DNA of 64,000 nt, taken from assembly GCA_051294375.1 (NCBI GenBank), contig JBJCIZ010000040.1, forward strand, positions 290,330 through 354,329. The letters are read 5' to 3'. This document shows positions 1 to 64,000 of this stretch, in pieces; within the stretch, counting starts at the first letter, position 1; each line of letters opens with the position of its first letter. The position numbers were made by a program, and so were the translations under genes. The notes under the pieces were generated by a model. That model was not told the DNA's origin. It saw nothing but the letters and a program-made list of their open reading frames with translations, and searched no databases. This stretch comes from Paraspadella gotoi (taxonomy: Eukaryota; Animalia; Chaetognatha).

Positions 1-65
1 CTTTCTATCTCTCTCTTATCAATTGATTGATTGATTGATTGATTTAGTTAAATGATTGATTGATA

Positions 66-240
66 TTTTTAGTCGGATCTGCTTATCAAGCAGATCCGAC
101 TCTATAACTCACTTTGTCGGTCCGTCGGTCCGCCCCCTCAATATTGTCGGGCACACACTTATATCATGTCAGAACATCGAATTACGATAAGACGCGATGT
201 ACAGTCTCGTAGAATAAACTATGCAGTTTAAAAAAAAAAT
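66..240 (+). mobile_element. DINE-1/Helentron-associated (HINE)-like repeat, 5' fragment
   Basis: T-run then hairpin GTCGGATCTGC-ttatcaa-GCAGATCCGAC and conserved core; same family as the complete copy at 43550-44341. Confidence 0.65.
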
Positions 241-3200
241 TTCAATTATTGAATTTTTCATTTTTTATTGGTTTCTCATCCTAGTCACGGTTCCTTTGTA
301 TAAAATTAGAAATCTTTAAAGTCAATGGAGTAAATGAAATAGCCAATAGAATTCAACGGAAATACGAGATTGTTGGCAACCGGTTGCTGTGATGCACCAA
401 ATTGGATGGGCAATCAAATTTCTTCGGGCTAGATAGTGACGAGTCACTGGCGTTCTAGGACTTTTGAAGAGAGGAAGTCATGTAGATATGAACTAGCCTG
501 ATAGTGGTCCCGACCAATGATTGCATACGAGGGACGTAGGGCGTGAATAACGAAACCCCGGGAAATTTCAATCACTGGTTTCCCCAAGTAGTTTTGAATT
601 TACATAGTGGAGAGAAAGATATGCTGCGAGTCTTGGCCATAAGTTTGTCGTAGAAGGGGCATTTGCGTTTGTCGAGCGTACCCATAAGCGCAGATAGCGT
701 TTCTATGCTCCTGAATAGTTCTGTTGATTAATTGTGCTGCTCACCTTTGGAAACACGTATGCCTTGTGCATTGATGGGGCATTCCTGTTCTTTGTCGACC
801 TCATGACCTAGTACTGGTTAAACTTAAAAAAACGTACTACCTTGCCAAACGCAGAAGGAAAATTGTCATATTAAGGACTCCGTCATGAAACTAGCCAATG
901 ATGTAGTATAGTTACTCTGATGCAATGGTTTGGTGAGCGATGAAGTAGGAGTGATGGCAGTAAATGAATATATCGCCACAAATTGTTACTTGAATTTTCT
1001 ATTGTGGACAATAGCATCTTAAAAACATATAGTAGAATTTTTGTTTAGCTGGTCGTTTAGATAGCTAAACTTTAACAGTTTCTTCTCATGTTACTTTGTT
1101 AACTCTTTTATTCCCTATTATAAAGGACTGGCTATATTACTTACTGTTTGAGATAAATCAAATCTGAGTGAATAATTATGTTCCGTGATAAAACGAAAAC
1201 TTTTCATGGCTGATTTCAAATTGTTCAACGGATAATATTAACTAGTGGACATAAGTTTAAATTTAGAAAAATCCAAATAGATCATTTTTAGGTTTATGTA
1301 ATTAATTGATTTTTCGATAAATGGGTCGTCTTGCTTGTTGGCGTTGTGTCAGGTCCTTGATGTGAGGACAAGTTATTATATGTTTTTTTACAGTCTTTTT
1401 ATGCAAAAAGACAGAATTTACCTCATTTTTTTTTATTCTGAGTGGCTCATAAAGTTCTCTTAATTACATATGTAATCTCTTCTCCTGCATCAAGTATTAT
1501 TTGTCAATGAAAAGTTTTCCTCTTAGCTTCTCTTTGTTTCCGAAACATTTCTTTCTTCCTGCAACAAGTTGTTTTCTGTTCTTTTTTCTCGTATATTTTA
1601 TTTTTTCGTGCCAGCAGTCGCTTATAATACTTGCGTCCGTCGGTCCATATTTGAATTCACTATTCATGTCAGAAGCATGAATTATATAAATTAACAATAA
1701 AAGTACAAAACGAGTTAGTGTCCTGACACTAACATAAAAAAAAAATACTCGTGTTGATGGTTGAAAATTTGATGGAATTTGTGTGTGGGTACGGGAAGTG
1801 TGTCTTGACCTGATAGAGTTCTCTGTGATCGTCCGAGTCGAATAATTTATTTTACCTTGAAGAATAAATTCAGAATGCAGTTGAAAAAAACAAAAAATAA
1901 TAAGCTATTTGAGACACAATTTACATAGTGATGAAGCTTGACCTATTTATGTCATTGGGGAGTGTATTAACTGGAAGCCAATCTTGGGTCATCGAGTAAA
2001 TCAAAAACCTGGTGATATACAAATGCATAAAAAAGCAAAATACAAAATTAAGCTAGATCAAACGCTTCTAAATTGTAATTTCCAATCGGTTTCGCGATCG
2101 AAACTTTCTTTTGTATGTTTTCAGTGACTGGATTCTAATTTATTCAAATGTTGTAATAAATTAATTAAGAAAAATCCTAAAAGGTTGTTTTTAAAAAAAA
2201 CTTTAGGAAATATAAGCTTTTAAACTAAATGATCGTTTTATGAAATCTTAATGTTTTCATTTTGGTCAGCAAGTAATAATTTTCCAAATTATTATATAAA
2301 AGCAGTATTTCTTAAGCCTATTTCTGCCTAATTTGTTTGTAAATTAATGATTACAACTGATATTTTCTACAGCAAAAAGGTGATTTGTCTTAGACTGATA
2401 TGTAAGTCAGCTGACAAAAGATTAGATATTACTTTCGTCTCGTCTTTTATCGCATATTGGGTTGAAATCATCTTTCACGTATTCTTCAACAATTTTTTGT
2501 CTGTTTTGATTATGAATAACAAGTCAAGTTTATAATAGTGAGTTATATTTAAATCAAGGATTATTAAAATGTAATTCATCGGCTTTACTCATATGTCAAT
2601 GTTTACTTATTTCGAGTTCATCAGCAAACTAAATAAAATTTGATGATGCTTTCATGAGCTTTGTTGAACTCTAAACTCAACTAACTAGTGATTTAATAAA
2701 AATGTGAGTAATATATTGGATATAATATTAACAAATGGCTAAAACGTTCCATGAACTTGGGCTAATTTTGTATACACGACCCACTGCTTCCTCCCAAAGA
2801 TATATATGAACATTAACTTATTATTTATCTTTGCGATTAATGCGTCGAAATTTTTTTTAAGACTCGAACTTTACTTATACTAATAATATTCATAGTTGGA
2901 TTTTGTTTAAACTATTCTTTTGTACATGCAAATTTTTTGTCTCAAGCTGTCCTCCTCTTTCCTCATACATATGAATTTCACTCTTCAAACGATTCCTCAC
3001 TAATGCATCTGATTCTTAACCATTGTGAAAACATTTTGCCTCTCTCTCTTCTACTACTCTCTTTCAGTTAATTCCTTCTTTACAGGATTTGTAAATAGTC
3101 ATAAGCTATAGACGCGAAATGGTGCAGATCATCCGTATTCATAAATAAAAGGAAGTTATGAAATTATATATTTAAACTTGTAAAAATACTTATACTATAA

Positions 3201-4669
3201 TATATTAAATTACATCATGAATTATTAATTAAGAAATTTATGTTTACTTTCAGCTGGAACTAAATATTAAAGAAAAATTCAAAGTTTAAATTTTTTTCAT
3301 TAATTGAAATTTGTAATGATCATCGAGATTTAAATGTTACTTTATTGCGTTAACCCTGATGAAACATCTCTCAACCTCAAACATCTGACTTGAGGCGCGA
3401 TCAGAAAAAATCGGCACGATATATGTTTCGAGAAGCCTGATATTAGGAGGTAATTTATAAATATTTATGCTTGCAACACTTTGGCAGTGGCGCCGATGGT
3501 TATATCATTTTTCAATTTAATATTGAACAAGAACATCTAACTCATAACTTCATTCATAATAGAAGAAAAATGATTAAAATAACATTATTTGCGTGAAGAT
3601 GTCCACTGACAAAATGTCACGGTTCGTGGACACCTCAAACGAAAGTGTTCATAGTTGAACGGTCGTAACTGCAGATATCATTTTTTTAAATTACTTTTTC
3701 AGGGACCACTTTGGGTTAATTTGTATTCGTTTTTTTCTAAACTTTAGATTTTATTGCCCTATTTCGGCGAATATAAGTATAAAATTTAAACTGTCATAGG
3801 CACGAACATACTTGAAATAAATGCCACCCGAATTTTGTGTAAACCTCTCAAAGTGGACTGATTACCACGTACCACCTAAGGGACTCGTCATTTCCTTTGC
3901 ACCGCATGCAATGTGTAATAATGATATGTAGACAAATACGGAATACCTTGCTAAGTCCATTACTGCGTGAATGTTATGTATAAAAATTAATGCAAAATCT
4001 TTTAATGCTCTCAAGATACAGTTAAATACATAAATGCATCAGAATTCAAACTAAAAAGAAGATGGTTTCTTCTATAATGGGAACAACAGTAGCTCTTAAA
4101 AACATGCAGTCAGAATCTCCTTGGTTTAAGCTGTCGTTTGATATCAAAACTTTAAACATTTTGTCTGTCCATCTGTCGTCTGTCCGTCTTTTCCCATACC
4201 TTTAAAGTCTTATACTTAGTTTGGATAAATCAATTGAGTTGAAATTTTGTCCGTGATTAAAAAACGGTTCATGAGCTGGAATTCAAATTTCAACGGAATC
4301 AGGTAGTGGAAGTAAGTTTAATTAGAAAAAGTAAAGATCAATTTTATTTATTAATTTAATTTGTATTTTATCGTCGCACATAATGGCGTCGTCAATCGTC
4401 GTTGTTGTCGAGGTCTGAAATTGGTGGGACGTTATTAATATGTTTTGTTTAGTTTAATCAAAATCAAATTTCCTCATTTTATTTTTATCTCTCTCTCTCC
4501 TATTCTCTTTAATTACAATAGCTATCTCTCTCTCTCTGCTGATCAGTTATTGTCAATGAAAAAGTTTTCTCCTGTGCTACTGCTGATTCGTCCGAAACGA
4601 TTTGGCCTCTCTCTTTCTCTCTCTCGCAACATCAGGTTTTTATTTCGTTCTTTTTCTCGTCACTCTTTT

Positions 4670-5730
4670 TATTTTTCGTCGGATCTGCTTCAGCAGATCC
4701 CGACTTTATAATTACTTTGTCGTCCGTCGTCGCCCACTCAATCTGCGGCACACTATATCATGTCAGAACACTAATTATATAAATTATCAAAAAAAAACGA
4801 TGTCGTCCGTCCGTCCCACCTTAACAAAAATACAAATTACTCGTGATTGGATGGGTGGATTGGAATGATATTTTGTGTGTGGTAGGGAAGATGTGTGCTG
4901 AGCTGGATATGAAGTTTTATGGAATCGTCCGAGTGGAAATGAGTTTTAAGAAAAAACAAAAAATATATTCACTATTTGAACACCAATTCTCATGAGTGGA
5001 TGGGAGCTTACCTAAATTTGTATTGGGTAGGAAAGTTTGAATTAAACTGGAAATCAAGTTTCGATGGAATCGTTGAGTGAAATGAGTTTAAATGGAAAAA
5101 ACAAAGAACCTGTTTTACTAATTGATTATGCTTTTTTCTTTTTATTTTAAATGTAAATTCAAGATGAATTAATTAATAAAATTATTAATCAGTTAATTAA
5201 TCAATTAGTCAATTAATTTATCAATTATTAATTAATCAGTCAATCAATCAAAACAACATTTTGGATCAAATAATTAATTTCCTAATTAATTAAATAATTA
5301 ACTTGAATAAATTATTATTAATTAATTAAATAATTAATTAACTTGAATTAATTATTAATTATTTATTAATTAATTAATTAATTACCGATAATAACCATGG
5401 CAAATCCGACTTGAAATACAAGATGTATTAATTAATCAAATAATTAAATCAATTAGTCAATTAATTTATCAATAATTAATTAATTAGTCTATTAATAAAT
5501 CAAAACAAACATTTCAAATCAAATTAATTAATTAATTGCCTAATTATTAAATAATTAACTTGAATAAATTAATTATTAAATAATTAAATAATTAATGAAC
5601 TTGAATTGATTATTAATTAATTAATTTGAATTAATTATTAATTAATTAATTTGAATTAATTATTAATTAATTAATTTGAATTAATTAATAATTAATTAAT
5701 TCCAAGGGCAGATCCGACTTGAAATACAAG
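4670..5730 (+). mobile_element. HINE/DINE-1-like repeat, degenerate copy
   Basis: 5' hairpin gtcggatctgc..gcagatcc, GTCC tract, central repeat block, TAAT-rich tract, 3' gcagatccgac. Confidence 0.55.
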
Positions 5731-7839
5731 ATGTATTAATTAATCAAATATATTAATTCAGTTAATTAATTATCAATTAATTAATCAATAATTAATTAAT
5801 CAGTCAATTAATCAATTTATTGTTCAATAAATCAATTTATTTATCTATTAATTAATTATTTAATCAATCAATCAAGTCACATTCAATATCTTTCTTATCT
5901 GATGTCTCCTGGTTACGAAAAAAAAAAATATTTGTGGTAGCCTCGAACGTGCAACCTTCGCATCTTAAACAACAATCAGAATTCTCTCTCTTACTTTTGC
6001 TTTGGCTCTTTTGCTCTCCACTCTTTGCCTCACTCTTTCTCTGTCGCTTTTTTCTTTGTTTCTGCATCAATTTTAGAACTTTTGCTCACTTACTCAGCCT
6101 TGTTTGGTCATAAAACATGTCCAAATTCACCTTTCCATTTCTTTTGTTAATATTGAAAATAATTATCATTTCTATAATTATAGTCTTTGATACATTAAAA
6201 AATAATTCTTTTCAATGTTATAAGGAGGAAAAAAAACTTATTAATTTTTTTTAATATAAAAAACATTACAGTATTATTATTAAAAGTAATGATTCATAAA
6301 AATTAATAGCAAATGATCACAATAACATAAGATAAGAAAAACTGTCCTCCATATCCCCCTTGAATACTTATGGAAAACATAATAGAAAAAAAAAAAAACG
6401 AAAAAATTTAAAAAAAAACTTTTTCAGACCATGTCACGAAGAATTATATATTTGCATAAAAAATAAATAAATCAAAAAAATAAAAACATCAGATTGTGAC
6501 AAAATCGATTGGGAAAAATCTGATTTTTTTCAAAATGCAAAAATTATTTCTCAAGTTCCTTATTATAATTCTCCATGAGACAAATGTTTTTTTCTAAAAT
6601 TTAAATATTCAACTTTTTAATTAATTAAAAATCATTTAGTATACTAAACTTTAAAATATTTTATAAAAAATTTATACCTAAAGTTCTAAGAAGATCTTTT
6701 CCCAAAAATGTCTCTTAGATCTTTCTTAAAACGCCAAACAAGTCACAGCCACAAAATGAATACAAAAACTAGAAAAAAGCAATATTGTTTTGTCATTCTG
6801 ATTTAGAGATATTTGGTTGATTGTTATGCCTTAAATTTCCTTTAAATGAAAAAATAATAGGTTTAAAAAGATAGCTCTTGATTCTAGTAATAAATTGAGT
6901 TTGAATATAACTTTTTTAATGAACAAGTTTAACCCAGATCAATTACAATAACAATGGTAAGATATTTTGTCACCGTTTTAAGCTACTTTTAGCCTGATTT
7001 TTTACATATTTTGATTATCTTTGCGATTCTTATGATTAAAAACAGTCATGGTAAAAAAAGCCTATGTTCTTTCGAATAATAGGGCATATGTTAGTAATCA
7101 GACAGAACAAAAATTTTGGTCACAAGGTAAAAGAATTTTGCATGAGAATAGCGTGAATAAAATTTTCACGAGACTGTGCACCGCGACATAAATTATGCAA
7201 AAAAAAAAACGATGTCCGTCCGTCCGTCTGTCCGTCCGTCCCGTCCGTCCGTCCGTCCGTCCGTCTCCGTCCGTCCCGGTCTTCCACCTTAGCAAAAAAA
7301 CTCCAATTTACTCGTGATTGTATGGATGGATTGGTATGAAATTTTGTGTGTGGGTAGGAAACTGTGTGATTGAGATGGATATGAAGTTTCGAGGGAATCG
7401 TGCGAGTGGAAATTGGTTTAAATGGAAAAAAACAAAAAAATATATATCACTATTTGAACGCCAATTGCTCATGAGTGGATAGGGCAATTGACTTGAAATT
7501 TTGTATGATGGTAGGGAAAGTGTGTGATTGAGCTAGATATAAAGTTTCGATGGAATCGTGCGAGTGGAAATGAGTTAAAATGGAAAAACAAAAGTCATAT
7601 TTACTTGAAGTATTTTTACTTAAATTTACTCATAATTATTATGTTTATTAAAAATTGGATAGATAAATCGAATGGAATTTTGTTGTGTGGGTAGGAAAGT
7701 ATGTGATAAAGCTGGATATAAATTTTTTGATGGAATCGTGGAGTGGAAAAGAGTTCAAATTAGAAAACCAAAAGACACATTTATTTGAATTTTTTAAGTT
7801 TCTCTCTCTCTGATTGATTGATTGATGATTGATTGATTG

Positions 7840-8180
7840 ATTGACCAAATTATGCAATTGACAAAAATATGCCAGTTGACCAAATTCTTAAAGTTGACCA
7901 AATTATGCCAGTTGACCAAATTATGCCTGTTGACCAAATCATGCTAGTTGACCAAATTATGCTAGTTGACCAAATTAGGCCAGTTGATAACATTATGCCA
8001 GTTGACCAAATTATGCCGGTTGACCAAATTATCTTAATTGATCAAATTATGTCAGTTGACCAATTTATGTCAGTGGACCAAATTATGTCAGTAGAGACCA
8101 AATATGTCAGTTAACCAAATTATGTCAGTTGACCAAATTATGCAAGTTGATTAAATTATGCAAGTTGACCAAGTTAGCTT
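7840..8180. repeat. 18-bp minisatellite (gttgaccaaattatgcca)
   Basis: Direct tandem units visible; they explain the MPVDQI-repeat ORF. Confidence 0.9.
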
Positions 8181-8960
8181 ATTACCACTTAATTATCGAT
8201 TGACCTGGAATTTTGTATGTGAGTAGAAAAGTGTGTGATTGAACAGGAAACCAAGTTTCGATGGAATCTTTTGAGTGGAAATGAGTTTAAATGGAAAAAA
8301 ACAAAAAACCTGTTTCACTCATTGATATGATTTTTTTTCCTTTTATATTAAATGTATATGCAGGATGTATTAATAAATCAAAAAATTAATCAGTTTAATT
8401 AATCAATTAGTTAATTAATTAATCAATAATTAATTAATCAGTCAATCAATCCGTCCATCCGTCCCACCTTAGCAAAAAGCTCCAATAACTCGTGATTGGC
8501 TGGTTGGATTGGAAAGAAATTTTTTGTGTGTGGTAGGAAAGTGTGTGATAAAGCTGGATATAAGTTTCGACGGAATCGTGTGAGTTTAAGAGGAAAAAAC
8601 ATAAGTCGCATTTACTAAAATATTTTTAATTATTTTAACCAATAAAGTACTCTAATTAATCATAATTGGATGGATAGATTGAGTTCAAATTTTTTGTGTG
8701 GGTAGAAAAATGTGTAACGATGCTTGATATAAAGTTTCGGTGGAAACGTACGAGTGGAAATGATTTTAAATGAAAAAATATGAGTCACATTTACTTGAAT
8801 CTTTTTACTTATTTTAACCAATAATAGATTTGAGATGAAATTTTGTCAGCGGGTAGGAAAGTGTGTGAAGAAGCTAGATATAAAGTTTTGACGGAATTGT
8901 GCCAGTGGAAATGAGTTTAAATGGAAAAAACATAAGTCACATTTACTTGAATCTTTATTA

Positions 8961-9010
<50 letters not shown>

Positions 9011-9521
9011 AAGAAAGAAAGAGAGAGAGTCCGAAATAAAAATTAGCGAATAAAAAAGTTATTTTACTCACTGAATAAAAATAATTAAAATACTTACAAA
9101 ATACATAAAATTGATAAAATTATTATTCCGATAACATTGTTTAATCACATGCAATATATCTAGTAAGGTGGGCCAAAATTGAACACTTTTTATAACTTCT
9201 AGTCCTCTCAAAAATATTTCTTTTTTCCTTCTACTACTAAATCGATTTTCAATGTAACTTTTTGATTTAGTTCATTGGGTTGTTGCACTGAAGCTTTTAA
9301 ATATTTATTAATATATAATAATTATATAAAGTTTTGATGGAATTATGCAGTGGAAATGAGTTTAGATGGAAAAAACATAAGTCACATTTACTTGAATCTT
9401 TAATATTAATGATTACTAATAAATGTTTTAATTAATTAATTAGTTAATAATTAATTAAAAAAATGTGAAAATGATGCAAGTTAAAAAAATCTTAAAAGCA
9501 TAAAGATCGTCGCAATTGCAT

Positions 9522-9568
<47 letters not shown>

Positions 9569-10645
9569 GAGAGACATAAAATAAAATAAAGGATATTTGT
9601 TTGTTTTTGATAAAATGTAAACAAAACATATTTAATAACTGTCCTAACCCAATTTTAAGGACATCGATGATAAAAGTTGAATATAAATTTAAAATTAATT
9701 ATTACATATTAAAATTAATTAATTAATTAATTAATCGATTAATTAATTAATTTAGTTTAANNNNNNNNNNNNNNNNNNNNNNNNNTAATTAATTAATTAA
9801 TTAATTAATTAATTAATTAATTATCATAGGCTGATCCGACATTGTTTGCTCAAACTTGTTTTTTAAGAAATCTGTTATGATTTATAATATTAGGATCTAA
9901 TTATGATTTTTTTTTCTCATTCTTTATTTATTTATGAATTTTCGTGTCACATTTATCGGACATCATTGTACAATCTAGGCAAAATGTATATCTCATAAAA
10001 AGTTCATTTATTAAATAAAAAATATACAAAATATGGGTAAAACATGCTCACTTTGCTCAGTATATGGTGTGCCCTCCCTCGGCATAGACTCCTACCTACA
10101 TTCAAGCTTCTTGCTCCACCAGAGCGAGGAGACCTGTCAAATGATATTGATTTGTTGTATCGCAGTAAAAATTGTGTTACGGTGGAACGACTGAGTCCAA
10201 GTCTATTAATAATGAGAGCTACAATGACACCAGAGAGAGGTGCGGTGCCTTTGGCCTGGTGGATTTTCCAAAGATTTTGGTTAATATTTTCTATATTCAT
10301 GGTCGGATTTATTAGAAACTTGATAGCAATATTGCCATCATTCTACATTGGCTGGTATAAGAATATATTAAAAAGACATCTGGCTTTTTTCGTCAGAGTT
10401 TAGTCCTACTTATATAATTCGATGTTCTGACAATATTAATGGAGCGGACCAACAAAGTGAATTATAGAGTCGGGATCTGCTAATAAGCAGATCCAACTAA
10501 AAATTGGATAAATAAATTGAAATTAAATTTGGTGTGTAGGCAAGATATTAATTTTTGATGGAATGGTAGGAGTGAAAAAGAGTTTAAAATAGAAAACCAA
10601 AAAACACATTTGTTTGAATTTTTTAAAGTTTCTCTCTCTCTCATA

Positions 10646-10701
<56 letters not shown>

Positions 10702-10734
10702 TATTAATTTATTGATTTATTGATTTATTGATTG

Positions 10735-11200
10735 ATTGGCTAAATTATGCCAGTTGACAAAATTATTCAAGCGACCAAATTTTGAAAGTTGACAAAATTA
10801 AGCCGGTTGACCAAATTAAGCCAGTTGACCAAAATATGCCAGTTGACCAAATTTTGCTAGCTGACCAAATATGTCAGTTGATCAAATAAGTCACTTGACA
10901 AAATTAAGCCAGTTGACCAAATTTAGTCAGTTGACCAACTTACATCCATTGACCAAATTATGCCAGTTGATCAAATTAAACCAGTTGACCACATTTTGCA
11001 AGTTGACCAAATTATGCAAGTTAAAAAAATTATGTCAGTTGACCATATTATGCCAGTTAACCATATTATGCCAGTTGACCAAATAATGCAAGTTGATTAA
11101 TTTATGTAAGTCGATCCAATTATGCAAAATTACCAAATTATGAAACTTCACCAAATTATGCCAGTTGACCAAATTATTTCTGTTGACCAAATTATGCACA
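10735..11200. repeat. 18-bp minisatellite, second array
   Basis: Same gttgaccaaattatgcca unit, preceded by an (attg)n microsatellite. Confidence 0.9.
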
Positions 11201-11431
11201 TCTACTGGTAATAATTGATAGATCATTTGATTTATTGATTTTTTCATTGATTTATTAAGTAGTCTGTTATGATTTGTTATGCTATTATTTGTTATGATCT
11301 GTTAAGAAATTGAAAGTCAGAAAAAAATTACTGTGATTTATCATCGGATTAGTTTATTATTGCCTAATTATTGTAGGCTGATCCAATAGATATCCTCTAC
11401 TAAAAATGTGATATAATGATATATATTATAT

Positions 11432-11670
11432 TATGGTGGACTAAAATCCACCAACCGTTCATCAGCGGCCATTGGTGCCGAAGGCAAGTCATTCGCCTTC
11501 CAACCCAAAGGTCCGGGATTTTTTTCTAGCCCGGTGGTCGCCTAGCAGTTAAGAGGGACGGGGCGCTTAACCCGCCTGTAACATGGTGTTACAGCCTGAT
11601 CCGAAGCTCAGGGACTGCTTATATTAAACGGTTCTTTCACTAACTCATTACAATAATTACTGTTTCTTCA
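11432..11670 (+). mobile_element. Solo LTR, twister-LTR family 1
   Basis: TATGGTGG...TTCA flanked by 4-bp direct repeat ATAT (11428-11431, 11671-11674); the near-identical copy at 41130-41363 is followed by a PBS. Confidence 0.75.
11544..11619 (+). ncRNA. Twister ribozyme, type P5 permutation (family 1)
   Basis: P5 AGCAGU/ACUGCU; AAGAGG-GA-CGG; mini-P1 GGCGCU; UAA-CCC-GCC; P3 UGUAACA/UGUUACA; P4 CCUGA-UCCG-AAGC-UCAGG; T1 CGG/CCG. Predicted cut U11568/A11569. Confidence 0.8.
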
Positions 11671-11955
11671 ATATATATAATGATCGATTATTATCGTATC
11701 TTATATTATTGCCTCAATCATTATCATTGCATGGATAAATTCTCAGGTAACATTGCTTTAATAATTGTGAATCAACAATCACAAAGTGAAGATTGGGAAG
11801 TGATGATCGTAAAGTAATTATAGGCAAGAGATGATCGGGAAAAAACGATCTTGAATTGGCATTTTGTTTCATAAATTTAGAGAAAAAACTCAACTTCAGC
11901 CTGTTCTCTCATCTGACCACTATTCTGTCTCACCACTTTGTTGGAAAACCTTTAC

Positions 11956-11994
<39 letters not shown>

Positions 11995-12609
11995 CCTTCT
12001 TTTTGCACAAATATTTTCCTTATGGCAAACGCTGATGAAGGCTCGAAATGTGAGCCGAAACATGTCCGTATCTCTAATTACATTCGTTGTAACACAATTA
12101 AAAACTGTGTTTTTTCTCTAAATCATAACAACAACGAAAACGAAAGGTTTATCGCATCATGTTTCATAAATTTAAAAATAATTTTGTTGGCAAGATCACT
12201 ATACTAGGAATTTTTTGTTATGATTTATCGTAATATGTGATGATCACAAATTAAAAGACTCATCATAACTTATCCTCTGGTTAGCTGCTTATTGCTAAAT
12301 TAAAGTAGTCTGATTCGACATTGTTTGCTCAAACTTGTTTTCTTTTTATCAAATTTTTATGAGAAATTAGTATTTAAATTTAGATTTTAATTGAAGTAAA
12401 AGTATTCTGTTTCATTAATTTCAAAGAGTTTGTTCTTTTGCTTTTTTAAAAAGAAATTCACAAAATATTTCAAATTTAACTAATCTGTTAAATTTGTAGT
12501 CGGGCATTGCCTAGGTTCACCCCGCCTAATAAGCATGACACCTTCAGTCCTGACCACCAGCTCATGACCACTAGGTACCGGGTTCAATCCCAACCCGGTA
12601 CCTACCCTG

Positions 12610-12686
12610 TGGGAAGCGTGAGGACGGCCGTAAGCCGCCTTGGGGGCGTGGCAACTCCTCAAGCCTGGTTCCAAGCCCAGGACCCG
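12610..12686 (+). ncRNA. Twister ribozyme, type P5 (family 2, 5' LTR)
   Basis: AAGCGU-GA-GGA-CGGCCG-UAA-GCC-GCC, P3 UUGGGGG../..CUCCUCAA, G-CCUGG-UUCC-AAGC-CCAGG; T1 GGA/UCC. Predicted cut U12631/A12632. Confidence 0.8.
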
Positions 12687-12943
12687 TTCCATGGCTACTA
12701 AAGGGGGTTATAGAAGTTACGGATAGTCATCTTCAGCCCACTTAGCGCCTTATCCACACTGGTGAGGCCCATCCTGTCGAGGGTATTCCAACCTTCTGAT
12801 TCCAGGCCCATGGACGTGCTGAAGATTGCTCCCCTCCCTCCACTGGAAGCAGTGCAGGGTGGGTTACAATCTGGGGGGCATGTAGTCGGGCATTGCCTAG
12901 GTTCACCCCGCCTATAAGCATGACACCTTCAGTCCTGACCCGG

Positions 12944-12998
12944 TGGCTCATTGAGTAAAGCCATCAGCTCATGACAACTAGGTACCAGGTTCAATCCC
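12944..12998 (+). promoter_or_regulatory. tRNA-like Pol III internal promoter (A and B boxes) in family 2 3' LTR
   Basis: A box TGGCTCATTGAG at 12944; B box GGTTCAATCCC at 12988 with tRNA-like spacing. The A box is deleted (about 22 nt) from the 5' LTR. Confidence 0.7.
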
Positions 12999-13016
12999 AA
13001 CCCGGTACCTACCCTG

Positions 13017-13093
13017 TGGGAAGCGTGAGGACGGCCGTAAGCCGCCTTGGGGGCGTGGCAACCCCTCAAGCCTGGTTCCAAGCCCAGGACCCG
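13017..13093 (+). ncRNA. Twister ribozyme, type P5 (family 2, 3' LTR)
   Basis: Same motif as 12610-12686; predicted cut U13038/A13039. Confidence 0.8.
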
Positions 13094-13219
13094 TTCCATG
13101 GCTACTAAAGGGGGTTATAGAAGTTACGGATAGTCATCTTCAGCCCACTTAGCGCCTTATCCACAAATTTACACTTTTTTTAAAATTTTAATTGCTGAAA
13201 AAACTGTTTTCTTTTTCAG

Positions 13220-13535
13220 GAGATTGAAATACTGGGAATCATCTGGAATTAACTATTTTTGGCCAAAAATTTTATTTTTTAAATTTAAAAAGCCACAAGT
13301 TATTACTTCCTTTGTTATTGAAACTGTTGAAGGAAAAGCACCACGTCAAAAATTACATTATTATTTTTGGGGATCAAATAAATCAAATTGTATGGATCTT
13401 GATGCTCCTTCTCTGTATTATGCTACGTTTACAGAAAAATTAGCATCATTTAAAAATGACAAGTCTTTTTATTGCTATGGTTTCCGATTTGAAAAGTCCC
13501 CTGAAAAAACTGCTGCAATTCGATATCCAATAAAG
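13220..13535 (+). CDS. Host gene internal exon, discoidin/F5-8 type C-like domain
   Basis: Polypyrimidine-CAG acceptor, AAG|GTAAAA donor, open frame (W..L.FKFKKPQVITSF...FWGSN...FYCYGF); phase 0 matches the next exon. The domain call is by motif resemblance only. Confidence 0.7.
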
Positions 13536-14144
13536 GTAAAATTAAAAATATGAGAAAATTGAGAAAAATTTTTAATCAAATCTCAGCATGTCCGAATCTA
13601 TAATGCACTTTGTTGGATTGTCGGCCTGCTCTCATTGGTTGGTCAGTAGAGCGTTCAAATATAACAAAATATAAGATATTAAATTCCATTCATAATTTTT
13701 TTACTGTATTTTGCGCGGTGTTCGATGGCTTAGGCTTATCGATACCGTCATTTCTGTGAGACTCTGTCGCCGCCATCCTGAGCGTCTTGACCGGCGCCAT
13801 CGTCTCCTCTGCACTATTTCACCTTAATTCCAAGTTCTTCGTTAGCATGGAGTTGCCCAAGCTAGAACTCAAAGAAGCATCGCGACTCTTAGAACACTGT
13901 TCAAAACAATTATTATTACAACAATAACAGTCATTAACACACCACCACAACTACAACTACCACAATGATCATAATCATCATAAACTAAATAAAATTGACC
14001 ATAACCTGCATAGTGCATAATTAACTCATTAATTAATTCATTAATTAAATCGTGAGCAAATCCGGAATGTTTTGGTGAAACTTGTTTTTTAATAAACAGG
14101 ATATAAACTTGACATAGCTTTCCACCAATATAACTTTTTTTCAG

Positions 14145-14710
14145 TTTTATCGAAACGTGGTGGAGGATGGGAAGTTTGTTGAACAATGTAAACTTTGTTC
14201 CGAAGGAGAATATCAACCAGAAGAAAATGGAATAGCATGCTTATTTTGTGACCCTGGAAAATATACTGAAAAGAAAGGTAGTAAATCTTGCACAAAAACA
14301 TGTTCAAGGGGGAAAATGGCGAATGATGTGTTTAAAGCTACTGGATGTCTGGCTTGTTTACCTGGATCATATAATGATGAAGCTGGAAAAACAACATGTT
14401 GGGCTTGTGAACCTGGGACTCGGTCCTTAAACAAAGGATCTACAAAGTGTGAAAAATGTCCTCGAAATTGGTTCATAGATATGCCAGGACAACAACATTG
14501 TGCGGCTTGCGCTACAGGATGTACAAGTTTTACTGGTGATAGCAAATGCACAGGACCAAAGTCTGGAGATTTAACGAGTTGTGTTTCTAAGTATATTGAT
14601 GTTCAAGGATCAGAAGATTATAGTGGTGGTGGTAATGAGAAAACTCTTTTCAAAATGGCATGGTCATATCAAGGTCCAGGCTGGTGGTCTAGCGATACTG
14701 AATATAACAG
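14145..14710 (+). CDS. Host gene exon with Cys-rich GCC2/GCC3 (ephrin-receptor-like) repeats
   Basis: ttttttcag acceptor, AG|GTAATT donor; repeated CxxCxxGxY/F-x(4-5)-G-xxx-C units. Confidence 0.85.
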
Positions 14711-15345
14711 GTAATTTTATGAAATTTTTTTAAAGATATATTGTACAATGATTATGATGATAATTATTTGCATGAACAAACTTGGATGGAATCAGAATCA
14801 AAAATGGAATCGGATCCGCGACATGGGTAGAATCTTCAAATTCTGACACCGTCTTTGCTTGTGTCTTTTTCCACTTTGGTTTCGTGTTAAATGTTCCCAA
14901 AACTTCCTTTGTGATGGGTAAATAAGAAGGCAAAACAAATTTGTTAAAATAGGCAAGCTATTTGATAAATCAGTTTCATATATCCGTCCAGTCCCTGTTT
15001 TGGTATATTCATTAAATATGAAAAAAATCAATTCATATTTTACATAACATCATATAGGCTATATCCAAAAAAATCCTTTATAATTTTTTTTTAAACATAT
15101 GTAAAAAACATATTGAAAAATGTTACCTTAAAAATCTTAAAAGCATAAGGATCTCGACAAGGAATAGTCTCGTTCATTGATGCGATGATAGTCATTTATT
15201 GATGCGATGATAGTCATTCATTGATGCGATGATTCAATTAGAGAGAGAGTGTACGAAGACTAGCGGGTTCGTGCGACTTCGAAATCGGGAATTATGGCAA
15301 CAGCCGGGTTGCTTGTGATGCCCATTGGGATGGGGCATCTCACTG

Positions 15346-15424
15346 TTGGCTTTGGGGGCTTCCGACCCTCAGTGACGCCTCCTGTCACTGGCGCGGTTAC
15401 CCTAGGACAGTCCCGCTTTGCCAA
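15346..15424 (-). ncRNA. Twister ribozyme, type P5 (family 3, 3' LTR)
   Basis: Minus strand reads UUGGC-AAA-GCGG-GA-CUG-UCCUAGGG-UAA-CCGC-GCC-AGUGAC..GUCACU-G-AGGG-UCGG-AAGC-CCCC-AAA-GCCAA; P2, P3, P4, P5, T1 and T2 can all pair. Predicted cut between 15399 and 15398. Confidence 0.88.
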
Positions 15425-15449
15425 TGCAGAGGGAAGTCGTTAGGACTGT

Positions 15450-15492
15450 GGATGGAACACTACGCCTGGATGGTGTGTTCCCCTCTGAGCCA
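15450..15492 (-). promoter_or_regulatory. Pol III A/B-box-like promoter in family 3 LTR
   Basis: A box TGGCTCAGAGG (15492-15482) and B-like GTGTTCCATCC (15460-15450), upstream of the twister; spacing is short (21 nt). Confidence 0.5.
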
Positions 15493-15803
15493 ATGGATTT
15501 GGCTGAAGGATGGTGTGACGTGAGGCGGTGTGAATATACCGCCACAGGATCCCCGGGCCAAGACATCACTCAGGTTCCTTAAGCCTGAGAGGTGTCTGAC
15601 AAGACTGTTACCATAGTGGGAGAGAGAGAGAGAGCACGAGAGTTGTGGGGGCATAGGTGTTTGTCGTAGCATACCCGAAGTCGGCAGGGCATAGGCGTTT
15701 GTCGTAGCATACCCTGAAAAGGTTGCGTGTTCGATAGTAGGGCTCACCACTTATGGCAACAGCCGGGTTGCCTGTGATGCCCATTGGGATGGGGCATCTC
15801 ACT

Positions 15804-15884
15804 GTTGGCTTTGGGGGCTTCCGACCCTCAGTGACGCTTCCAGTCACTGGCGCGGTTACCCTAAGACAGTCTCACTTTGCCAAC
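15804..15884 (-). ncRNA. Twister ribozyme, type P5 (family 3, 5' LTR; partly mutated)
   Basis: Same fold; P2' is GUGA (one mismatch) and P1 is UCUUAGGG. Predicted cut between 15858 and 15857. Confidence 0.72.
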
Positions 15885-16801
15885 GCAGAAGGAAGTCGTT
15901 AGGACTGTGGATGGAACACATACACCTGGGATGGTGTTCCCCCTCTGAGCCAATGGATTGGCTGAAGGATGGTGGACGTGAGGCAGTGTGAATATACCGC
16001 CACAGAATCTTGTTTGACGCCGTCGATCAAATAAGAGAGAGAGAGAGAGTAGCTGCCCTGCAATGGCCACGAAATCTAGGCCATATAAGTTATTGTATTT
16101 TGCAATTTTGTATTGAGAAATAAGTGCGGAATAAATGGCGATAAAAAAAGTTTTTAGAAAGAAAAAAATAATCAGAATTTTTCAAAAAATGAACGATCAC
16201 GCAAGAGATCGTACAGAGAGACAGAAAGGGAGAGTAGTTTTCATCGTCTTCTTGGTCTCCTTCATCGTCGGTTTTTTCTTTGACTTTGCCATCATTTTCG
16301 TCGTGGTCTTCGTCGTCGCCTTCTTTGTCGTCTTCTTCGTCGTCCTCTTCATCGTCGTCTTCGTCTTCGTCGTCATCTATGCCATGGTTTTTATCGTTTT
16401 CTTCCTTGTTGTCGTCGGTTTTCTTCTACCAATCAATCAATCAGAAACTTACGTAGAAGCCATTTGCAGTTTTTCTGATTGACAGTTAACAAGTTTGAGC
16501 AAACAATGTCGGATCTGCCCATGATCATTATCGGTAATTAATTAATTAATAAATAATTAATTAATTCAAGTTAATTAATTAATTAATAATTAATATATTC
16601 AAGTTAATTGTTTAAGTAATTTGATCCGAAATGTTTGTTTTGATTGATTAATTGACTGATTAATTAATTATTGATTAATTAATTGACTAATTGATTAATT
16701 AACTGATTAATTATTTGATTAATTAATACATCTTGCATTTACATTTAAAATAAAAAGAAAAAGAAGCATAATCAATTAGTGAAACAGGTTCTTTGTTTTT
16801 T

Positions 16802-17379
16802 AAAATTCTAAAAGTGAGGAACGAACAACATTATACTAATGAACATTTATGTAATAAAAAAATTTATAATAAATTTTACAATTTACGCTGTAAGCCATAT
16901 TTATACTAGTACTAATCCAATAAATAAATGTTAAAATTTCAAAAGTTTTTTTTTAAGATTTTTTTGCAGATTTGGATTTGTCATAAAAAGTTGATAAAAA
17001 GAAATATAACTCTTTTTGAAAAATTCATTTATTAAGTGAGTCAAAAATTATAAAAAACTATATTTTAAGCTGAAAATTAACTTTTTATATATTAAATATA
17101 GTTTTTTTAATTTTTAACCCACTTAATGAAAGAATTTTTAAAATGATTTATATTTTCTTCTATCAACTTTTGACGAGGAATTCAAATCTGCAATCAAAAT
17201 TAAGAAAAGCCTATTTTGAAATTTTTCTATTTTATAAGGATAGTACTATATATAAATATAGCCTACTGCGAAAATTAAAAAACATAAAATAAATTTTTTT
17301 TACAAATTAATGTTCACTGATGGTATGTTGTTCATAATTGACTTTTAGAATTTTCATATGTAACTTTCACTACGCCTTA
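16802..17379. mobile_element. AT-rich foldback MITE (uninterrupted copy, left end truncated)
   Basis: Imperfect long inverted arms (aaattctaaaagt...acttttagaattt); homologous to the copy split by the Gypsy at 55192-60934. Confidence 0.75.
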
Positions 17380-17806
17380 CTATATATAGAATACGCTATA
17401 GCTATAGAATATGCTATTAGCAATGAATACTTCCACAACAAATAATACAAAACACTGTAACCACAGAATATATAAAAACCATAACCAATAACCATATCTT
17501 AAAAAACATACTAGGTCTATATTTTCTTTTAAATTAAAAACTTATTTAAGAGAGTAAATAATCATAGAATACATATGAATTTAAAAAAAGTTTATCCATA
17601 AAATTTACATAAAGTGGTACTTTCCTGCCTTAAAATCCTCAATCTTTTAAATTTTGCTCCCTATACAAGTCCTATTAAGTTATCATTTTGTAGGAAAGAC
17701 AGAGGTTAAACAATAATAGTCTGTTTATTGTCAAAAACAAAATTGAAATGAATGGATAATTTTACATTGGTTGTAATAATTTAAATTTTTTTTTAATATT
17801 TTTTAG

Positions 17807-17897
17807 GTTGTGGTATCTGCCTTATTGGAGTGGTGGATGGGCCTGGGCTGAAAGAGTAAATCCTTATGTTTTTCCAAGAAAACCTGATACAGATTAA
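17807..17897 (+). CDS. Host gene terminal exon
   Basis: tttttag acceptor, phase 2 matching the donor at 14710; reads (R)LWYLPYWSGGWAWAERVNPYVFPRKPDTD-stop. Confidence 0.75.
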
Positions 17898-18072
17898 AAA
17901 ACAAGAACAAAAACAATTGAATGTTTTGAAAAACTAATTATACACATTCTTTTTTCAGAAATTATCAATGAACTTGCTTGATTTTTATATTAGAAATAAA
18001 ATGTAAAATTCTTCAATAAATTTGATATATTTTGTATGTTCTTTAAAGTAGCATATAGGATGAGTGTATCTG

Positions 18073-21000
18073 TGTTGGGCCGCGCGGTTCCCCTCCGCGT
18101 TTTGGATCGCAAAATGCAAGCTTCTTCCCTGCGGTCCAGGATTGGAGGGCCTCGACCAATCACCGTCGAGAGTTGGGAGAAGATATTTTACCTTTTTTCC
18201 CACGAATTTCACGCGTAGCCATCAAGGAAACGCGTTGGCTGGGAGTTAATTGAGACGCTCCGATCTTGCCCCTATGGACGGCCAACCGTTTCTAAAACAT
18301 GCGTTTATCAATTGCATAATGGTTTTACTTTGATGCACGAATTTTTATCTTGTTTTTATTTATGTTTTTATCCTGTTTTTACTCGTTTTCGTGCCTTTTT
18401 ATGTGATGCAATATAATACTAACGCTAACCTTTGGATTCCTGGTCGAAATATTAGGTTTTTAGGCAGCAAGATCAAACATTAGAAACGGAGCTGGAACGA
18501 CATCGCGTCTTCGCCGAGGTGAGAGATTTGAAAAAGGTGAGAATTTGAAATTCGATTGAAATTTTTACTTTGATTCCCGGCCTTTTTATGACGCGAATTT
18601 ATTCGCCAAAACGCGACGCTGGTGAAAAAACTAATATTTCTCTCCCTTTCTCTCTCGGCGAAAATTACGACGCGCGGAGATTCACGATACTGAAGGCAAA
18701 ATATTTGGTCTCATTTACGACGCTGATGGTGGAGAAGATTGTTGAGAATTTCTCCGTCTCTCACACCTTCAGCCAAAGATTATGACGGCTTGAGCATCTC
18801 GTTCTGACGACGACGCTCGCCTTTTATACGATTTTGACATTATTATTTTAACCTTTTCCCCTTTTAATTTTCGGTTTTTTTCTTTTCCTATAGATTCGAG
18901 ATAGCTTCACTTGGCTCGGGCCTTTGCCGGTGGCCTCGCAACAATCAGCCTGATGATGAGCTTTGGGCGGCGCATCTGGAGTTGGTCGCGGAGCTGAAGC
19001 AGGTCGCAGAAGGGAAGATTCCGGATTACAACCCTCGGATGCGGGTCAATGCCGCCCTGATGGTGTTGGAAGGGACGAGCATGACGACATTGGATTCAAA
19101 AAGAACTAAGGCTAACAGAGATGAAGTGAATCAAGCTTGAGCTACTCTTCTTGCTTGGGATAGTTTGGCACAGCAAAGAGGGTTTCCAAGGAGCCCAAGT
19201 TATGGTCCTCCTCCCAGATCTTTTTTCCCTGATACGGCTGGTGGAGTGCTTGGTGTTCCTACCACTCAGGTTGATGTAAGGCCCAAGGTGATTGTCACTG
19301 GTCACGCTGATGATTTAGAAAGGCCTTCTCAGTCTGAAGTGGAGGGTGCACCTGCACAGGGGCTACCTCCAAGTGGCAGAGCTGTGGGTGAGCTCAGCCT
19401 GGCTGGTTCTTGTGGTGGCTCCAGAAGGGCTGCTACAGGAACTGGCCGGGCTTCAAGCTGCCCTAGTGATGCTGCTCGGGAGCATTCCAACCATTCTAGC
19501 AGGAGATCAGGGACAAAGAGGGAAGGGAGGTCAGTCAGATCTGGTTCTGGAAGAGATTCGCATGGGTCTGGTAAGAGTAGCAGGTCTGCTAAATCTATGA
19601 AAGCTGAGTTAGCAGCAATTAAAGCTACACAGGCTATTGACCAGGAAATGGTTGATATATTGAAAAAAGATTTTGAACAGAATCAAGCTTTAAATGCTGC
19701 TTTAGAAAAACAAAAATTTGAAAGAGATCTTAAATTAAAAGAATTAGAAGGAAAGAAGATTCAGGATGACTTGCAGGCAAGAATTGATGCTGCTGAAGCT
19801 ATTGATAATGAACAAGAATTACCTCTTCTTGCAGATCCTCCTCAACCTACACAGGATATGGTCGCGGATTGGACGCCAAAGCACTCCTCCGTGACTGATG
19901 CTACCAATGGAGGTGATGCTGCTGCTCCAACGGCAGTAGAGAAGAATTCTTTAAAGGAGAACATCGATTTCAAAGATCCTTCACCAGGTGCTATTGCTCT
20001 GAATCCTTTGGCAGGGGTTTAGGTTCCTCCTATTAATCCTCTTCCTTTGGTTTCAGCCGCAGCAGCGCCTGTAATCGGTGCAGCCCTTCCTCCAGTCCCT
20101 CAACACTTCAGTGCTCAGGATTGTGCCCTGCTGCACATGGTTGGCGGCAGCACTTTGCAACGTAAGCGTCCATCTCAGGCAGAAAAGTGGTCGGGCACAC
20201 CAGCAGGTTGTGAGCCTTTCCTGAGGGAATTTGCTATACACGTTGAGAGTGTTTCAGGCATGACTGGGCATGACAAATTTTTTGAATTGTTGGAGTGGAC
20301 TAAGGGAGCGGCCAATATGGCGATCCAAGAGTTTAAGATGCATGCCAATGGTGACGAAGCTCTGGAACTTTCAAAGACAAGATTACGCGAATATTGGGGT
20401 TACAAAAAATGTACTGCTTTGGATAAATTGGAAGAGCTCCTGAAGAAGGAGGAGATCAAATTCTCTGAACATGATGGTCTGCGCGAATTTTGTTGGGATC
20501 TCCAATGGATGGCAAAGGTAGCTCAAATCAATGATGATTATAAAGAGTTTGATTCCATTGACGTCCTGCGGAGAATCATCGAAAGACATCCCCTTCATCA
20601 GAGAAGCTTGGAAGAAATATCACCACAAGATGACGGTACGGTTGAATCGCATCAGCAATGACACCTGCGATGACTGACTCCACTGCTGTGGCAAAGAAGA
20701 TTCCGTATTGTCAAGTATGTAAGAATGAACATAATATTATTGATTGTTCTTTGTTCAAATCAAAATCTGTGTCTGAACGAGTTTCCCAGATTCGGAGCAC
20801 TGGCAGCTGCTATTGATGTCTGCGGCGAGGACACATGCAACAAGATTGCTGGGTCAAAGAGATGTGTAGCAAGTGCGATTCAGATCTACAGCACACGCTC
20901 CTTCATTTTGATGCTCAACCTGCCCAGGTCTCTAGTTCGGATTTTGGTGACCTGCCTCATGAGAAGGATGGTCGATCTAGAGATGATTTGGAGGCTGAAG

Positions 21001-23302
21001 AAGTCTTCAGGCAATTAATTGAATTGGTTGATGGGCATTTTTGGGTTGCTCTCCCATGGAAAGGTGGCCGTAAAGCTGCTGTGATGAACCTTTCTAAGGT
21101 TGACCATCGTGCCATGGCTATCAAGAGAGCCGAGAAAGCCCATGCTAAGTTGCTTCGCGATCGTGAAGCTTTTGACACAGTGAATGGGATTGTCAAGGAG
21201 TGGTTGAATGAAAGAGTCGCCTCTGAGATCTCAAAAGTCAGTGACCCTCTTCAGCCAATCTGGACAATGCCCATAGTGCTTGTTCGTAGAGATGATAAGC
21301 CTGGGAAGGTCAGGATTTACCATGATGCTAAAGCTGAAGTAAGAGGTATAAGTTTGAATAGTCAGCTCATGGCAGGTCAAGACTTGAACAGCAAGTTATC
21401 GGCATCTTGCTTCGCTTTAGGGAGAAGCCTATAGTGCTGATGGCGGATGTGAAAGGTTTCTTTCACCAGGTGAGGGTTTCTCCTCTTGACACAGAGGCTT
21501 TAAGGTTTGCCTTTTGGCGTGATTCTGAGGTCTTTGAGCCTTAGATCCTCAAAGCTCTCATAACTGTGTTCGGTTTGAAGCCCTCCCCATCTGCCTGCGC
21601 ATTTGTGGTCAAGGTCGTGATAAATACCATCCTGTCACAATTGAGGCAGTTAAGAGGGATTTGTATGTCGACGATATCATGAATGGTCAGGCATCTGTTG
21701 AAGATGCCAAAAGAAGTCACGTTGAACTGCAGGAGTTGTTCGCCGCTGGTGGGTTTCAACTCACCAAATGGCGGTCGAATGACCCTGAGGTGCGGCAGGC
21801 GATTAGAGATTGTGGGCCATCAGACCCTGAAGAGGTGAAGGATCCTGATGAGCTGATGGGCAAAGCCCTTGGCGTAGCCTATGATTGAGGCACAGATGAT
21901 TTGGCCTTTAAGGTGGATCACCTTAAGGAGGGGGGAGAAGTGAGGACTAGGAATCGTCTCTCCCCTACCTCATTTTGCCAAACGCATACTTCAGCGCTTG
22001 TGTGAGAAGGGGTGCAATTGGGATGATCCTGTGCCCAAGGACGAGTTAGATTTGTTCATGGAATGGAGAGGTTCCCTGGCCGAGATTGAAAAATTAAGGC
22101 TCAGGAGATACCATCTTCCCATCGAGTTTGGAGATGTTGGTGACAGGCAGCTCCACCTGTTTGGTGATGCCTCCATGGAAGCATATGGTGCGGTTGCTTA
22201 TCTTCGCTTTGCTTTTTGACCTCGCGATCGAGGGTGGCACCCATCAATCAGAGAAATAAGGCTGTTGAGGAGACACTCCCGCGTCTTGAATTAACTGCTG
22301 CAGTCGTGGCGGTTGACCTCTACAGTTTGCTAGAACAAGAACTCGATGAAAAGGCAGACTCCGTGACTCTGTGGTCGGACTCTCAATGTGTCCTGAAGCA
22401 GATTCGCAATACAGAGACCCGTTTTAAGGCCTTTGTTGCGAATCGCGTCACAAAGATCCTGCAAAGGACGACGCCTGATCAGTGGAGATATGTTCCCACG
22501 GACGTTAATCCAGCTGACATGTGCTCCAGGGGCTTGAGGGCTGATGCGAAGGAGAAGTGGGACCAACTCCATCAGGGTCCCCAGTTTCTCCGAGAGTTGC
22601 CCGAGTGCTGGCCCATGGAGCAGATTGACGTAAAGCCTGAAGAAGTTACTGTCGTGCCAGAAGTGACATGTAATGTTACTAGTGCTGTGAAGGATGACTT
22701 TGTTTACCGCCTCTTTGAGAATGTTTCAACATGGAAAAGAGCGGTTCGACGCATATCGATCTTGCAGCGGTTTCTGGACCACCTCTTCAAGGTTCCTCGC
22801 AGGTCTCTTGATCCTCTTGAGCGTGCTGAGGTGACCTTGGTCCGGTTACTGCAGCAGCAGTCATTCTCTGCAGAATTGAAGCGTTTGGCAATTTCAGAGA
22901 GATGTCCGAGACGAGAGCTTCGATCGGGGAATTTGCCTCTGAGAAAGCTTGACCCCTTTGTTGATGATGCCGGCACCCATAGGGTTGGTGGCAGACTTGA
23001 CAAGGCGGACGAGGAGTATCAGACTAGACACCCATGGATTCTCCCATCGTCGTACCATCTTGTCAAGGACCTGATTCAGAAGTATCATGAAGAGTTGGCG
23101 CATGGTGGGGTGGAGGCCACATTGGCTCATCTTCGGTCTAAGTTCTGGATCATTGGGGCGCGCTCTGCCACCAGATCAATGAGATGGCATTGTTTTCATT
23201 GCCGAAAGATGCGAGCGCAACCCCTTGACCAGAAAATGGCACCTCTTCTGACCGATCGTGTGACACAAGGCCATCCATTCCTCTCTACCGGTGTAGACTT
23301 AT
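18073..23302 (+). mobile_element. BEL/Pao LTR retrotransposon, internally deleted and 3' truncated
   Basis: Gag-like ORFs (19165-20661); RT with YVDD (about 21664); Pao RNase H/peptidase A17 motifs LHLFGDASMEAYGAVAYLR and LPRLELTAAV; integrase HxxxxH..CxxC and TGVDLFG; multiple frameshifts. The 5' boundary is approximate. Confidence 0.88.
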
Positions 23303-24000
23303 TTGGTGCCGTAGGAAGAGATTGGAGACCCGTTTGCAGCATAAAGTTGAGGCGCGGAGCCACCGTGGAGCTTTTCTGATGGTGAAGGCGCCATCAAAGT
23401 GACGCTTGCACTACCGTCCACAAGCCATGTCAGGTTGTTGTTGTTGTCAAACACGTGCAGTAAGGGTTCTGTACTACCAGCAGCGGCGTTTACTGCCTCC
23501 GGCTGCTGGCTCGGCCGTTTCCCCGCTTGCATCCTGGGTAGCATTTGATTGCTTGGTCTCCAAATGTCCGATGATAGAAACAAAGTCCATTGATGAAATC
23601 AGGAGAGGAGTTGAAAGAGTTTGCAACTGGTTGATGAGTGAATGTCGTGCTGTTGCTGTTGTTGGGGAAACGGCGCTGCTGTGTTGTCGCTGGTCTTTGG
23701 TAGCCAGGCCAGACCTGTGTCCTGGGGTGTAGTTGGCCACGTCCCGAAGTCGTGGCAAACACGCTGGCGTACGTGCGTGGTGGATGCATCATCCGCCAAG
23801 TTGGGCGGAAAGTCAGAAAGGTCCTCCTCGAAGATGCCCCATCGATTGGAGGTGTCGATATGATTGACGACTTTTCCAATTGGTTTTGAGGTGATCTGAA
23901 GATCACCTTGGGCAGAATAAAATGCGTTCGCCTTCTTGGCGATCGCTTCCGGCGTCTCGTCCCCATCGCTGACTACCCTTCCTGCCACGTGGGCTGGGAG
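23303..24000 (-). mobile_element. Ty3/Gypsy gag-protease fragment fused to the BEL element
   Basis: Minus strand CFYHRTFGDQAIKCYPGC knuckle, WLVDGSA protease-like motif and LYAANGSPISSYG, homologous to the Gypsy elements at 54-61 kb. Confidence 0.8.
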
Positions 24001-26682
24001 GAAGATGAAGAATTGTGACGATGTAAGAGAAGTAGAAAAGAAGTGAGTGTAGCTCTCTCCTGATCCACTTTTATCATCGCCCGGACCAACTTGACCTTAC
24101 GGTCGCCTCGGCCCTATTACTGTGTCCGGTCAATCTAAGGTCATTGCCAAAGCTAGGGCAAAGTGACCGTGTGGATAAACCAGCTCGGAGAAAAAGGAGA
24201 GAGGAAGGGTTTAGAGAGAAAGACCGGTGGTAAGTCGCCTCATAAGCTTCCATTTTTAAAAAGTTGTAAAAGTTTTAAAAAGTTAAGCACACTCGGGCCT
24301 GTAAGTACTTGTTAAAATTTTTAGATGATCAACACCTTTCAGATCCCAATCTACTTCTACGTCTCGACGGTCAGTCTATGCAAGGCAAGCGCACCAGTTG
24401 TTATGATGTAAAATATTCTCAATTTGTTATATAGGAACATAAAGGTCAGAGAATTTTATAACTAATGAAATGAATGAAAATCAATCAGTCATTTAAGAGT
24501 AATATTGTAATAATTATTTCACTAAACTAGCCATAGCTAGAAATCTACTATGAAATTAAATTCAATAGGGGCGGGGGTTCAAAACTTTAGTCTTGAAGTC
24601 TACTTTCAGGTAAAAAAAAGTTCAATTATAACGCTTTTATTGTTGCTATCAAAATTACAATATTACTATATAATGATAAAAGTTTTTTTTAATCAATCTT
24701 ATCTTTTTTGATGGATTCTGATAGAGCATAAAAAGTTAAATAAAAAATATAACATCTGACACATAATTATTGAGACGGCTTCCGGGGCCTGTAGACGGCG
24801 TCTAGGACGCGTAGAAAGCTCCTTTTTTTTTAATGAAGCCTAGAATGTTTGTCTGCCAAACTGTGAATTTTTTTTTATCGGCCCGCGAGTTTTCAAGATG
24901 CAGTCAATTTCCTCTGAAGCGCGCTGTCAAGTCATTGCCCAATTCTACCAAAATCATGAACAAGAAGGAGCAGCAGTTACTTTAAAGTATTTTTGAAGCT
25001 AAATGTTAGCACTTAGCCGTCCATCTATTTATCGCGTAATACAAAGAGTAAGGTCTGAAGTTACTCTCAAGCACAAAAAAGTCGAAGGGCGGCCAAGAAA
25101 ACTCACGGCAAGACAGTCGCGCACCATCAATGGAAAATAAAGTTGGGTTTTCTTCGAGAGAGCTGGCGTCTCGATTGAAGGTCCCTACGCCACATTTCAC
25201 TAGAAAATCGTGACTTTTTTGGTTCAACTTGTTCATCTGTATTTAGTTAACGTTATTAGTATTAAAAAATTTTATTTTGTATTTATATTTACAATAAAAT
25301 GTTATAAACGTTAACACATTCAATCTTTTGTCTCAATAATTATGTTTTCTTGGTAAAAATTGAGAAAAACTTTTTCAAAAAGTAATAAAATTATCGAAAG
25401 ATGATGATGATAATGATTATAAATACTTTTTCTGATATAAATCCNNNNNNNNNNGCTTTGTCTTCGACGATGAGCTCGATGCATTAGATGATCCAACCAC
25501 GACTGTGGATGCATCTTCCAGTCCTTTGCCCATGTTGACGAACGGTGGGGGCGCTGATGAAGACAGCGACCACCCAATCGTATAGACTCTCGCTTTTATA
25601 CCGACGACGTTTTTTATTTAAGGTTTTTATTCAGTTTTTAGATTGCCATTTTTTTTTTTATTGCTCTGTTTTTAATGTTTGATTATCTACGTATCGAATC
25701 AATGTTTCAGCTATGATTGTTAATTCGCCCGTCTCATGTTTTAAATTTGATAAGACCATGATTTTACAACTTATAATATTTAGGGTTTTACGTTTTTATG
25801 GTTTATACGTTTCTTTACGTTAGTTCATTACGTTTGAAAAAAAAAAAATAGTTTCCTAGTTTTCTTAATCTGTCAACGTTTATGTATTTTTTTCTTTTTT
25901 TTTATGACAATATTACGACGCGACGACATGATTGTGTCCCTCGTTGACGGTTTTCACGTGGCAGCTTCTGCGAATGCTGACCACGACAACGAGACCGGGT
26001 TTTATTATTTTCTTTTTTTTGACGACGACCGTCACTACGATTACGATGAAAACTACGTCCCTTGTTCCGCGGTAGAGCCGGAGTACCGAGATACTCTACC
26101 TGCGTTGACGAGGTCAAGGGAAGGCGAGCCCGGTGACTCTCTGACTTGATATCCACCGGAGAGGCGTGTGTCACGACCTTCTTATGGAGACGAGCGTGAC
26201 CTCGGATGACCTTGGTTGCTGCCGAGGCTAAGCCTGCGATGTTCTGCCCGCAGCAAGAAGTTTGACATCCCTGGAGGTCCTTGATCGCCGACGGAGGGTG
26301 TGATAGCATGCCTAGACCGCGGTGACGAGCGGTGGGGGCGCCGGTAAGTGCCTTAACACAACTTGGGAACTGACAAGACGGACCCACCATTTTTATGAGC
26401 AGTAATTATGTTTAGATTGACTTTTTTTCGTGTTTAAAGTTAAAGTAGTTTCACGTTTAACGTTTGAATCAAATTTAGATTTTGCTTTCGTAAAAAAAAA
26501 AATTATTATGTCTAGGTTAAATGTCTTTGGCAAGATTAATTCATTTTACATTGTTTTAGGTTTATGCTGCTTAGTGCTTACATTGCTTTTAAGCTTACGA
26601 TTTTCTAAGATTGATTACATGTACGGATTTGAATATTTTAATTATTGAAACGATTTTATTCCAATGTATTGTTTTGCTTATT

Positions 26683-29600
26683 GATCGCAAAGATGCAAAG
26701 CTTCTGTCCTTGCGGTCCAGGATGGGAGGGCCTCGACCAATCAACCGTCGAAGTTGGGAAGAAGATTATTTTACCTTTTTCCCCACGAATTTCACGCGTT
26801 AGCATTCAAGGAAACGCCGGTTGCTTGGAGTTTAATTGAGACGCTCGATCTTGCCCCTTGGACGGGCCAACCGTTCTAAAACATGCGTTTATCAATTGCA
26901 GTAATGGTTTTGACTTTGATGCACGAATTTTTATCTTGTTTTTATTTATGTTCTATCTGTTTTTACTCGTTTCGTGCCTTTTGTTATGGATGCAAATATA
27001 AATTACTAACCGCTAACCTTTGGATTCCTGGTCGAAATATTAGGTTTTTAGGCAGCAAGATCAAACATTTAGAAACGGAGCTGGAACGACATCGCGTCTT
27101 CGCCGAGGTTGAGAGATTTGAAAAAGGTGAGAATTTGAAAATTCGATTGAAATTTTTACTTTGATTCCCGGCCTTTTTATGACGCGAAATTTTTCGCCAA
27201 AAACGCGACGCTGGTGAAAAAAACTAATATTTCTTTCTCCCTTTCTCTCTTCGGCGAAAATTAACGACGCGCCGGAGATTTCATGATACTAAGGCAAAAA
27301 ATATTTGTCTTCATTTAACGACGCTGATGGTGGAGAAGATGTTGAGAATTTCTGCCGTCTTCTCACACCTTCAGCCAAAGATTATTGACGGCTTGAGCAT
27401 CGTCGTTCTGACGACGGACGCTCGCCTTTATACGTTTTGACATATTATTTAACCTTTTCCCCTTTTATTTTTCGGTTTTTTTCTTTCCTATAGATTCGAG
27501 ATAGCTTCCCACTTGGCTCCGCCTTTGCCGGTGCCTCGCAAAATCAGCCTGATGTGAGCTTTGGGCGGCGCCATCTGGAGTTGGTTCGCGGAGCTGAAGC
27601 AGGTCGCAGAAGGAAGATTCCGGATTACAACCCTCGGATGCGGGTCAATGCCGCCCTGATGTGTGTGGAAGGGACGAGCATGACGACATTGGATTCAAAA
27701 AGAACTAAGTGCTAACAGAGATGAAGTGAATGCAAGCTGTTGAGCTACTTCTTCTTGCTTTGGGATGTTTGGCACAGCAAAGAGGTTTCCAAGGAGCCCA
27801 AGTTTATGGTCTCCTCCCAGATCTTTTTTCCTGATACGGCTGTGGAGTGCTTGGTGTTCTACCACTCAGGTTGATGGTAAGGCCCAAAGGTGATTGTCAA
27901 CTGGTCACCTGCTGATGAATTTAGAAAGGGCCTTTCTTCAGTCTGAAGGGAGGGTGCACCTGCACAGGCTACCTTCCAAGTGGGCAGAGCTGTGGGTGAA
28001 GCTCAGCCTGGCTGGTCTTGTGGTGGCTCCAGAAGGGCTGCTAACAGGAACTGCCGGGCTTCCAAGCTGCCCTAGTTATGCTGCTCGGGAGCATTCCACC
28101 ATTTCTAGCAGGAAGATCAGGGACAAAGAGGGAAGGGAGGTCAGTCAGCAATCTGGTTCTGGAGAGATTCGCATGGGTCTGGTAAGAGTAGCAGGTTCTG
28201 CCTTAAATCTATGAAAAGCTGAGTTAGCAGCAATTAAAAGCTACACAGGCTATTGCCAGGAAATGGTTGAATATATTGAAAAAAGATTTTTGACAGAATC
28301 AAGCTTTTAAATGCTGCTTTAGAAAACAAAAATTTGAAAGAGATCTTAATTAAAAGAATTGAAGGAAAGAAGATTTCCAGGATGACTTGCAGCAAGAATT
28401 GATGCTGCTGAAGCTATTGATAATGAACAAGAATTACCTTCTTCTTGCAGATCCTCCCTCAACCTACACAGGATATTGGTCGCGGATTGGACGGCCAAAA
28501 GCATCCTCCGTCGACTGGATGGCTACAATGGAGGTGATGCTGCTGCTTCCAACGGCAGTAGAGAAGAATTCTTTAAAGGAGAACCATCGATTTCAAAGGA
28601 TCCTTCACCAGGTGCTATTGCTCTGAATCCTTTGGCAGGGGTTTAGGTTCCTCTATTAATCCGTCTCTTTGGTTTCAGCCGCAGCAGCGCCTGTAATCGG
28701 TGCAGCCCTTCCTCCCACCGTCCCTCCAACACATTCAGATGTCGGGAGGATTGTGCCCTGCTGCACATGGTTGGCGGCAGCACTTTGCAACGTAAGCGCC
28801 ATCTCAAAAGGGCAAGAAAATGGTCCGGGCACACCAGCAGTTGTTTGAGCCTTTCCTGAGGGAATGCTATACACGTTGAGAGTGTTCAGGGCATGAACTG
28901 GGCATGACAAGTTTTTTGAATTGTTGAGTGGACTAAGGGAGGCGCAATATGGCGATCCAAGAGTTTAAGATGCAATGCCAATGGTGACGAAGCTCTGGAA
29001 TTTCAAAGACCAAGATTACGCGAATATTGGGGTTACAAAAATGTACTGCTTTGGGATAAATTGGAAGAGCTTCCTGAGAGAAGAGGAGAGATCAAAGTTC
29101 TCTGAAGGCATTGATGGTCTGCGCGAATTTTGTTGGGATCTCCAATGGATGGCAAAGGTTAAGTCTCAAATTCAATGCATGATTATAAAGAGTTGATCTC
29201 CATGACGTCCTGCGGGAATCATCGAAAAGACATCCCCTTCATCAGAAGAGCTTGGAAGGGAAAATTTCACCAGCAAGATGACGGTCACGGTTGAATCGCA
29301 TCAGCAATGACACGCGGAATGGACTGGACTCCACTGCTGTGGCAAGAAGATTCCGTATTGTCAAGTATGTAAGAATGAACAAATATTATGATTGTTCTTT
29401 GTTCCAAATCAAATCGGTGTCTGAAGCGAGGAGTTTCCCAGATTCGGAGCACTGGCAGCTGCTATTGATGTCTGCGCAGGAGGACACATGCAATCAAGAT
29501 TGCTGGGTTCAAAGAGATTGTGTAGCAAGTGCCGATTCCAGATCTACAGCACCCGCTCCTTCATTTTGATGCTCAACTGCCCAGTCTCAGTTCGGATTTT

Positions 29601-32600
29601 GGTGACCTGCCCAGAGAAGGTGGTTCGATATCTAGAGATGATTGGAGGCTGAAGAGTCTTCAGGCAATTAATTGATTGGCTGATGGGGCATTTTTGGTGC
29701 TCTCCCCATGGAAAGGTGGCCGTAACTGCTGTGATGAACCTTTCTAAGGTTGACCATCGTCCATGGCTATCAGAGAGCCGAGAAAGCCCATGCTAAATGT
29801 TGGCTTCGCGATCTGAAGCTTTTGACACAGTGAATGGGATTGTCAGGAGTGTTGAATGAAAGAGTGCCTCTGAGATCTCAAAAGTCAGTTGACCCTCTTC
29901 AAGCCAATTCTGGACAATGCCCATAGTGCTTGTTCGTAGGAGATGATAAGCCTGGAGAGGTCAGGATTTTACCATGATGCTTAAACTGAAGTTAAGAGGT
30001 ATAAGTTGAATAGTCAGCTCCATGCAGGTCAAGACGAACAGCAAGTTATTCGGCATCGTTGCTTCGCTTTAGGGAGAACCTATCGTGCTGATGGCGGTGT
30101 GAAAGGTTTCTTTCACCAGGTGAGGGTTTCTCCTCTTGACACAGAGCTTTAAGGTTTGGCCTTTTGCGTGATTCTTGAGGTCTTTGAGCCTTAGATTCCT
30201 CAAAGCTCTCATAACTGTGTTCGGTTTTGAAACCCTCCCCATCTGACCTGGCGCATTTGTGGTCAAGGTCGTGATAAATACCATCCTGTCACAATTGAGG
30301 CAGTTAAAGGATTTGTATGTCGACGATATCATGAATGGTCAGGCCATCTGTTGAAAGATGCAAAAATTCACGTTTGAACTGCAGGAGTTGTTCGCCGCTG
30401 GTGGGTTTCAAATCACCATAATGGCGGCGAATGACCCTGAGGTGCGCCAGGCGATTAGAGATTGTGGCCATCAGGCCTGAAGAGGTTGAGGGATCCTGAT
30501 GAGCTGGATGGGAAAGCCTTGGCGTAGCTATGATTGAGGCCCAACGATGATTTGGCCTTTAAGGTTGGATCACTTAAGGAGGGGGAGAAGTGAGGACTAG
30601 GAATCGTCTCTCCCCTACCTCATTTGCCAAACGGCATACTTCAGCGCTTGTGTCGAGAAGGGGTGCAATTGGGATGATCCTGTGCCCAAGGACGAGTTAG
30701 ATTTGTTCATGGAATGGAGAGGTTCCCCGGCCGAGATTGAAAAAATTAAGGCTTCAGGAGAATACCATCTCCCATCGAGTTTGGAGATGTTGGTGACAGG
30801 GCAGCTCCACCCTGTTGGTGATGCCTCCATGGAAGCATATGGTGCGGGTTTGCTATCTTCGCTTGCTTTTGACCTCGCGATCGAGGTGGCAACCCATTTC
30901 AATCAAGAAATAAGGCTGTTGAGGAAGAACACTCCCGCGTCTGTGAATTAACTGCTGCAGTCGTGGCGGTTGACCTCTACAGTTTGCTAGAAACAAGAAC
31001 TCGATGGAAAAGGGCAGACTCCGTTGACTCTGTGGTGTCGGACTCTCAATGTGTCCTGAAGCAGATTCGCAATACAGAGACCCTTTAAGCCTTTGTTGCA
31101 ATCGCGTCAACAAAGATCCTGGAAAGGGACGGACGGCCTATCAGTGGAAGATTGTTCCCTACGGACGTTAAATCCAGCTGACATGTGCTCCAGAGGGGCT
31201 TGAGGGCTGATGCGGAAGGAGAAGTGGACCAACTCCATCAGGGTCCCAGGTTTCTCCAGAGAGTTGCCCGAGTCTGGCCCATGGAGCAGATGTGACTAAA
31301 GCCTGAAGAAGTTTACTGTCGTGCCAGAGTGACATGTTAATGTTACTAGGCTGTGAAGATGACTTGTTTTACCGCTCTTTGAGAATTTCAACATGGAAAA
31401 GAAGCGGTTCGACGCATATCGTCTTGCAGCGGTTTCTGGACCACCTCTTCAGTTCTCGCAGGTCTCTTTATTCCTCTTGAGCGTGCTGAGGTGACTTGGT
31501 CCGGTTTACGTGCAGCAGCAGTCATTCTCTGCACATTGAAGCGTTTGGCAATTTTCAGAGAGATGTCGAGACGAGAGCTTCGATCGGGGAATTTGCCTCT
31601 GAGAAAGTCTTGACCCCTTTGTGATGATGCCGGCACCCATAGGTTGTGGCAGATCTTGACAAGCGCGGACGAGGAGTATCGACTAGACACCCATGGATCT
31701 CCTTCGTCGTACATCTTGTCAAGGACCTGATTCAAAAGTATCATGAAGAGTTTGGCGGCATGGTGGGGTGGAGGCCACATTGGCTTCATCTTCGGTCTAA
31801 GTTCTGGATCAATGGGGCGCGCTCTGCCACCAGATCAATGGAGATGCATTGTTTTTCATTGCCGAAAGATGCGAGCGCAACCCCTTGACCAGAAAATGGG
31901 CACCTTCTTACTGACCGATCGTGATGAACAAGGCCATCCATTCCTCTCTACACGGTGTAGGACTTAATTTGGTGCCGTAGGAAGAGATTGAGACCGTTTG
32001 CAGCATGAAGTTGAGGCGCGGTAGCCACCGTGGAGCTTTTCTGATGGTGAAGGTCGCCATCAAAGTGACGCTTGCACTACCGTCCACAAGCCATTCAGGT
32101 TTGTTGTTGTTGTCAAAACGTGCAGTAAGGGTTCTGTACTACCAGCAGCGGCCGTTTACTGCCTCCGGTGTGGTCGGCCGTTTCCCCCGGCTTGCATAAC
32201 CTGGTAGCATTTGATTGCTTGGTCCTCCAAATTTGTCCGATGATTAGAAACAAGTCCATTGATTGAAATCAGGAGAGGAGTTGAAAGAGTTTTGCCAACT
32301 GGTTGATGATGTGAATTGTCGTGCTGTTGCTGTTGTTGGGGAAACGGCGCTGCTGTGTTGTCGCTGTGTCTTTGGTGAAGCCAGGGGCCAGACCTGTTCC
32401 TGGGTGTAGTTGGCCACGTCCCGAAAGTCGTGGCAAACACGCTGCGTACGTGCGTCGGTGGATGCATCATCCGCAAGTTGGGCGGGAAAGTCAGAAAGGT
32501 CCTCCGAGATGCCCCATCGATTAGGTGTCGATATGATTGACACTTTTCAAATTGGTTTTGACGTGATCTTGAAGATCACCTTGGGCAGAATAAAATGCGT

Positions 32601-34137
32601 TCGCCTTCTTGGCGATCGCTTCCGGGTCTTCGTCCCCATCGCTGACTACCCTTCCGGCCACCGTGGCTGGAGAGAAGATGAAGAAATTGTGACGATGTAA
32701 GAGAAGTAGAAAAGAAGTGAGTGTAGCTTCTCTCCTGATCCACTTTTATTCATCGCCCGGACAAACTTGACTTACGGGTCGCCTCGGCCCTATTACTGTG
32801 TCCGGTTCAATCTAAGGTCATTGCCAAAGGCTTAGGGCAAAGTGGACCGTGTCTGGATAAACCAGCTCGGAGAAAAGGAGAGAGGAAGGTTTAGAAGGAG
32901 AAAAGACGTGGTAAGTCGCCTCAATAAGCTTCCATTTTTAAAAAAGTTGTAAAAGTTTTTAAAAAGTTAAGGCACAACTCGGGCCTTAAGTACTTGTTAA
33001 AAATTTTTAGATGCATCACACCTTTCAGATCCCAATCACTTCTCTACGTTCTCGACGGTCAGTCTATGCAAGGCAAGCGCACCAGTTTTTATGATTGTAA
33101 AAATATTCTTCAATTTGTATATAGGAACATAAAGGTCAGAGATTATAACTAATGATGAATGAAAATCAATCAGTCATTTAAGAGTAATATTGTAATAATT
33201 ATTTTCAACTAAACTAGCCATAGCTAGAAATCTAACTATGAAATTAAATTCAATAGGGGCGGGGGTTCAAAATTTAGTCTTGAAGTCTACTTTCAGGGTA
33301 AAAAAAAGTTCAATTATAACGCTTTTATTGTTGCTATCAAAATATACAATATTACTATATAATGATAAAAGTTTTTTTTAATCAATCTTATCTTTTTTGA
33401 ATGGATTCTGATAGAGCATAAAAGTTAAATAAAAAATATAACATCTGACAACATAATTATTTGAAGACGGCTTCCGGGGCCTGTAGACGGGCGTCTAGGA
33501 CGCCGTAGAAAAGCTCCTTTTTTTTTAATGAAGCCTAGAATGTTTGTCTGCCAAACTGTGAATTTTTTTTTATCGGCCCGCGAGTTTTCAAGATGCAGTC
33601 AATTTTCCTCTGAAGCGCGCTGTCAAGTCATTGCCCAATTCTACCAAAATCATGAACAAGAAGGAGCAGCAGTTTACTTTAAAGTATTTTTGAAGCTAAA
33701 TGTTAGCACTTAGCCGTCCATCTATTTATCGCGTAATACAAAGAGTAAGGTCTGAAGTTACTCTCAAGCACAAAAACGTCGAAGGGCGGCCAAGAAAACT
33801 CACGGCAAGACAGTCGCGCACCATCAATGGAAAATAAAGTTGGGTTTTCTTCGAGAGAGCTGGCGTCTCGATTGAAGGTCCCTACGCCACATTTCACTAG
33901 AAAATCGTGACTTTTTTGGTTCAACTTGTTCATCTGTATTTAGTTAACGTTATTAGTATTAAAAAATTTTATTTTGTATTTATATTTACAATAAAATGTT
34001 ATAAACGTTAAACACATTCAATCTTTTGTCTCAATAATTATGTTTTCTTGGTAAAAATTGAGAAAAACTTTTTCAAAAAGTAATAAAATTATCGAAAGAT
34101 GATGATGATAATGATTATAAATATTTTTCTGATATAA
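26683..34137 (+). repeat. Indel-rich duplicate of 18104-25440 (BEL/Gypsy chimera and flank)
   Basis: Colinear copy differing mostly by 1-nt indels; begins about 1.2 kb after an N-gap. Confidence 0.9.
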
Positions 34138-34200
34138 TCCTTTCTTTTCGTTGTTTGGGACGATTAGAGACAGTTTGAGTTTAGTTTTGACAACGATTTT

Positions 34201-35435
34201 ATTTGATTCAAAAACAGACATGTTTCGGCTTCATTTCAAGCCTTCATCAGCATTAGTGAACTTTGAAAATATTTTTGTGTAAAGGAAGAGAGAAAGAGAG
34301 ATAAAAGAGAGAGAGAGGCAAAGTTTCCAACACAGAGTTTAGAAAGGACAGTGGTCAATTGGTGAGGACAGGCTGAAGTTGAGAAAAAGACAGAGTAAGT
34401 TGTGAAAAGAAGTGAAATGGTGAAAAAGAGAGAGAGAGAGAGAGAGAGAGAAAAACAGTGCAAAATCTTTACATTGTGTAATGTATAACAATAAGAAAAA
34501 ATTTTAAACTGATGAATATTAGTGAAGTATAACAATTAATCTACTTAATAATTAGTGAGAGTGAAACAGGAAATTTGAAATTGAAAGGATAGATTTGAGA
34601 GATGAGTTAGTAAGTAATAAAGTGAAATTGAGAAGTAAAGATAGAGCTCAAAATGGAGCAACTCAGTCCCTTCCTCTGTGGAATGAGCGCCGCCCAAAAC
34701 GGCGGCTACAGGAGGAGGGAGAGGAGCCCGACACTCCTGTCGCAAAAGCGGCAAGAACGGACAACCGCCCGCCTCGCCAGCAGGCGAGAAGAGGGCAGTC
34801 GGCAGGCGTATCAGGCCAGAGAGACATTCGAATAGCACTTGGGCTCTTCCCGCAGGGAACTCTTCCTGACGCATCCATGACAAGCTCAATCCAACTGTCA
34901 TCTCAGCCTATGACATGCCAATGACCCGGCCTCATCGATCATGCCTCTCATTTGCCCATGCCAAGGGGGCCAGCTCATTTTGAGCTCTATCTTTACTTCT
35001 CAATTTCACTTTATTACTTACTAACTCATCTCTCAAATCTATCCTTTCAATTTCAAATTTCCTGTTTCACTCTCACTAATTATTAAGTAGATTAATTGTT
35101 ATACTTCACTAATATTCATCAGTTTAAAATTTTTCTTATTGTTATACATTACACAATGTAAAGATTTTGCACTGTTTTTCTCTCTCTCTCTCTCTCTCTC
35201 TCTTTTCACCATTTCACTTCTTTTCACAACTTACTCTGTCTTTTTCTCAACTTCAGCCTGTCCTCACCAATTGACCACTGTCCTTTCTAAACTCTGTGTT
35301 GGAAACTTTGCCCTCTCTCTCTCTCTCTCTGTTTATCTCTCTTTCTCTCTTCCTTTACACAAAATATTTTCAAAGTTCACTAATGCTGATGAAGGCTTGA
35401 AATGAAGCCGAAACATGTCTGTTTTTGAATCAAAT
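34201..35435. repeat. Long inverted repeat (arms about 455 bp, 34201-34655 and 34976-35435) around a 320-bp GC-rich spacer
   Basis: Arms are near-exact reverse complements; the right arm runs into an N-gap; arm-related sequence also occurs at 11890-12065. Confidence 0.85.
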
Positions 35436-37524
35436 NNNNNNNNNNNNNNNNNNNNNNNNNTCACAATGAATCTTTTTTTTTACGTGGACGTCCGGCCTTG
35501 GAATTAAGCACTTGTTTAAAGTCAAAGTAAAGTTATTTAACCTGAGCGACGTGATTAACCGCTCACTTTTACATTATGATTTCGTTGAAATAATTTAATT
35601 TTAACGTCGTTAATAAGTCTGTAAATTTATTTATATTTCGTTTCATGTGTTACACGCAAGGAACCCAGAAGACGTGTCAATTCCGTTCCCCTTTTTCTCA
35701 ACCCCTTTAATTCATTCCTTCGTTAATGTGTGAACTTGTCTTGTTAAGTTAATCATGTATCTGAATTTAGTAACATTTTAATTTTCTATCTGTGTACGTC
35801 ACTGAAGATCACGTTTCTGAAAGTACAAGATTAATATGTTTTGGTAACAGTTCACGTTTATTTTCCGGTTTTGTGTCTTTGAAATTAGACGATTTTTGTA
35901 TGCTCGTCGTGATAATTCGGTTTCAACGTTTTAAAAATATTTTTTTGTCTGATGATCTTTGCTTAATTGAACCGAGATTTATTTTTAAGAAACTCAAGTA
36001 CAAAATAATTGATACTTTCATAGAGAATGTTTATTTTATGATATGAACAGTTTTTATTTCAATCCGTATTTTTGTACAATGATGTTTAATGTTTTAAAAA
36101 AAAAAATTATTATGGTTTGAGGTCACTGACGTTTTCGGACGGGCTACTTAAAAATAGTTTACAAGGTTGCACAATTTTCATTTTTCTCTCATTTTTGTTT
36201 ATTTTCGTAAGTTTACTATTTTCTCATTTCTCATTTTTCTTTTACTATTTTCATTTTCCTCTATTTTCTCAATTCATCCCTCCTTCCTTCAAGGGGCAGT
36301 TTTCCGGCTCCCTTTGCTGTCACCGGAAAAGGTGGGGGTGTTGAGAGATGCCGTTGCTCATCTGTTTATTTTACTCATCATGATTCGTTTTCTACTTTTT
36401 GTCTGTTCAAGCCTATCTGTGTGCTACTTTCTATGCTCTTTACCTTCACGTTTCACAAGAGAGATCACTGAGAGACTTCAGCCCGTCCCAAAACGGCCTT
36501 TTTACGGGGACATGAGACATGTTTTCACTCAGTCACGTCTTGTCACCACTTGTAGCAGATCATGACGTCTTGTCACGTGGACAATAGACTTGTGGAGTCC
36601 CACACTTCGACCCAAGGCACTTTCGATGGACTTGTGGACAACTGACGGAGGCGGTGACAAAGAGGCTGACACCCTCGCCGACAAAGGTCTCGGCGTCACT
36701 CGCGACGGCGACACCAAAGGGGCGTGGATGCGGCCGCGCCCACTTCCGGCGACGAGGGGAGTTGACGGCAGTCTCCCCCAGTAATGGCGCGACGGGTCAT
36801 AGGACGGAGATACGCCTGGCGAGGCAGGCTGACTACTAGTTCCTCGACAATGCCAGATTTAACTCGTCCAGGACTTGCATTATTTAATTGACGTTGTTCT
36901 TTGGTCCGCCAATTCAGAAAAAAGTCGGATTTAACGCAAAAATATGTGTTTCAGATTCGTTATAACAAAAAAAATACAAAGGTAACTGTATGAGCGAAAT
37001 GAAAATGGTCAATTTACGTAACGATATAAAATACTTATAATAATATATACAATATACATGTTTCCATACGGTTTTTAACCCGAGTTTCCGCCATAATTAT
37101 CGGAACAACGATAAATAACTCCTTTATCTTTTTTCTGTCCACTCCGTCTACATCATCTCCGTCACCATTTGTTCTCATTGTGCGTCCGTTATAATCGTCG
37201 TCTTCATGACGTCATTATCGTTCTCATATAACGTCCGAATCGACAACGGTTTAAATGCGCGTTCCTTCCTCTTTGCTAAGCTTGCTTCCTGTTTGGCTGC
37301 TTGCTAGCTCTACTATGTGATTGTTTGGGCTTTTTTGGTTTTCTTTCTTTCTTCCTTTTCTTTCTTTCTTATAGTCTTTCTTTCTTATCTTTCCTTTCTT
37401 TCATCCAACTCCAATAACGACATTCTCGAATTCGCCAACGCGAAAGATCGCGCTATGACGTAACGGAAAAATCTTGACGTCTATTTTCTTTCTCGTTGCG
37501 AAGTGATATCCCGAATGTCTCTCT

Positions 37525-37599
<75 letters not shown>

Positions 37600-38499
37600 G
37601 AGTTATTAACTTTTCGTCACGTTATGACGTAGAATGTCTCATCTCAGTTTTACTTCGGCAGTTTGCAAGTAACTGCTTCGAATTTTTAGACTTAATATAT
37701 ATAAAATCGTTGTCAAAACTAAACTCAAACTGTCTCTAAATACTTTTTCATATTTTTCACTCACTTATGATCAAAATATCAAAAAAAGAATTATACTTTG
37801 TGTAGACAACGTTTTGCAAACTACCTGAATCTTATCTTAAAAATAAAAAAATCCTAAAAAGATTGTTAGCCTTTCCTATTTATAAAGAAATATTAAAAAA
37901 TTAATATATGGGGTATGGAGTAATATTATATTTTTTTCTCTATTCAAATTTTTTTTAAAATGTTTAAATTTTTGTTTGAGAAGGTGCTTGATTCAAATTT
38001 CTTAACCACCTTACTGAGTTAGGTTACTCCTACCATAGCCGATGAATTTTAAATTCTTAAGTATAAGCGTTAAAATAATCTATCATTAGCATTGATGATA
38101 GTGTTAAAATATTTGTTTTCAAAAATACTTTCTTCTGAGGGTACTCGCCGAATTAAAATTATTAAATTACTATATAAAGCAAAACATTTTTTTTTTAAAT
38201 CTTAAAAATTTTTGATGGATTCTGATAAAGCATAGAAAGTTAACCAAGAAATGCAGCTTTTAAAAATTCTTACATTTTCTCAGTAAAAATACCCAAAAAA
38301 ATGATAAAATCATAGAAAGATGATGATGATGACAATTTTTTATAGTTTTTCTTATTTTTGACCTACTTATCAAAAAAATATGTAAAAAAGAATTATACTT
38401 CGTGTAGACAACTTTTTATGAACTATCTGAATCTGGTCTTAAAATTTAAAATTTCACAAAATATTTTTTGGCCTTTCCTATCTGTAAATAAATATTAAA

Positions 38500-39130
38500 A
38501 CAAGTTTGATCAAACAATGTCGGATCTGCCCACGATCATTATCGGTAATTAATTAATTAATTAATATTTAAATTATTCAAGTTAATTAATTAATTAATTA
38601 GGCAATTTGATCCCAAATGTTTGTTTTTAGGTCTTTTCGTCACTAACCACGATAAAAGCAATGACAACGATGAGAATAATTCCGATAATGATTGACTTGA
38701 TTGACTTATTAATTAATTATTGATTAATTAATTGACTAATTGATTAATTATTACATCCTGCCCCATCCACTAATGAGCAATAGGTGTTCAAATAGTGATA
38801 TATATTTTTTTGTTTTTTCCATTTAAACTCATTTTCACTCAGACGATTCCATCGAAACTTCATATCCAGCTCAATCACACACTTCCCTACTCACACACAA
38901 AATTTTATTCAAATCCATCCATCCAATCACGAGTAATTGGTATTTTTTGCTAGGGTGGGATGGACGGACGGACAGACAGACAGACGGACATCATTTTTTT
39001 GAATAATTTATCGTAATTCGATGTTCTGACATGATATAAGTGTGTGCCCGACAATATTGAGGGGGCGGACCGACGTACCAACAAAGTGAATTATAGAGTT
39101 GGGATCTGCTGATAAGCAGATCCGACTAAA
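38500..39130 (-). mobile_element. HINE/DINE-1-like element, complete copy
   Basis: Reverse complement of the 43550-44341 architecture, with both termini. Confidence 0.7.
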
Positions 39131-39838
39131 AATAATTACTAGGGTATAGAGCCATATAAAAAATTTTTTGTCCATTGAAAGTATATTTATAAATGTATAA
39201 ATTTTCGTTTCAGTATGTACTGACTCTAAATTTTTGACTTACCTCATTGAGTGCGGCTACCCCTAGTAATAAAAACTCTTTTCATTTCATTCCCATTTGA
39301 AATCTGTGTATTTATAAATTGAATGGATAATATTTTTTTTTCATTAAAACTAACCAAAATATTGTATTCATGACAGATTTTTAAATAAATAAACAAAAAT
39401 ATCTATTAATCAATTAATTATTCAATCAACCAATTAATCAATTATTTAGGTAGATCCAGCATTGTTTGCTGAAAGTTGTTAATTACTTTACTTAACTTTA
39501 CTAATCACTCATAAACACTGTTTTACAACTGTTTCATATGTGATAATCGGTAAATACAACTGCCTCCTTCCTTTAATAAAGATGGAGTTTTAAATTTTAT
39601 AAAAAACATTTTTGAAGAAAAACAAACTTAGAAAAACGCTTTACTAACAGCTATTTACTTACTTTCATGATGTCTTCATCATTAAAGTTTTTGCTGTTTT
39701 TATTATGTTGTTTGTCAAAACAAGAAATACCCATAAGGTAAAACCATTATTTTATTAACTAAAAAATTGTTAGTAAAAACTACTTTGAATGAGCTATAGC
39801 ATATGCAGCCGATGGGGTTCTGTCCTTAGATGCTAGCT

Positions 39839-41115
39839 TAGGGTGTTTCACCCAAATTTGAAAAGTTTTCAGATCTTAATTTACATCTAGGAAAATATGT
39901 TGGGAGGTAAAAAAATAAGATTGTACTACTTTTTGTCAAAATTGGAGCAACACCCTTAGTGCTACCCTCGCCTAAAGGATAAAAAAAGCACACCTTGGGC
40001 ACATTTTCGTCAATTGACTGAATCTTAATGATCCAATCCACGTCCAAAGGATCTTATTAGTTGCCCAACCTTCTAAGGATGATGCAGTAAAAATTTCAGC
40101 TCTCTATCATGACGAAGGCTCACACTACAGCAGTTACTGTGTGATGGAGTATAGAGAACAATAGGCTTTAAATATTTAAACTCAAAATAAAATCATTTCT
40201 CTTCAGATCTAATATTTTTTGTATATAATATCATACTAGTAGGAGCCAAGTATCCTATTTTTTGAAAGGTGTGCCCACATCCTGGTGGATACTTCCTGTA
40301 CAAAACACTAAAAACATAAATCACTACTGTATATCATTTTTTCAACAGTTTTTAAATCTACAGTGTTAATTGTGACATACTAATTAGTAGTCGTCTTGCA
40401 ACAGTGCAATAGACCCTTAAAATTTTCATGGAGTCGCACTTAAATGCAACTGCAGCAGCTTTTTGACCATTTTCTTTAATTTTATGAAAAACTAATGATG
40501 CTATTTTACCCTAACTGATCTCAATACTTGTACAATGTCCATGTTTTAAATATTAACCTTGTATAAATATTAAATATATATCATGTCTTCGGACCTTTCT
40601 ACAGTAATCACAATATGCTGGAGAAAGATTAGTGATTTTTGTTTTTAGTGTTTTGTACAGGAAATATCCACCAGGATGTTGGCACACCTTTTAAAAAATA
40701 GGACACTTGGCTCCTACTAGTATGATATTATATGAAAAAATATTAGATCTAAAGAGAAATGATTTTATTTTGAGTTTAAATGTTTAAAGCCTATTGTTCT
40801 CTATACTCCACCATACAGTACCTGCTGTAGTGTAAGCCTTCGTCATTATATAGAGCTGAAATTTTTACTGCATCATTCTTATAAGGTGGGTCAACTAATA
40901 AGATCCTTTGGACGTGGATTGGCTCACGATGATTCAGTCAATTGACGAAAATGTGCCCAAGATGTGCTTTTTTATCCTTTAGGCGAGGGTAGCACTAAGG
41001 GGGTTGCACCAATTTTGACAAAAAGTAGTACAATCTTATTTTTTTACCTCCCAACCTATTTTCCTAGATGTAAATTAAGATCAGAAAACTTTTCAAATTT
41101 GGGTGAAACACCCTA
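39839..41115. mobile_element. Non-autonomous Mutator-like foldback DNA transposon
   Basis: TIRs of about 490 bp starting TAGGGTGTTTCACCC; 9-bp TSD ATGCTAGCT (39830-39838, 41116-41124). Confidence 0.85.
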
Positions 41116-41162
41116 ATGCTAGCTAGTATTATGGTGGACTAAAATCCACCAACCGTTCATCA

Positions 41163-41234
41163 GCGACCGTTGGTGCCGGAGGCAAGTCATTCGCCTCCCA
41201 ACCCAAAGGTCCAGGGTTCTAGCCCGGTGGTCGC
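41163..41234 (+). promoter_or_regulatory. tRNA-Gly-like module (Pol III A/B boxes) inside family 1 LTR
   Basis: Acceptor-like GCGACCG/TGGTCGC, A box TGGTGCCGGAGG, TCGCCTCCCAA resembling a Gly anticodon arm, B box GGTTCTAGCCC. Confidence 0.65.
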
Positions 41235-41236
41235 CT

Positions 41237-41312
41237 AGCAGTTAAGAGGGACGGGGCGCTTAACCCGCCTGTAACACGGTGTTACAGCCTGATCCAAAGC
41301 TCAGGGACTGCT
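41237..41312 (+). ncRNA. Twister ribozyme, type P5 (family 1)
   Basis: As 11544-11619, but the L4 loop is UCCA (weaker T1). Predicted cut U41261/A41262. Confidence 0.7.
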
Positions 41313-43549
41313 TATATTAAACGGTTCTGTCACTAACACATGACAATAATCACTGTCTTTTCATTGGTGAGCCCGACTTCCGAACACAACAGCAACAACA
41401 ACACTTTCAAGCAACATGCCTCAACCTAGAACCAAATTCCGAAACTCGATCCCAAACCTTTTTTCATAATATTTTTATATTTTTGGATAGAGAATGACTG
41501 TAATAATGTAAATCTTAAGTTACATCTACATTAGCCCATGGGTTTTGAAGAAATCGACTAAAAACAACCAAAATTCCTCTCCCTTTTTTCAACATTCTCG
41601 CCTTTTAAGATTTTCGCCGATCCTGACTGCCTCTTACAAACTTATAATTTTGCTAGTTAATTTTTTTTTCTTAAACGAGCAAAAGAAATCCACAACTTTC
41701 TAATCTTTTATAATTTCGAGGTAAAAAAATATAATACCTCTAAGGTCGGGTAAGTCTGACTGAGATCTAGGTAAGTAAAGACGGGGGAAAATGGTGGAAA
41801 AGGAATATATATTGTAAGCGGCTAAATCGGCGGTAAAAAAATGGTAACAGAGACTGACCGGGAGAGGGACGGTGAGAGAGAAAGAGAGGAAAAAGTGTGA
41901 ATGAAAAACTTAAACCTTGGACTCGAGCCTGGGTCTCCGGGGGGAGGGGGAGGAGGATGAGGAGAAATGATGAGGAAACGGTGCATGCTGGCGAAACCTA
42001 TCGGTTCTTTCTGAATACATTACATTAACATTAGGATATTGTGAAAGTGTAATGTCTTGTGAAGCCTGTGAAAGTTGAGTAATTAAAAAATTCGCCTATT
42101 TTGTTATTGAAAACTAACATTAAAGTGAAGGCTCCTTTCAGTAAACGTCCCTGTTCTCTAAAATAACTAGTGGAAAAGAAAGATAAATACTTAGACTGTG
42201 ATGGGGTGAATAATATTTTGTAGAATTTTGTAAGCATGCATGTAAAATCAGACAAGCAATTATTTAAGTGACAAAAAATTTACATTTTCTTTATCCAAAA
42301 AAACTTTTAAGTTTTACTAGAGTACAATTTAACCTTTTTTCTTTCAGAATCATTAAAAAGAATTAAATTTTCATTTATTTTTATGGGGTGTCATTAGTTT
42401 TAAAATTAATTATAATTTTGACTTAGTTTGACACTCACCCTGTAAAGAGGTTTCAGCAAAAATATTTCTAAAATTGTATCTTTTATGTGTCCTATGATTA
42501 TGGCTTTATTTTGGTACTATTGCCATCCCTTTATCTTTGTTCCTTCAAAAGATATTAGGAAAAAAAGTTTTTTCTCTCAACCTTCCTTTTAATTTCTTTT
42601 AAAATAAAAATTTTGCAATGAAAACTGGATAACTTTAATATGAAAAAATTGGTCAATAATAAAAAGAAAAATAGAACGAGCTCTAGGGACACAAGGCTTT
42701 TAGAATCTCATAATTTAAAGTGTCATTTATAATGCTAACATACCATAATCTCATTAATAACTTTAAAAAAGTGAAATTTCCCTTTCATTTCTATAGTAAA
42801 AATGAGTTTTGAAAATCCTCCGGAGATGAGTAGTTCATTTCCCCTGGCTGGTTTGATAGTAAAATCTTTATCAAATGCCACAAGAAAAAAGGAACGAGCT
42901 CTTGAGATGTAAAGCTGTCGGAATCGTGTGTTTTTACAAATGTTTTCTACTGGAACTTTTTGCAGGCTCTTTTGTAAGGTTGGGCAGTCAGATTCGAACG
43001 GAAAAATGTTTAATTTTTTTTTAGCAAGATTTTCGCCTATAGAAAGAGAAAAAAATTGTGGAAAGCTGGAAAGTTTCTAAAAAAATTTGTGGAAAAAAAA
43101 TATAAGTTATTTCCTTTACTTTCGAATTTCGAAATTCTCCTTGACCGAATTGAAAATTTTCCGTTGAAATTTTCACTCTTCACTCCGCTGGCTAGAAAAA
43201 TATTGTGGATACCCGGAAAATCTGTGGTCAACCATTTTAAAAATAGACAAGCTTAAAAATTTGCGGGCAAAAAGTGGTTGTTATTGTTCCTTCTGGTACT
43301 GGACAGCTGGTCGTGGTCATTGGCCGTAGCAACAAAAATTACAAATTTTCCACTGACTAACACGACGAACGGACGGAAAAATTGGAGAAAAATAGTATAT
43401 TTACTTCCGGCTCAGTCCATTAGAATTTCTAAACAGTCCCAATACTTTTTATTAGTAGTTTTGATGACCAGAAAATTACAAATTTTCCTGGGAAAATTTG
43501 AAATTTTTGTATTATTTTTCTCCCATTCCTCCCTTTCTATTTTCACTAA

Positions 43550-44341
43550 TTTTTAGTCGGATCTGCTTATCAGCAGATCCCGACTCTATAATTCATTTTG
43601 TCGGTCCGCCCCCTCAATATTGTCGGGCACAAACTTATATCATGTCAGAACATCGAATTATGATAAATTATGTAAAAAAAAATGATGTATGTCCGTCCGT
43701 CTGTCTGTCTGTCTGCCCGTCCGTCCCACTTTAGCAAAAAACACCAATTACTCGTGATCGGATGGATGGATTTGAAAGAAATTTTGTGTGTGGGTAGGGA
43801 AGTGTGTGATTGAGCTGGATATGAAGTTTCGATGGAATCTTCTGAGTGGAAATTAGTTTAAATAGAAAAAACATAAAAATATATTTCACTATTTGAACAC
43901 CAATTGCTCATGACTGGATGGGGCGATTGAACTTAAATTTTGTATGTGGGTAGGAAAGTGTGTGATTAAGCTGGAACTCAAGTTTTGATGGAATCGTCTG
44001 AGTGGAAATGAGTTTAAATGGAAAAAACCAAAAACCTGTTTCACTAATTGATTATGCTTATTTTTCCTTTATATTAAATGTGAATGCAGGATGTATTAAT
44101 TAATCAAATAATTAATCAATTAGTCAATTAATTAATCAATAATTAATTAATCAGTCAATCAAGACAAACGTTATCGGCATTATTCTCATCGTCATCATTG
44201 CTTTTGTTTTGGTTAGTGATGAAAAGACCTAAAAACAAACATTTGAGATCAAATTAATTAATTAATTGCCTAATTAATTAATTAATTTTAAGAATTAATT
44301 AGTTACCGAGCAGATCCGACATTGTTTGGACAAACTTGTTT
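43550..44341 (+). mobile_element. HINE/DINE-1-like element, complete copy
   Basis: T-rich 5' end, subTIR GTCGGATCTGC with nearby inverted copy, (GTCY)n microsatellite, central repeats, 3' inverted subTIR GCAGATCCGAC followed by a small stem-loop and Ts. A second truncated copy follows at 44461-44940. Confidence 0.75.
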
Positions 44342-45558
44342 CTCAACGAATGAAAATTACAAATTTCTAAAGACATATTGACAGTACTTTTGATTAGCTA
44401 TTCTGCTGACCACTAAATTTGAAAATTTGTACAGAAAAAACCTATACTAACTAACATTCCTTTTTTAGTCGGATCTGCTTATAAGCAGATCCCTACTCTA
44501 TAATTCACTTTGTCGGTTCGTTGGTCCGACCCCTCAATCTTGTCGGACATTCACATATATCATGTCATCGAAATATGACAAATTATGCAAAAAAACGATG
44601 TCTGTCCGTCCGTCTGTCCGTCCATCCATCCATCTGTCATACCTTAGCAAAAACTCCAATTCCTCGTGATTGGATGGATGGATTGGAATGAATGGGTAGA
44701 GAGTGTGATTGAGCTGGATATGAAGTTTCGATGGAATCGTGTGAGTAGAAAAGAATTTAAATGGAAAAAACAAATAAAATTATTTCACTATTTGAATGCC
44801 AATTACTCATGAGTAGATGGGACAATTGACTTGAAAATTTGTTTGTGGGTAGAAAGGTGTGTGATTAAGCTGGAAATCATGTTTCAATGGAATTATTATG
44901 CTTCTTTTTATTTTTATATTAAATTTAATGTAAAATGTATTATTGGAGTTTATGTTTGGGTAGAGTGACGGGGGTGGGGGTGAAGAGAAAAGGCCGAGAC
45001 CGACGGAGAAGGCCAGATCTGACCCATTCGACCGATTGACCGATCGACCGGACAGGGACTGACCTGACTCTTTCTCCACTCTTTCTCTCCTTCTCTCTCT
45101 TTCTCTCTCTCTCTCTCTCCAAACTTTACTTGGACAGGCTCAAACAAGACAAATTCAGATTCACTGGATCACATTTTAGAGAGATCGTCAACTACTTTCT
45201 TACAAAGTTCCTACTACGTTTTTACTAAAGATTTATCACGATTCTATTTGATTTCTCCTCGATATATAGATTCTTCATTCAATTTGATCTCGATTTTCTA
45301 CGGAAACCTCGTTTTCTACATTTTATTACATTTATTTACATTTTATTTTCGCGTTATTTCTTCCCGACTTTCGAGCTTTAGTTACATAAAACGTTTGGGA
45401 TACTTTTCGTCAGATAAGTTGCGACAAAGTGGACCATCTTCACCTCAAGAGGCGTAGAGAGCCAAGCTTCTATACAATGCCCGATGAAGCAGCTCCGCTT
45501 GACGCCAATCTTCAAGGGAGCGCCGCTCATTTGGATACCACCATTTACAAGTTAGATC

Positions 45559-45723
45559 TTGCATGCCCGGGCCCGTCTCCCTGTTATGTTTAACACGGTT
45601 ACCTTGGAAACAATATTAGATACGGGAAGCGGTTCATTAAACCTTTTATCTGTTGACATTTTAAGAGACGTTTTAAAAGTAGTTTCCCCTTTAAACAGAG
45701 AGTTTGTGCGGGTTGTGGGAATA
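45559..45723 (+). pseudogene. Retrotransposon aspartic protease fragment
   Basis: ETILDTGSGSLNLL motif; cut by an N-gap. Confidence 0.55.
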
Positions 45724-45915
45724 NNNNNNNNNNNNNNNNNNNNNNNNNTTTTTACTTTGTTTTAATCTGTTTTTACCTTGTTTTTAAGTGGTTTTAATTG
45801 ATTTTAATTCGTTTATTCGTGCTTTTACTTGATGTCAATACATGTTTTTTAACTCGCTAAACCTTCAAATTCGGTGGCCGAGCGACTTTAGATTATTTTA
45901 GATACAAGATCAAAC

Positions 45916-48900
45916 AATATCTATTATCAATTATTATTCAATCAACCATTAATCAATTATTTAGGTAGATCCAGCATTGTTTGGCTGAAAGTTGTTAATT
46001 ACTTACTTAACTTTACTAATTCACTCATAAACAATCTTCTGTTTTACATACTGTTTTCATATGTGATAATCGGTAAATAACAACTGCCTCCTTCCTTATA
46101 ATAAAGATGGAGTTTTAAATTTTATAAAAACACATTTTTGTTAAAGAAAAACAAACTTAGAAAAAACGCTTTAAATCTAACAGCTATTTTACTTAACTTT
46201 CATGATGTCTTCATCATTAAGCTTTTTGCTGTTTTTTTATGTTGTTTGTCAAAACAAGAAATACGCCATAAGGTAAAACCATTTATTTTATTAACTAAAA
46301 AATTGTTTAGTTAAAAACTACATTTTGAATGAGCTATAGCATATGCAGCGATGGGGTCTGTCTTAGATGCTAGCTTAGGCTGTTTTCACCCCAAATTTGA
46401 AAAGTTTTCAGATCTTAATTTAGCATCTAGGAAAATATGTTGGGAGGTAAAAAAATAAGATTGTACTACTTTTTGTCAAAATTGGAGCAAACACCTTAGT
46501 GCTACCCTCGCCTAAAGGATAAAAAAGCACACCTTTGGGCACATTTTCGTCAATTGACTGAATCTTAATGATCCAATCCACGTTCCCAAAGGATCTTATT
46601 AGTTGCCAACCTTCTAAGGATGATGCAGTAAAATTCAGCTCTCTATCATGACGAAGGCCACAGCTAGAACACAAGCAGATTACTGTTGTGATGGAGTATT
46701 AGAGAACAATAGGCTTTAAATATTAAACTCAAAATAAAATCCAATTCTCTTCAGATCTAATATTTTTTGTATATAATATCATACTAGTAGGAGCCAAGTA
46801 TCCTATTTTTTGAAAGGTGTGCCCACATCCTGGTGGATACTTCCTGTACAAAACACTAAAAACATAAATCACTACTGTATATCATTTTTTCAACAGTTTT
46901 TAAATCTACAGGTGTAATTGTGACATACTAATTAGTAGTCGTCTTGCAACAGTGCAATAGACCTTAAATTTTCATGGAGTCGCACTTAAATGCAACTGCA
47001 GCAGCTTTTTGACCATTTTCTTTAATTTTATGAAAAACTAATGATGCTATTTTACCCTAACTGATCTCAATACTTGTACATGTCCATGTTTTAAATATTA
47101 ACCTTGTATAAATATTAAATATAATATCATGTCTTCGGACCTTTCTACAGTAATCACAATATGCTGGAGAAAGATTAGTGATTTTTGTTTGTTAGTGTTT
47201 TGTACAGGAAATATCCACCAGGATGTTGGCACACCTTTAAAAAATAGGACACTTGGCTCCTACTAGTATGATATTATATGAAAAATATTAGATCTAAAGA
47301 GAAATGATTTTATTTTTGAGTTTAAATGTTTAAGCCTATTGTCTCTATACTCCACCATACAGTACCTGCTGTAGTGTAAGCCTTCGTCATTATATAGAGC
47401 TGAAATTTTACTGATCATTCTTATAAGTGGGTCAACTAATAAGATCCTTTGGACGTGGATTGGCTCACGATGATTCAGTCAATTGACGAAAATGTGCCCA
47501 AGATGTGCTTTTTATCCTTTAGGCGAGGGTAGCACTAAGGGGGTTGCAACCAATTTTTTGACAAAAAGTAGTCAATCGTTATTTTTTTACCTCCCAACCT
47601 ATTTTCCTAGATGTAAATTAAGATCAGAAAACTTTTCAAATTTGGGTGAAACACCCTAATGCTAGCTAGTATTATGGTGGACTAAAATCCACCAACCGTT
47701 CATCCAGCGACCGTTGGTGCCGGAGGCAAGTCATTCGCCTCCCCAACCCAAAGGTCCAGGGTTCTAGCCCGGTGGTCGCCTAGCAGTTTAAGAGGGACGG
47801 GGCGCTTAACCCGCCTGTAACACGGTGTTACAGCCTGATCCAAAGCTCAGGGACTGCTATTATTAAACGGTTCTGTCACTAACACATGACATATCACTGG
47901 TCTTTTCATTGGTGAGCCCGACTTCCGAACACAACAGCAACAACAACACTTTCAAGCAACATGCCTCAACCTAGAACCAATTCCGAAACTCGATTCCCAA
48001 ACCTTTTTTCATATATTTTTATATTTTGGATAGAGAATGACTGTAATAATGTAAATCTTAAGTTACATCTACATTAGCCCATGGGTTTTGAAGAAATCGA
48101 CTAAAAACAACAAAATTCCTCTCCTTTTTTCAACATTCTCGCCTTTAAGATTTTCGCCGATCCTGACTGCCTCTTACAAACTTATAATTTTTGCTAGTTA
48201 ATTTTTTTTTCTTAAACGAGCAAAAGAAATCCACAACTTTCTAATCTTTTATAATTTCGAGGTAAAAAAATATAATACCTCTAAGGTCGGGTAAGTCTGA
48301 CTGAGATCTAGTAAGTAAAGACAGGGGAAAATGGTGGAAAAGGATATATATTGTAAGCGGCTAAATCGCGGTAAAAAAATGGTAACAGAGACTGACCGGG
48401 AGAGGGACGGTGAGAGAGAAAGAGAGGAAAAAGTGTGAATGAAAAACTTAAACCTTGGACTCGAGCCTGGGTCTCCGGGGGAGGGGAGGAGGATGAGGAG
48501 AAATGATGAGGAAACGGTGCATGCTGGCGAAACCTATCGGTTCTTTCTGAATACATTACATAACATTAGGATATTGTGAAAGTGTAATGTCTTGTGAAGC
48601 CTGTGAAAGTTGAGTAATTAAAAAATTCGCTCTATTTTGTTATTGAAAACTAACATTAAAGTGAAGGCTCCTTTCAGTAAACGTCCCTGTTCTCTAAAAT
48701 AACTAGTGGAAAAGAAAGATAAATACTTAGACTGTGATGGGGTGAATAATATTTTGTAGAATTTTGTAAGCATGCATGTAAAAATCAGACAAGCAATTAT
48801 TTAAGTGACAAAAAATTTACATTTTCTTTATCCAAAAAAACTTTAAGTTTACTAGAGTACAATTTAACCTTTTTTCTTCAGAATCATTAAAAGAATTAAA

Positions 48901-51900
48901 TTTTCATTTATTTTTATGGGTGTCATTAGTTTTAAAATTAATTATAATTTTGACTTAGTTTGACACTACACCCTGTAAAGAGGTTTCAGCAAAAATATTT
49001 CTAAATTGTATCTTTTATGTGTCCTATGATTATGGCTTTATTTTGGTACTATTGCCATCCCTTTATCTTTTGTTCCTTCAAAAGATATTAGGAAAAAAGT
49101 TTTTTCTCTTCAACCTTCCTTTTAATTTCTCTTTAAAATAAAAATTTGCAATGAAACTGGATAACTTTAATATGAAAAAATTGGTCATAATAAAAAAGAA
49201 AAATAGAACGAGCTCTAGGACACAAGGCTTTTTAGAATCTCATAATTTAAAGTGTCATTTATAATGCTAACATACCATAATCTCATTAATAACTTTAAAA
49301 AAGTGAAATTTCCCTTTCATTTCTATAGTAAAAATGAGTTTTGAAAATCCTCCGGAGATGAGTAGTTCATTTCCCCTGGCTGGTTTGATAGTAAAATCTT
49401 TATCAAATGCCACAAGAAAAAAGGAACGAGCTCTTGAGATGTAAAGCTGTCGGAATCGTGTGTTTTTACAAATGTTTTCTACTGGAACTTTTTGCAGCTC
49501 TTTGTTAAGGTTGGGCAGTCAGATTCGAACGGAAAAATGTTTAATTTTTTTTAGCAAGATTTTCGCCTATAGAAAGAGAAAAAAATTGTGGAAAGCTGGA
49601 AAGTTTTCTAAAAAAATTTGTGAAAAAAAATATAAGTTATTTCCTTTACTTTCGAATTTCGAAATTCTCCTTGACCGAATTGAAAATTTTCCGTTGAAAT
49701 TTTCACTCTTCACTCCGCTGGCTAGAAAATATTGTGGATACCCGGAAAATCTGTGGTCAACCATTTTAAAAATAGACAAGCTTAAAAATTTGCGGGCAAA
49801 AAGTTGGTTGTTATTGTTCCTTCTTGGTACTGGACAGCTGGTCGTGGTCATTGCCGTAGCACAAAAATTACAAATTTTCCACTGACTAACACGACGAACG
49901 GACGGAAAAATTGGAGAAAAATAGTATATTTACTTCCGGCTCAGTCCATTAGAATTCTAAAACAGTCCCAATACTTTTTATTAGTAGTTTTGATGACCAG
50001 AAAATTACAAATTTTCCTGGGAAAATTTGAAATTTTTGTATTATTTTTCTCCCATTCCTCCCTTTCTATTTTCACTAATTTTTAGTCGGATCTGCTTATC
50101 AGCAGATCCCGACTCTATAATCATTTTGTCGGTCCGCCCCTCAATATTGTCGGGCACAAACTTATATCATGTCAGAACATCGAATTATGATAAATTATGT
50201 AAAAAAAATGATGTATGTCCGTCCGTCTGTCTGTCTGTCTGCCCGTCCGTCCCACTTTAGCAAAAAACACCAATTACTCGTGATCGGATGGATGGATTTG
50301 AAAGAAATTTTGTGTGTGGGTAGGGAAGTGTGTGATTGAGCTGGATATGAAGTTTCGATGGAATCTTCTGAGTGGAAATTAGTTTAAATAGAAAAAACAT
50401 AAAAATATATTTCACTATTTGAACACCAATTGCTCATGACTGGATGGGGCGATTGAACTTAAATTTTGTATGTGGGTAGGAAAGTGTGTGATTAAGCTGG
50501 AACTCAAGTTTTGATGGAATCGTCTGAGTGGAAATGAGTTTTAAATGGAAAAAACCAAAAACCTGTTTCACTAATTGATTATGCTTATTTTTCCTTTATA
50601 TTAAATGTGAATGCAGGATGTATTAATTAATCAAATAATTAATCAATTAGTCAATTAATTAATCAATAATTAATTAATCAGTCAATCAAGACAAACGTTA
50701 TCGGCATTATTCTCATCGTCATCATTGCTTTTGTTTTGGTTAGTGATGAAAAGACCTAAAAACAAACATTGAGATCAAATTAATTAATTAATTGCCTAAT
50801 AATTAATTAATTTAAGAATTAATTAGTTACCGAGCAGATCCGACATTGTTTGGACAAACTTGTTTCTCAACGAATGAAAATTACAAATTTCTAAAGACAT
50901 ATTGACAGTACTTTTGATTAGCTATTCTGCTGACCACTAAATTTGAAATTTGTACAGAAAAAACCTATACTAACTAACATTCCTTTTTTAGTCGGATCTG
51001 CTTATAAGCAGATCCCTACTCTATAATTCACTTTGTCGGTTCGTTGGTCCGACCCTCAATCTTGTCGGACATTCACATATATCATGTCATCGAAATATGA
51101 CAAATTATGCAAAAAAACGATGTCTGTCCGTCCGTCTGTCCGTCCATCCATCCATCTGTCATACCTTAGCAAAAACTCCAATTCCTCGTGATTGGATGGA
51201 TGGATTGGAATGAATGGGTAGAGAGTGTGATTGAGCTGGATATGAAGTTTCGATGGAATCGTGTGAGTAGAAAAGAATTAAATGGAAAAACAAATAAAAT
51301 TATTTCACTATTTGAATGCCAATTACTCATGAGTAGATGGGACAATTGACTTGAAAATTTGTTTGTGGTAGAAAGGTGTGTGATTAAGCTGGAAATCATG
51401 TTTCAATGGAATTATTATGCTTCTTTTTATTTTTATATTAAATTTAATGTAAAATGTTATTATTGGAGTTTATGTTTGGGTAGAGTGACGGGGTGGGGGT
51501 GAAGAGAAAAGGCCGAGACCGACGGAGAAGGCCAGATCTGACCCATTCGACCGATTGACCGATCGACCGGACAGGGACTGACCTGACTCTTTCTCCACTC
51601 TTTCTCTCCTTCTCTTCTTTCTCTCTCTCTCTCTCTCCAAACTTTACTTGGACAGGCTCAAACAAGACAAATTCAGATTCACTGGATCACATTTTAGAGA
51701 GATCGTCAACTACTTTCTTACAAAGTTCCTACTACGTTTTTACTAAAGATTTATCACGATTCTATTTGATTTCTCCTCGATATATAGATTCTTCATTCAA
51801 TTTGATCTCGATTTTCTACGGAAACCTCGTTTTCTACATTTTATTACATTTATTTACATTTTATTTTCGCGTTATTTCTTCCCGACTTTCGAGCTTTAGT

Positions 51901-51994
51901 TACATAAAACGTTTGGGATACTTTTCGTCAAATAAGTTGCGACCAAGTGGACCATCTTCACCTCAAGAGGCGTAGAGAGCCAAGCTTCTCTACA
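45916..51994 (+). repeat. Indel-rich duplicate of 39398-45474 (includes a third family 1 twister LTR at 47673-47908)
   Basis: Colinear copy starting shortly after an N-gap, with identical insertion junctions. Confidence 0.9.
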
Positions 51995-52920
51995 GGGAGT
52001 GGAGTTTATGTTTGGGTAGAGTGACGGGGTGGGGGAGTGGAGTTTATGTTTGGGTAGAGTGACGGGGTGGGGGAGTGGAAATTATGTTGGGTAGAGTGAC
52101 GGGGTGGGGAGTGGAGTTTATGTTTGGGTAGAGTGACGGGGGTGGGGGAGTGGAATTTATGTTTGGGTAGAGTGACGGGGGTGGGGAGTGGAGTTTATGT
52201 TTGGGTAGAGTGACGGGGTGGGGGAGTGGAGTTATGTTTGGGTAGATTGACGGGGGTGGGGGAGTGGAATTTATGTTTGGGTAGAGTGACGGGGTGGGGG
52301 AGTGGAGTTATGTTTGGGTAGATTGACGGGGGTGGGGAGTGGAAATTATGTTTGGGTAGAGTGACGGGGGTGGGGGAGTGGAGTTTATGTTTGGGTAGAG
52401 TGACGGGGTGGGGGAATGGAATTTATGTTTGGGTAGAGTGACGGGGTGGGGGAGTGGAGTTTATGTTTGGGTAGAGTGACGGGGGTGGGGAGTGGAGTTT
52501 ATGTTTGGGTAGATTGACGGGGGTGGGGGAGTGGAATTTATGTTTGGGTAGAGTGACGGGGGTGGGGGAGTGGAGTTTATGTTTGGGTAGAGTGACGGGG
52601 GTGGGGGAGTGGAGTTTATGTTTGGGTAGAGTGATGGGGTGGGGAGTGGAATTTATGTTTGGGTAGAGTGACGGGGGTGGGGAGTGGAGTTTATGTTTGG
52701 GTAGATTGACGGGGGTGGGGAGTGGAATTTATGTTTGGGTAGAGTGACGGGGGTGGGGGAGTGGAGTTTATGTTTGGGTAGAGTGACGGGGGTGGGGAGT
52801 GGAGTTTATGTTTGGGTAGAGTGACGGGGTGGGGAGTGGAGTTTATGTTTGGGTAGAGTGACGGGGGTGGGGAGTGGAGTTTATGTTTGGGTAGAGTGAC
52901 GGGGTGGGGAGTGGAGTTTT
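51995..52920. repeat. G-rich 38-39 bp minisatellite, about 24 units
   Basis: Unit ggagtggagtttatgtttgggtagagtgacgggggtgg. Confidence 0.95.
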
Positions 52921-54141
52921 GGGCGATACCGCGGAGTCAGGTGTTGATTTGATGTCTTGATTTTTGTGCTTGTCCCGATTGGTGTAGCTTGATCATTTCC
53001 TCCCTGGAAAAGTAATATGAAAAGGGTGAATAACAAGACGGGACAAAATTGATCACTTTTTATCATTAAGAGTTCTGTAATATAAAGTTCATTTGTCCAT
53101 AATGTACTTAATCAATATTTAATATCACTATTTTAACTAGTAAAGCACGGTATAACATTAAAGCATTTAAATATTTATCAATGCAAAGGCAATGAAAAAT
53201 TTTTTTGTAAAAAATTTACTTTTTTAAGAACGGATTCAGGTAGCCCATGAAAAGTTGTCTACACATATTATAATGCGTTTTTTAATATTTCGATGATAAG
53301 TGGGTAAAATAATGAAAAAACTCTTTAAAATCATCATCATCGTACCATAATTTTTATAGCTTTTGCTAATTTTAAGCAATAAAACAAAAAATTTGAAAAT
53401 CTTGTAGTAATATTTTTTATTTATTTTTTTAATTTCTACCCGAATCTGTTTTAAAAAATTCTGATTTTGAAATAGTAATACGATAAATTTTAAATGCTTC
53501 TATGTTATTAACTATATATAAAATCAAATTTTTTTTTTAATTTCGTCATCCCACAGGGATGCTCTAACGTTATTTATATTACAGAACACTTAGTTTTTAC
53601 TTTGTTCCGCCCTAGTGAATAATAACATTCAAATTAGGTAAAAAGAGACAAATGACAATTAATTATCATAAGGAAATCATTTTGTTCTATTCATTTATTG
53701 TACAGATTATAAAAGAAAAACAAGACTCACCAGAGTTGATCAACGCGGTCTCGTCATAAGCCGTGTCTTTTGCATCTTGACGTCATTTTTTCTGCACAAT
53801 GAAAATAGGGAAACGAAAGAAAAGGGAGGGTTAAAATGGTTTGTTTAAAATGCAAGAAGATTGCTCAACAAATTTATATCCAAAGATACATTTAATTAAC
53901 TATTAAAAAATCCGAATCTAGTGCAAACCTTCATCGGAGTAAGACAATTGTGAATTTTGAAAAAATATTATATAATTCTGGCGACTCGAGTTGATCTCAG
54001 TCAACCAGATGACCTTCGTCACAAAGAGACTGTGAACCCTCAGACATCAGCGTCGTCGGCTGACTTCTTATTTTTACATTGTAAAGTTTCTCTCTCTTTT
54101 TCGTATTTCAAGCCAAGAACTAAAATCACGTTTTTATCTTT

Positions 54142-55191
54142 TTAATGCGCTGGGCGACCAATAGTGGGAATTTTGTGCCGGACTCCATGCTTCACCTCTT
54201 TAGCTTGGAAAGAGGGATTGGTAAGGTCAGGATAGTTGTCAAGAAGTTTTGAAAACGGGTTCTCTGCTGCATTGATGTAGTTGATGCCATCTGAAATAGT
54301 GTCGTCGGCAAATAAAGCTTTGATTTTTGAAAAGTCATTCAGATCCAAAAGAAGGCCATCCTTTTTGTTTGGTGCTAAATAATATTCGGCGAGGAAGTCG
54401 GCACCCAAGATTGGTTGCTTGACATCGGCGACGGTGAGTGAAAAGGGAGGTTTATTTCCATCATGGTGGTTCCATAGCTTTGGATAATGGTTCCATTGGC
54501 GGCTCTTAAATTTCCTAATGATGGTCCCTGACGGCGCTGCTCGGGGGTTGGGGGGATGATAGAGAGTAAAGCACCACTGTCAATGAGCCAGCGGCACTTG
54601 TTGACGCCATCGTGAACATATAGGAGTTTGCTGTCCTCAGATTGGCCGGGGACAGAGTTCACATCTGTCCTCCGGCCTCTGCTTTTCCCATCTTTTGGAT
54701 CGCACATCCAGGGAGGCATTTCTTTGATTTGGCACCAAAACGTTCGTGGTAAAAACAAAGTTTGTACTTTTCCTTGGTGGCCGCGAGTTTGGCGCTCTTT
54801 GAGGATTTTTCCTTCCAAGGACGAGAGAAAGGTTGAGTTGATTTTTGTTGTTTTGGCTTTTCTCCAATTGCATTGTCATCGACGTTGTCAGCATCTTTAT
54901 CATCTCCATTTAGGGAGTTGTCAGCGCAATAGTCTACTTCGTTGATAGACAAGGACGAGGACGAGTGAAGAGGGCGTCCCTGGGGATCGAAGTATAGGTC
55001 TGCAATGCTGGCTGCAGTCTTAGCATTGATTTCAGCTATTTTGTCGACCACTGAGCGCTGGATCTCTGATGGCAGTTCTCGTAGCATCAACTCCTTGAGC
55101 AAATCATCTATTGTGACGTCATCAGCTTTTTCAGCTTCGCAAGAAGCTGCGATGGGCGTCGGCCATCTTGGCAAATTCCATCAATGAGGAA
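54142..55191 (-). mobile_element. Older Ty3/Gypsy element, gag C-terminal half, protease and RT start (3' truncated)
   Basis: CFYHERFGAKSKKCLPGC, WLIDSGA, LRAANGT, GADFL, HGVRHKIPT. Confidence 0.85.
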
Positions 55192-56302
55192 TAAGGCATA
55201 GTAAAATTTCTAAATTTAACTTTAATTAAAATTCTAAAAGTGAGGATCGAAAAACATTATACTAATGAACATTTATGTAATAAAAAAATTTACAATAAAT
55301 TTTATAATTTACGCAGTAGGCCATATTTATACTAGTACTAAACCAATAAATGTTCAAATTTCAAAACAGTTTTTTCTAAGATTTTTTTGCAGATTTGGAT
55401 TCGTCATAAAAAGTTGGTAAAAAGAAATATAACTCTTTTTAAAAAATTCCTTCATTAAGTGGGTCAAAAATTAGAAAAAGCTATATTTTAAGCTGAAAAT
55501 TAACTTTTTATATATTAAATATAGTTTTTTAAATTTTTAACCCACTTAATGAAAGAATTTTTAAAAATGATTTTTATTTTCTTTTATCAACTTTTGACGA
55601 GGAATTCAAATCTGCAATCAAAATTAAAAAAAGCCTATTTTAAAATTTTTCGATATTATAAGGATAGTACTGAAGCAAAGGAAAAGACTTTTTGTAGAGA
55701 AAAGTATTATTTACTTTAAAATTGTAACACATTAACAAGAAGAAATTGAACAGAGAGAATCAGAGGGGAATCTGTACAGCAAAACTGTAAAACAATTGAA
55801 GAGAGAAATTCACTAGGTGGCGAATTAAAACTAACTAAAGGGGACACTATGTGGGAGAGTGAACAAAGGGTTGTGGATAGAAAATAGTCACTATGACAAC
55901 ATGTAAACAATTCGCTACATCCCCGCCCCAAGGCCACGACCGGGGTTGTTGCCTGATAGATGCTAACTAGTATTTACAAAAGAGTTTTGTGTTTTTTAGT
56001 TCAGAAGTTGAAAAATATTCCTATTGACGCTGTTGACACCAAGACCTTCGTCCGAAGGTAAAAGCATTGCAGGAAGCGCCGGCCGGTCTCGAGCATTACG
56101 ATGAGGTTGGCGACGGGACGGGGTTGGCGGCGGTGGCGTCGGAGGACGCGTTCGGGGCGGCCACGGCGGTTCCTTGGAGTGGCTTGTGGTGGAAATTGTG
56201 GAAGCTGGGTTGGTGTGGGTAGAAGTGGTTTGCGGATAGGGCGACCACATGGTGGAGCCATGGGTGGAGTTGGGGGATTGGTTGGGTCGGTGAAGGCTGG
56301 TT

Positions 56303-58174
56303 TTAGTCTGTCAACAGATATTTCTTCTGTTCCACGGCCAGGGATGTCGATTTTAAAATTCTTAGGGCCTCGTTCAATGAAGCAGTAAGGGCCTGTATAT
56401 GGACTTGAAAGGCTGTGGCCTTGTGGGCCGCGGAGAATAAAAACGAATTCCGAATTTCTGGTAGCACATATGTTGTTTGGAGGCCGTGGGAGGTGGCAGG
56501 GATGGGGCGCATAAGGGCGACGTCATGTCTTAGATTGTCAAGGAGTACCTGCTGGTTATTGTCTTGGTCATGGTTGTTGGATGCAGGGTTTATTTCTCCG
56601 GGAATAGTGAGAGTGTCTCCCAGGACCAATTCTGCTGGTGAGGCCTGGAGATCGTCTCTGTGGGTGGTTCTGATGCCGAGTAGTGTCCATGGGAGTTGGT
56701 TGAACCAATTAGAGCCTTGGGCGTCGCAACGTGTCTTTAGTGATGTTTTGAGTGTACGGTGCATCCGTTCCACCATGCCATTAGATTGAGGGTGGTATGC
56801 TGTGGTGGTTTGAAGTGTGTAACCAATTAGTTGAGAGAGTTGGTGCCACAATTCCGATGTAAATTGTGGGCCTTTGTCTGATATGACTGTAGATGGGATA
56901 CCGAATCTTACAATCCAGTTGTGAAGGAAGGCTGAGGCAATTGTTTGAGAAGTGGTATCTCTTAAAGGAATAGCTTCTGGCCATCGTGTAAATCTGTCAA
57001 TGCAAGTAAGAAGGTGAGTATGATTGTTTGATTCTGGCAGGGGGCTTACAATGTCAACATGAATGTGGTCGAATCTCTTTTGTAGTGTTTCGAAGGGTTG
57101 TAGGGGGGCATGTGTGTGGCGGTAGATTTTATTTTGCTGACAGATGAGACATGTACGAGCCCAGTTGTTGATGTCTTGTGATGCTGAAGGCCAGATAAAT
57201 CGTTTGGTGATGAGTTTTTGTGTTGACCTGATGTTTGGATGAGAGAGTGAGTGGATGGTGTCAAATACTTTTTGACGCCAGGTTGTAGGGACAATAGGGC
57301 GTGCTCTCCCAGTGTTTACATCACAAATGAGGTCGATGTCATTAACTTTGACTTGTTGAAATTTAAGGCTTGTGTGAGGGTCACTGAGCAGCCGTTGTGT
57401 GTCTGGGTCGGTAGTTTGTTCCTGGGCAAATGCTGTGAAATCAACACCTTGAGGGCCAATGGCGTTGATAGTGGATTCGAGCGTGGGGGTGGTTGCAGGT
57501 GAGTGTTTTACGCGGGACAGGGCGTCAGCTACGAGATTTGACTTGCCTTCAATGTATTTTATGTCTGTGGTGAATTCGGAAATGTTTGCTAGTTGGTATG
57601 ATTGACGCATGGTGTGAGGTTCTGTCTTTTTGCGGATGGCTGGGATTAGACTGTTGTGGTCAGAAAAAAGAGTGAAATGGCGCCCCTCAATGAAAGGGCG
57701 AAAATGGCGTACTGATCTGTGCGCTGCAAGCAGTTCTTTATCGAACGGTGACCATTTAGTTTGTGGTTCCTTGAGTGGAGCAGAGAAAAAACCTAGTGGT
57801 TGCCATGTAGAGTTGATGAGCTGCTCCAGAACGCCTCCTATGGCCGTATTAGAGGCATCAACTGTGAGGGCAAGGGGTGCACTATCAATTGGATGAACAA
57901 GCATAGTGGCATTGGCCAGTGCTTGCTTGACACCATCGAATGCTTGCTGACATTCTTCTGTCCACTGGAGTCGTTTTGGATTGCCGCAAAGTGCAGAGTA
58001 AAGGGGAGTGAGAATGCTTGCGATCTTGGGGATGAATATCCTGTAGTAGTTAAGCATTTCTAAAAAGCGTTGGGCTTCTTTAATGGTCGTGGGTGAGGGA
58101 ATGTTATGAATGGCTTCAACTTTGCTTTTGAGAGGTTTGACGCCTTTGGCATCAACATGGTAAGAAAATGCCAA
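56303..58174 (-). pseudogene. Gypsy RT connection, RNase H and integrase
   Basis: TVDAS, KELLA, SDH, NLVADALSR, HSLSHP..CLIC, IDRFTRWPEA, SDKGPQF, YHPQSNGMVER. Confidence 0.95.
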
Positions 58175-58216
58175 GAAAATTGAGTGATTCTACTCCTAAA
58201 ACACATTTAGCACGGT

Positions 58217-59017
58217 TTATGACCAGGCCATTGGTTTCCAGTGCATCAAAGAGGCGATTAAGGTCTTCAACATGCTCTGAAGGTGTGGTTGATTGGTTGG
58301 TGCGACAAGAATATCGTCAAGATAGACAAAGATGTGAGGAATGCCTTGCAGGACTTGATCCATCATTCTTTGAAAATCTTGTCCTGCATTTTTGAGTCCA
58401 AATGGAGTGCGTGGAAATTCCCAATTGCCAAATGGAGTAATGACTGCGGTTTTGTGAATGTCTTGTGGAGCAACTGGGATTTGATGATAACCTTTACAGA
58501 GATCTACCTTGCTAAAGATTTTCTTGCTTGCAATATGAGCATTGAAATCGCTGAGGTTTCTAATGGGATAGCGATTGTCCTTAGTGGCTGCATTGAGTTT
58601 TCTGTAATCGCCACATGGGCGCATTGATCCATCTGGTTTTCTCACCATGTGCAGTGGAGAAGACCATGCGCTTTTGCTTCTCCTGACAATACCAAGCTTC
58701 TTCATTCTTTCAAATTCGGCTTTGGCTATGGCAAGCTGGTCCGGGGCGAGCCGACGGGCGCGGGAATGAACTGGTGGACCTTCTGTGGGAATGTGGTGCT
58801 CAATGCCGTGTTTTGGTTTTGAAGGGTCGAATGAGAGTGTTGTGAGATTTTGTCGGTCATCAAGGAGCTTGGTGTATTGATTGACAACATGGTTGACGCG
58901 AAAGGTGTGATCTTTGTAGGTTTTGCCTGTGACTGTGGTAAAATCCTCAAGATCAATGAGGAGACCGAGAGTGTGGTCGGCTGTAAGGTGAAAATCCATG
59001 AGGAAGTCTGCTCCCAA
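58217..59017 (-). pseudogene. Gypsy reverse transcriptase
   Basis: WSSPLHMVRKPDGSMRPCGDYRKLN, PFGLKNA, YLDD. Confidence 0.95.
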
Positions 59018-59280
59018 AATAGGTGTGGTTATGTTTGCGACAGTGAAGTTCTATTCAAAACTGCGGCTGCCCAGTTGAAGTGTCATATTATGTGTGCCAT
59101 AGCAGTCGATAGGTGTGCCATTGGCGGCGTGAAGTGACTTTGAGATTGGGCCATTTGCTAATTGAGCTGAGGTTGGTGCAATGAGTGAGACACTGGCGCC
59201 GCCATCTACTAGCCAGGTGATGTTGTTGTTGTCGTCGCGGACATGAAGAGGTATGATGTTGCCGGCAGCGGCGTTTATCC

Positions 59281-60505
59281 CTAATGGCTGCCGGCCTGGC
59301 CATTTCCCCGGTAGCGGCAGGGAAGCTTACATTTTTTAGCTCTGGATCCGAATTCGTTGTGGTACCAACAATAGTTGGGGTTGTTTTGTTTGGAGTTGTT
59401 GTTGTTGTTGGTTGAGTTTCTCTGGAAGTTGTTGTTGCGTCTCTGTAGGTTTGGCCTGTTTGTCTTAAATCTTTGGCTGTTGTTGGTGGCAGCGCAGACA
59501 TTGGCATAGGTTGGAGTAGTGTAGAGTGGTTGATCAGCTTCTTCAGTGACATTGCAGATAAGCTCATCATCCTCAATGCTGCTGTCGCAAGTTAGTTCCA
59601 CTTCTGGTGGTTGCCAATGGTGGAGGTGGTTGACAGATGATGTGGTGGCGGAGGGAGTGTTGGCCTTGAGAGCCAACTCACCTGATGCTGTGTAAAAAGA
59701 GTCGGCATGCTTGGCGATTGCCTCTAGTTTTATGTCGTCCTTAATGACGACATTACAAACATGGTGAGGAAGGACGCTGGCGAGAATCTCGCGACAAAGG
59801 TCGTCAACGGAAAGTTTAGCAACGGTAGCTCTGAGAGCGGCGACAAACTGGGATGGCGTTCGTCCGCGAAGAGAATGAGGGCCAAGGAATTTAGCTGCTC
59901 GTTGGCGTGGCTTCTCCTCAAAGAGTTCATATAAAGTATTTTCCAAATCCATAAGACTTTGTTGAGTTTCATTTGGATAAAGATAAAAATCGTGAAGCAG
60001 TACTTGATGCTCTTTCGGTATAGCAGCTAGAATGTGGAGACGTTTTGTGGCTGGGTCAGTAACTTTTGCAAGCTGAAATGCGCCAGTTGCGGCAGCTATC
60101 CACATTCAAATGTTTTGTGAATCAAATGGGGGCAGTTTTGGGGTTTTTGGCCATTCCTCTTGAGTGGGAATGGGAGTGGTGTTTATTGGGGAGTGGGTAG
60201 TGCTTGGCGCTGTGGTAGTGTTATTGAATTGGTTCAGAAATTGTGTTGTGAATTCTTTAAACATTTCATGCATATGGGCGGTTAATTCATTTTTCATTTG
60301 ATTTAAGGTTGCTTCAATTGGAGGTGGGTTGTTGGCGGTCCATGTTTTCTACGTCTTCAAAAACGGAAGAGTTGGTAACGGCGCTGTTCGCGATGCTTGA
60401 GATGCTCGAGCGGGTGGTGGGAGGCCCAGAACCCACGATTCGGACGCTAGAGATACTGGAGCTGACGCGAGATCTTGCGCGACCACAAGGGATCAGTTGT
60501 TCCAA
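59281..60505 (-). pseudogene. Gypsy gag (interrupted by stops/frameshift)
   Basis: PKLPPF, GRTPSQF and the CWYHNEFGSRAKKCKLPC knuckle. Confidence 0.85.
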
Positions 60506-60942
60506 TGGCGACGCCGTTTTGACTTTGTTCTTTTAGTCGGGCTCACCATGAAGCAAAGGAAAAAACTTTTTATAGAGAAAAGTATTATTTACTTTAAAAA
60601 TGTAACACATTAACAAGAAGAAATTGAACAGAAAGAAATATGAGGGGAATCTGTACAGCAAAACTGTAAAACAATTGAAGAGAGAAATTCACTAGGTGGC
60701 GAATTAAAACTAACTAAAGGGGGCACTATGTGGGAGAGTGAACAAAGGGTTGTGGATAGAAAATAGTCACTATGACAACATGTAAACAATTCGCTACAGT
60801 ACTATATATAAATATAATCACTGCGAAAATTAAAAAACATAAAATTAATTTTTTTTACAAATTAATGTTCACTGATGGTATGTTGTTCATAATTGACTTT
60901 TAGAATTTTCGTATGTAACTTTCATTACCCCTTAATGAGGAA

Positions 60943-61520
60943 TGATGCCTTTTAAGCCTTAGTTCTGCCATATTCTTTTTTGAGGTAGGTGAGGAACAGG
61001 ATCCAATTTTCCTCCGTTGGTTCTCCATAGAGGAAAGAGTTTATTTGAGGATTAAAGTCCACCTTAAACTTGGATTCCAGATGAGCAAATTTATATTTTG
61101 CGTCGGTTATGTTCACTCAAGTGAAGGCCACTTCAATTCATTTTATCCAGATAGAGATGTTTTGAGGGTCGAAATCTTGAAGCTCCGGCTTCTTGAGCTG
61201 CTTTTGCTGCTGTTGCCACTGCTGCTGTATCTACTCTTGTGAAATGAATTTTGCTGTAGCAATGCGTAGACTGCTGCTGCCACAGCATTGGCGAAACGGT
61301 CTTCCGAGTCCTGATGTTGGCCATCATTTCCAGGAGCACTAGACGCCGTTGCGGGGGTGACACTTGCGTGATTCATCCTCGCGGGTTACTCTGCGCCAGG
61401 AAAGAAGAGTTGGTTACTTGCGGCAGATGGGGAAGTAGAAGGGGATATTCGTCCTCGACCAGCAGGAGGAGGAACGGCGAGAGATGTAGAGCGGGTGATT
61501 GGCCTGTTGGAGCTGTCCAT
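60943..61520 (-). mobile_element. Older Gypsy, gag N-terminal half
   Basis: Reading continues across the MITE TSD (..KASFL|IDGICQDGRRPSQ) into 55191. Confidence 0.65.
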
Positions 61521-62139
61521 GAGCATCAGTTAGTAAGCTGGGATCGTTATTTGATGCGGGAGGGCGCTGGAGGATGCGCCAGTCTTTAAACCGGCGGCGT
61601 TGTTGACTTGTTCCCGTTGGCGTTAGACGGGGGTTGGGAGAAAAGAATGGGGAGTGGGTGAGATTAAAGGGCGAGGGAATCGCTTAATTTCAATGTTATC
61701 TCGCCCTTACCTGAGAAATGATAAGTTTCCACGTTGGCCCCATTTTCGCCGGTATTTGATTAGGAATTTTGATAATGTTTAGCGATGTATAGGATTCGAG
61801 GACAATTAAAGTCAAAGGATCAGAGAGGTTGGAAAGAAGTTCGTAAGAAGGGTTAACCAATGTGGATAGATCTCGAGGTATTTCTGAGTAACATTTTTTC
61901 AATGTTTTTGATAAAAATAACCAGCAACGTTGAGAGGTTTAAAAGGTATAATAATCATAGCAGGAAACAGCAACTACAAAAGCAAGAAAACCAGTATATA
62001 AAGTTTTACTTGGGGAAATATAAACTGAAATACGACGTCATCAAGATATTGGCTGATGAGAAATAAAAGAGCAATGTTACATAAGAACAAAGGGTAAGGC
62101 TCGCGCTCGCTCCGAGAAAATAGGGACATATAGAGTTTT

Positions 62140-63420
62140 TTCAGTTCGGGTTAGGGTTTGGGAGTTTACAAACGGGTTTTTAGCTAGGGTTAGGGTTGAA
62201 GAGTTTACAAAATATAAAAATAAGGACGTATTGAGTTTTTTGAGTTAGGGTTTGGGAGTTTACAAATACATTTTCTAGCTTGACGTGTGAGATTTTAGAG
62301 TTTAGGGTTAGGATTGAGTAGTGTACGTTAGGGTTGGGTTGAATATTGATATTGAAGCATGGGTTAGGGTTAGAAAGTTTACAAATCGTGTTTTAGGGTT
62401 AGGGTTGTAGTATGTAGCCTTCAGTCCTGGCAGCAAAATTAATTATTATTAATTATAGTAATTTATTTACAAAGGAACCAAATTATATTTAACTATCAAA
62501 TTATGTAATACATCTTTTTATGTCTCCTAAATTAATTTAGGAGACATTTAGGAGACATTCGTTCTAGTTATGGCAACTTTGACTAAACTAAACTCAGATT
62601 AGGGTTAGTGTTAGGCTTGAGGTGGTTTAGGGTTGAGTAGGTCAAGGGTTAGGATTGAGTTGGTAGTAGTTAGGGTTAAGGTTGAGTAATTTTGGGTTAG
62701 GGTTGAGTAGTTTAGGGTTAAGGTTAGAGTTAAGTTCATTTTAGGGTTAATGTCAATTTTAGGGTTAGGGGTAGGGATGTTGTTGATGAACAGGAGGCCC
62801 ATGTTAGGGTTAGGGTAGGTACTGGTGAGGGACATTAGGGATTAGGGTTGAGGCACGGAGATGTACGGGAGGCCTGGGCTCGGTTTAGAGTTAGGGTTGG
62901 GAGAGAGGCACAGAGTTGAACAGGAGGAATGGTTTAGGGTTAAGGTTGGTAGAGGGGCCCATGGTTGACACATCGAAGGCGGTTAAGGATAGGGTTGAAG
63001 GACAAAGACTATGGGAGTTTCGGGCCTGGATTAGGGTTAGGGGAGAGGCACGGAGTTGAATGGAGAGGCCTGGTTTAGGGTAAGGGTTGGGGGAGGGACC
63101 CATGGTTGACGCATCAAAGGCGGTTAGGGTTAGGGTTGAGGCACGGAGATGTATGGGAGGCCCGGGCCAGGGTTAGAGTTAGGGGAGAGGTACAGAGTTG
63201 AACGGGAGGCCTGGTTTCGGTTTATGGTTGTGGGAGGAGCCCGTTGTTGACATGTCGAAGGCGGTTAGGGTTAGGGTTGAACAGGAGTTGAACGGGAGGC
63301 CCCGGATTATGGTTGAGGGTGACGGGTGAGGCACAGAATTGAACGGAGGCCTGGTTAGGGTTAGAGTTTTTGGAGGGGCCGTGGTTGACGTGTCGAAGGC
63401 GGTTAGGGTAGGGGGAGGAG
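62140..63420 (+). repeat. Degenerate TTAGGG-rich interstitial or subtelomeric-type repeat
   Basis: Many (TTAGGG)1-3 runs embedded in a longer imperfect unit (ccatggttgacacatcgaaggcggttagggttagggttgaggcacggag). Confidence 0.8.
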
Positions 63421-64000
63421 CCTCTGAGCTAGGGCGTTTAAAAATAACAAAATATAACAAATTGAATAAGGTACATAGCTATTTTAGTGTAAACAAGTCT
63501 GTAGAATTTGATGGTGATGACCCTTTTTTTTATTATTTTATCTTTCTTGTCGAAAATGACGATTTTTAATGTATATAAAATTGTCATAAAAAAACAATTA
63601 TAAGTTTGTGATAAATAAAATTATTAAAATTATTATAAATTACATGAGCTTTTGAAATATAAAATAAAGACTTATAAAAATATTTATGGTAAGTTTATTT
63701 TTAAATTTTTTATTTTATAAAAAGTTAGTGAATTATATTTTTTTAATAATTATGAGAAAAATTAGGTAAAGTTGAAAAGAAATAATTTCAAAATTTTATT
63801 GATGGATTTGTATTCCTTGCAAAAAAGTTGATATGAGAAAATATAATTTTTTATCTCACAAAATTATGTTAATAAGTTAGTCAAAATTTAGAAAAACTAT
63901 AATTTTAAGCCAAAAATTATTTGAATTAAAGACAAGTCTTGATACAGCAACGATTTTTATTTTATTGTACAGAACAGTTTCGGCTTTCATTCAAGCCTTC

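What the first reader, a model, noticed from the sequence alone, without database searches (positions are those of the whole stretch)
11432..16004. Candidate new system: Gypsy-dependent mini-LTR retrozymes with a Pol III promoter and a permuted twister ribozyme in each LTR
Seen: three families with little primary similarity share one design, a 240-285 bp LTR containing tRNA-like A/B boxes and then a type P5 twister. Families 2 and 3 are complete (PBS TGGTGAG(G)CCC, 120-205 bp non-coding internal region, G-rich PPT, second LTR); family 1 occurs as a solo LTR and as LTR plus PBS. The 4-bp TSDs are ATAT, AATT and GAAT. Known: plant LTR retrozymes carry hammerheads, animal retrozymes are mostly non-LTR hammerhead tandem repeats, and Cassandra TRIMs carry 5S promoters. 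Inference: this is an animal twister-based analogue, which I do not recall being described. Self-cleavage in both LTRs would release unit-length RNAs that could circularise and be copied by Gypsy RT/integrase.
Basis: partly seen in the sequence, partly recalled or inferred. Interest (0 to 1): 0.95.

Follow-up and report, generated by a model that had tools for sequence, protein, structure and literature searches.

The report
Twister-ribozyme mini-LTR retroelements in an animal
Three unrelated, very abundant mini jumping-gene families in this animal genome each carry, in their terminal repeat, a tRNA-like stretch followed by a fold with all the hallmarks of a self-cutting twister RNA, so they likely cut their own RNA into unit lengths that a Gypsy retrotransposon would copy, a design known from plants only with a different ribozyme; cutting and expression are untested.

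Summary
The anatomy is real. Families 2 (12495-13165, +) and 3 (16004-15293, -) are complete non-coding mini-LTR elements with 4-bp target duplications; family 1 (11432-11670) is a solo LTR. All three are very high-copy in four sequencing runs. Each LTR holds a type-P5 twister motif with intact catalytic positions and family-specific compensatory pseudoknot pairs (0, 2 and 0 of 3000 shuffles), though Rfam scores it far below threshold. New here: P1 is a different palindrome in each family, which predicts cleavage as dimers, and a CsRn1-type Gypsy with the same primer site lies at 60798-55671. The Pol III part is not new: tRNA-bearing animal TRIMs are Helenus/TRIMp3 (PMC10886601), and the promoter signal is weak and damaged in these copies. 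I found no paper on twisters in LTR elements (10 searches). This scan earlier noted palindrome-armed P5 twisters in Naiad elements of other genomes (unchecked notes). Cleavage, transcription, circles and family-1 completeness are untested. Verdict: new variant of a known kind (animal, twister-based counterpart of plant LTR retrozymes).

The parts
11432..11670 (+). Family 1 solo LTR (239 bp), flanked by ATAT
   Evidence: 92% identical to 41130-41363; many contigs break off at 11432 (table 7)
11469..11539 (+). Family 1 tRNA-Gly-like stretch (candidate Pol III promoter); B-box loop disrupted by a T7 run in this copy
   Evidence: ARAGORN only at 70% threshold here, 80-85% in the 41k copy; most contigs lack 5 of these bases (table 4)
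11544..11619 (+). Family 1 type-P5 twister motif; conserved G at 11557, P1 palindrome 11562-11567, predicted cut 11568/11569, L4 11600-11607
   Evidence: 0 of 3000 shuffles; 7-bp P5
12495..12758 (+). Family 2 5' LTR (264 bp; lacks the 22 bp that hold the A-box)
   Evidence: 259 of 263 aligned positions identical to the 3' LTR
12606..12694 (+). Family 2 5' twister motif; G 12620, P1 palindrome 12625-12630, predicted cut 12631/12632
   Evidence: (Rfam Twister-P5 16.7 bits, sub-threshold)
12760..12770 (+). Family 2 primer-binding site (tRNA-Trp-like)
   Evidence: most contigs have one base fewer at 12766, giving the same first 10 nt as the Gypsy PBS (table 4)
12759..12880 (+). Family 2 non-coding internal region (122 bp) ending in a G6 polypurine tract
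12881..13165 (+). Family 2 3' LTR (285 bp), followed by TSD AATT
12944..12998 (+). Family 2 A-like box (12944-12955) and B box (12988-12998)
   Evidence: tRNA-like only at 70% threshold, where 60 of 300 shuffles also score
13013..13101 (+). Family 2 3' twister motif; predicted cut 13038/13039 (unit between cuts 407 nt)
   Evidence: 2 of 3000 shuffles
15752..16004 (-). Family 3 5' LTR (253 bp), with A box 15952-15940 and B-like box 15917-15909
   Evidence: A+B descriptor met by 40 of 2000 shuffles
15805..15883 (-). Family 3 5' twister motif; G 15871, predicted cut 15858/15857; this copy departs from most contigs at 15864 (P1) and 15874 (P2)
   Evidence: table 3, 67
15547..15751 (-). Family 3 non-coding internal region (205 bp): PBS 15749-15740, extended tRNA-like complement, a short duplication, CT repeat, weak PPT
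15293..15546 (-). Family 3 3' LTR (254 bp); TSD GAAT on the + strand
   Evidence: (240 of 251 identical to 5' LTR)
15346..15424 (-). Family 3 3' twister motif; G 15412, P1 palindrome 15407-15400, predicted cut 15399/15398 (unit between cuts 459 nt)
   Evidence: (0 of 3000 shuffles)
41130..41378 (+). Family 1 LTR plus PBS, no second LTR seen; duplicated at 47673-47923
55671..60798 (-). CsRn1-type Gypsy retrotransposon, candidate helper family: 250-bp LTRs (96.8% identical), TSD GTAC, PBS at 60548, CHCC gag, RT, RNase H, integrase in separate reading frames; no twister in its LTR
   Evidence: clade features from PMC2582038

Best explanation
These are three high-copy families of non-coding mini-LTR retroelements whose LTRs hold a tRNA-like stretch followed by a type-P5 twister motif; they are likely transcribed by Pol III, likely cut themselves at both LTRs (probably with the two ribozyme copies pairing through the palindromic P1), and the unit-length RNA would then be circularised and copied by a CsRn1-type Gypsy element. 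Steps: (1) LTR-PBS-internal-PPT-LTR with 4-bp TSD: shown for families 2 and 3. (2) High copy number: shown as depth. (3) Twister anatomy: shown in sequence. (4) Catalysis: predicted (about 0.7). (5) Dimer assistance: inferred from three different palindromes (about 0.55). (6) Pol III initiation in the LTR: inferred (about 0.6). (7) Two cuts leave a 407-nt or 459-nt RNA with PBS and PPT but no terminal repeat, so reverse transcription needs a circle, as argued for plant retrozymes: inferred. (8) Gypsy RT/integrase in trans: inferred from PBS, PPT, LTR ends and TSD length.
For: All conserved twister positions are present in each family: GA of L1, U^AA, the GC of L2, and L4 of form U-NNN-A-A-G-C (elements as described in PMC5408937). 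The 3-bp pseudoknot covaries between families: CGG/CCG, GGA/UCC, CUG/CGG, and most family-3 contigs have the Watson-Crick letter at 15409 (table 3). The pair closing L4 is A-U in family 1 and G-C in 2 and 3; P3 and P4 differ in sequence but pair. Shuffles: 0, 2 and 0 of 3000 per LTR; none in the Gypsy LTR. A P5 stem, not part of the descriptor, sits at the expected place in all three. The P1 linkers are GGCGCU, CGGCCG and UCCUAGGG: none folds alone, each self-pairs at -8.3 to -11.0 kcal/mol; three different central 4-nt palindromes would arise by chance about (1/16)^3 if independent (my arithmetic). P1 is dispensable and P1/P2 flaws are tolerated while pseudoknots and catalytic bases are not (PMC5408937, PMC11662667), which fits what is weak and what is intact here. 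Twister, tRNA-like stretch and PBS are on the same strand in all families. Depth over the LTRs is 3-4 orders above neighbouring single-copy bins in 4 of 4 runs. Gypsy at 60798-55671 has a PBS identical to family 1's over 14 nt, 4-bp TSD and CX2HX9CX3C gag. Circular family-3 unit folds better than shuffles (z -3.2, 40 shuffles).
Against: Rfam does not recognise the motifs at threshold. The descriptor was written after I had seen the sequences; it also hit one unrelated locus (62538-62619) and 3 of 15 shuffled windows. P2 has only 2 pairs in families 1 and 2. P5 is individually not significant (81, 287, 42 of 1000 shuffles). The tRNA/Pol III signal is weak (17 of 300 shuffles reach the family-1b call; family 2 fails my A+B descriptor), and the absence of T4 runs is uninformative (561 and 801 of 1000 shuffles also lack them). 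The family-2 unit is not clearly more folded than chance (z -1.5). The copies in the interval are partly damaged. Family 1 is not shown to have two LTRs. Only one insertion each of families 2 and 3 could be read whole.
Confidence: 0.55

Rival explanations
1. The twister is active but serves mainly as the 3'-end former (a terminator substitute): the RNA runs from the Pol III start in the 5' LTR to the cut in the 3' LTR, keeps an R region of roughly 80-100 nt, and is reverse-transcribed as a linear template like Cassandra; no circle is needed.
For: Families 2 and 3 have no T4 run in their LTRs, whereas many published Helenus LTRs have the tRNA-like part near the LTR end followed by a T-rich tract (supplement parts 1, 5, 6, 8 of PMC10886601, read by eye). 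Weak P1/P2 could make the first copy slow. Cassandra uses a short R made by Pol III.
Against: Both LTRs carry the same ribozyme, so a 5' cut must be escaped; a dimer formed through a symmetric palindrome would favour both cuts; plant LTR retrozymes with the same layout give circles (PMC4918200).
Confidence: 0.2
2. The motif is a twister relic captured once or several times (for example from another retroelement's tail) and no longer cuts; the elements are ordinary Helenus-type TRIMs.
For: Sub-threshold Rfam scores; 2-bp P2; mismatch in the pseudoknot of the 41k/47k family-1 copies; destroyed motif in an old family-3-like copy near 760-981.
Against: Three families that have lost all other similarity keep every catalytic position with different but compensating pairs; where one search lists family-3 majority letters inside the motif (15409, 15864) they improve pairing, one (15413) weakens P2; no majority difference inside the family-1 or family-2 motif appears among the 40 rows shown (288 not shown).
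Confidence: 0.15
3. Family 1 is not a TRIM but the LTR of a larger, possibly autonomous Gypsy element (the 41k copy being a truncated 5' end), so only families 2 and 3 are mini elements.
For: After its PBS the 41k copy continues with about 100 nt of leader-like sequence containing an ATG and no second LTR; its PBS equals the Gypsy PBS over 14 nt.
Against: Its LTR has the same tRNA-plus-twister design as the two non-coding families and is unlike the AT-rich, twister-free LTR of the Gypsy in the window.
Confidence: 0.25
4. The twister-like pattern is a chance or tRNA-derived look-alike (L4 resembles a T-loop/B box).
For: ARAGORN at lowered threshold places pseudo-tRNAs over the motif in all families; family 2's L4 matches a B-box pattern with two mismatches.
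Against: L4 loops are 8 nt, begin with TTC only in family 2, and covary with the distant L1 strand; shuffle rates below 0.001 per family; lowered-threshold ARAGORN calls are common in shuffles.
Confidence: 0.04

Closest known systems
Plant LTR retrozymes (Cervera, Urbina, de la Pena 2016, PMC4918200; review PMC7761336)
   Same: Non-coding LTR-PBS-internal-PPT-LTR element, 4-bp TSD, a self-cleaving ribozyme motif in each LTR, Gypsy-type PBS/PPT; two cuts would give a unit RNA without R.
   Different: Animal host; twister P5 instead of type III hammerhead; tRNA-Trp-like instead of tRNA-Met PBS; smaller unit (407-459 vs about 600-1000 nt); tRNA-like internal promoter; P1 palindrome; circles and cleavage not shown here.
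Helenus / TRIMp3 (Kojima 2024, PMC10886601), with Cassandra and Ajax
   Same: TRIM under 1.3 kb, tRNA-derived A/B boxes in the LTR, 4-bp TSD and Gypsy-type PBS in animals (tRNA-Trp used by some wasp families), several families per genome, solo LTRs.
   Different: No ribozyme is reported for Helenus (word search: 'twister' 0, 'ribozyme' only in a reference). In the consensus LTRs I read (4 of 11 supplement parts) the tRNA-like part nearly always lies close to the LTR's 3' end; here it is in the 5' half, followed by about 130-165 nt that hold the twister. The tRNA-like parts here are more degenerate.
Type-P5 twister ribozyme (Rfam RF02684; PMC5408937)
   Same: Order of strands, L1 GA and U^AA, both pseudoknots, L4 pattern, P2, P4, optional P3 and P5.
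   Different: P1 is a 6-8-nt palindrome with no room for a normal hairpin; scores below Rfam's cut-off; sits in LTR elements.
Twister T-variants of Perere-3 (RTE non-LTR element, Schistosoma; PMC8501958)
   Same: Twister tied to a retroelement and to defining an RNA end; P1 imperfect.
   Different: Non-LTR, type P1, single copy at the 5' end, P1 completed by the target site; here internal to both LTRs and permuted.
Animal non-LTR retrozymes with dimer-acting type I hammerheads (PMC7229834, PMC7761336; bioRxiv 10.64898/2026.07.22.740005)
   Same: Animal retroelement ribozymes with one weak helix that cleave better as dimers; circular RNAs of 170-400 nt.
   Different: Those are tandem repeats without LTR, PBS or PPT, tied to Penelope-like elements, and use hammerheads.

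Membership tests
Type-P5 twister ribozyme | Conserved L1/L4 nucleotides incl. catalytic G and U^A site | tested here: met
   all three families
Type-P5 twister ribozyme | Two pseudoknots (3-bp L1-L4, 2-bp L2-L4) | tested here: met
   3-bp pairs covary between families; one mismatch in the 41k/47k family-1 copies
Type-P5 twister ribozyme | Stems P2 and P4, termini in P5 | tested here: met
   P4 4-6 bp, P2 2-4 bp, P5 5-8 bp; P5 alone not significant in shuffles
Type-P5 twister ribozyme | Stem P1 as an intramolecular hairpin | tested here: not met
   6-8-nt palindrome, no monomer fold; P1 is reported dispensable, so this marks a variant rather than excluding function
Type-P5 twister ribozyme | Rfam RF02684 at gathering score | tested here: not met
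   16.8 bits vs 37.6 in family 2; no P5 hit in families 1 and 3
Type-P5 twister ribozyme | Site-specific self-cleavage | not testable with these tools
   needs in vitro assay
Helenus / TRIMp3 | Short non-coding element with two LTRs, PBS, PPT | tested here: met
   families 2 (671 bp) and 3 (712 bp); family 1 not shown; family-3 PPT weak
Helenus / TRIMp3 | 4-bp TSD and Gypsy-type tRNA PBS (animals) | tested here: met
   family-1 PBS matches 12 of the first 13 nt of the tRNA-Trp PBS in Fig. S2 of PMC10886601
Helenus / TRIMp3 | tRNA-derived sequence with boxes A and B in the LTR | tested here: inconclusive
   sub-threshold tRNA-Gly cloverleaf in family 1, A+B in family 3, B plus A-like in family 2; shuffle rates 0.01-0.2
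Helenus / TRIMp3 | Transcription by Pol III | not testable with these tools
   also unvalidated for Helenus itself
LTR retrozyme (plant) | Type III hammerhead in each LTR | tested here: not met
   no hammerhead hit in Rfam searches; twister motif instead, so not filed as a member
LTR retrozyme (plant) | Non-autonomous LTR layout with 4-bp TSD, PBS, PPT | tested here: met
LTR retrozyme (plant) | Abundant circular RNA between the two cuts | not testable with these tools
   contigs only
CsRn1 clade of Gypsy (helper at 60798-55671) | CX2HX9CX3C gag, tRNA-Trp PBS, 4-bp TSD | tested here: met
   against PMC2582038
CsRn1 clade of Gypsy (helper at 60798-55671) | Phylogenetic placement with CsRn1 | not tested
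   no tree built; homologs are animal Gypsy RTs

The most novel reading that the evidence does not exclude
An undescribed class of animal LTR retrozymes: Pol III-driven, Gypsy-mobilised mini elements whose permuted twister cleaves only when the 5'- and 3'-LTR copies pair through a palindromic P1, so that only full-length transcripts are cut, giving circular RNAs of 400-460 nt; it would be the first natural dimer-acting twister and an origin of the retrozyme life cycle independent of plants and of hammerheads.
Probability: 0.35. Interest if true: 0.88.

Novelty: new variant of a known kind. Interest (0 to 1): 0.74.

Why it matters
If the motifs cut, the LTR-retrozyme strategy (ribozyme in each LTR, circular RNA template, borrowed Gypsy enzymes) has arisen in animals with another ribozyme class and another promoter, which would make it a general solution rather than a plant oddity, and would give twister ribozymes a second defined biological role after Perere-3. 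A palindromic P1 kept in three different sequences predicts a natural dimer-dependent twister, a simple logic gate that is directly testable in a one-day transcription assay. Such motifs are missed by Rfam, so TRIM libraries in other invertebrates may hide more.

Tried and rejected
No whole genome is held, so copies and TSDs could not be counted genome-wide. No RNA holder listed among 9 runs (one run is only guessed to be RNA); this says nothing on expression. Variation across family-1 copies and what follows its PBS in other copies stayed unexamined. MAFFT misaligned the 5' halves of the motifs, so no covariance model or formal pair count was made. Descriptor hit at 62538-62619 dropped as chance (G-U-rich, outside any LTR). 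Lowered-threshold ARAGORN calls over the twister itself rejected (shuffle rate high). Absence of T4 runs rejected as evidence. Homolog search with the host exon gave 2 unnamed hits, so the host phylum is not fixed; 'animal' rests on the Gypsy homologs and a BEL/Pao element in the window (metazoan restriction recalled). Roth et al. 2014 and Lunse et al. 2017 were not held under the ids tried; the CHiTA supplement (PMC11662667) was too large to read and could contain related sequences; Repbase and Dfam were not available.

Full report
Observation. The interval holds three elements. Family 1 is a 239-bp solo LTR at 11432-11670 between ATAT copies; two more copies (41130-41363, 47673-47908), which lie in one 6.2-kb tandem duplication, are followed by a primer-binding site but by no second LTR. 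Family 2 (12495-13165, +) has LTRs of 264 and 285 bp (259 of 263 aligned positions identical, plus a 22-bp gap), a 122-bp internal region and TSD AATT. Family 3 lies on the minus strand (16004-15293): LTRs of 253 and 254 bp (240 of 251 identical), 205-bp internal region, TSD GAAT. No ORF exceeds 70 aa. The families are not alignable to each other (local scores 17-20). In Logan contigs of 4 of 4 runs laid (three studies; 4 of the 9 runs listed), summed depth over the LTRs is three to four orders of magnitude above neighbouring single-copy bins, e.g. 0.4-2.2 million against about 190-290 in X3; the tool warns that this is no copy number, so I read it only as 'very repetitive'. 116 contigs leave the stretch at exactly 11432 with unrelated flanks, which fixes the family-1 end.

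The twister motif. Rfam finds nothing at gathering score in the window. At E up to 10 it places Twister-P5 on both family-2 LTRs (16.7 and 16.8 bits, cut-off 37.6), a partial twister-P1 on family 3 (13.5 bits) and nothing on family 1. I wrote a descriptor for the P5 order (P2', GA, 3-nt pseudoknot strand, linker, U^AN, P2, GC, P4, U-NNN-A-N-G-C), from recalled consensus and the Rfam alignment, after seeing the sequences. It hits the five LTRs of the interval and one unrelated locus; 3 of 15 shuffled windows give one hit. Per LTR, 0, 2 and 0 of 3000 dinucleotide shuffles pass, and the Gypsy LTR has no hit. The telling point is covariation between otherwise unrelated families: the 3-bp L1-L4 pseudoknot reads CGG/CCG, GGA/UCC and CUG/CGG (most family-3 contigs carry the Watson-Crick letter at 15409), the pair closing L4 is A-U or G-C, and P3 and P4 pair with different sequences. 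A P5 stem, which the descriptor did not ask for, is in place in all three, each followed by an A-rich linker, but is not significant alone (81, 287 and 42 of 1000 shuffles for the copies at 11.5k, 12.6k and 15.4k). Weak parts are P2 (2 pairs in families 1 and 2) and P1. Passages read from PMC5408937 and PMC11662667 say P1 is dispensable, P1 and P2 flaws are tolerated, and pseudoknots and catalytic bases are not; that pattern fits an active motif but does not show activity.

P1 is a palindrome. Between the pseudoknot strand and the cut there are only 6-8 nt: GGCGCU, CGGCCG, UCCUAGGG. None folds alone; each self-pairs between two strands at -8.3, -10.7 and -11.0 kcal/mol. The family-3 5' copy has a wobble here (-5.6), but most contigs have the other letter at 15864. 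A monomer could still close one or two pairs over a tetraloop, so monomer activity is not excluded; but three different central palindromes suggest selection for two ribozymes pairing, as with amphibian type I hammerheads that cleave efficiently only as dimers (passages of PMC7229834 and PMC7761336). In a full transcript the partners would be the 5'- and 3'-LTR copies, so cutting would wait until the whole unit is made. This is inference. I noted it before consulting earlier findings; four unchecked notes of this scan describe P5 twisters, two of them with a dimer reading, in Naiad Penelope-like elements of other genomes; they are leads, not support, but they offer a possible donor of the module. 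None described an LTR element.

The promoter. Upstream of each twister is a tRNA-like stretch. The 41k family-1 copy folds as a tRNA-Gly cloverleaf at 80-85% of ARAGORN's threshold (17 of 300 shuffles reach 80%) and meets an A+B descriptor (42 of 2000); both family-3 LTRs meet the descriptor with short spacing (40 and 20 of 2000); family 2 has a good B box and an A-like box that fails the descriptor. In the flagged copies the promoter is partly damaged: a T7 run in family 1a that most contigs lack, and the 22-bp gap in the family-2 5' LTR, a junction with low depth in the runs. So Pol III is plausible, not established.

The helper. PBS sequences begin TGGTGAGCCC in families 1 and 3 and, in most contigs, in family 2 (one base fewer at 12766). 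Family 1's differs from the tRNA-Trp PBS in Fig. S2 of PMC10886601 at 1 of the first 13 nt. A Gypsy element at 60798-55671 has a PBS identical to family 1's over 14 nt, G-rich PPT, 250-bp LTRs 96.8% identical, TSD GTAC, RT, RNase H and integrase (in separate frames) and a CX2HX9CX3C gag. These are the marks of the CsRn1 clade (passages of PMC2582038); no tree was built. Its AT-rich LTR has no twister and no similarity to the three families.

Mechanism. Shown: layout, TSDs, repetitiveness, motif anatomy, shared PBS. Inferred: Pol III starts in the 5' LTR; both twisters cut; the 407-nt (family 2) or 459-nt (family 3) unit holds PBS and PPT but no terminal repeat, so, by the argument made for plant retrozymes (passages of PMC4918200), it must be circularised, probably by a host ligase acting on 5'-OH and cyclic-phosphate ends, before Gypsy RT can copy it; integrase gives 4-bp TSDs. 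The circular family-3 unit folds better than shuffles (z -3.2), family 2's barely (z -1.5; 40 shuffles each). Rivals: twister as 3'-end former on a linear RNA with R (0.2); inactive relic (0.15); chance look-alike (0.04). Separately, family 1 may be the LTR of a larger element (0.25).

Comparison and novelty. The Pol III mini-LTR layout is known: Helenus/TRIMp3 occurs in six animal phyla with 4-bp TSDs and Gypsy-type PBS (PMC10886601; main text parts 1-4 of 6 read). That paper names no twister; in its consensus file (parts 1, 5, 6, 8 of 11 read by eye, six short strings searched in all) I saw no twister, and the tRNA-like part nearly always sits near the LTR end. Ribozyme-bearing LTR elements are described for plants with hammerheads; animal retrozymes are described as non-LTR (passages). 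Twisters in retroelements are described for the non-LTR Perere-3 (passages). Ten full-text searches (listings and abstract starts) showed no twister-bearing LTR element and no natural dimer-acting twister; subscription journals, Repbase/Dfam and the CHiTA supplement were not seen. It works like an LTR retrozyme and is built like a Helenus TRIM, but fails the hammerhead criterion of the first and is only inconclusively a member of the second: a new variant of a known kind. Interest 0.74: strong sequence case and cheap decisive tests, but no RNA data, only one whole insertion each of two families, and no relatives found outside this organism.

Noticed in passing
window about 760-981 (-): Old, decayed family-3-like LTR: 5' end still matches, twister motif destroyed.
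   Followed up: partly
window 15716-15749 (-): Family 3's PBS continues for about 30 nt in sequence that reads like the complement of a tRNA T-arm and beyond (on the + strand a B-box-like stretch), as if a long part of the tRNA primer was once copied into the element; resemblance to tRNA-Trp past 19 nt is from recall. The majority letter at 15718 removes the T4 run there.
   Followed up: partly
window 11432 and 15293: Family 1 starts TATGG rather than TG and family 3 ends CCATA rather than CA; several published Helenus LTRs also start TAT.
   Followed up: no
window 18105-25440 and 26683-34137: Two tandem copies (92.5% identical) of a BEL/Pao element, with a Gypsy-type CHCC gag fragment on the opposite strand at about 23490-24096.
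   Followed up: no
window 39379-51994: 6.2-kb tandem duplication (97%, many small indels; could be an assembly artefact) containing a 496-bp inverted-repeat pair (39832-40326 / 40630-41123) that abuts the family-1 copy.
   Followed up: no
window 54375-55180 (-): Second gag-protease fragment with a CHCC motif, without LTR next to it.
   Followed up: no
window 14118-14714 (+): Host exon with three ephrin-receptor-like cysteine repeats (PF07699); families 2 and 3 lie on either side, probably in introns.
   Followed up: partly
window 7751-8177, 10685-11268, 51989-52987: 18-bp and 38-bp tandem arrays.
   Followed up: no

Follow-up and report, generated by a model that had tools for sequence, protein, structure and literature searches.

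Twister-like folds in the LTRs of small animal elements that share a tRNA-Trp-type PBS with a CsRn1-like Gypsy element

Introduction

The LTR retrozymes described so far are plant elements that carry hammerhead ribozymes and are associated with tRNA-Met, and the animal retrozymes on record are LTR-less partners of Penelope-like elements (PMC7229834; bioRxiv 10.64898/2026.07.22.740005). A July 2026 preprint places LTR retrozymes "primarily" in plants (bioRxiv 10.64898/2026.07.22.740005). Naming a helper from a common PBS and TSD is standard practice, and has been used both for plant retrozymes (PMC4918200) and for the Helenus elements of animals (PMC10886601). Twister ribozymes have been linked in print to RTE LINEs (PMC8501958). 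In the literature that we covered, which largely leaves out subscription journals, we found no report of twister-bearing LTR elements or of animal LTR retrozymes.

The CsRn1 lineage of Ty3/Gypsy elements is defined by a Trp PBS, a CHCC Gag, a GPY motif and 4-bp TSDs (PMC3630058). The published PBS consensus of the clade, TGGTGA[G/C]CCCG[T/A], is complementary to tRNA-Trp; its members make 4-bp TSDs, their LTR ends may take the form TGT...ATA, and target preference is reported to be absent (PMC2582038). A PBS in two parts, one for the acceptor stem and one for the T arm of the primer tRNA, is known in Ty1 and Ty3 (PMC5371799). No report of ribozyme-bearing dependants of the CsRn1 clade was found in the literature covered.

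Here, we describe three families of small LTR elements with twister-like folds, together with a Gypsy element that has their PBS in common, all within one 64-kb stretch of animal DNA (hereafter the window, meaning the whole stretch analysed).

Results

A CsRn1-like Gypsy element and its relatives

The 15 bases that an earlier note on this DNA had singled out (60534-60548) form the PBS of a Ty3/Gypsy element of 5,128 nt on the minus strand (60798-55671). The PBS reads TGGTGAGCCCGACTA as the reverse complement of these positions, abuts the 250-nt 5' LTR (60798-60549; TGT...TCA) and has GAACA, which matches the T-arm side of the tRNA, 5 nt behind its first 13 nt. The 249-nt 3' LTR (55671-55919), which differs from the 5' LTR by seven substitutions, is directly preceded by a G-rich polypurine tract (PPT; 55920-55932), and the whole element is flanked by the TSD GTAC (60799-60802 and 55667-55670). 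On the same strand, gag (59284-60270) gives a weak, DUF7041-like match below the Pfam cut-off, with the CHCC motif CX2HX9CX3C (CWYHNEFGSRAKKCKLPC) at 59370 and a stop near 60108. The pol region (56303-59280) is spread over several frames and includes Pfam matches to RT (YLDD), RNase H (DAS) and integrase (HHCC) domains, a protease region without D-S/T-G, and a GPY motif at 56393 in a frame other than that of the integrase core. No env or chromodomain match was obtained in the element. Those of its RT homologues that have names come from a fish, a nematode, molluscs, a flatworm and a sea cucumber, which, together with the BEL/Pao element described below, a kind confined to animals, points to an animal host.

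As assembled, with its gag stop, its interrupted pol and its protease without D-S/T-G, this copy is not an intact autonomous element, and the frame breaks may be real decay or assembly errors. At the protease site, all on the minus strand, this Gypsy reads DGG (~59220) and a nested remnant described below reads DGS (~23415), with DSG/DTG in the element at 54.6 kb; DGG/DGS may therefore be a subfamily trait rather than decay. The Gypsy was inserted in a MITE-like repeat, of which an empty copy lies at about 16800-17379. It is the innermost layer of a three-layer nest (54058-61760), in which a decayed CsRn1-like element holds an AT-rich palindromic MITE-like repeat and this repeat in turn holds the Gypsy, at GTAC. 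A degenerate, TTAGGG-rich, telomere-like repeat lies nearby at 62130-63420.

Judged by its Trp PBS, CHCC Gag, GPY motif and 4-bp TSD, the element is CsRn1-like: all four defining traits are present, and the assignment is one by motifs. CHCC motifs occur at three places in the window (59370, 54757 and 23582), so the genome holds at least three related CsRn1-like lineages. The second is an older, decayed element on the minus strand (54058-61760, outer limits approximate; CHCC at 54757) with an RT fragment that is 34% identical, and the third is a gag/protease remnant, also on the minus strand, that lies within a BEL/Pao element (23300-24000, limits approximate; CHCC at 23582). A PBS was not found for either of these two. 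The BEL/Pao element is present twice (18072-25440 and 26683-34137; 92.5% identical), flanking an N gap, and the two copies are possibly an assembly or haplotype duplicate. A Trp-type PBS is absent from its 5' end, and the CsRn1-like Gypsy is the only coding element of the window to have one. Among nine related metagenome loci, five carry the CHCC Gag, and three of those five carry a Trp PBS, in each case with C at position 7, which makes this PBS a trait of the clade.

Three families of small elements

Two of the small families are represented by complete elements. Family 2 is a 671-nt element on the plus strand (12495-13165) with LTRs at 12495-12758 and 12881-13165, a PBS at 12760, a G-run PPT and the TSD AATT. 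Family 3 is a 712-nt element on the minus strand (15293-16004) with LTRs at 16004-15752 and 15546-15293 (TGT...ATA), a PBS at 15749 and the TSD ATTC. Both are below 1 kb, with two LTRs, PBS, PPT and TSD, and are thus TRIMs; their LTRs span about 250-285 nt, their internal parts 122 and 205 nt, their GC content is 56%, and their longest ATG frames encode 69 and 70 aa. The internal part of family 3 includes two near-identical short hairpin repeats (15641-15711), with a CT microsatellite nearby.

Family 1 is present as a solo LTR (11432-11670, plus strand; TSD ATAT) and as an LTR followed by a PBS (41130-41390, plus strand; LTR 41130-41363, PBS 41365), for which no partner LTR was found. The latter occurs a second time (47673-47935, plus strand; PBS 47910) inside a 6.5-kb duplication and is not an independent insertion; a two-LTR copy of family 1 was not found in the window. 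This tandem duplication (39379-45476 and 45896-51994; 97%, with many single-base indels) lies around an N gap and is possibly an assembly artefact. Next to the family 1 LTR at 41130, and ending 6 nt before it, is an element with terminal inverted repeats of about 490 nt (39832-41123). Tandem repeats, with units of about 38 nt and 18 nt, occupy 51989-52987, and 7751-8177 and 10736-11268.

The termini of the small elements vary, with family 1 starting in TA instead of TG and family 3 ending in TA instead of CA. Divergence between the paired LTRs is 1.5% in family 2, 2.8% in the Gypsy and 4.4% in family 3. In each of four sequencing runs the depth over all three small families far exceeds that over the flanking exons (in run X1, about 1.3-5.2 x 10^5 against 27-36), a difference to be read as a sign of heavy repetition and not as copy number. 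These exons, on the plus strand at 13220-13535 and 14145-14710, belong to a host gene with cysteine-rich Ephrin_rec_like repeats. Contigs of run X7 (guessed to be RNA) align over them alone and continue elsewhere, as spliced RNA would, which puts family 3 antisense within an intron. Family 2 and the solo LTR of family 1 are probably in sense orientation in the upstream intron of the same gene.

PBS, TSD and LTR ends compared

According to the earlier note, the PBS of the Gypsy is common to all three small families. This was borne out for family 1 (41365 and its duplicate at 47910; 14/15, the first 14 bases identical) and for family 3 (15749, minus strand; 14/15). The site of family 2 at 12760 fits as well, but reads TGGTGAGGCCC, with one extra base. 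That base is missing from most of the depth in three of the four runs: coverage without it amounts to 73,529 of 90,452 in X3, 19,968 of 29,099 in X1, 10,969 of 16,808 in X5 and 413 of 1,019 in X7. Five sites in the window lie within two mismatches of the 15-mer, four of them behind an LTR end and the fifth (20202) within the BEL/Pao element. By chance, any one site would match at 14/15 or better with a probability of 1.5e-8, which rises to 9e-7 once the leading TGG is taken as given. LTR and PBS are separated by 0 nt in the Gypsy and by 1, 1 and 2 nt in families 1, 2 and 3.

In line with the same note, TSDs are 4 bp at all four insertions that can be delimited (Gypsy GTAC, family 1 solo LTR ATAT, family 2 AATT, family 3 ATTC), that of family 1 being weak in its AT-repeat context, and no 5-bp duplication fits any of the four. 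All four TSDs also read purine-N-N-pyrimidine, for which the chance is 0.4%, post hoc and with n=4; we set this pattern aside because the clade is reported to lack target preference. The LTRs of family 1 and of the Gypsy do both end in TTCA, the ends of the small-family LTRs agree with a Gypsy end in 4-6 of 7 nt, and the TGT...ATA ends of family 3 are a form allowed in the CsRn1 clade. The description of the PPTs as G-rich applies in part: over the last 11 nt before the LTR there are nine purines in the Gypsy and seven in family 2, whereas family 3 has a weak tract (five of 11) that lies 3 nt off the LTR. Family 1, having no two-LTR copy in the window, offers no PPT to compare. The PPT region of family 3 matches that of the Gypsy at 11 of 13 positions (chance about 9e-5, post hoc). 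Beyond the PBS, blastn of the Gypsy against the small elements gave no meaningful similarity in LTRs or internal parts. Finally, in two of the four runs, one contig each joins the end of a family 1 LTR to the GTAC site of the repeat also used by the Gypsy, a weak link as the short side of these junctions is 28-29 nt.

A two-part site for tRNA-Trp

The Gypsy PBS is an exact fit to the published CsRn1-clade consensus and pairs at 12 of 13 positions with bee tRNA-Trp (sequence from PMC10886601 Fig. S2). A second stretch of tRNA likeness follows. Just behind the PBS of family 3, plus-strand positions 15719-15734 are identical, 16/16, with a nematode tRNA-Trp (PMC6903752) across its variable loop and T arm, and positions 12789-12799 of family 2 are complementary, 11/11 nt, to a wheat tRNA-Trp fragment (PMC8722339); the rough chances of these matches are 9e-7 and 7e-4, respectively. 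For the same T-arm stretch the match is 7 nt in family 1 (in the copy at 41130-41390), 5 nt in the Gypsy and 6 nt in the autonomous relative L003, with each match beginning 3-5 nt after the thirteenth base of the PBS, although words of 5-7 nt are individually weak. Together, these sequence matches indicate that tRNA-Trp is almost certainly the primer, by way of a two-part site comprising the acceptor stem and the T-arm side. At position 7 of the PBS, all four families mismatch the bee and nematode tRNA-Trp as published; the host's own tRNA may differ, and no tRNA gene lies within the 64-kb window. Two further observations were set aside. The Gypsy contains an 8-nt T-arm word (60312) that is no more than chance would give, and a comparison of a 16-nt motif from the window with viral contigs was uninformative, giving 16 loci of which two had tRNAs (Thr and Ala) and none Trp.

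Twister-like cores in the small-family LTRs

We then applied a descriptor of the P5-permuted twister, composed after sight of these sequences, to the whole 64 kb. It gave seven matches, one in each of the seven small-family LTRs and each in PBS sense, and none elsewhere. In shuffled windows a loose form of the descriptor, which does not ask for the palindrome, matched 0.48 times per window (maximum 2), and none of 100 shuffles gave a match with a self-complementary linker. The cores lie at 11554-11611 (predicted cut after 11568) and 41247-41304 in family 1, at 12617-12680 and 13024-13087 in family 2 (plus strand; predicted cuts after 12631 and 13038) and at 15875-15813 and 15416-15354 in family 3 (minus strand), the predicted monomers being 407 nt for family 2 and 459 nt for family 3. 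Both monomers are predicted to have more stable folds than sequences from a crude doublet shuffle (z -2.3 and -5.6, respectively; 40 shuffles). The statement in the earlier note that the Gypsy LTR has no twister also held: neither strand of its 5' LTR contains an L4 word, and the descriptor has no match anywhere in the element.

The helices were parsed by hand, since a MAFFT alignment did not follow the structure of the cores. All seven cores have the conserved GA, UAA, GC and U..AAGC, and with them the GC/GC pairing of the T2 pseudoknot. The T1 pseudoknot, formed by three different sequences, pairs at 3/3 positions in five cores and at 2/3 in the two duplicated family 1 cores; indeed T1, P1, P3 and P4 differ in sequence among the families and yet pair, which is covariation. 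P2 is less complete, with 4/4 pairs in one of the seven cores, 3/4 in another and 2/3 in five, so that families 1 and 2 have two pairs and a mismatch. Since P2 falls below four base pairs, we call the cores twister-like. In family 1, furthermore, an A-U replaces the G-C pair that extends P4, a pair described as essentially invariant in twisters, where a change in P2 length may also disrupt the active site (PMC5408937). The letters commoner in the genome at three family 3 positions bear on these pairings, improving them at 15409 (T1) and 15864 (P1) and breaking one P2 pair at 15413.

Rfam gave Twister-P5 as the best match for family 2, across the whole model, at 16.7 bits against a gathering score of 37.6 (E 0.14), and a partial match for family 3 at 13.5 bits (E 2.1); family 1 had no twister match. 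Rfam reported no ribozyme either at the gathering score or with a cut-off of E<=5 over 6 kb, and there was no hammerhead match. No twister-like match was obtained in seven of the nine metagenome loci scanned, from which the LTRs are mostly missing. One viral contig, L001, matched the pattern of twister plus PBS, and was judged a chance match, having neither an LTR nor a twister context.

P1 takes an unusual form in all three families, being a self-complementary word of 6-8 nt without a loop. It can form 3-4 pairs only between two copies, and the predicted duplex has -5.6 to -11.0 kcal/mol. A twister that lacks P1 is reported to cleave almost as fast as the wild type (PMC5408937), so dependence on such a dimer is not required. 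On these structural predictions, the cores would probably cleave, at U^AA, and two copies pairing through the loop-less palindromic P1 would probably assist.

Discussion

The shared PBS and TSD length point to a CsRn1-clade element as the source of Gag, RT and integrase for the small elements, and supply in trans from that clade is very probable given these sequence features. The earlier note's view that the clade of this Gypsy mobilises the small elements thus holds up well, with the clade now taken to be CsRn1-like and the primer to be tRNA-Trp. Its further suggestion, of a helper in the same window, finds no support as far as this copy is concerned. This copy is broken, it has only the PBS in common with the small elements, two more CHCC elements are present, and PBS and TSD are clade-wide; the flagged copy is very unlikely to be a working helper. 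With a broken copy, two other CsRn1-like remnants in the window and a PBS that is a clade trait, the clade is all that can be named. The proximity of Gypsy and TRIMs carries no weight as evidence, because the small elements are highly repeated. Nor does TSD length single out the CsRn1 clade, since the Helenus TRIMs of animals, which use several other primers, also make 4-bp duplications (PMC10886601).

How such elements might be copied is suggested by the ribozyme-circle model published for plant retrozymes (PMC7761336), which we carry over here by inference. In a transcript that spans the two LTRs, cutting at U^AA in each of them would release units of 407 nt (family 2) or 459 nt (family 3), each with exactly one LTR and no terminal repeat. 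Linear reverse transcription of a one-LTR unit of this kind would be unable to make the first strand jump. If a host ligase closed the unit into a circle, that jump would no longer be needed; the helper's RT, primed by tRNA-Trp at the PBS, would then cross the circle junction and rebuild LTR-internal-LTR DNA, for insertion by the helper's integrase with a 4-bp TSD. More speculatively, pairing of the palindromes within one transcript could favour the cutting of complete elements over solo LTRs, although P1-less twisters can cleave. By analogy with the plant model, we incline slightly towards this sequence of same-site cutting in both LTRs, ligase closure and RT crossing the junction in place of first strand transfer. 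For the whole picture, in which the small elements are TRIMs copied by CsRn1-clade enzymes and their LTR twisters cut the transcript into a one-LTR unit that is likely replicated through a circle, we are somewhat in favour. The small elements would then probably be the animal, twister-based counterpart of plant LTR retrozymes. A wider proposal is tentative, and we hold it with more doubt than belief: that of an animal LTR retrozyme class with at least three families and a double twister, in which the two LTR twisters would cut solely when joined through the loop-less palindrome, so that complete elements are cut and circularised and solo LTRs stay silent in host introns, which hijacks CsRn1 particles and whose tRNA-Trp site is longer than that of its helper.

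The sub-threshold Rfam scores, the short P2 and the changed P4 pair could instead mean that these are ordinary CsRn1-mobilised TRIMs, replicated as linear RNA with an R repeat, in which the fold is dead or serves end trimming, packaging or dimerisation. We think this unlikely: three LTR families without detectable similarity have all retained GA, UAA, GC and U..AAGC, and the pseudoknot covaries, which would be unexpected of a dead fold. It is less likely still that family 1 is no TRIM and represents an LTR from a larger CsRn1-like element, possibly an autonomous one, which itself bears the twister and acts as source and helper of the small families. No two-LTR copy of family 1 is present in the window, as such a reading would have it, and the leader behind its PBS (GAACAC...AGCAA.AAC...ATG) resembles that of the autonomous relative L003. 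This likeness is, however, accounted for by complementarity to tRNA-Trp together with CAA repeats. The leader ATG opens a short frame unlike gag, and the sequence further downstream has no match other than its own duplicate.

Returning to the CsRn1 clade as helper, we regard it as very improbable that the specific one is the flagged Gypsy copy or the family to which it belongs, even though this copy has in common with the small families the G at PBS position 7, which is C in all three metagenome relatives with a PBS, matches family 3 in its PPT, and has an LTR divergence (2.8%) between those of families 2 (1.5%) and 3 (4.4%). The copy is broken, the G variant falls within the published clade consensus (PMC2582038), the ATA ends of family 3 are absent from the Gypsy, and there are two other CHCC families for which a PBS was not found. 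A helper from outside the clade is scarcely credible, whether a Trp-primed Gypsy of another clade or a Penelope/Naiad-derived origin, with retrozymes of the non-LTR type being moved by target-primed reverse transcription. A wasp Gypsy whose clade is not stated is also primed by tRNA-Trp (PMC10886601), and animal retrozymes have been linked to Penelope-like elements (bioRxiv 10.64898/2026.07.22.740005). In the window, however, the sole Trp-type PBS on a coding element belongs to the CsRn1-like Gypsy, the 5' end of the BEL/Pao element having none. Moreover, the two LTRs, PBS, PPT, TG/TA termini and 4-bp TSDs of the small elements are integrase signatures, which are absent in the non-LTR retrozymes as described (PMC7229834). 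A Penelope origin of the ribozyme module of the TRIMs is possible.

If the preferred reading, of CsRn1-mobilised TRIMs processed by twisters, is true, then the strategy of ribozyme and circle would have arisen anew with a different ribozyme class, primer and helper clade, and the twister class would have a natural role in making circles. A small, nameable pair of helper and parasite would also allow a test of whether circular RNA replaces first strand transfer in LTR reverse transcription.

Comparison with known systems

The Gypsy element resembles described members of the CsRn1 clade (PwRn1 and AgCR, PMC2582038; CsRn1_Cv1, PMC3630058) in its Trp PBS, CX2HX9CX3C Gag, 4-bp TSD, GPY motif and lack of env or chromodomain matches, and differs from them in its LTR ends (TGT...TCA), its DGG protease site and the broken state of the copy. 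The cores of the small elements follow the order of the type-P5 twister (Rfam RF02684; PMC5408937), namely GA-T1'-P1-UAA-P2-GC-P3-P4-L4(U..AAGC), and depart from it in their loop-less self-complementary P1, their short P2 and a score below the Rfam threshold. The T-variants on Perere-3 in Schistosoma are likewise associated with a retrotransposon, but there a single copy sits at the 5' end of a LINE, whereas the TRIMs have two per element inside their LTRs (PMC8501958).

Among small animal elements, Helenus/TRIMp3 and other TRIMs (Kojima 2024, PMC10886601) also have 4-bp TSDs and Gypsy helpers named by PBS match, including one Trp-primed pair; their LTRs are described as holding tRNA-like promoters, in contrast to the twister-like folds found here. 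Metazoan non-LTR retrozymes are, like the present families, small, multi-copy, ribozyme-bearing elements, with units of 150-450 nt (PMC7229834; bioRxiv 10.64898/2026.07.22.740005), yet they are tandem repeats with type I hammerheads, tied to Penelope-like elements and without LTR, PBS or PPT, a definition that does not extend to the TRIMs (PMC7229834).

The closest likeness is to plant LTR retrozymes (PMC4918200; PMC7761336), which are also non-coding and GC-rich (56% here), with a ribozyme motif in each LTR, a PBS, a PPT and 4-bp TSDs, and whose Gypsy helper was likewise named from PBS, PPT and LTR ends in common and nothing further. They differ in having a type III hammerhead where the TRIMs have a twister-like P5 fold, tRNA-Met in place of tRNA-Trp, and a monomer of about 700 nt, compared with 407-459 nt as predicted for the TRIMs (PMC4918200; PMC7761336). 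With neither a hammerhead nor a tRNA-Met PBS, the TRIM families are therefore not filed as LTR retrozymes of the plant type; by analogy, they likely work in the same way.
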